A stretch of 42,100 nucleotides of DNA, taken from the NCBI GenBank assembly GCA_032718475.1, contig JAUCBJ010006922.1:1-42100 (forward strand), written 5' to 3'. Under the pieces are notes generated by a model. The model was not told the DNA's origin and did no database searches. It saw only the letters and a program-made list of their open reading frames with translations. The position numbers and the translations under genes are program-made. Below are positions 1 to 42,100 of the stretch, one piece after another (positions within the stretch are counted from its first letter, which is position 1; each line of letters opens with the position of its first letter). This stretch comes from Nemertoderma westbladi (lineage: Eukaryota; Animalia; Xenacoelomorpha).

Positions 1-334
1 AGCTCATCTGCTGGGTCATGCCCTGTACCCTTGCTGCCAGGTGCAGGTCGCAGTGAAGTGCCCTCAGAGTGGACATGAGAACACTCTACTCCTAACCAGC
101 CATTGGTAGATCACCATCTGCCTGGTCAGGCCATATACCCCTGCAGCCAAGTATATGGGTCCTTAATCCAGGACCAAGGGCGCCTTATCCCAGAACGAAG
201 GGGGTCCTAGTTACAGGACCAGATTTGCCCTAGTAAGAGGGTCTATGCAGCTACAGGTGGCACCTCCTTTATGCTGCATGGAGGTGGCAAGTTTTCTTGA
301 TCAATGACCTAGAATACCTGACCTGACATAGAAT

Positions 335-423
335 ACTTCACACTAACATTAAAAAGTAGTAGCTAGTAAACTAAACACATTTTAGAGCAAACTGAAAATG
401 TTGGCACATACGGAACTCTAGCC
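335..423 (-). repeat. Inverted copy of an internal segment (6280-6368) of the TTCTAGAA-rich TIR element
   Basis: 335-423 (acttcacactaac...ggaactctagcc) is the reverse complement of 6280-6368 (ggctagagttcc...gttagtgtgaagt), 89 bp. Confidence 0.85.
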
Positions 424-1069
424 TAAATAATAAATACATTTTACATTATTATAGGACAAGAATAAGCACAGTAGAAATACTGTACGGGGGGGATACACAC
501 CCTAAGCCACAGAGAGAGGTGAGAGGTCAAACCACCTCAGAGGGACAAACCAGCTAGTGAGGCTAGCAGCAGGGGGTAACACCAACAGGGAGTGCCGAGG
601 CGAGAATTAATAGTTAAGCCAATAGCTGGCAAGGAAGTAGATTGGGAGGATAGGAGCGCATCCATTGGGTACCAGAGGCCACACAGTAGTGTGGGGCTGA
701 AACCAATATGTGTCAATTATATAATCATTCTAATTACTGATTACCGGTCAGTTGATTTCCTCACGGTTGCAAACCGGCATAGTTTTTGACCGTCATTTAT
801 ACTATACTGTTGCTGTTACTATACTGTTATATGATTAACTTATAATTATCAGTCTGACTGTGCTATTATCGCTGCGATTATTAATACTGAGAAACGAACT
901 ATATTGTTTTCCCATCGGCCTTCGGCCAAAGATTATCCCGTTATCCCAGCGGCCCAGCGATAAAGTGACGCGTACAATCCATTCCGGTCGGGATCTCACT
1001 GCCAACTCCACGATCCCGTCACATGAAAATTGGCCAAATTGGAGTTACATAATTTGTCGAAGTCCCTAA

Positions 1070-1205
1070 AGGCCTGTTTACACGTGGCAACTTTTAGAGC
1101 AACTTTCTCGGCAACTACCAACTTAATTTAATCGCTGTTTACACGTGGCAACTTTACCAGCAACTTTACTAGCAACTTAGCCGGCAAGTTTTAGAGCAAC
1201 TTGGT
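1070..1205 (+). mobile_element. Probable left end of a PIF/Harbinger-like non-autonomous element
   Basis: TAA is followed by AGGCCTGTTTACACGTGGCAAC, with a repeated tgtttacacgtggcaact segment and several gcaactt subterminal motifs. No matching right end was found. Confidence 0.35.
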
Positions 1206-1719
1206 TAGTTTGACTGTAAAATAGTGGGTACTTTTTCAGTATGCGTACACCCCTCTCCAAATTTTATCTACTAGCTAGTTTTTGATAATTTCTACTTTTG
1301 AAATGTACCAGAACAATAATAATGTTAGCAATTTTTGTTTGAAAAAATTAATGTGCTAGAAGAAATTGTGCTAGAAGAATTTCGTTAATACGTGGGCCAA
1401 TAAGGGAGTTTCATAAATCATGTTCGCATGAGTTACAATTCACATGGGCACTTAGTGTGTTATAGGTACACCCCCACTCAAATTTTTTTTACTAGCTAGT
1501 TTTTGCTATTTCTCTTTATGAACATGTTCTAGAATATGTTAGCTATTAAAAAATATATATATGTATGTTCTAGAATAAATATTTTTTGTTCTAGAACAAT
1601 TTAAAAAAAAATTAAAAAATTAATGTACTATTTTTATTTTTTAATAATGTTCTAGAACATGTTAGCTATTCAGAACTAGAAAAAAAAAGTTCTAGAACAA
1701 ATAGTTTTTGTTCCAGAAC

Positions 1720-1878
1720 TGTAGCGTCCACTCGATGGCTTACCTATCGTTCGGACACTTAACTCGTTTCCTTGAGTATTACGTATTCTAGAACATATAA
1801 AACACAACAATGTTTAACAATAATAAAATAGCTCACTAGTACGTTAGTTATTTATATGTGGCATTTACATCCCCCACA
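1720..1878 (+). repeat. Gypsy 5' LTR
   Basis: tgtagcgtcc...catcccccaca; direct repeat of 6056-6214; contains tataaaa and aataaa. Confidence 0.95.
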
Positions 1879-1879
1879 T

Positions 1880-1894
1880 TGGTGACCCGGACGT
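1880..1894 (+). promoter_or_regulatory. Primer-binding site, tRNA-Trp-like
   Basis: TGGTGACCCGGACGT lies 1 nt after the LTR. It matches the complement of the metazoan tRNA-Trp 3' end (TGGTGACCCCGACGT, from memory) with one mismatch. Confidence 0.75.
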
Positions 1895-1917
1895 TAGATT
1901 AATTACCTAGCTTAATA

Positions 1918-2784
1918 ATGAACAATTTGCCTGATAACATTAATGAGGCGGCAGCCGGTGCATTCGACTATGGACGTTTGGCACATGAGCTCCACGCCCT
2001 TCAACTCGGAAATCCACTGGTCAATGCTGCTCCTGCCATATCAACAGTCGCTGTGAAACTCCCTTCTTTCTGGACCGCGCAACCCGAGGTTTGGTTCAAA
2101 CAAGTGGAAGCTCAGTTAGATTTAAAAGGAATTACGGCAGACCTCACTAAATACAACTATGTAATCCAGGCCCTTGATAACACCGTAGCAACTGAAATTG
2201 GTGCATTCATCTTGAACCCACCAGAAGCTAACAGATATGAAGCTCTGAAAACTATACTCCTCAAAACTTATGGGCTTACAGAACAACAAAAGTGAGCCAA
2301 GTTACTAGCAATCAATGGCCTGGGTGATCGCCACCCATCTTCTCTACTACGATACATGGCTACCTTAGTTCCTGCTGACACCTACAGGGGGTATACATTC
2401 CGTAGTCTATTCCTACAACATCTACCTGAAACAGTCCGCATAGCCCTGGCCAGAGACCCTCCTACGGACATTGAAGATCTTGCATTTGCCGCTGACTCTA
2501 TCATAGAGGCCCAAGGTCCAACTCATTATCGTGGTATAGCTGCAGTAGAAGTTGATGCCATAGGTAGACAACAGAAACGCACCCAACAGCGTCAGAGCCA
2601 AAGGAATGCACCTCCCACTCAACTACCTCGTGTAAACCGCCGATCCACCACTCGCTGCGCCAATCACCAGCGTTATGGCACGCATACCTGGGCTTGCTGC
2701 ACTATGCTCCCTGGTTCCACTTGCGACATGGCACACATCACAGTACCCAGACCTTCGGGAAACGCCACTGCCGACGCCCAGTAG
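1918..2784 (+). pseudogene. gag: Gypsy gag with one in-frame stop (TGA 2293-2295)
   Basis: VAVKLPSFW...PEVWFKQVEAQ...ITADLTKYNYVIQAL motif typical of Gypsy Gag, and a C-terminal Cys/His motif (CANHQRYG...C). ORFs 1918-2295 and 2356-2784 are in the same frame. Confidence 0.9.
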
Positions 2785-2802
2785 CCGTCCAGGCCGTCGG
2801 CA
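2757..2802 (+). promoter_or_regulatory. Putative -1 programmed ribosomal frameshift signal (gag-pol)
   Basis: Slippery heptamer G GGA AAC (2757-2763) is correctly phased in the gag frame. A stem tgccgacg/cgtcggca (2769-2776, 2795-2802) follows. The pol frame is -1 relative to gag. Confidence 0.7.
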
Positions 2803-5800
2803 ACAAACCCAAACAGAAAGATGGCATGAAAACTATGACAGTCTGGGACCGCAAGACCGGACGTCAGTTTCTTGTCGACTGCGGTGCCGATGAGTCCGTC
2901 ATCCCAGCATCAAGACTCGATCATTCACGTACTCAAACTACACCTCTCATTGCTGCTAATGGCTCACGCATCTCAGCATGGGGGACGACAACAATTGCCC
3001 TCGAACTGGGCAACCAAACCTTCGTCCAACGTTTCAGCATTGCTGATGTACAACAACCAATCCTTGGTGCAGATTTCTTCATAGCTAATAATCTGTCCAT
3101 CGATATGGCCAATCGGCGTTTAATTGATCTAGAGACATACGCTACAATACCGGCAGGATCAACATCAGTGATAGGAAATATCAATGGGCTCCATAAACCC
3201 AGAGAGGATGATGTCAACCTCGCTTCCATCCTCGATGAGTTCCCTGAACTCCTAATCCCACGTTTCCATGCCTCTGCTCCAAACTTACATGGTGTTAAAC
3301 ACCACCTCCCCACTAATGGCCCACCCATTTTCGCCCACGCGAGACGTCTTCATGCCGACCAGCTGGAAGTAGCCCAAGCTGAATTTAAGAAAATGGAAGA
3401 CTTGGGAATCATCCGTCGCAGCAATTCTGCTTGGGCCACACCACTACATGTTGTACCCAAACCTGATGGTGGTTGGCGCCCATGTGGCGATTACCGACGC
3501 CTCAATGCAGCCACAAAAGATGACAAATATCCGATACCACATATCGGTGACTTCAACACCAATCTGAATGGGAAAACTATATTCTCAAAGATTGACTTGG
3601 CGAAAGGCTACCATCAAATCCCTATGACTGAAGCCGATATTTGTAAGACAGCCATTATCACCCCATTTGGCTTGTGGGAATTTCTTCGAATGCTCTTTGG
3701 TCTGAAGAATGCGGCTCAATCGTTTCAACGGCTGATGGATACCATCCTTCGAGGGATTCCATGTATATTCATATATGTGGATGACATCCTGGTAGCTAAT
3801 AGCAACCGCACTGAACATGCTTCTCACTTGAGAGAGGTTTTCTCGGCACTGTCCCGCAATGGCAGGGTCATCCAGTGCCCCAAATGTGTATTCGGTGTCA
3901 ATGAGCTTACCTTCCTGGGCCACAAAGTCACTTCAACTGGCATCACCCCCCTACTTGAACGTGTTGAAGCTGTTACTAATTTCCCTGTACCCGTTGACAA
4001 ACATCAGCTGCAAAGATTCTTAGGCATGATCAATTATTACCACCGGTTTATGCCCAACCTCGCTGCCCGCATCCACCCACTTCACAACGCAACTAAAGGG
4101 AAAGGCAGACCCATTATCTGGACTGAAGCATGTCAATCATCATTCGAGGAAGCTAAATCTGCCCTTGCCAATGCAGCTATGCTATACCATCCCAATCCTA
4201 GCTTTAAATATTCGGTATCCGTGATGCCTCGGACATGGCAGTTGGTGGTTCACTAGATCAGCTCGATAACAATGTTTGGCGCCCATTGGCCTTCTTTTCT
4301 AAGAAGCTAACCAACACTGAGAAGAAGTACTCTGCCTTCGACAGGGAACTGCTTGCTGCCTACTTAGGAATCAAACATTTCCGGAACTATATCGAAGGAG
4401 GGCAATTTACATTGTTTACAGACCATAAGCCCTTAGTTTCTGCAATGACTGCCACCGCCGATCGCACCCCCCGCCAAACTCGCCACTTTTCCTTCATTGC
4501 CGAGTTCACTACAGATGTCCAACACATTAAGGGAACCTCCAATGTGGTAGCAGACACACTATCATGTGCCCCTGTTGAGTCCAATGAGCCCAACACCAGA
4601 TCAGGTACAACAGTGTCAGCTATTCTAACTCCTACAATCGAATACGCGCAGTTGGCTTCAGACCAGGCTACATCCAAAGAAATCGAAGCTTATCGCACAA
4701 GCACTGCTGTCACTTCACTCAATCTCGAAGACCTTGCCTATAATGGCTACTCTATCTTATGTGACCCTGCCACTGGAAAGGCCAGACCAGTAATACCGGC
4801 CAATTGGACAAAACGAATATTTGAGGCTATCCATGGCCTTTCTCACACTGGTTGCCGTTCCACATACCGTGCAATAGCGAAACGATTTGTTTGGCATGGG
4901 ATGAAATCAGATATCCGCAACTGGTGTCGCTCCTGTCACCCGTGTCAAGTCTCTAAGGTCAGCCAACACATACACACCCCCTTAGAATCCCGCCCCCCAC
5001 CGGAACGGCGCTTTGGATCTCTTCATGTAGACCTTGTGGGGCCCCTTCCCATCTCTGAGAAAATGTGTTACCTGTTTACAATAGTAGATCGCTATACCAG
5101 GTGGCCAGAAGCTATTCCAATTCCAGACTCCACAACTGAAACTTGCATTCGTGGCTTTCTACGCACATAGGTGGCACGGTTTGGTATCCCAGTGGTTCTC
5201 ACATCCGACAGAGGCCCACAGTTCACATCACACCTTTGGGCCGAGTTACAACGTCTCTTGGGAGTATCAGCCAATAACACTACCGCATATCACCCACAAG
5301 CCAACGGTATGGTTGAACGATTTCACCGTCAACTAAAGGCGTCACTTAAGGCGCGCATGACAGGACCCAACTGGATGGACCACCTACTCATGGTTATGCT
5401 CGGCATCCGCACAGCCTGGAAGGAAGACGCAGACTGTTCTCCAGCTGATTTAGTATATGGGACTTCCCTACACATTCCAGGTGAATTCTTCAAGACTGAT
5501 AGGAACTCAGACCTCCAACCAAGTTTCTTAAGCGGTCTACAAGATGCCATGCGCTTAGCAAAGCCTCCACCAACTAATTACCACGGCCAACGTGCAGCAT
5601 CAGTTCCAGAGAACTTAGCATCAACTGGTTTCGTTTATATACGAGTCGACAGCCACAATCACCCACTTCAGCAACCCTACACTGGCCCCTACCGCATTCT
5701 TGGGGTCAACGCCAAGCATTACACAACAGACTGAAATGGTAAAGCTGTAAACGTATACTGACACTGGTTGCACAAGCACGACAACTCAACGATTGGTTCC

Positions 5801-5980
5801 ATCGACAACACAACGAGCATCACCAACAACAATGCGCACTTCTACAACACAAGCGATGGGATCACCTCATCTTGTTGACTAATCATTGGAACCAGAACCC
5901 GACCCCATGTCGTACATACCCCCCATGTGCCGAACCAGAAGTGGAAGATTAAGTAAACCTCCAACTCGTTTGATCTTGTA
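2757..5980 (+). pseudogene. pol: Gypsy pol (protease-RT-RNase H-integrase), disrupted
   Basis: PR FLVDCGA; [30 protein letters not shown]; RNase H DAS..., YSAFDRELLA, TDHKPL; IN H-H-C-C zinc finger, HVDLVGP, SDRGPQF, NGMVERFHR; C-terminal RTRSGR tail. Disrupted by a frameshift near 4222, stops at 5168-5170 and 5732-5734, and an apparent deletion near 5757. Confidence 0.95.
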
Positions 5981-6044
5981 ACTCGACTCACTGTTAATTC
6001 TCAACTAGAACACATCAATAAACATAAACTTTCGTGCCCTCACT

Positions 6045-6055
6045 GGGGGGAGTGA
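6045..6055 (+). promoter_or_regulatory. Polypurine tract
   Basis: GGGGGGAGTGA immediately precedes the 3' LTR. Confidence 0.85.
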
Positions 6056-6214
6056 TGTAGCGTCCACTCGATGGCTTACCTATCGTTCGGACACTTAACT
6101 CGCTTCCTTGAATATTACGTATTCTAGAACATATAAAACACAACAATGTTTAACAATAATAAAATAGCTCACTAGTACGTTAGTTATTTATATGTGGCAT
6201 TTACATCCCCCACA
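6056..6214 (+). repeat. Gypsy 3' LTR
   Basis: Direct repeat of 1720-1878, followed by TSD GAAC. Confidence 0.95.
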
Positions 6215-7638
6215 GAACAGTTCAAAAAATATAAATATTTATTTTTAATTTTATTTAGAATTTGTTTCATATAATTTTGGGCTAGAGTTCCGTATGTGCC
6301 AACATTTTCAGTTTGCTCTAAAATGTGTTTAGTTTACTAGCTACTACTTTTTAATGTTAGTGTGAAGTTTTCTAGGATATTTCGAATTATTTTATTGTTA
6401 AATAATGTTCTAGAACATATAATTTTTTGTTCTAGAACATTTTTTAAAATTGTATTTTTTTCTTATTTTAACACTTTTTTGTATAATTAACATATATCTA
6501 GTAATTTTATGTACTGAAGTAATAATTTACAATTATAGCTAGCAATTTATATCTATAGCTATAGCCTATAGTCTATAGTCTATAGCCTATAGTCTATAGT
6601 TATATCTATAGCTAGCCCTAGCTAACATTTTAAAAAATGTTCTGGAATGCTATCGTTATGGTTAGTTGTTCTGTATTCCAATTCTTTTTAATTAAACAAT
6701 CATTTTAATAATTATTTTAAAAAGAACAAATATTCTAGAATATTTTTTTTCTCGAAAATTGATAATAAAAATGTTCTAGAACATTTGGTACATGTTCTAG
6801 AACATTTAATAAATGGTCTAGATCTCTTGTCAATAGACAAAAACCAGGCAAAATAGCATAAACAATTTTAAAATTGAACAATTTTTTTAATAATTTTCTT
6901 TTTAAGAGTAAGAAATTTATTTTCTCGAGAACATTTTGTTAAAGTAAAGAATACTCAATATACGTTCTAGAACATTTATCAAGAGAAAAACCTGACAAAA
7001 AAGCATGAAAATTTGTTGAAAAAAAACAACGAAAATTTTGGAACATACGGAACTGTTCCCTAATTTTTACTCTTTTCTGGCAAGATGGGTTTGGGGGGTG
7101 GGGGGGGGGGGGGGGGGGGGGTAGCTAGTAGTTTTTTAATAGCTAATTAAAATTAACAAAATTTACTGTATTGAGGTCATTATATTATTCAGAAATTAAT
7201 GATATGCTTAGAATACGTATACTGTATAATATTTATTATTTAGCAGACAGTGGGTAATATTTTCTGATCAAATCCAACAGAGCAGAAAATGGGTTTTCTT
7301 TGGGTAGAAGCTTCCAACGAAACTCAGCTAATTGTTGGGCGAAAGTCAAATCTTAGCTATAGAAATTCGATTATTCTAGAAAATTCACTTTCCTTGACAT
7401 CAAATAAAACATAACTAACAAAAAATAAAATTTGTAAGCTTTTTTTAAAATTTGTTCTAGAACAAAAAATATTTGTTCTAGAACATTTTATGATTTTTTT
7501 TCAAATGTATCTCATGTTCTAGAACATTTCATAAAAATAAATAGCAAAAACTAGCTAGTAAAAAAATTTGAGGGGGGGTGTACCTATAACACACTAGTAC
7601 CTTCACATGACGGTGTAAGAAAGATTTCCACATTATTT

Positions 7639-7901
7639 CCGACCTTCGTCCTGGTCATTCAGACCTTCGTCGTGGGATGATAAACAATTAATGCATGTTG
7701 CCTTTGGCTCATAAAAACCTTGTCCTCTATAAAGTACAGTTCTTGGCCGCAGATGAAGGCCCCACACACCCAGGACGAAGGTTCGAATGGGACTAAGGTC
7801 CGAATGAGACGAAGGTCCGGAAAAAAACCGACCCAGACGGCCATTTTCGGACCTTCGTCTCATTCGGACCTTCGTCTCATTCGGACCTTCGACCCAATAC
7901 C
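7639..7901. repeat. Fragment of a DNA element with 17-bp subterminal repeats (cggaccttcgtctcatt) in both orientations
   Basis: Direct copies at 7639-7672 and 7848-7892; inverted copies (gacgaaggt, gaatgagacgaaggtccgg) at 7772-7820. Confidence 0.5.
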
Positions 7902-8045
7902 CAGTATTGGGCCAGTATTGTTCCATTCCACATAGGCCTGCAAAAAACCCTTGGTTAATCTGAGGCAAATCACTAAACTTGACTCGCCACTACGACAGCA
8001 CTGCACGCCAACAGCAAGCAAAACCAACTGCCCTTCTTGCTCTAA

Positions 8046-8242
8046 GGCCGCGTTCACATTACCCAGTCAAAGTCAAAGTCAAAATAAAATAAATATAGAT
8101 AGTTAGCTAGCAATAATAAATAATTACATTATATACCGTAGGCCTAATATAATACATAAGGGGATTCTAGAAAAAATTAAATTTCATTTTTTGTGATTTA
8201 CATTTTGTCTTTTGACTTTAACTCGGTAGTGTGAACGCTGCC
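8046..8242. mobile_element. Tourist/PIF-Harbinger-type MITE (197 bp)
   Basis: TAA|ggccgcgttcacattacccagtcaaagtcaaa...tttgactttaactcggtagtgtgaacgctgcc|TAA: imperfect TIRs with a 3-bp TAA TSD. Confidence 0.75.
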
Positions 8243-8972
8243 TAATCATCGTTTCCAATTCACATCCAAGTACATCGGTTTGAGCAGGGTGTCATAGAAG
8301 TAGCGTAAGATGACTTTAATTGATTATATTAACTTGAGAATAATCTACTGTACTAAACATGTAATAATAAGCCCCTACTGTATGTACAGTGACAGAGCTT
8401 GGAAGAGAGTGAGTGCATTCTGCAAAACATGGCAAAGCCTTTTTATCTGTAGTATTCACATAGGCATCAACATGATCTTAATTAATTGTTAATTAATGGT
8501 CTGATATTGAATGTTGAGGTGTATAGAATGTGGCTAGTATGTTGTTACTATACAAACAGTATTACATAAGGGTGACACATTGTGCACGGTTAACATTTTA
8601 AATTATATTAAATTAATTACAACACCCGTCCACCGCAATATTGTATGACGTCACATATTGGTTTTCATGACACAGGGTAAGCTGCCAGTGGACACTGGAC
8701 AGTTCTTAAAGTGCACCGGAAGCAGCAGTGATGTTGGTGTTTTTTTAAGTTACTTACATTAGTAATTGTATTGAGTTACTTCCATTACTAATTTTATTAA
8801 GTACTTCCACGCCCAAAACTGCTGATTAAATGGTAGTAGAAAATTTTCGCAACAATCTTGAAAGGGCTGCTGATGGGGTCGATCAAAATAATTTTCTTGC
8901 TATTTTCGGGGACTTCATTGCCTTTTTGCCTCTCATTTAATGCACGCCTTGGGGTACATCAACCTTTCAACC

Positions 8973-10412
8973 ACTACTACTACTACTACTACTAGTACTA
9001 TCGCATTCTGCATTGCAGCTGCATTAGATGTATCACATATATATATTAAGAATGCTGTGCCGGCTTGTCGACAAAATTGCGCCGCCACAACTCCCTATCA
9101 CCCATGACATTTGCTAGATCATCCGCATCTTCAAGGCCAGTGTCCTTTAAGGTGCGTCTTAAGATAGTCATGGGCTGTCCGTCCACCATGTTTATTCACT
9201 CTATAAGGCCACCAAAGCACAAGATTATGTACTGGCTGGTACGTTAACCAGCCGGCTGGCCGGATTAACGTCCTCACGGCGTAAACAGTGCCCTGCAAAG
9301 CGGGGACGGATCCCTTCAAGTGTCAAGATTGGGGGAACCAATGAGACACCTCCAATGTTATATAGTGTCTGATTGGAGATGTGTTCATTGTACTTGACAC
9401 AGTGAACCCGGCGTAGCATTCTGCCGTCCAGAGATTTGGTATCCTCAGGAGCATGGACTCCCATATAAAAGTACTGGTACTACTGCTGCCATAAATAAAT
9501 CGAACCTTAAGGTTCCGTTTTATTCTATGGGACTTACAAATCCTGGATAGACTATTTAATGCTGCCCATGCCTTCCCATTACGTGTCCGAAGGTCTTCAC
9601 CTGACTTTCTGATCCATGATCCCAAGTAGCAGAATTCATCCACATGCTCAAGCAAGCCGTCCATGGAGCTTATGAAATTACGATCAGACATTTCTTGAGG
9701 GCTGTCAAGGTTCACTGTAAAATATTTGTCTACTTGGAGTTTACAAAAAGACCAACACTAGAAGCAACCTGCTCCAATGAACAGAGGAGCCTTTGGGCTC
9801 ACTCTAGTGATTCTGACAGTACCCATATATCATCAGCAAAGTCTATATCAGTAAGGTACTTTGCTGGATCTCCTCGACTTCTGGAGCCAGTAGGTGGAGT
9901 TACCATCACCCCATCTTTATTAAGATGATCGAAGGACATGCGGAGAACATAATCAGCCACAATTACGAATAAGAATGGTGCAAGGTTGTCACTCCGAAGG
10001 ACTCCACATAAGACGTCGAATGGTTCTGTGTCACCATCAGCAGTAGATACAAATGTGGTGGAACCATCGTACAGTGATCTGATAGATGCAATAATTTCTT
10101 CAGGAATCCCATACTGCAAGTATGCTGAACATATGTGGTCGGGAGACTGAGTCAAAGGCTTTAAAGAAGTCAACAAAGATATCAGCTAGATGATGTCTTT
10201 CTTTGTTGATAACGTTTCTATTATCCTTATAAGCGCCAAATAGGCTCCATGGTCCCACGAACCTTTACGGAACCCATTCTGATTTCCACGGAGCAGTCTC
10301 TCAACAGGATCCCTGATGCGATTTAATAAAATTCTATTGTATAGCTTTGCAGCAATCGAGATTAATGAGATTCCCCGAAAAGAACCATAGTGTTAGGTTG
10401 CCCTTCTTTGGG
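8973..10412 (-). mobile_element. 5'-truncated, decayed RTE-clade LINE (RT domain to 3' end)
   Basis: Minus-strand fragments PKKGNL..RGISLISIAAKLYNRILLNRI..NQNGFRKG, GVLRSDNLAPFLF, DIDFADD, FCYLGS. Ends in a (TAG)n microsatellite tail. Multiple frameshifts. Homologous to 15413-16289. Confidence 0.9.
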
Positions 10413-11172
10413 GCTGGGACCAACTTATATGTTTTATATCTTGACATTTCAAACAGCTAGTGAAATGTTTTCGGCTGAGACACAGTTTAGAAGTAACCTT
10501 CGAAACTGTATACCCAACTCACACAAGACCAGCTGGTCATACCCTATTTCGAAAAAAATATTGGAACCTTGACCGTGAGTGCCTCACATGAAGATACCAT
10601 ATCTCTTGATCAGTGAATCAGTTAATTGATGAATTATTTCACAACTAATAACATTTTTCAAAACCCAGTATTACCCTGCAGGAATGACGGATGAGTCTTG
10701 TCGGTCATATCGTAGAGCCGGTAAGCCATTAACTGCTTCTATAGCAACCGGTTGGTGCGAGGAATCAAACATTGATGTTTCCGAAATCTCACCAAAGACG
10801 CAAGTCTTGATGATGCGAATGGATTGGTGAATTACATGGATGATGACCTCTGGAGATGTTGTTGCGTTGCAGAGGTGGCCGGTAATGCATCCTAATGATA
10901 TGGTGGATATATGTAGTCCTATGTTAGGTTAAGTAGCCAAAAAGATCTCCAGTACATTTAAATTCATATTAGTTGTATATATAAAGTCAATAAGCTGTAT
11001 AGAATTCGTTCTCTTTTAGGAAAATCTCCCAATATACCGATACTATTTCAGAGCAGCACGAATGATGTAAACAAGTTTACCTACCAAATCACCATATAAT
11101 ATTGATAAATATATTTCCATGAAAAGTGCAAAGGCAAAATCAGCCTCACTATGATTGTCAATTAGTCAAAAA

Positions 11173-11907
11173 TCAATGGAAAAACAATAAACCCATAAAA
11201 GAAACGAGAAAAACATTGAAACTTCCAAATATTTTGTTAGCGAAGCTTTCAACCAATGTAGAACTGCCAGGTGTTGCGGTCGTTGGAGGATCAGTAGTAG
11301 TAGTTGTTGTTGTTGAATCTTCAGGTCCCGCTCTATTGTAAGGTATCGGGTTTCCATCCAGATCAAGTTGCCAGACTGGATGTTCCCAGTTGTAGGTTCC
11401 GTCGCTGTTTATATAAGCGGGTAAATGGAATTCGGGATGGTCAATTGAGTTGCAAACTTCCACCCCTTCGCAGCATGTTTCCATGCAAAAGCCCTCTAAT
11501 ATTTTCACTGTTACTCCTGTGCCGTATTCCGCGTCTAAAATCTCCTGCATAAACTCTGCGAAGTCGGTGCACGGGTATTCGGATTGGGCTTCGCAACCAC
11601 CATCGTATGCGCAGGTTTCGTATCTCGCGCGGACTACAACCTTTATGTCCGGGTATTGTTCCAAGAAAGTTGCCGTGATTGCCTCTCCCATGTGACAAAC
11701 TGGACATTGGTCTTCCTGGACTAACCCATTGTTGGTTACTAATGATCCTCCCATATCCTGCCAATCCCAGTTTAAATCTGCCACATTTTCATGGTTGGAT
11801 GATAACTGTGTCTGTAGGCGACCATGGCTGCAGGTAACATTAACGCCATGTACTAAACCAACAGAGAGAGCAGTAATGCGAATGCCTAAGGACAAAACAT
11901 GGTTCAT
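11173..11907 (-). CDS. Secreted, GPI-anchored Ly6/uPAR (three-finger)-like protein, 244 aa
   Basis: Intact ATG-to-stop ORF. N-terminal signal-like hydrophobic stretch, 10 Cys ending in the CCEGVEVCN (CCxxxxxCN) LU-type motif, Thr/Pro-rich stalk, and a hydrophobic C-terminal tail consistent with a GPI signal. A splice-acceptor-like ctttacag lies ~25 nt upstream of the ATG. Confidence 0.75.
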   Translation of the reverse strand: MNHVLSLGIRITALSVGLVHGVNVTCSHGRLQTQLSSNHENVADLNWDWQDMGGSLVTNNGLVQEDQCPVCHMGEAITATFLEQYPDIKVVVRARYETCAYDGGCEAQSEYPCTDFAEFMQEILDAEYGTGVTVKILEGFCMETCCEGVEVCNSIDHPEFHLPAYINSDGTYNWEHPVWQLDLDGNPIPYNRAGPEDSTTTTTTTDPPTTATPGSSTLVESFANKIFGSFNVFLVSFMGLLFFH

Positions 11908-12689
11908 TGCAATAAATTATGATCGAGGATATCTGTAAAGTCTCAAATATCTCATACGAGTTAAAACGCCTTGAAATGTATTATTTTTGTTGATTCTATG
12001 AAAGTTTCTTTATAAATAGAGTAATAAAACAGCCTCAGTCTATTGAAGAAGTCTGTGATAAGAATCCGCAATACTTCTGGACTTCTGCATCACTAATCTA
12101 CAGCAGATGTTACAAGAATAAGTGAGAGTTTACTCCATTAATAATTTAAATTAGATGGCAAAACAAATTTATTAGTAAAGTAAGTTCTGGTGGCCCAAGA
12201 GTATCACACAGAAAAACATATTGAATTAAAAAATTGTTACAATAAATTCATAAAAAATAAAAAATAATATAAAAAAAATAATAAAAAAATGCATAAATAA
12301 ATTAAAATATATAAAAAAAAATTCATAAAAAAAATTCATAAAAAAAAATTCATTAAAAAAAAATTAAAAAAATAAGAAAATATATCATAAAAAATAAATT
12401 ATTTTCAAATTATATCTTTATTTAGTGAATGGAAAGTTATGCTATATTGGTACACACATTCAGTACACGAATTATAAAAATGGTTCTAGAACAAATAATT
12501 TTGTTCTAGAACATTTTAATTCCACATGCTTTACTTCAAATAATTAATACATTTTATGTATCACAATTAAATAATTATCTTTAAACATTAAACATATTAC
12601 AAATTATAACATTGACAAACAGACAGACCTAGACACAAAAAAAAATGCAAAAAAAAATTATTACCAATTTCCCCGTGGCCCATCGATAT

Positions 12690-12965
12690 CAAATTACTTT
12701 GACGCTTTTATCTCAGTCATTCATGGACGGATTTGGTTGAAACTTTGTTGTAAGATCACTTTGGGTGGTGTGCAAGTCATGAAATAAACGGATTTCCGAA
12801 GTTCGATGTCTGCCTGTATGCCTGCATCTTCTTTTGTCCGTTTTTGTCGAATTATTCAGACACCTACTGTAAGTCTCAGTCGTTCACGGACGGATTTGTT
12901 TGAAACTTGGGGTGGGGGAGTGTGGGGGGACTTCCAAAGTTCGATGCAGGTCTGTCTGTACAGTA
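12690..12965. repeat. Degenerate interspersed-repeat fragment with an internal duplication
   Basis: The segment ctcagtc(a/g)ttca(t/c)ggacggatttg(g/t)ttgaaactt...aagttcgatg occurs twice (~12712-12810 and ~12875-12946). Confidence 0.45.
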
Positions 12966-13524
12966 CCTCATCCTCAGGTTGTATGTACCTTATGTACCCT
13001 GCTTGGTTGGGAGACAAAAATTAAGATGTTTCATTAGTGTTGTATATAGACGTAATATAACAATAGTTATAACAATGAGAATAGTCTAATTTTAATTAAA
13101 TTAGCCAAAATAATTCCCAACAATTACATGAGTAAAAAGTTACTCATTATTAAAGTTTAGTATCGCGATCGACGCGATGATGACTTGATCGGTGGGTTGG
13201 ACCTGTCAGTTCCCTGGAAAGCGTAAATACGCCTTTGTAGCTGAACAATTTCACTGTAGCAATGTCCTCTATCCGAGGCGAGAACATAGCACGTTCCAGG
13301 TGGTTCATCAAAGTGATCTTCACATGCATTCTTTATATTTGATAGGCCTACTGTAAGTTTATCAAAGTGAAACGGGACAAATCGCGACTTCCAACAACCG
13401 GGTATTTCCCGTTTCTACCAATGATTTCAGACAAGCGTTGAACAGTCAGCCACGGCTGTACGCTGATGCTCCATTGTTACGGCAGGCGCGTACCCCTCGG
13501 CCTCGAGTATCCAGCTTAACTGCA

Positions 13525-14673
13525 AGGAAACACTTTCTCTCCCTATGGAAATTATGAAGGAATTAAGCCCAGCAGTAGTACTCAGCGAATCGCTGAAGCA
13601 TCTGACCAATGAGTGACGACCTGTTACACCTTACACAGTGGATAGACATACCATTTTTTTTACACCATTTTGGTCCAAAATATGTCGAAATTTTTTTTAT
13701 GGTCTATTATAATGCACCATTGAATGGTGCTTCCAAATCTGAAAACCGCTATTTAATAGATCTTTTAGTTTTCAAGTTATGTAAATTTCCATTTAGGGAA
13801 TCCTATTGAAATTACTATGTACTGTATAATGAAAGGTCGATTATCTCCAAATATTTTTTTCATGAAATTGTCAACTTCAAAACCCTACAATTTCTACAAT
13901 TTTTGAGTAATTAGTCTGAAACTTCCTATGGGTGTCTAGATAGCCACCCTGCATAAAAGTATCAGACAACTTTTCGAAATTTTTTGTTAATAAAATTTAA
14001 TACTATTTATAAAAAACCTAAAAATTAGCATAAATTTGCAGCGCCACCTAGCGGTGCAGAATTATTTTAACAAAATTTCGCATCATAGTTATGTTGCCCC
14101 ATCTTTGATCTATCATATAAAAAAAACTTTCATGTGATTAGGTTCAAAACTGTAAAAGCCTTAGGGTTTTAAGCGCAACCAAGTTTATTTTATTGTTAAC
14201 TAGTATTAACTAATATTAAATAGCGAAAAAAAAAAATTTTCTGACCTGTCCTGTAGAATAGCATCTTAGGCACCTATATGCCAAATTTTAGCCAAAACCA
14301 AACAATTTTGAAACGCTGAGAGTGATAAATCGAAGAGTTGTCCGAAAATAGTGTACCCCCCCCCCCCCCCCCCCCCTTAATACAATGGTGCAACCTACGT
14401 TGCAGGTAATGAATAGCAGTTAATAATACCATAGATCTATCAAAATTATATAACCTAACGATCCCTTGAATCGCATCGGTACAAAATGAAAATTAGCCAA
14501 AAGATGGAATATTAAGACTAACAAATCTAACAAAGAACTACTTCACTTTATTGGTATGTCTATCCACTGTGTAACAGGTCGTCACTCATTGGTCAGATGC
14601 TTCAGCGAATCGCTGAGTACTACTGCTGGGCTTAATTCCTTCATAATTTCCATAGGGAGAGAAAATGTTTCCT
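13525..14673. repeat. Inverted repeat pair of ~125 bp (13525-13653 / 14552-14673) around a ~900-bp spacer
   Basis: aggaaaca..ttctctccctatggaaattatgaagg...gtggatagacatacca versus its near-perfect reverse complement. The left arm has a 7-bp duplication. No TSD seen. Confidence 0.85.
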
Positions 14674-14685
14674 ATTTATAGCTAA

Positions 14686-14955
14686 CTAGCAGGCAATACC
14701 CGAGGCATGTTACCCGGTATTTCCCGCTACCGGCATAGGCCTACTGGCTTACTGGTACCGGTATAGGCCTACTGACCTACCGGTACTTGTTGGTACCGGT
14801 ACCGAACGTGAATTAAACTTTTCGAAAAGTGGCCTATAACGACCGCTGGTTAAAGTTATACACACATGCCAAGTTCCAGCGCAATCCCTCTGCCCGTTTT
14901 GGAGGAGTTCGAACACAGAGAGAGAGAGAGAGAATTTGATTTTTATAGGTATAGA
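14686..14955 (-). mobile_element. Short non-autonomous Helitron-like element (270 bp)
   Basis: The minus strand begins A|TCTATACCTATAAAA, has a (CT)n microsatellite near the 5' end, and ends with an imperfect GC-rich hairpin (ccgggtaacatgcctcggg) then CTAG|T. Confidence 0.6.
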
Positions 14956-15039
14956 TTACAGTTAAGCAGGATACTTTAGAGGTACGTGCGTCTGCGATAA
15001 CAATGAAACACCACGCCAGATCCACCACTTGTCATCCAT

Positions 15040-15391
15040 GTCATGTCACAATATTACGTCGTGCGCAAACTTCCATGTCACGAGCGCAAACTTCATGCCA
15101 TTTCTGTGTAGAAACATTTGCGCGCGTGACATTGAAGTTTGCGCGTGCGCCATTGAAAAACCCATAACGGCCATGTCGCGCGCAAACTTCCAGTTCATTT
15201 CTATGTAGAAAAATTTGCGTGCGCGACATAGAAGTTTGCGCCGTGACATGGGGAAGCCCATAACGGCCATAACACTCGCAAACTTCATGTCATTTCCGTT
15301 TTGAACTTTTGCCTGGGCGGGAAATTTGAGTTTACTTGTCCTACTTTTAGACTGTTCAGCTGTTAGTAATGCAGTAATGTGAACAGGAATA
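15040..15391. repeat. DNA-element end with gcgcaaacttc(c)atg subterminal repeats; inverted partner at 16388-16550
   Basis: catggggaagcccataacggccat...gaacaggaata is the reverse complement of tattcctgttc...atggccgttatgggcttccccatg at 16388-16525. Confidence 0.6.
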
Positions 15392-15412
15392 CAGTTCTGC
15401 AGCTTGAGTATA

Positions 15413-16289
15413 CCCACCTACTGGCTCCAGAAGTCGAGGAAATCCTGCCAAGTACCTAACTGAATTAGACTTTGCTGATGACTCAGGAGTACTCTCAGAA
15501 TCATTAGAGGGAGCCCAACGGCTCCTCAGCTCATTAGAACATGCTGCTTCTAGTGTTGGTCTTTTTATTAACTCAAAAAAGACCAAAATTTTGACAGTTA
15601 ACTTTGAAAGTCCTCAGCAAGTCTCTGATCGGATGAGCATAAGCTCAAAGAATGGTATGCTTGAGCATGTGGACGACTTCTGTTACCTGGGATCATGGAT
15701 CCGGAAGTCAAGTGAGGACCTTCGAATACGTAAGGGAAAGGCATGGGCAGCCTTGAATAGGCTTTCCAGGATTTGGAAGTCACCGAGAATTAATCGGAAA
15801 CTTAAGGTCCGATTATTTAGAGCAGCAGTAGTTCCAGTACTCCTCTACGGGAGTCCATGCTGGGCTCTAACTGCTGAGGACACCAAATCTCTGGATGGCA
15901 CATTCACAAGAATGCTACGCCGGGTTCATTGTGTCAAGTACAATGCACACATCTCCAACCAGACACTATATAACATTGGAGGTGTCTCATTGGTTCCCCC
16001 AAGCTTGACACTAGAACAAAATCGCCTCCGCTTTGCAGGACATTGCTTTCGCCGTGAGGACCAGCCAGTGCATAATCTTGTACTTTGGCAGCCTCATGGA
16101 GTGAATAAGCATGGTGGACAGCCCATGACTTTCTTGAGACGCATCTTAAAGGAAACTGGCCTTGAAGATGCGGATGATCTAGCAAATGTCATGGGTGATA
16201 GGGAGTTGTGGCGGTGCAATTTTGTTGACAAGCCGGCACAGCATTCTCAAAAATGCAACTGCAATGCAGCATGCCGATCCTAGTAGTAG
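15413..16289 (+). mobile_element. 5'-truncated RTE-clade LINE with 9-bp TSD
   Basis: ELDFADD motif and an open C-terminal ORF (15591-16283; FCYLGS, RLRFAGHCFR). (TAG)3 tail. TSD TTGAGTATA at 15404-15412 and 16290-16298. Confidence 0.92.
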
Positions 16290-16387
16290 TTGAGTATATA
16301 GCAGTACCACATTACTACTGTACCTGAGTACAGCAGTACCTACCTAGACTGATACTACTGCAAAGTCAGATTGTCAAACTGCAGGCC

Positions 16388-16550
16388 TATTCCTGTTCAG
16401 GGGTTCACATTACAGTCAAACAGTAGGACACATAAATTCAAATTTCCCACGCAGATAAAATTCGAAATGGAAATGACATGAAATTTGCGCGCGACGACAT
16501 GGCCGTTATGGGCTTCCCCATGTCGCACGCGTAAACTTCCATGTCACGCA
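16388..16550. repeat. Inverted partner of the 15040-15391 element end
   Basis: Reverse complement of ~15220-15391. Confidence 0.6.
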
Positions 16551-17093
16551 CCGTATTTTGCAATAAGAAAATTACAAAGGATAAACAAAGCTTGACCCTG
16601 CAGAAATAATTTTATGTTTATTAGTTGCCGCACATATAATAAATATATTGCGATATAGAATGCATCGTACTAATAATCATAAAATATTTATAAAACCGTA
16701 TGTTCAAGCTAAATTAATTCACCAACAATTTCGGCAAGTCAGAACATAACTAATTTTTGTATATGACAAATTGTACGTGAATTCCTACAGTATGTATCTA
16801 AAGTACTTATCTTTGTGAGAATATCCTATGTAGTTGATGGATGTTATTGATTGTAGAGTGAGGATTACTCTGAAATGAAAAATTATTGATTTTTTATGTG
16901 AATGATATAGTAAACTGTAGAAATACACGATGGAAGTTGTGTTGCATTCTATATACAGGCAACATTAACAAAGTAAAGTACTAACTAGTTGATGATGTCA
17001 TTGATTCTAATTCTCTCCTTTCTGCCACAACAAATTTATTTACAAAATAATATTACTCGTTATAATAAGATAGTACAGAACCCTACACGCATC

Positions 17094-17936
17094 TGGACCG
17101 AACTGGATCGAAACCGACGAACAGGACCGAACTGGATCTAAACCGACGAACAGGACCGAACTGGATCGAAACCGACGAACAGGACCGAACTGGATCGAAA
17201 CCGAGGTGAACAGGACCGAACTGGATCGAAACCGAGGCGAACAGGACCGATCTGGATCGAAACCGAGGCGAACAGGACCGAACTGGATCGAAACCGAGGC
17301 GAACAGGACCGAACTGGATCGAAACCGAGGCGAACAGGACCGAACTGGATCGAAACCGAGGCGAACAGGACCGAACTGGATCGAAACCGAGGCGAACAGG
17401 ACCGAACTGGATCGAAACCGAGGCGAACAGGACCGAACTGGATCGAAACCGAGGCGAACAGGACCGAACTGGATCGAAACCGAGGCGAACAGGACCGAAT
17501 TGGATCAAAACAGAGGCGAACAGGACCGAACTGGATCGTAACCGAGGCGAACAGGACCGAACTGGATCGTAACCGAGGCGAACAGGACCGAACTGGATCG
17601 TAACCGAGGCGAACAGGACCGAACTGGATTGAAACCGAGGCGAACAGGACCGAACTGGATCGAAACCGAGGCGAACAGGACCGAATTGGATCAAAACAGA
17701 GGCGAACAGGACCGAACTGGATCGAAACCGAGGCGAACAGGACCGAACTGGATCGAAACTGACAAACAGGACCGAACTGGATCTAAACCGAGGCAAACAG
17801 GACCGAACTGGATCGAAACCGAGGCGAACAGGACCGAACTGGATCGAAACCGAGGCGAACAGGACCGAACTGGATCGAAACTGACAAACAGGACCGAACT
17901 GGATCTAAACCGAGGCAAACAGGACCGAACTTGATC
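17094..17936. repeat. Minisatellite, 31-bp unit (with 29-bp variants), ~27 copies
   Basis: Unit gaaaccgaggcgaacaggaccgaactggatc, with no unique spacers. Confidence 0.97.
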
Positions 17937-19019
17937 AAACTAGACCGCCAAATGAAAGATAATCTAAAAACAATGCAGACAGAAGAAAATTAATATTGAA
18001 TTTAATTTGGTCTTTTCATACTTTGCAATTTTAGTTGCGTATAAGATGTCGCTAATTTAAGATTTCTCTTAATAAAATCTTAATAAATTAAGATATATTA
18101 AAAGTATAAAACTACCGACGGTACAGTCCAACAGACTCTCCTTTTTGACCAATCTGCAGATTATTTCTGAATTTTTGACGGACTGCCTACGTACCAAATT
18201 TGGATTAATTTTATCAATGATTGATGATGAACCACAATGAATGAAAATTTGGCCGTCATAACAAAAATACGAGAGCCACTTTTTCTCCTAACGGATCCAA
18301 AAGGAACATAATTAACATCTGGTAAATCGAATTCACCGTTATTTTTGACAAAAATCTTGATAGACCTAAGGTACTAAAGTCCGTGAATAAAGTCCGTAAC
18401 TAAACAAGTTGGCTAGCGAGAAGTAAAGCTGCAAGCGGTCATAATATTCAAAGGGATTTTGTAGCGGGAAAAGCCAGTTTCAATCTATCAAACATATAAA
18501 TCATTCCAGTTCCAGCTATCAATTTTAAGCCGTTTGGGTATTTGACACGCTGAGGCGAGGGCGTGATAAATCATTTACACGGGTATTTTATTTACAGAGC
18601 ATATAATATTATTTGCATATAATATATATATAATATATTTATTGACAAAAATATATTGTCCAAAATCGCACAGACTAGAATCAGTAATAATTCAAACTTT
18701 AACCTTTACTAGATACAGATTAGGGTGGTTCAAATTAAATTAATACATTAAATAGTACTAATAATACTAAATAATACTAATACACTAAATAATAATAAAT
18801 CATTACTGTATACTATACTGTAACGGAGAATTTTCTACGTTTTTTTGCCAAGTTATGTTATTCTTAAATTGGTACTTTTTTGTTGCTCAATTCTTTAATA
18901 CTTTAATAATACGGTTTTTGTGGGTCCATCTATTATTGTTGAGTAAGTGATTAACATTGTTTCATATTATTGTATTACATAGGCCTAACAGAGTGACAGT
19001 CCACTCCACTATGCAAATT

Positions 19020-19090
19020 ACAAATATTACTATGAATGTAATAATTATTTATGGCCTATAAATAATTATTACATTCATAGTAATATTTGT
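19020..19090. repeat. Perfect AT-rich palindrome, 33-bp arms with a GGCCT loop
   Basis: acaaatattactatgaatgtaataattatttat-ggcct-ataaataattattacattcatagtaatatttgt. Confidence 0.9.
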
Positions 19091-19577
19091 TATTACATTA
19101 CATTACATTATTTGTAATATTACATGGGAAAAAGTAGCAGAACTTTTTTTTACTATTCCCGAGGTAGAGTAGGCCTATTCTGTTTTTTATTTACCGAGCG
19201 TCACCAAGCACCGAGGTTAATAAAGGGTCGAGAGAATATTGAAAAAAACGTTCAACGTTTTTTCCCCATGTTGGCCTAATATGTAATTTTATTCTTAAAT
19301 TGTAATTTTATTGCTTCATTCTTAATAAATAGATAGAGCGATATAGTGTTACAAAATAAATTGAACTGTGTAGTATTATTCTATATTACTTCCATAGTTA
19401 CTGAGATTCGAAATACTGTACCTTTCAACTCCTGATGTCGTCTTACTCAATGTTAAATATTTTAGTGTTTGTAAAAGCTTTTGCGGACATAACAAGTCAT
19501 TTTTACGCAATGCGCTGAATACTCTAAAAAGGCCTAAAATTGTTCAACTACGCGTCGGTCAGAAATTAGAACCAAGA

Positions 19578-20740
19578 TGTTCGCGCTTTTAGACCTTTAG
19601 CAGTTTAACCTGCCAAATTTAGGTGTCTTCTAAGTATTAAATCGACTTTAGCCTATAACAAGTATTTGATACACATAAAGTTACATTAGCCGAAGCCAGC
19701 CTATGCGCGATCATTCACCCACGGTTAAGGGAGACTGGATTCGGATGCTCTGACCTTATTGCGGTGTAGACCTACTGTACTATTCGATTGATCGTTAATA
19801 TATAATCTCTGACAAATATTATTCACTTTCGGGAAATATTAACAGTTCCTTTAGGACGTGGCGCTCTAAGTATGTAAACAGAGTTATGACTTACACTAAA
19901 CACAACGGGATGGCTAATGATTTTCGTATAAAGCGCATTCTTTAGGAAATGCTTTGTTATCTGTCATACTCATGCACACTACCGCACACTGCTGCACACT
20001 GATCTGCCGACCTTCACTAAATTTGATCATATATAAGGAGAACAGCAACTGACACATGTAGGGTCTATGAAATAGCATTCAATTCACTCCAAAACCACTA
20101 TAATGTAAGTCGCAATTGCTATATGTAACCGGTCTCTCTAACCTTCAGTATATCAAGAAGATTGGGGTTTTAGGATTATTTATCGATATTCTCCAAATAT
20201 AACAACATATCCATCAACTGATAACAATTAATAACCGACAGTAAAAGCAGTAAAATGATGCGGTGAAAGGTTGTGCATAATGCATATGATGTACTGATAA
20301 CAGTTATACGTTTCTATAATCAAAGCCGTTCTAATGTTTGGCTAAAGTCTGAAACACAGAATAATTCCAAAGCCGATGTTCTGGGCTCAGGAAAAAAGGT
20401 AAACAAAGACCATAATGCATTGCGCGATCTTCCGTAGGCTTCTGTACAAGATAAAATGAAAATCGCTCTGATTGGTCGAGTGAGCCGAACAAAGAAAGCC
20501 AAAAAGCTTCACATCGACATATCAGCTGATAGATGTCATCATCTGAACTACACTGTATTAAGAGTATTTTGGCATATTGCGGCATAAAATGGCTAGTTAT
20601 GTCCGCTAAAGTACACATACAGAAAAAATGGCTTTTTATGTCCACTAAAACACCTACACAGTAAGAAAACGGCTTTTTATGTCCGCTAAAACACCTACAG
20701 AGTACTTTGCGGGGAAAATGACTAGTTATATCCGCAAAAG
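19578..20740 (-). repeat. BEL 3' LTR (lacks the first 8 nt of the 5' LTR)
   Basis: 1163-bp match to 30904-32066 with about 11 differences. Confidence 0.9.
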
Positions 20741-20804
20741 ATCCAATATCCGCTATGAAATATAAAAAATCACAGTTTCTAAAATATAAAAATACTCTAA
20801 ACAG

Positions 20805-22357
20805 TTAGTCTTTCTTGCGCGGACGGCGTTTACGCAGTTTTTTGAGGCTAGCAAGAGTCCTTTTCTCTTTGGGGCGAGCCACTTTACTAGGAGGGCTATA
20901 ACTCCTGGGTGAAGGGTGCAATACAATTGCATCGGAAGGTTTAGGATTACGGTCGGTGTATCTGCCGGTCGAGGTACCTGGTTGATCGATATCAACCTCA
21001 GTGGAGCGAGGTCTAACGGCCTTTAGAGCGCGTTTTAGGACAGCAGCTCCTACTGGTCCCTGACGAGTCATCTGAACGATAGCGGTAGGTGGACCGTGAG
21101 TAGTGAGAAATTTCCTCGGTTTGATGATTCTTTCCAACTCGCGTTCTCGGGCTCTATCAAAATCGATATGCTTCTCCTCGAGCTGATTTTCCTCCGCTTG
21201 TTGTTGAAAGCATTCGTCCAAACTCTTGCAGAAAGTAGAGTCGTCCAAGTTCGATATCTTCTTATAGATTCTGGATTTCCTGATCGAACTGAGATAAATC
21301 TAATTCGTTTACCGCTTGGACTTGCTGCTGCAATTTACGTTTCTCTAAACAATTGTAGGTTCCTTTTCCAATCTTTTGACGAATAGTGTCCAACGCGTTT
21401 CGTACAACTCTCTCCTCCACCTCGGTGACGGGTTGTATCGGGGTTAAACCGGGATGATTGTACGGGTTGAACGGCGATATTAGATGCCCGCGTCCCAATC
21501 CGGCTAGGTAATATGGGAGAATATCTAGGGAGCCCACAACCGGAGTGCCACCGACTAACTGTTCGGGTAACACTAGATCTTTGAACAGTGAGTACAGTTC
21601 GGGAGGATCCGTGATACTATTAGGATCAAGAGTCTGAGGTCTAACTAGGGAAAGAGGAGGTCTGACCGAGTATTCCGGAACTCTGATCATAGGTTGATTT
21701 AAGGATCGTTTGAGTCAAGCGAGCGTAGGTGATACATCGAACAAGTTTTGCTCGAAACTCCCGTAAATATAGTGAGTAAAACTGTGTTTAGAGCAACGTC
21801 TCCGCGGATGTTTATGTCTTTCCGTTTGTTGGTTGGGTCTTGGGCATTCATCGCAATAATACCAAAGACGCACGTCTTGTAGGGGAAACGCGGGTGATAT
21901 TTATTCGGTTTTTCCATGTTTCTCTCAAGAATTCCAAATATACGTTGGAGTTACCGCGTTTATCAGGTTCTTTAACGTCTTCTCTTTCGAGTCGATTTCG
22001 AATAGAATTTTCGCATTCGATTTTCAGTTTATCGTTCCGACTCTGCTGGGTAGGATATTTAAATAGGACCATTTCCCTTTCGGTGTCGACATCGTCCGTA
22101 TCGTGTAAATCGATAGGATGAACAGTAGTTAAGAAGTCCATATGCGTACCATTACGATGCGTATAGCGAGCAGTGAATCTTCGATAGTCCAATTCACGAG
22201 TGAGCTGCTCCTGGGACATTGGCGGTTCAATATAACGACCATCGTCCTCCGTAGTAGTTGGACCAGCGTCGCCGCGTATTAAGCTATCAACAAATGCTTG
22301 CAACGGTAGAGTATATCGATCCCTGATACCAAGATCATCTTCTATCAACTCAGTCAT
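20805..22357 (-). pseudogene. Accessory 3' coding region of the BEL element, unknown function, probably one fragmented ORF
   Basis: Four consecutive or overlapping sense-strand ORFs (21848-22357, 21699-21917, 21262-21690, 20805-21248) in a GC-richer block. Hydrophilic, ending in the basic KKLRKRRPRKKD. No recognisable domain. Confidence 0.55.
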
Positions 22358-23179
22358 AGCTGCTATATGAGTTGATCAATATTATGATTAGTTATAATTA
22401 GGCTAGCGGGCGTCGCTGCCTACCCCTCATGGCCCCCGGACAGCGCAAGATCCTCAGCGCTGATGTACTGTCGCCGCTGTGCCTATCGCCCACATAGTAG
22501 CTGCACAACGACAACAACAACCAGCGCGAGTCACTCCACTGTCCGTCCCAAGGGGTTAGATTTACTTCAGGTTCTTACTGCAGAGGTAGTGTTACTTTCA
22601 CAATTGCGACTCGCTACTGTAAACACACTTTAGTAGTAACATTCACCTATAAACGCACAAATTCCACACAACTGTCACAAACCGCACACATTCGGGCCAT
22701 TTGTCCGTTAGTCAAGTGCCTTCCAGAATGCCACGTTATTATTGGGTATCCTTGGATACTAGCAGTGTGCTATTTATTCCTTATGCTATTCAATGGGGCA
22801 AGCTTTATTGTTCTTTTAACTCACTTCTAATTCTAGTGTGGTTGTTGCCATGGTGACATTATGGAAAGCTAGCAGTAGAATTATGATAATTCTCATGCAT
22901 ACAGATCTGGGATGCTATTTAATAGTAATTCTTTAATTGTCAATATTCTTCTTTATACATGATTTTATGAATTTTATCGGCTATTGACTATATATTGGAG
23001 ATTCTCGCACACTAATATACTTAATAGGGTGAATCTCCGCTCCCATGATCTATTAATTAATGGAATTTTGGGAATGTTATAAATTGTATAAAAATGACAA
23101 TTTATCAAATTCATTAAAAGAGATGAATTTAAATTTATTCCCGTAAATTTTATTATTTATCCTTAAAACAGACATAATT

Positions 23180-23535
23180 TTATTCCAGAGCATGTCTGGG
23201 GACTAGGATCCTGAATTCTAGGAAATTTGTCCTTTTAAGAGTATTGGTAAGTGCTACGATATCTTAATCGACTAGAATTTTAAAGGATCTAAATTTTAAC
23301 AGATTTTGATTTATAGATTTTCTAGAGTTAACTTGTAAGTATTTACTCTATTGTATTTGTTTGACAGATTTTATAAATATTAATAGTTAATATTTAAGAT
23401 GGGCACCGGTTTATTCCAGAACTTGTCTGGGGACGTTAACCATTGATTCTAGAATTTTGTCTTTCAAGTATATTGGTGGGTGCCGCGATATCTTAATCGA
23501 CTAGAATTACAGATGGTCAAAGGGTTTAACAGATT
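23180..23535. repeat. Diverged ~125-bp direct duplication inside the BEL internal non-coding region
   Basis: ttattccaga..tgtctggggac...tattggt..gtgc..cgatatcttaatcgactagaatt...tttaacagattt at ~23180-23305 and ~23410-23535. Confidence 0.7.
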
Positions 23536-24064
23536 TATTTTGCGTTTTACACTACTGTTAAAAGGACATCACGCTACTATATGTATTATTTAATATACGG
23601 TATGAGAGCAATATTGCAAGAAGCAATGTCAGTGAGAAGAGGCAATTCGTTTCCAAGGTCTACCCAGAGCTTGGTTTAGCTGAGACACGAGGATCTGAAC
23701 TTTGCATTCCTAATACTCTACTTACCAATCATACTTAAATATAGTAGGAGCTTTATTGTACTTTAATAAGTACGGACATTTCATCTTACTGTAGTCACGC
23801 ATTTGTAATGTAATACGGACAGTAAGGAAAGAGAAAAAGAATTATTTCTCGCCGTTGCACTAAATATATAATATAATATAATTAAGTAAGTAATAAACAC
23901 TAATATATATTGCACTAATCTACTAAATAATCGCTAAAATAACATTCTACTAAATAAAATTAAAGAAAACGATTATAATAAAATTACATAATAATACATA
24001 CATAAATATAAAATAATAAAAACAAATATAAAATAATATAGTCACACACCCACTCCAGACGCTG

Positions 24065-27000
24065 TCACATTGGGGAGTCCCTGGATGTTGGTTGGATTAG
24101 GGAGGTGGTCGTGGGAAGAGTATCTTGCCTTCCATAGTTTCCGGACAGTTCTCGTTCTCTTTCCAGTAAACATAAACGACCAACTGGGCGATTGAGTTGT
24201 TGTGTTTCGAATACAATTCCAGGTTTCCTCTTTGTCCTGGAATAGTGACGATAGAAACATCGCTTCAAATACACGACGGCCTTACAAAGCCGATTCCAGG
24301 ATCTATAGTGGTCCATCGCTCCCGGCATGAGAGGTGAGAGTCCCGGCGAGACGTCTGGTGTTCCAGATCTCCAGTCTCTCTCTCTGATCTCCACAACAGA
24401 TCGGTTCGTGGTGGGGGAGTTTAGATCCACAGCGTCGTCCCTGGCAATGTGTAGTACAGACAGATCTATCACGGGTTTAAATAACCTTGATTTACTCGTC
24501 CGGGTTTTAGGTTTGACTTTCTCCGCTCCCTTGGCTTGTCTAATCTCAGCCGTGGTAAGATGGGGAGGCCATTCATCTTCTTTACTTAGGAAGTCGGGTC
24601 CACCTAGCCAGTCTGGAGTATCTGTCAGTTCTTGAGGAGTTGCTCCTCTGGAAGCGATGTCGGCTAGATTAATCGTCTCGGGGCAATGTCTCCATTGATC
24701 TACATTAGAGTTAATATCGTCATTATCTGAGGAGTATGGTGTTCCTTCAGTTGTGGTCGTCTCTCCCTCACTGATGTCTTCTTTCCATTCACTCTCCTGA
24801 TGGACCTGATCTTTGGGTAGCCTTTCCAGGAGTGTCCTACGGGAAGGTCCAGTGAAGTACCAACCTACTCTTGTTCTTCCCGCATAGGTTTGCAATGGTT
24901 GCGGTCGAGCAGGCCGTTTCTCTAATGTCTCAAGCGCCTCATGCGCATTTTGGCCGATGAGTATCTGTACCACTGGGTAGTCAGTGTTGAATCTAGGTAT
25001 CTCATGCTGCTGGGTGAAATCGTCTTCATCCCAGTTATAAGGTTCCACTTGGCTGGTAGCGAAGTTCTTTATCGCCACCATTTTTACTGACCTTATACTG
25101 TGTTCTCCTAGCTCATCCTGGGGGGTGGACAATGCGCCTACATAGTAGTCTGTAGCTACTGTAGATTTCCAAACCTGCATAATTCCTGAAAGGTTCAACT
25201 TAGTTCGGAACTTGGGTTGTCCAGCAAAGATGTCTTCGGCTAGTTCTTTGTCGATGAATGTTCATTTGCTGCCGGAGTCAAGGAGGGCGTTCACTATATA
25301 GCTATTTTTTAACTCATGGACTCTCAACTGCACTATGGGAAATTCCTGGATTCCTACGTTGGAAGTTGGCGCTTTCCAAGATGGTTGTCGATCTGGAATA
25401 GTTAGGGGGAGCTCACTATCAGTTTCAGTCTCATACGTAAGTGCTCGATACACTGCGGTGTTTATTAGATAACAGGATTCGTTTTCGTCGGAGAATTCAT
25501 CCGTGTAGAATCCTTCCATCTCAGAACTGAGGTCAGTGTCGTTCACATCAATGAATTGGACATGTAGTTCGGGCTCACTTACCTGACTCGTGCGGGTTCT
25601 TTCAAATTCTGTGTGCAGCAAGATATGATGTTTCGCGCCGCACTTAGCACACCTTGCGTCGGAGTAACAGGTTCGCCGTTGGTGTCCTTGTCTGAGGCAA
25701 TTATAACATAACCGCTTATCCCACATGACTTCACGTCTATCTTTTAGTGATTTCCTTAGGAATTCATCACACACACTTAAACGGTGGGGCCCGTCGCACA
25801 GCACACATTTTGGTTTGATGTTACTTACCTTACCTTGGGTAACGTTGTGCACACTCGTTCTTTCCTAGGGTTTTCTTCCGTGAACTCTCTTAGGAGACGT
25901 AGGAGGAGTTTTTGTTACCTGTTCTCTCCTGTCATTGGTTCGAGACTTAAATTTACTTACGTCTTTAGGCGCTTTGTTGACATAGTAAGATCTTCCAGTG
26001 TCTTTCCCGCTGTGCTCCTCATGGGAGGTTTGGCTTTTGCCGTCGTCGGTATAACACACTGGTGTTACCTTTCGCCTAGAAACGGAATTTTCACTTACCT
26101 CACTTTCAGGAGTCTTCTCTCTAGACTGTTTTAGGAGTTGTAATCTTACCTCTCGGTTTAAGAATGACAGAAGGTCCGTCATGGTTGGATCTCTATGTTG
26201 TTGGTCCATCAAATAGAGAACCTTTTTGTCCCAGCGAGTACCTACTTCACTCTTTGGCAAAGCTGATGCTAAGGCTCCTACAACCATAGAATTCTGGTAT
26301 TCATGAGACTTACCTAACCAGTCTAGTTGTCTACAGATCTCCTGTATCTCATCGGAAAACTCTATAATCCCGCTGCTAAGGAACTTTTGGGGCGCTACCA
26401 ATTTTGCATACAAATACCTAGCTATGTTATTCCTATTACCATACCTGATGTTCAGTGTATCCCAAACTTATCTTAATCCATCTGGATGTCCAATAAACTT
26501 TAACGCTATTAACTTGGGAGATCCTTCCAAACACTCGATGAGGAATCTAAGTTTCTCTCCGTTAGATAGTACAGAGTTCTGTATGATATCTTTGTAATAT
26601 TCATTAAAAGGTAACCATTTCATCTCATCTCCATTGAACTTGACAATCTCTCCCACCTTTACCGCTGGATGGGCTTCGGTTCTAGCCATTTGACGCGTAA
26701 AACTTTCTTGGGCCATCGTATTATTTAATATCGAGTTATCGGTATATAAATTTCTCGGATTAGGATCAGATCTATATGGAATGTCATTGTCAACAGGTTT
26801 ATAATTACCCTTAATAGGGTTTACTATAGGAGTTTCTACTTCACTAGCAGTGTAGATGCGTGTAGGCTCCACACCTTGCGCATGAAATACTTCAGACCTA
26901 ACAGGTTGACACATTGTTACAGGGGGTGGTGGTATACCCTTTTGTGTATTTACTAATTTATCGCGTTCTAACGCGATACTCTGCTGCACTTCTTGTAACT

Positions 27001-28984
27001 CTAACCTACTTTCCCTTACTGTTCCCTTGAACTGTTGAACAGTCTCCTGCATCTGCCCGAGCAGGAGATCCATCCCCCGCCGTCCCTCATCCACCCACTC
27101 GACCGCCGAAGCGAGAGCCGCCAACATAGTAGCGGGTAGACGAGGGACAACGGGCGACAAATCGTTGATATTTCGCTCGGAGTTCAGGACAGGAACTGTC
27201 TCAGGGGCGGTTCTACTGGGCACAGGTAGTTTAGTGCTGTGCAAAGGGAATTTAGAGGTAGGTTCTGGGAGTACAGGTGTCTCTATCACCAAAGGGGTGG
27301 CTTCGAGGACAGGCCTAATTATTTCAGGCTCATCTACTATAGTAGGGAGTATTTTTACTCTAATAATTTGGTCTGTGGGTTCTGTACTACCTAAGTCTGA
27401 GCTAGCTAGTTGCCTTCTCACAGCTGGGGGCAAATTAGGCAATTTCTGATGGTGGGGTATTCTTCTACGCCTGCTGAGACGAGATCTATTTACTCCGCCT
27501 TCAGGATCTGTTGTATCGCCTTCATCTGATGATGTAAAGCCCTGTCGCTTGGGGGTGGATCGACTTATCATCTGCCACTGAGTAGCTGTTCTCTGTTTAT
27601 CTATGTAGTGCCATGTATCTACTGCTTCTGCCACTGCCTCTGCCGCTTTTCTTTCTGCCGCTGCTACCTTTCTTTCCGCTTCTGCCGCCTTTCTTTCAGC
27701 CTATGCCTCTGCCGCTGCCGCTGCCGCTGCCGCTTTTCTTTCAACTTCTGCCGCTGCTGCTGCTGCTATCTTTCTGTCTTCTATACGTTTTTTCTTTACT
27801 TGTTCTTCTTGAACCCTAACGATGCGGCTACTTTCATCAAATTTAGCTTGGTTCGCAACTAACATTTCCGCATCTATTGCGTCCAGCACAAACTTGGCTC
27901 CTTCACTATTAGGACGAAGTCCAGCCAGCCTTCTCCTCAACTCTTCGTCACCTAGAAATCGTTGATAGTCTGACAGATAGATGTCAATGGCATCCTTCTT
28001 CTGAGGTTTCTCTGATGTTGCTTCGCTTTCCACTTGAGAAAAGGTAGCGTCTGTTGAGTCCCCGTGGGTTGAGCGCTCAGTTAGCTGAATTTTCCATTGG
28101 GTCGTTCCTTGAACCTTGAGACTCACCCATTGAAACCAAGTCTTGACAGCAACTTGCAATGACGTGTCTTGGGTTCTCTTCGAAGCTTCCTCAAAGGCTG
28201 ATAGGAGTAGTCTGATTCTTAGAATTCTTTCTCAAACTTGATAAAGCAGCTCTCCCTGCTCTTGAGGTCCTTGGTGTTGTTGAAACAGTTGTTCCTCTAA
28301 TCGCTCCAAAGAGCTGAAGAATCCCTGTACATATCCTGCTGCCGACCTCTTCCACACAGCTGGATCACTAGTGTCTTTTGTCACTCCCATCCTGTGTAAG
28401 TCCTCCCAGGCAGCTTCCGATAAGTTAAACGGGAGTCTGGGTCCGAGGAAGTTCCATTGCGTCTCGACAATAGACTTCAGTTCCTCCCTTGTGTATCCCG
28501 CATAACTGTCCTTGGTCGATTGCTTACTTCTCGCCCAATCAATTTGGTGTTCCTCCACCGCAATCAATACCCTAGTGAGTACGGATGCAGGAAGAATGAG
28601 AAGGGGATCCGAATAAACCGCATCTGCCATCTTTGCTCCGCGCTCGGGTGTCAGCTCTACAGTATCCGAACTAATGGAGCTATTGGGCCGCTGAGAAATA
28701 AGTTCTCGGCTCGGGTGTTGCTGGTGCTGCTGTTTAACAGCTGCCTCTTGGTCCCGCTTGACTTGAGCCCTAGTGCCTATGATAGACCTATGGTGCTCTA
28801 CTAGCCTAGGGTCTGACACTACTACTGTAGGGATGACCTAGCTTACAGTAGGAGGGGACTTGGACTTTGGTCTCAGACATTCTATACTCTTAGCTGAGTC
28901 CCAGATCCTTTTAAGACCCTGTCTAACACTCATTCTAGCACTTTCTAAGAGACTATCTGACAGTGTTTGTTTTGTGTCAGACAT
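24065..28984 (-). pseudogene. gag-pol: BEL gag-protease-(RNase H tail) polyprotein; one reading frame with six in-frame stops
   Basis: ATG at 28984. ORFs 28232-28819, 27701-28159, 26468-27634, 25865-26413, 25262-25852 and 24065-25198 are all in one frame. Motifs: KFNGDEMKWLPF...EKLRFLIECLEG (DUF1759-like Gag); CX2CX3HX4C, CX2CX4HX4C and CX2CX3HH-LLH knuckles; ALLDSGS protease; GWYFTGP; then QWRHCP..NLADIASRG, WLGGPDFL, SWNRL. Confidence 0.9.
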
Positions 28985-29120
28985 GTTTGATTGTACAGTT
29001 GAATGCCTACTGCTATAATTACAGTTAAAGCAAGTCTAGTAATTCAGTATCACTGTTAGCCTTGTAATTAATTACCGATATCGTTACTCTAGGTAACGTG
29101 ATATATATACAATATATTAG

Positions 29121-29390
29121 AATACCGGTATACACTTATAGTATATAAGTATTATTATGGATCGAATATTAGGGTTCCAGAATAGAACAGAACAGAATAC
29201 CGGTATATAATTTCAGCGCAAATATATAGATATATAATAAGCCTAACGTGAATACCGGTATACAGCTTACACCTATAGTGTATATATAAGTATAATTATA
29301 GACTAGAATTAATTACAGAATACCGGTATATATTTTCAGCTTAAATTTATAGAAATAAATATAATAAGCCTATCGTAAATACTGGTACGT
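29121..29390. repeat. ~130-bp tandem duplication with AATACCGGTATA motifs in the BEL 5' leader
   Basis: aataccggtata at ~29121, 29196, 29251 and 29319, plus a variant at ~29378. Confidence 0.65.
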
Positions 29391-30903
29391 CAATTATTTT
29401 AGAATAATTTAATTTCTGAATTCTAGGGTTACTTAGTTACTTTACTTTACTTTATTACCGTTATTTAAGCAGTAGTCCAACTGATATTAAGACCTAATTG
29501 TTATATGACAGGCCTACTATTTTATAAATCGGTTTGAGTTGATTTATAATATATATATACCCGTTTAATGGGTTTTGTTACAATATTTGAAATAAATGTT
29601 ATTATTTCTGGGAAGGAGTCACTACACAGAAGCTGTACGCTCTCAGTGAAGTGCTACTTGTTGGACACTAAAACAAATAATTCTAATTTACTAAGTTACT
29701 TATTACTACAAATTACGTACAATTAAGGGGTGAGATTACAATCTCTAAATAAACACAAAAAATTACACGTACAATTTTTTAGGGGTAATTTTACAAGAAA
29801 TCTACAAACCAGCCTAACAAGGAGTTAGAATTTCTGGTTATTACAAACGGACAGGATACTACGGTATTTGAAAATAATAAAGCAGTAGTAAATATATTGT
29901 GTTGTCTAGATAGGAAAATACCACCGTCTGACGACTTATAGCCGTAGCGCTATAAGTACTACGTTATGTACAAGGAGTGTTCCTACCTAGAAGTTAATTA
30001 CCGCAGCCTACTATAGCTAACGTGCCTATTAAATATACTGCCTACAAACTAATTACCTTCGGAAAGCACTGTACACTAAACCCTAAATTAGGTACAAGTA
30101 CTTATACAACAAATAACCAGCAGTTAAAAAAACTTGTACAGCTAAAAGAACCACGGTATCTGCCAGAGTGACCAGAGCATAAAATCACCAGTCTTTACCT
30201 ACGCCAAACAGCCCTGATGTAGTACCGGGGTTAATTTAACTATAACGGTATATATAACAAGCACAATTACTGTAGGAATAAACTTGGGGTTGTGAATGTT
30301 GCGAATAATCGCATATACTCTGAATAATAAATATTACGCTACCCGTACAGACTACACAAACAAAATACAGACCAAACGCTGGCAGACTACTATTAAGCCT
30401 AAATAAACTACAGTATATGCAGACTCCGAAATGGTTAGTTAGTATGCGTTCTAACCAAGTAGTACGACTTATTCTTTCGGGGGGGGGGGGGGGGGGATTT
30501 ACCTTACAGCACTGGATGCCCCCACGTTCCTAACTAGTACTTTATCGGACATACACTCTACACACACTGCAATCTCTTCAGACTTAACAACAGTCAGACA
30601 ATAATCCAGCCTACAAATTACTTGTACAATCTGAGCAGGCATACATGCCTTCTGTTCAATATTAACCTACAAATAAATAAAACTGACAGAAATAAGTAAA
30701 CCATACAAAGGAATGAGAGGTGATCAATCCCTAATCCCCTAACAGCCTACAATATACAATATATCACAATCGAAATAATACTAGTACCTGTACTGCTGTA
30801 AGTACCGGTTCGGGTATTTAGGTAGTTAGGCCTACTGGTTACCGGTCGACCGGTACTTTTGCCTTTATTGCCTACGTTGCAATAAAGAAATTATAACTGT
30901 TAT

Positions 30904-32074
30904 TGTTCGCGCTTTTAGACCTTTAGCAGTTTAACCTGCCAAATTTAGGTGTCTTCTAAGTTATAAATCGACTTTAGCCTATAACAAGTATTTGATACAC
31001 ATAAAGTTACATTAGCCGAAGCCAGCCTATGCGCGATCATTCACCCATGGTTAAGGGAGACTGGATTCGGATGCTCTGACCTTATTGTGGTGTAGACCTA
31101 CTGTACTATTCGATTGATCGTTAATATATAATCTCTGACAATTATTATTCACTTTCAGGAAATATTAACAGTTCCTTTAGGACGTGGCGCTCTAAGTATG
31201 TAAACAGAGTTATGACTTACACTAAACACAATGGGATGGCTAATGATTTTCGTATAAAGCGCATTCTTTAGGAAATGCTTTGTTATCTGTCATACTCATG
31301 CACACTACCGCACACTGCTGCACACTGATCTGCCGACCTTCACTAAATTTGATCATATATAAGGAGAACAGCAACTGACACATGTAGGGTCTATGAAATA
31401 GCATTCAATTCACTCCAAAACCACTATAATGTAAGTCACAATTGCTATATGTAACCGGTCTCTCTAACCTTCAGTATATCAAGAAGATTGGGGTTTTAGG
31501 ATTATTTATCGATATTCTCCAAATATAACAACATATCCATCAACTGATAACAATTAATAACCGACAGTAAAAGCAGTAAAATGATGCGGTGAAAGGTTGT
31601 GCATAATGCATATGATGTACTGATAACAGTTATACGTTTCTATAATCAAAGCCGTTCTAATGTTTGGCTAAAGTCTGAAACACAGAATAATTCCAAAGCC
31701 GATGTTCTGGGCTCAGGAAAAAAGGTAAACAAAGACCATAATGCATTGCGCGATCTTCCGTAGGCTTCTGTACAAGATAAAATGAAAATCGCTCTGATTG
31801 GTCGAGTGAGCCGAACAAAGAAAGCCAAAAAGCTCCACATCGACATATCAGCTGATAGATGTCATAATCTGAACTACACTGTATTAAGAGTATTTTGGCG
31901 TATTGCGGCATAAAATGGCTAGTTATGTCCGCTAAAGTACACATACAGAAAAAATGGCTTTTTATGTCCACTAAAACACCTACACAGTAAGAAAACGGCT
32001 TTTTATGTCCGCTAAAACACCTACAGAGTACTTTGCGGGGAAAATGACTAGTTATATCCGCAAAAGCCTTTACA
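30904..32074 (-). repeat. BEL 5' LTR (1171 bp, TG...CA)
   Basis: Minus strand reads TGTAAAGGCTTTTGCGG...AAAAGCGCGAACA. Short tandem motifs lie near the start, and the CCAAT box at ~31797-31801 is conserved in the sister solo LTR. Confidence 0.92.
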
Positions 32075-34174
32075 CAAGATGACGAAATCTGTCAGCTGAT
32101 TCTTTGTGTACGTGGAGGTTTCTTTGTTTGAGCCTATTCAGCCAATCAGAGCAATCTTCCCAGTTATGCCAATAGAGACCTACCTGTGGAAATTGGCGCA
32201 TGCGCAGTTATAGTTTTTCTGAGAACCCAATCCTTTTCTGGATTCTGTACTAAGTACAGACGTTTCAGACTTCGGCCCAAGAACATCTGATGGCTTGAGT
32301 TATAAGAACGTAAATCTATTAACGTAACAACTTAAAGCATGGTGACACACTGCTTGTCTCACCTTGTTTCACATCATATCGCCGCATACACATACTGACT
32401 CTGTTCACCGCACTGTTTTAATGCAGTTTTATATTGTTGTTAATTGCTGTTTATATTAATGGATGTTATATTTGGAGAATACCGATAAATAATCGTAAAC
32501 CCCTTAATTACTGAGGTAAGCAGAAGGGTCTACTGGTAGCAACTGCGACTCAAATTATAGTGGTTTTTGTGTGGATTAAATGCTATTTCATAATCCCTAC
32601 GTGTGTCAGTTGCAATCCTCCTTATATATAATCAAAATCAGTGACGGTCGGCAAATTAGTGTGAATTAGTGTGAAGTAGTGTGAAGTCGTGTGAAGGTTA
32701 ATAAAGCATCTCCTAAAGAATGCGCTATTTACGAGATTCCATAGCCATCTAGTTGTGATTAGTATAAGTCATAACTCTGTTTTATACTTAAAGCGCCACG
32801 TCCTAAAGGAACTGTTAATATTTCCCCGAAAGTAAATATAGTTGTCGGAGATTATATAGTAGCGATCAATCGAATAATACAGTAGGTCTACACCGCAATA
32901 CTTCCTCCGGAACCCGAATCCAGTCTCCCACACCGTGGGTCATACGCCGCGCACGGACTGGCTTCGGCTGATGTAAATTCAGTACACCAGGTAATTGGTA
33001 AGGGCAAAAGTCGATTTATAATTAAAGGACATTTAAATTAGCAGGTTAAACTGCTAAAAGGTCTAAAAGCGCGAACAGTGTTCTCGAATATTTATTACGT
33101 AACTACTGTAGAGATCCCACTAACTATATACATAAACCAATATTTGTTATTGACTTTCGTTTTGGAGTTCGTCTTGCAGACACTAAAGTTGTAAATTTAC
33201 ATAATAATATACAAGCTATTTAAAATGATAAGCTTAACTATTTAACTATTTTAACTATTTAACTATTTAACTGATAAGCCGCTTTCTATACTGTCACGTG
33301 CTGCGCAACGTCCTCCCTCAAGTTTTATTGATTGTAATGAGTAAGTAGGCAATGGGTTAACTTCCTGGTTTAGTAAAATCTCCTATGTAATATTATAATC
33401 ATAACTGACTGCGGGGGCAGGCGAGGCATAGGCCTACATATTATTAAATCAGGTCACGGTAGGCTGATACAGTCTTACATACTGTGATGTAATATAATTA
33501 CAGTATAGTTTTGTACTGTTGATTAATATTACGTACGTAAATTTTTTAACTTACATAAAGACTATATTGCCGGGTGTTCGTGTGAACTTGTGAACAGAAG
33601 CAATGGAAATAATATTAGGTGAAAATAATGGTGTTCGTAAAGGGGAAGGCTCATACAGTATATCCTTAGTCCAGCAAACAGCATTAAAATTGCTACTGCT
33701 ATTGGACTGTCAGTTTATATGATTCATGCTTACGAGCTTACTTACAGTAGGCCCCTAGTGTGACCCGCCCTTTATTTACTTTATATTCGTATCACTATAG
33801 TATACTGTAGTGTGACGGCTTGAGTATGATTAATGTTAACCAATATTTTGTAATGTTTATACAGTACTGTACAATTATGCATTTATATAGATATAATATT
33901 TGATTTAAAAAGCTAAGCCTGTCTGCCTATTTCTACCGTATGGCGATAGATAATACTGTTATGTAGTCCGGCTTGTACTGTAGTACATATTATATGTAGT
34001 AACAATGTGTTGGCAAGCTGTATTTTTCGAGGTGCTTGTTATTATACATTTATTATAGGAAGGGATCTTGGGGTCTTAGCCTCGAATGATAAGTTTATTT
34101 TACCGAAAAGAACTTATCTTTTATTGGCGCAATTGTAGGACTAATCCCATCACATGCGTACTTTTTAAGGCCTA

Positions 34175-34477
34175 GTCCTGGCCTGGCCTAGTGGTTGTAG
34201 TCTCGGCTTCCACCTCGAGGTCCCAGGTTCGAATCCGACACCACGCTGATGAGACCCAGTAAGGTCGAAACGCGTACGTGGTTTGGAGAGATATGAGATA
34301 TTAATTTCAAGAAAAAAAATTACGCGATTCCTAAATTTGTACACTACCCGGTTAAAAAGTACGCATGTGATGGGATTAGTCCTACAATTGCGCCAATAAA
34401 AGATAAGTTCTTTTCGGTAAAATAAACTTATCATTCGAGGCTAAGACCCCAAGATCCCTTCCTATAATAAATGTATA
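34175..34477 (+). mobile_element. tRNA-derived SINE-like retroelement carrying a hammerhead ribozyme
   Basis: Pol III A box TGGCCTAGTGG (34184-34194), anticodon-arm-like ctcgg-cttccac-ctcgag, B box GGTTCGAATCC (34226-34236), followed directly by the hammerhead. Confidence 0.8.
34240..34282 (+). ncRNA. Minimal type I hammerhead ribozyme
   Basis: Stem I ACCACG/CGTGGT; core CTGATGA (34246-34252); stem II GACC-cagtaa-GGTC; GAAA (34267-34270); short palindromic stem III ACGCGT; cleavage triplet GTA (cut after 34276). Confidence 0.9.
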
Positions 34478-34577
34478 TTATATGTAGGCCTAACTTACAG
34501 TATCAGTAAAGTTTTAGTCCGGCTTGTAGTACAAAGGCCTACTACTACAGTAAAGTGAACCGACAAACTGAACCAAC

Positions 34578-34800
34578 ACGCATGTGGGCGAGCCACGAAG
34601 TGAGCGAAGCCTTACCATAAGGTTGCCATTAACGAGTTGTCTGTCGTCGTCGTCTATCGTCGTCGTAAATTTTTGATCGCTAATAACTCGGTTATTCCGT
34701 GATGAAATTAAACGAAACTTGGTACGTATGTAGTCCGGCAAAAGTTTAGAAAGAATCGGATGCTTGGTAAAACTAAACGAACGAACGCAACGAGTTTACA
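34578..34800 (+). repeat. Possible Helentron/DINE-like non-autonomous fragment
   Basis: Short palindrome ccttaccataagg, a (GTC)n microsatellite, then aataactc...aaacgaaacttggtac motifs. This layout is common in such elements, but the ends were not resolved. Confidence 0.35.
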
Positions 34801-36287
34801 GTGGATACGAGTATCCATCTGCCATAAATCAGCAGTTACTCTCACAGTTTTGAGACTTTGCATAGTTATAAAGGTCGTTAGTCTCCGTTTAGGAAAATTA
34901 TTTTAAGATAAAACAGGACGAGCGCAACGAGGCTAATGAAGGAGAAGAGTATTGTAAAACTAAAAATGTCATACTTAGCTTAAATAACCCTAGTTAGAAG
35001 TTTATAAATGACAGTTAAAGTGTCTAAGGGCAAACTGAAATGGATCTCTGTTTTTACAACTATTTTATCACAAACTGATAGCATCGCCTTCACTCATATA
35101 TATTTTGGGAAAGACGGTTTTCGTATATCTAATAGAGATTAGTATAATGTACTTTCTAATATAGGCTCTCCTGCTGCGCGAAGGCACCACAAACGTGCAT
35201 CACTTGTATACAGCCACATCAAATTTTTGGTTTCATTTTCCCACCAGTAGTAATGTATTTCGTTGGAAATTACGTTCATGGGCGCATATAAAGTAGGCCT
35301 ACTGTAGGATATTTTATCAGAGAAGATTATTCGTATAAGTGAAATAAACAAATTTGTAAACCACTGCCGCATTTATATTTCGCATTAATTATATTTGTCA
35401 ATAAAATAATTGCTTTTTCCAGTAAATTATTACATTGATTTTTCACTAAATTTTTTCTCACTAAAATATATACATATCATTATCACTCAAATGTATTTTT
35501 GTATCATAAAAATTAAAACTGTAACCTAGTGAATCTCGTTTATTGTTTTGGTTAGAATAATGTGCCACTGTATCCTGCTCTTTCGCTTATTTGGTTATAA
35601 TCTATAGATTTTAGTGATAAGTGGAAACAAATATTTTAGTGATTTTCGTGTGAAAATTTAGTGAACAAAGAATATTAAATGACTGTCTATATTATTTTTT
35701 TATAGCAATTGTAATGGGTACAATAGTATATTATACTGGTAAATAGTAGAATGATCTAGAATGACCTAGAATCGCCTAGATAATGATCCAGTTCCTAACA
35801 AGTGAGTGATCATATTTAAAACGATTTTCCTAATTTTTTGACCATGAAAATAAATAATAAAATAAATTGTCGACCCTAGGGGCGAGTGGTCTATCACCAA
35901 CAAAAAATCATGATCTACAAATCATTATTAAAATTATGTTTTATATCCTATAACGATATTCATTATATTCAAATGGTCATTTGGTTAAATAAATAGGAAT
36001 ATCGTTTTAATTTTGATCACTCACTCACTCAGTCATTGCCTACACGGTTTTATATCTAGGATGGATTCGTTACAGAAAGTAACCTGACGGTTCCTAACAT
36101 TACTGAAATCAAATTAATAGAATATGTACTTACTGTACTTATAGAATTAGCACGGTATGGCTATGCATTATTGTTATAGTTGAGTAGGCCTATAGGTCGA
36201 TACACCTCTGTATTATCTCATATTTTGCTCGCTATAGTTAAATATTTATCTTATTATAACTCAGTATAGGTCGGTATTATCTCGTTA

Positions 36288-37780
36288 CAGGTCGGTATTG
36301 TTCTTTATTAAGTCCCTACTGTATAGCTCATTCTATGTGATTCTTCTTGTTATAGCACGTTATAGGTCGGTATTGTTCTTTATTAAGTCCCTACTGTATA
36401 GCTCATTCTATGTGATTCTTCTTGTTATAGCACGTTATAGGTCGGTATTGTTCTTTATTAAGTCCCTACTGTATAGCTCATTCTATGTGATTCTTCTTGT
36501 TATAGCACGTTATAGGTCGGTATTGTTCTTTATTAAGTCCCTACTGTATAGCTCATTCTATGTGATTCTTCTTGTTATAGCACGTTATAGGTCGGTATTG
36601 TTCATTATTAAGTCCCTATAGCTCATTCAATGTGATTCTTCTTGTTATAGCTCGTTATAGGTCGGTATTGTTCTTTATTAAGTCCCTACTGTATAGCTCA
36701 TTCTATGTGATTCTTCTTGTTATAGCACGTTATAGGTCGGTATTGTTCATTATTAAGTCCCTATAGCTCATTCAATGTGATTCTTCTAGTTATAGCTCGT
36801 TATAGTTCGGTATTGTTCTTTATTAAGTTCCTATAGCTCATTCAATGTGATTCTTCTAGTTATAGCTCGTTATAGTTCGGTATTGTTCTTTATTAAGTTC
36901 CTATAGCTCATTCAATGTGATTCTTCTTGTTATAGCACGTTATAGGTCGGTATTGTTCTTTATTAAGTCCCTATAGCTCATTCAATGTGATTCTTCTAGT
37001 TATAGCTCGTTATAGTTCGGTATTGTTCTTTATTAAGTTCCTATAGCTCATTCAATGTGATTCTTCTTGTTATAGCACGTTATAGGTCGGTATTGTTCTT
37101 TATTAAGTCCCTATAGCTCATTCAATGTGGTTATTCTTGTTATAGCTCGTTATAGTTCGGTATTGTTCTTTATTAAGTTCCTATAGCTCATTCAATGTGA
37201 TTCTTCTTGTTATAGCACGTTATAGGTCGGTATTGTTCTTTATTAAGTCCCTACTGTATAGCTCATTCAATGTGATTCTTCTTGTTATAGCACGTTATAG
37301 GTCGGTATTGTTCTTTATTAAGTCCCTATAGCTCATTCAATGTGATTCTTCTAGTTATAGCTCGTTATAGTTCGGTATTGTTCTTTATTAAGTTCCTATA
37401 GCTCATTCAATGTGATTCTTCTTGTTATAGCACGTTATAGGTCGGTATTGTTCTTTATTAAGTCCCTACTGTATAGCTCATTCTATGTGATTCTTCTTGT
37501 TATAGCACGTTATAGATCGGTATTGTTCTTTATTAAGTCCCTACTGTATAGCTCATTCTATGTGATTCTTCTTGTTATAGCACGTTATAGGTCGGTATTG
37601 TTCTTTATTAAGTCCCTACTGTATAGCTCATTCTATGTGATTCTTCTTGTTATAGCACGTTATAGGTCGGTATTGTTCTTTATTAAGTCCCTACTGTATA
37701 GCTCATTCTATGTGATTCTTCTTGTTATAGCGCGGTATAGGTCGGTATTGCTTTTTATCATCTCCTCATAGCTCATTCTA
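36288..37780. repeat. Minisatellite, 75-bp and 70-bp units, ~20 copies
   Basis: Unit gtcggtattgttctttattaagtcccta[ctgta]tagctcattc(t/a)atgtgattcttcttgttatagcacgttatag. The 75-bp units cluster at the ends and the 70-bp units in the middle. Confidence 0.97.
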
Positions 37781-39060
37781 GGTGATTCTTAGGTCATTCT
37801 AGGTCATTCTAGATCATTCTAGCTCATTCTACTTTTTAGCATGTGTACCTTAATGGTAAGATTAATTGAGCAGTGGTCCTAAGTTATTAACTGTAATTAA
37901 ATTATTGATGGATATTTCAATATTGTATTGTTTAGTGGGGCGAGGTACCGTAGTATTGGCAGATTCAATACGAGAATGGGATGATTATAAGGAAGACGTC
38001 ATCATAAATTACCGAGCTAACGCATCTAAGATTTTACCAAGCCTTCCTAAAGGAGCTGACAAGAGAAACACACAAACAAACAAATGTGATTCCTTGTTAT
38101 ACCATATATTGGTAGACAATGGTAGGTCAATACATTTAGTAGATACAGTATATTCTGTATATTGAAAACTACGTATATACTGTAGGCCTATTCGTATTAT
38201 TTTATAACGAAATTGCAACTTTATATTAGGAGCGCATGCTGAGTAGTTTACTTTTTTTTTTATATATAAATTGTTATTCTATGTTTTAGTGTACCGGTAA
38301 TTTTAAGGGCGATGTTCCATGGGGTTGGGGATGGGTGGGGGGTGATTTGAGATGCGCAGTTAAACAGTTGGCCCGGCTATTGTTCTTCTTCGCCATAATA
38401 AACTAATTCATCAGTTGTTGCATCATGCAACATGTATTACATCCAGAATCTTTGAAATGGTCCAAAATTGCTTTGTTAACCTAGATAAACATTATTATCT
38501 TTGAACACCATTTGGCTTATATGGTTGGTACTCTTATTTTAATAAAGAAACTCCAATTTAATTTAAAAAACGGCAACTTAAACAATTTAACAATTTTAAT
38601 ATTCGTGTGCTATTGCCTTTTAATATGGATTGATATTATAATTTGTGCAATAATTTAATTAATTTTCACCTGAAGTCCTGAACTAAATAAATAAATAAAA
38701 AAATAATAAATAAAATAATAGGCCTGCTACTATTTTTGCCCGATGACAACCCAACATGCCATTAGACATTCTGCCTGTTATTATTATTAACGCTCAAATA
38801 TAATAAAATATAATAATTTGACGAGGAAAACAAGTAGTGCGTTTAGAGTTAATTTATTAAAGTCGCTTGGTTTATCAGAGCTCAGAATCTCCTTCACGTA
38901 TGAGTGTGAGGACCGGATACGGCATGTTATTTGTTGTCGTGTAGGTGTAGCAACCCACAACCGGCTGTCCTGCAGAAAGAACAAACATTGGTTTTTCTTA
39001 CTAAAAAATTGGCAATACTAGGCCTACTCTCGTAACAAGTTCCATTCAAGGGATATACTG

Positions 39061-40344
39061 GGATCTAGGACACTCCCCCCCCCCCCCCCCCCCCGGACAC
39101 TTCCCCTGCGGACACTTCCCCCCCGCCCAAGTAGGACACTTCCCCCCCGGACACTTCCCCCCGGACACTTCCCCCCCGGACACTTGCCCCCCGGACACTT
39201 CCCCCCCAGTTAAACTGTTAAAATTAATCTGGGTGCATCAAAGCAATAAACAAAAGTTAAAGATGGTTACAGGACAAGTTGTATCTAGACAAGTTTTTTC
39301 AAAATTATAAAAGAAACATTTTTATAGTCAAATTCTGTTTGTTTTTCTTTTAATTCCTTTAATTCTTTTAATTTCTTTTAATTGGGGGCTGCCACCCCCA
39401 AACCCCCGCTTCTTTTGTTGGGGGCTACCGCCCCCAAACGCCCGCTTCTTTTCTTGGGGGCTGCCGCCCCCAAACCCCCGCTTCTTTTCTTGGGGGCTGC
39501 CGCCCCCAAACCCCCGCTTCTTTTCTTGGAGGTTATCGCCCCCAGACCCCGGCATTTCCCTGAGTGCCCGTGGTGAAAGACTTAAGACCATTTTGAAATA
39601 ATTAATTCATGTTTGTATCATCAGATAATAAATTGACTAAGCCTAAAGTAGGAGCTGTATTGAATGTTAACCAATTTAATATATAAATTACTACAATATT
39701 ATATAATTCAACAAAATCCTATTAAAAATATTGCAAGTAACCATGAAATTTAATATGTAGTGTGTATAATATCTATATAGTATGTATAGTAGTAATATAT
39801 ATATCAATATGTAATGCTGAACACAGAATACAGGTCGACGCATGTCGATTTTACCCTGGAGAGGTATAATTTTGATTGCAACAATAATATTCATCCCCAT
39901 CTGCTACAATTTGAAGAAGACTATTACATAATAATACCTATAATTAAAACAATTAATTATTATAATTCTATAGTTAATAAAAACAGTATATCATTCCGGG
40001 GATGGAATTTATAGATGGATTTTATATATAATTAATTGTTTAAAGATTAGCAAACAATACGATGTAATTGCATTGATAAAACCCATAAATAAAACTTGGA
40101 TATAAAATGTAAAATCGGGATGCAAAAGATCACTTTCTGAGCTACGAAAGGAAAATTGGATACAACTTATCTGGATACAAGCGATCCGTTTACCTTACAA
40201 AATGAAAAATACGAATGTGCGAAGTTAAGAACAGTCGGGGGGGAAGTGTCCGCGTGGGGGAAGTGTCCGGGGGGGAAGTGTCCGGGGGGGAAGTGTCCTA
40301 CTTGAGCGGGGGGGAACTGTCCGGGGGGGAAGTGTCCGAACACC
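39061..40344. mobile_element. Non-autonomous TIR DNA transposon (1284 bp) with GGACACTTCCCCCC subterminal arrays and an 8-bp TSD (Mutator/foldback-like)
   Basis: Ends GGATCTAGGACACT / AGTGTCCGAACACC. Arrays at 39068-39208 and, inverted, at 40237-40338. TSD ATATACTG at 39053-39060 and 40345-40352. Confidence 0.85.
39382..39555. repeat. 36-bp tandem repeat (~4.5 copies) with an internal GC hairpin
   Basis: Unit ttgggggctgccgcccccaaacccccgcttcttttc. Confidence 0.9.
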
Positions 40345-42100
40345 ATATACTGTACTAACTTATTGCAGAGGATTCCAAATCTTAGACAGTTTGTAAGGGC
40401 CACTAACCTTTCCTAACCTTTAAATCTTGAGATGAGCTTTAGACCAATAAGCCAAGGTCGCCCAGATAGCCAGATGTATGAGGATCAACCCCAACACAAC
40501 AATGAATAATACAGTACAAGTTCATAGTGGAAATACATAGGGGTCGATAAAACTAATTGAGTACCGGTCGGTACCTTCTTATTAAAGTTGGGACTCTTAA
40601 GTCCCAACTTATCAACTATTAACTAACAACTGACTACTTATCTTCTCTGCAGTAATGTACTGTATAGGCATACAGCATGTTCTGAGGTATAGTAAACTAC
40701 GCTATACTACAGTATTAGTTGAGGACAACCTTTTGCTCTCGCAATCTTATTTACAATTATTGAAAGAAAGACAATAATTTTTCGCCGGCCTTCTGAAGGA
40801 CACGGGACTGGAGTAGGCCTACATCGGCGATGTTGGACAATACACTAATACAGTATATGGCTGTGACAGACACATGACAGTGATTTCGTGTGGCCTTGGC
40901 CTTGCTGATGGTTCTATGTGTGTCGGCATCCCATCATATTGCGGTTGATCATTTCATGTTTAAATTTCAATCGATTTATTTTACTTTTTCACGATCTACA
41001 GTGCAGTGTAATTAATTAGTCTTCTGCACTGAGACCAAATTGACTGTTATCAAGGCTGATAGGGAGTTTCGACGGAATCAACATTGGGAAAATCGACGCT
41101 TATTACTCTGAAAAATATACTGTAACTCTATTCTACTGTATTTACTGTTTAAAAATAAATCTGACACTGCAAGCCGCTCCCATTGCATTCACAAGTTCAT
41201 TGTGACTGTTTGCTAGCAAAATGAAAAGGTCTATTAATATTAATTTACTGATCATTTTCAGGAGTGGTATACATGTGCACTTGTAAAGCAGCAGTTGGCT
41301 ACAATACGCCATATAAATTCCTTGATTGGGTCTGCACTCGGTTTACTGGATGCAGCTTATACGTGCGTTCTCCAACAGCAAGAAATATGGAGTTCCAGAG
41401 AGAATTCAATCCAGTAATTATAGATCTTATAGAACAGGTAGGCCTATCATGTGTGTCTACAACACAATGCAATTACATTTTCGGTTTAAATTGAAGTTGA
41501 AGTTTTTTATTAACATCGTACATAACAATAACATAAACAGTATATTAATAACGGTATATGGAAATTATATGTTTTAAAAATAATGCAACCAACATAATAT
41601 TGAATTATAGTACAGTACAATGTTAGGGATAGCCCCATGAGGTTATACCTCGTTTCCATGGAGGTCCCTTTAAATTAAACTGAATTAAACAGAAATTACG
41701 TGCAATAATTGTTTAACATGCAACTAAATAAAACATGATAGACCGTAGTACAGTACCTACGTAATTAAAAAAATATAACAGCAATTCGAAATATGGAAAA
41801 TACTAGAAAATTACGTTATAGATATAGCAATATTTATGATGTTCCGACTGACACAAAGAAATAAATAGTGAAGACATAGTATGTAATTTAAAAAAATAAA
41901 AAATAAAGTTCTGGTGCAGATAGAAATATAACAGAACAAATAAATAAAATATGGTAGACCGTAGTTCAGTTAGAAATTTAAAAATATAACAGAAAGAATT
42001 TAAAAATAAAGCAGCAAATATGTCATAAAATCGAGATATGTAAAAGATAAACAAAGCAATAAATATAGCAATAGTTATGAAGTACAGAGATACACACACA

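What the first reader, a model, noticed from the sequence alone, without database searches (positions are those of the whole stretch)
34175..34282. tRNA-headed SINE fused directly to a minimal type I hammerhead ribozyme
Seen: Pol III A and B boxes are followed within 4 nt by a complete hammerhead (ACCACG-CTGATGA-GACC cagtaa GGTC-GAAA-CGCGT-A-CGTGGT), with an unmutated core and a palindromic ACGCGT stem III. Known: such minimal hammerheads typify Penelope-like element pseudo-LTRs and retrozymes and cleave best as dimers; SINE-hammerhead fusions are known from few taxa (e.g. schistosome Sm-alpha). Inference: a Pol III-transcribed, self-cleaving non-autonomous retroelement family, likely undescribed in this genome. 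Cleavage after 34276 would separate the tRNA head from the 3' body.
Basis: partly seen in the sequence, partly recalled or inferred. Interest (0 to 1): 0.8.

Follow-up and report, generated by a model that had tools for sequence, protein, structure and literature searches.

The report
tRNA-promoter retrozyme with Penelope insertion scar
This is one incomplete, mirror-image copy of an abundant 411-base non-coding repeat that carries tRNA-type promoter boxes just ahead of a hammerhead motif predicted to cut its own RNA in pairs, a design known from blood flukes, and its ends suggest that a Penelope-type jumping-gene enzyme likely pasted it here.

Summary
The motifs are real: A box 34184-34194, B box 34226-34236, and 3 nt later an intact type I hammerhead (34240-34282). 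A similar motif set arose in 0 of 300 shuffles. Two labels are wrong. By the published definition the hammerhead is the canonical weak-helix-III type, not a Penelope 'minimal' one. The boxes are not the 5' head of a linear SINE: a public contig closes the family into a 411-nt cycle running 74 nt upstream of the A box. The window holds 337 of those 411 nt as a 13-nt target duplication, an inverted 3' arm with a 46-nt extra tail, 15 nt of filler and a 5'-truncated direct arm. This is the published Penelope insertion layout. The family is young and abundant (roughly 10^3-10^4 copies), and the site is likely empty in another sample. Best reading: an Sm-alpha-like, Pol III-box retrozyme, likely mobilised by a Penelope-type enzyme from uncut or re-circularised RNA. 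Transcription, cleavage, circles and the partner enzyme are untested. The scan noted a 411/412-nt element of this design before on other pieces of this genome; sequence identity with it was not shown.

The parts
33987..33999 (+). Left copy of the 13-nt target-site duplication; its last 3 nt also match the element end
   Evidence: Identical to 34475-34487, flanking letters differ; chance about 3e-5 for 13 nt, about 6e-3 for the unambiguous 7-nt core
33997..34042 (-). 46-nt 'tail': family sequence present only on the inverted arm, 68% A+C in the sense strand
   Evidence: family contigs cover it, and the largest cluster of loose ends lies at 33997 (35 contigs in X1, 21 in X3)
33997..34168 (-). 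Inverted, 5'-truncated copy of the 3' part of the unit (172 nt with tail)
   Evidence: 126 nt identical to 34352-34477; 129-nt inverted repeat at 99%
34169..34183 (+). 15-nt junction filler made of short repeats of the A-box region; not family sequence
   Evidence: Family loose ends before 34184 differ (19 contigs in X1, 7 in X3); letters
34184..34477 (+). Direct, 5'-truncated copy of the unit from the A box to 46 nt short of the tail end
   Evidence: Summed contig depth of order 1e5 against 17-26 in the flanks; X4 record 17
34184..34194 (+). Pol III A box (exact match to the recalled consensus)
34226..34236 (+). Pol III B box; its last 3 nt lie in the predicted distal stem I of the ribozyme
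34234..34287 (+). Type I hammerhead with extended stem I; core motif 34240-34282, palindrome 34270-34275, predicted cut after 34276
34411..34414 (+). Only run of four T in the sense strand of the known 337 nt; possible, likely leaky, Pol III terminator
   Evidence: leakiness is recalled knowledge, not tested
34475..34487 (+). Right copy of the target-site duplication; its first 3 nt also match the element

Best explanation
The window holds one truncated, mirror-image insertion of an abundant 411-nt non-coding repeat, likely a retrozyme of the Sm-alpha design: Pol III likely transcribes it from the A/B boxes, the hammerheads are predicted to cut as dimers into unit-length RNAs that would circularise, and a Penelope-type RT/endonuclease likely copied the RNA into this site. 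Inferred insertion route: the enzyme nicks both strands of an AT-rich target 7-13 nt apart; each end primes cDNA at one of two internal sites about 46 nt apart in the RNA; the two cDNAs (172 and 294 nt) are joined head to head through filler. The longer cDNA runs 93 nt past the predicted cut site, so its template was uncut or re-ligated RNA, not a cut linear monomer. This copy has one hammerhead and is predicted to cleave poorly unless it pairs with another transcript.
For: Shown: motifs beyond chance. X4 record 17 (441 nt) maps in three pieces with a 30-nt terminal overlap, a 411-nt cycle of 337 known plus 74 unplaced letters. X1 laid 2831 and X3 1137 contigs on 33950-34351; none of the 7 substitutions at 1% or more of depth in X1/X3 lies in 34184-34351. 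Target duplication, inverted arm and one-sided tail match the PLE layout in PMC8557442 (passages). Two clusters of 3' ends with unlike flanks, 33997 (35 X1 contigs) and 34039 (9), are 42 nt apart, like the two RT start sites of PAc (PMC11167929 parts 1-2). 10 further inverted junctions appear among the joint rows shown (15 of 47 and 12 of 27 rows); 7 of 10 start 5' of the cut site, 1 at 34277, 2 after it. Both arms share three letters that differ from the family majority, one held by 0.03% of depth, which points to one template. X1 record 1 fits an empty site. No coding frame: the ATG inside the core closes after 15 codons; the longest open stretches (48 sense, 85 antisense codons) have no Pfam match.
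Against: No RNA evidence of transcription, cleavage or circles. The 411-nt cycle is one contig of a run guessed to be RNA and labelled as another organism, and a tandem DNA array would give the same cycle. No autonomous Penelope element was identified; 12 window ORFs scanned gave no GIY-YIG match. The family is young, so an unchanged core within the species is weak evidence of selection; about 0.4% of depth carries a core change at 34248. 8 of 9 Xenopus retrozyme dimers did not cleave in vitro (bioRxiv 10.64898/2026.07.22.740005), and PAc insertion did not need cleavage. The T4 run at 34411 could stop Pol III before unit length. The tail (46 nt) is longer than the 30-40 nt published, and its hairpin is weak (z -0.53). 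An earlier scan note reports a LINE-tail junction for a 412-nt unit. The empty-site joint row was not displayed, and the X3 junction contig has under 31 letters inside the element.
Confidence: 0.6

Rival explanations
1. The repeat is mobilised by a Penelope-type enzyme, but the ribozyme and/or the Pol III boxes are inactive passengers; the templates are uncut linear read-through transcripts of tandem arrays.
For: This copy and 7 of 10 other junctions were copied through the cut site. PAc insertion does not need cleavage. 8 of 9 frog dimers were inactive. The loop in stem I is reduced relative to the Rfam consensus.
Against: The core is intact and the dimer fold is strongly favoured. A diverged relative keeps B box plus hammerhead at 79 of 80 letters while the body diverges (one contig).
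Confidence: 0.17
2. It is the pseudo-LTR of an autonomous Penelope-like element with a tRNA-type promoter, and the window copy is a truncated two-armed insertion of it.
For: Same layout as PLE insertions; earlier scan notes describe such elements in other genomes; 74 nt of the unit and the flanks of most copies were not seen.
Against: The unit closes on itself at 411 nt; no open frame starts at the hammerhead or runs through the tail, unlike PAc; the hammerhead is canonical rather than PLE-minimal.
Confidence: 0.12
3. It is a conventional tRNA-headed SINE with an internal hammerhead, mobilised by a LINE (closest to the first reader's title).
Against: Family sequence continues upstream of the A box; 3' ends cluster at two internal sites with no poly(A) or repeat tail; both arms copy the same 126 nt and point outwards, whereas LINE-1 twin priming gives non-overlapping arms (recalled).
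Confidence: 0.08
4. It is a MITE (DNA transposon) with 129-bp terminal inverted repeats that captured the promoter and hammerhead.
For: 129-nt inverted repeat at 99% around a 183-nt core.
Against: The arms are unequal (46-nt tail); the arm sequence is the continuous body of the unit (34168/34351 joints); inner breakpoints differ in all 10 other junctions.
Confidence: 0.03

Closest known systems
Sm-alpha / Sj-alpha SINE-like hammerhead retroposons of Schistosoma (PMC6765202 passages; PMC2770079 passages; PMC8490949 passages; primary paper Ferbeyre 1998 not held)
   Same: Pol III-type promoter followed by a type I hammerhead in a repeated unit; promoter ends up at the 3' end of the cut monomer; copy number in the thousands.
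   Different: Sm-alpha is recognisably tRNA-Gln-derived, while this head is not called as a tRNA. Sm-alpha cleavage is shown, here it is only predicted. The passages read describe no inverted arm or tail for Sm-alpha. Sequence homology was not tested.
Metazoan non-LTR retrozymes (PMC7229834 passages and parts 3-4 of 6; bioRxiv 10.64898/2026.07.22.740005 parts 1 and 3 of 5 and passages)
   Same: Non-coding unit with a canonical type I hammerhead; 1-bp helix III capped by a palindromic tetraloop, like axolotl HHR_Amex1, which needs dimers; solo copies occur; PLEs proposed as mobilisers.
   Different: 411 nt is just above the 170-400 nt reported. 'Pol III' and 'polymerase III' occur 0 times in PMC7229834, and 'tRNA' and 'promoter' 0 times in the preprint's main text. 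Mobilisation by PLEs is a proposal there, from co-occurrence and phylogeny, not from insertion anatomy.
Penelope-like elements, e.g. PAc of Anolis (PMC11167929 parts 1-2 of 4) and the general PLE layout (PMC8557442 passages; PMC4209133 parts 1-2 of 4)
   Same: Inverted 5'-truncated copy next to the direct copy, one-sided tail, two internal 3' end sites, AT-rich target, hammerhead upstream of the tail.
   Different: No ORF; canonical rather than minimal hammerhead; tail 46 nt rather than 30-40; cut site to tail end about 245 nt.

Membership tests
Type I hammerhead ribozyme (canonical metazoan) | CUGANGA and GAAA core, NUH triplet, helix I 6 bp, helix II 4 bp, helix III 1-2 bp with palindromic loop | tested here: met
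   definition in PMC4209133
Type I hammerhead ribozyme (canonical metazoan) | Loop 1-loop 2 tertiary contact | tested here: inconclusive
   6-nt loop 2 resembles the Rfam consensus; loop 1 is shorter on both strands or a 1-nt bulge
Type I hammerhead ribozyme (canonical metazoan) | Self-cleavage activity | not testable with these tools
   Needs an in vitro assay
PLE minimal hammerhead (min-HHR) | Long helix II (7-8 bp), short helix I (4-5 bp), extra base between positions 9 and 10.1 | tested here: not met
   Helix II 4 bp, helix I 6 bp, no extra base
Non-LTR retrozyme / Sm-alpha type | Short non-coding unit with one type I hammerhead | tested here: met
   411 nt; no coding frame with a Pfam match in the 337 nt seen; 74 nt unseen
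Non-LTR retrozyme / Sm-alpha type | Head-to-tail tandem units in the genome | tested here: inconclusive
   One contig closes into a 411-nt cycle (tandem DNA or circle), in a run labelled as another organism; the window copy is solo
Non-LTR retrozyme / Sm-alpha type | Unit-length linear and circular RNA in vivo | not testable with these tools
   Only assembled contigs were available
Non-LTR retrozyme / Sm-alpha type | Internal Pol III promoter ahead of the hammerhead (Sm-alpha) | tested here: inconclusive
   Exact A and B boxes 42 nt apart; transcription not tested
tRNA-derived SINE | tRNA-related head forms the 5' end of the element | tested here: not met
   Family sequence continues 74 nt upstream of the A box
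tRNA-derived SINE | Detectable homology to a particular tRNA | tested here: inconclusive
   No ARAGORN or Rfam tRNA match; no eukaryotic tRNA set was available for comparison
tRNA-derived SINE | 3' poly(A) or short-repeat tail, or LINE-derived tail | tested here: not met
   Both arms end in unique sequence; homology to a LINE 3' end outside the window was not tested
Penelope-like element (autonomous) | RT plus GIY-YIG ORF | tested here: not met
   for this copy; linkage of other copies to an ORF not testable without the genome
Penelope-type insertion | Inverted 5'-truncated copy and one-sided tail | tested here: met
   10 further inverted junctions
MITE | Fixed terminal inverted repeats shared by copies | tested here: not met
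   Unequal arms and variable inner breakpoints

The most novel reading that the evidence does not exclude
This family is a self-sufficient RNA replicon in three short modules: its own Pol III promoter, a dimer-gated hammerhead that makes 411-nt circles, and a protein-free mimic of the Penelope double priming site. A Penelope enzyme primes from both nicked target strands on the same RNA and reads through the religated cut site. It would be direct genomic evidence that Penelope enzymes mobilise animal retrozymes, and a minimal cis substrate for them.
Probability: 0.35. Interest if true: 0.65.

Novelty: new member of a known kind. Interest (0 to 1): 0.42.

Why it matters
The promoter-plus-hammerhead design is known from schistosomes, so the architecture is not new. 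The value lies in the insertion anatomy. The papers read propose Penelope-like elements as the mobilisers of animal retrozymes from co-occurrence and phylogeny and call the mechanism open. A young, likely polymorphic, non-coding family with the inverted arm, tail and two fixed 3' end sites gives a concrete substrate for testing that, and for asking whether the template is a circle and whether cleavage matters for spread.

Tried and rejected
No whole genome is held, so there is no copy catalogue, array count or partner search. Rfam at gathering threshold: 0 hits in the window; ARAGORN: 0. No RNA holder is listed as on record; X4 is only guessed to be RNA. JGI metagenome scans: the 34-nt hammerhead stretch gave 0 matches; a B box plus core pattern gave 2, both rejected as chance, one in a bacterial integrase-like frame and one behind a bacterial tRNA. 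Look-ups of earlier findings by sequence gave nothing, so identity with the 411/412-nt notes rests on unit length and design. No second copy lies in the window. A 1181-bp duplicated repeat with an inverted relative was checked as a Penelope partner; the five ORFs scanned in or beside it gave no Pfam match. Fold z-scores of head, hammerhead and tail lie between +0.33 and -1.94 and carry little weight. The anticodon-like hairpin 34202-34219 is broken by both listed changes in the X7 relative, so no conserved tRNA fold is claimed. One junction starting exactly at 34277 could be chance (P about 0.06). Literature searches for the combination showed no listing beyond Schistosoma; most subscription papers and Repbase/Dfam entries are outside that library, two primary papers were not held, and no supplements were read, which may bear on novelty.

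Full report
Observation. Each is the only hit of its kind on both strands of the window (consensus motifs recalled). None of 300 dinucleotide shuffles gave a hammerhead or an A+B hit. Rfam HH9 matches at 26.6 bits, E 4.7e-05, below its gathering score of 52. No tRNA is called.

Type of hammerhead. PMC4209133 (parts 1-2 of 4) defines canonical metazoan type I hammerheads as helix I 6 bp, helix II 4 bp and helix III 1-2 bp with a palindromic loop. Its Penelope minimal motifs have a longer helix II, a shorter helix I and an extra base before stem II. This motif is canonical. It resembles axolotl HHR_Amex1, which cleaves poorly alone and well as a dimer (PMC7229834). Two copies co-fold at -31.7 kcal/mol against -23.4 for two monomers, with the six intermolecular helix III pairs at probability 0.91-0.99. 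Stem I extends by five pairs that include the last three bases of the B box. Loop 1 is reduced, so the tertiary contact is uncertain.

Extent and copy number. No genome is held, so I laid contigs of five of the eight public runs listed. Summed depth rises from 17-26 in the flanks to order 1e5 between 33997 and about 34480. The peak ratio is about 28,000 in X1 and 24,000 in X3. Overlapping contigs are summed up to 31 times, so this only bounds the copy number at roughly 800 to 28,000; the tool warns that it is not a copy number.

The unit. X4 record 17 (441 nt) maps as 34048-34168, then 34351-34184 on the other strand, then 74 unplaced letters, then 33997-34077. Its first and last 30 letters coincide, which makes a closed cycle of 411 nt. 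A tandem array and a circular RNA would both give this, X4 is labelled as another organism, and its RNA status is a guess. X1 and X3 independently show family sequence upstream of 34184 (19 and 7 contigs). Read by eye, those letters are complementary to the B-box flank and to the stretch just downstream of the hammerhead. In a unit cut at each hammerhead the boxes would lie near the 3' end, as described for Sm-alpha (PMC6765202 passages). The ATG in the core closes after 15 codons; the longest open stretches (48 sense, 85 antisense codons) match nothing in Pfam.

Conservation. With 2831 X1 and 1137 X3 contigs laid, seven substitutions reach 1% of depth in these runs. All lie in 33997-34168 and none in 34184-34351 (table complete, 9 rows, 2 from X7 only). 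Four of the seven are differences of this copy from the majority. The family is young, so this is weak evidence of selection, and about 0.4% of depth carries a core change at 34248.

Insertion anatomy. The insert is flanked by a 13-nt direct repeat (33987-33999, 34475-34487), of which 3 nt at each inner end also match the element. Inside lie an inverted 172-nt 3' arm, 15 nt of filler and a 294-nt direct arm. The arms share 126 identical nt, and the inverted arm has 46 nt more. PMC8557442 (passages) describes this layout for Penelope-like elements: an adjacent inverted 5'-truncated copy and a 30-40-bp tail at one end. PMC11167929 (parts 1-2 of 4) shows that the tail lies between two internal RT start sites and that targets are AT-rich. 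Here family contigs end with unlike flanks at 33997 (35 in X1, 21 in X3; consensus suggests the modal end is a few bases further out) and at 34039 (9 in X1); smaller clusters also occur (34053, 6 in X1) and 380 loose-end rows were not shown. Among the joint rows displayed (15 of 47 and 12 of 27), 10 are jumps from the inverted arm into the direct part with different breakpoints, mostly at single-copy depth. Seven start 5' of the cut site, one at 34277 and two after it. Their short sides are only 20-28 letters where given. Both arms of the window copy share three letters that differ from the majority, one held by 0.03% of depth, which fits one template RNA.

Polymorphism. X1 record 1 matches the left flank up to 33986 and has 137 letters left, which would run from the right target copy at 34475 to 34611. 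The same depth, 25.6, covers 34514-34581. This fits an empty site, but the joint row itself was among the 62 not shown. X3 record 9 matches 33800-34024 without differences, with fewer than 31 letters inside the element.

Mechanism. Shown: the motifs, the abundance, the 411-nt closure in one contig, the layout, and copying through the cut site. Inferred: Pol III transcription, with read-through of the single T4 at 34411; dimer cleavage; circularisation, for which RtcB is proposed in retrozymes; and Penelope-type priming from both target strands. A linear monomer cut at 34276 could not have templated this copy, so the template was an uncut transcript or a circle. Against activity: 8 of 9 frog retrozyme dimers did not cleave, and PAc insertion did not need cleavage. 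No partner element was found in the window.

Comparison and verdict. It works like Sm-alpha and the animal non-LTR retrozymes. It fails the tests for a 5'-headed SINE, a MITE, an autonomous PLE and a PLE minimal hammerhead. The host is likely an animal, judged from earlier notes and the retroelement content; this was not tested. Earlier scan notes describe 411/412-nt elements of this design on other pieces of this genome, one with a mirror-image polymorphic insertion and one with a LINE-tail junction. They prompted the tandem-unit reading, which I then tested, but sequence look-ups did not link them to this copy. Seven paper searches listed no such promoter-hammerhead family outside Schistosoma, within a library that lacks most subscription papers and repeat databases; supplements were not read. 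New member of a known kind; interest 0.42.

Noticed in passing
window 34586-34790: A second high-copy repeat with a sharp left end at 34586 (63, 62 and 15 contigs with loose ends in X1, X3, X5) and a 79% homolog at 18144-18216. Not identified.
   Followed up: no
window 19561-20740, 30886-32066, 32404-33077: A 1181-bp repeat present twice at 98.6% with a 79% inverted relative; no Pfam match in the frames scanned.
   Followed up: partly
window 1720-6214: Gypsy-type LTR retrotransposon with 159-bp direct repeats 99% alike and a protease/RT frame broken into pieces.
   Followed up: partly
window 24065-28837 (-): Bel/Pao-like retrotransposon remnant (DUF1759 matches) with several stops.
   Followed up: partly
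window 9046-10185 and 15408-16283: Two LINE-like RT remnants, 81% alike, in opposite orientation.
   Followed up: partly
window 11173-11916 (-): 247-codon open frame with a signal-peptide-like start, cysteines, a Thr-rich stretch and a hydrophobic end; no Pfam match. Possibly a membrane-anchored secreted protein.
   Followed up: partly
window 20805-22375 (-): Three open frames of 150-175 codons without a Pfam match.
   Followed up: partly
window 17095-17940 and 36283-37790: Tandem arrays of 31-bp (27.6 copies) and 70/75-bp (20.8 copies) units.
   Followed up: no
window 13525-13653/14552-14673; 329-427/6276-6374; 39094-39162/40270-40338: Further near-perfect inverted repeat pairs, possibly DNA transposon ends or other two-armed insertions.
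   Followed up: no
run X4 record 17: A near-identical full unit lies in a run labelled as a different organism; this could be contamination, a relative or a label difference.
   Followed up: no
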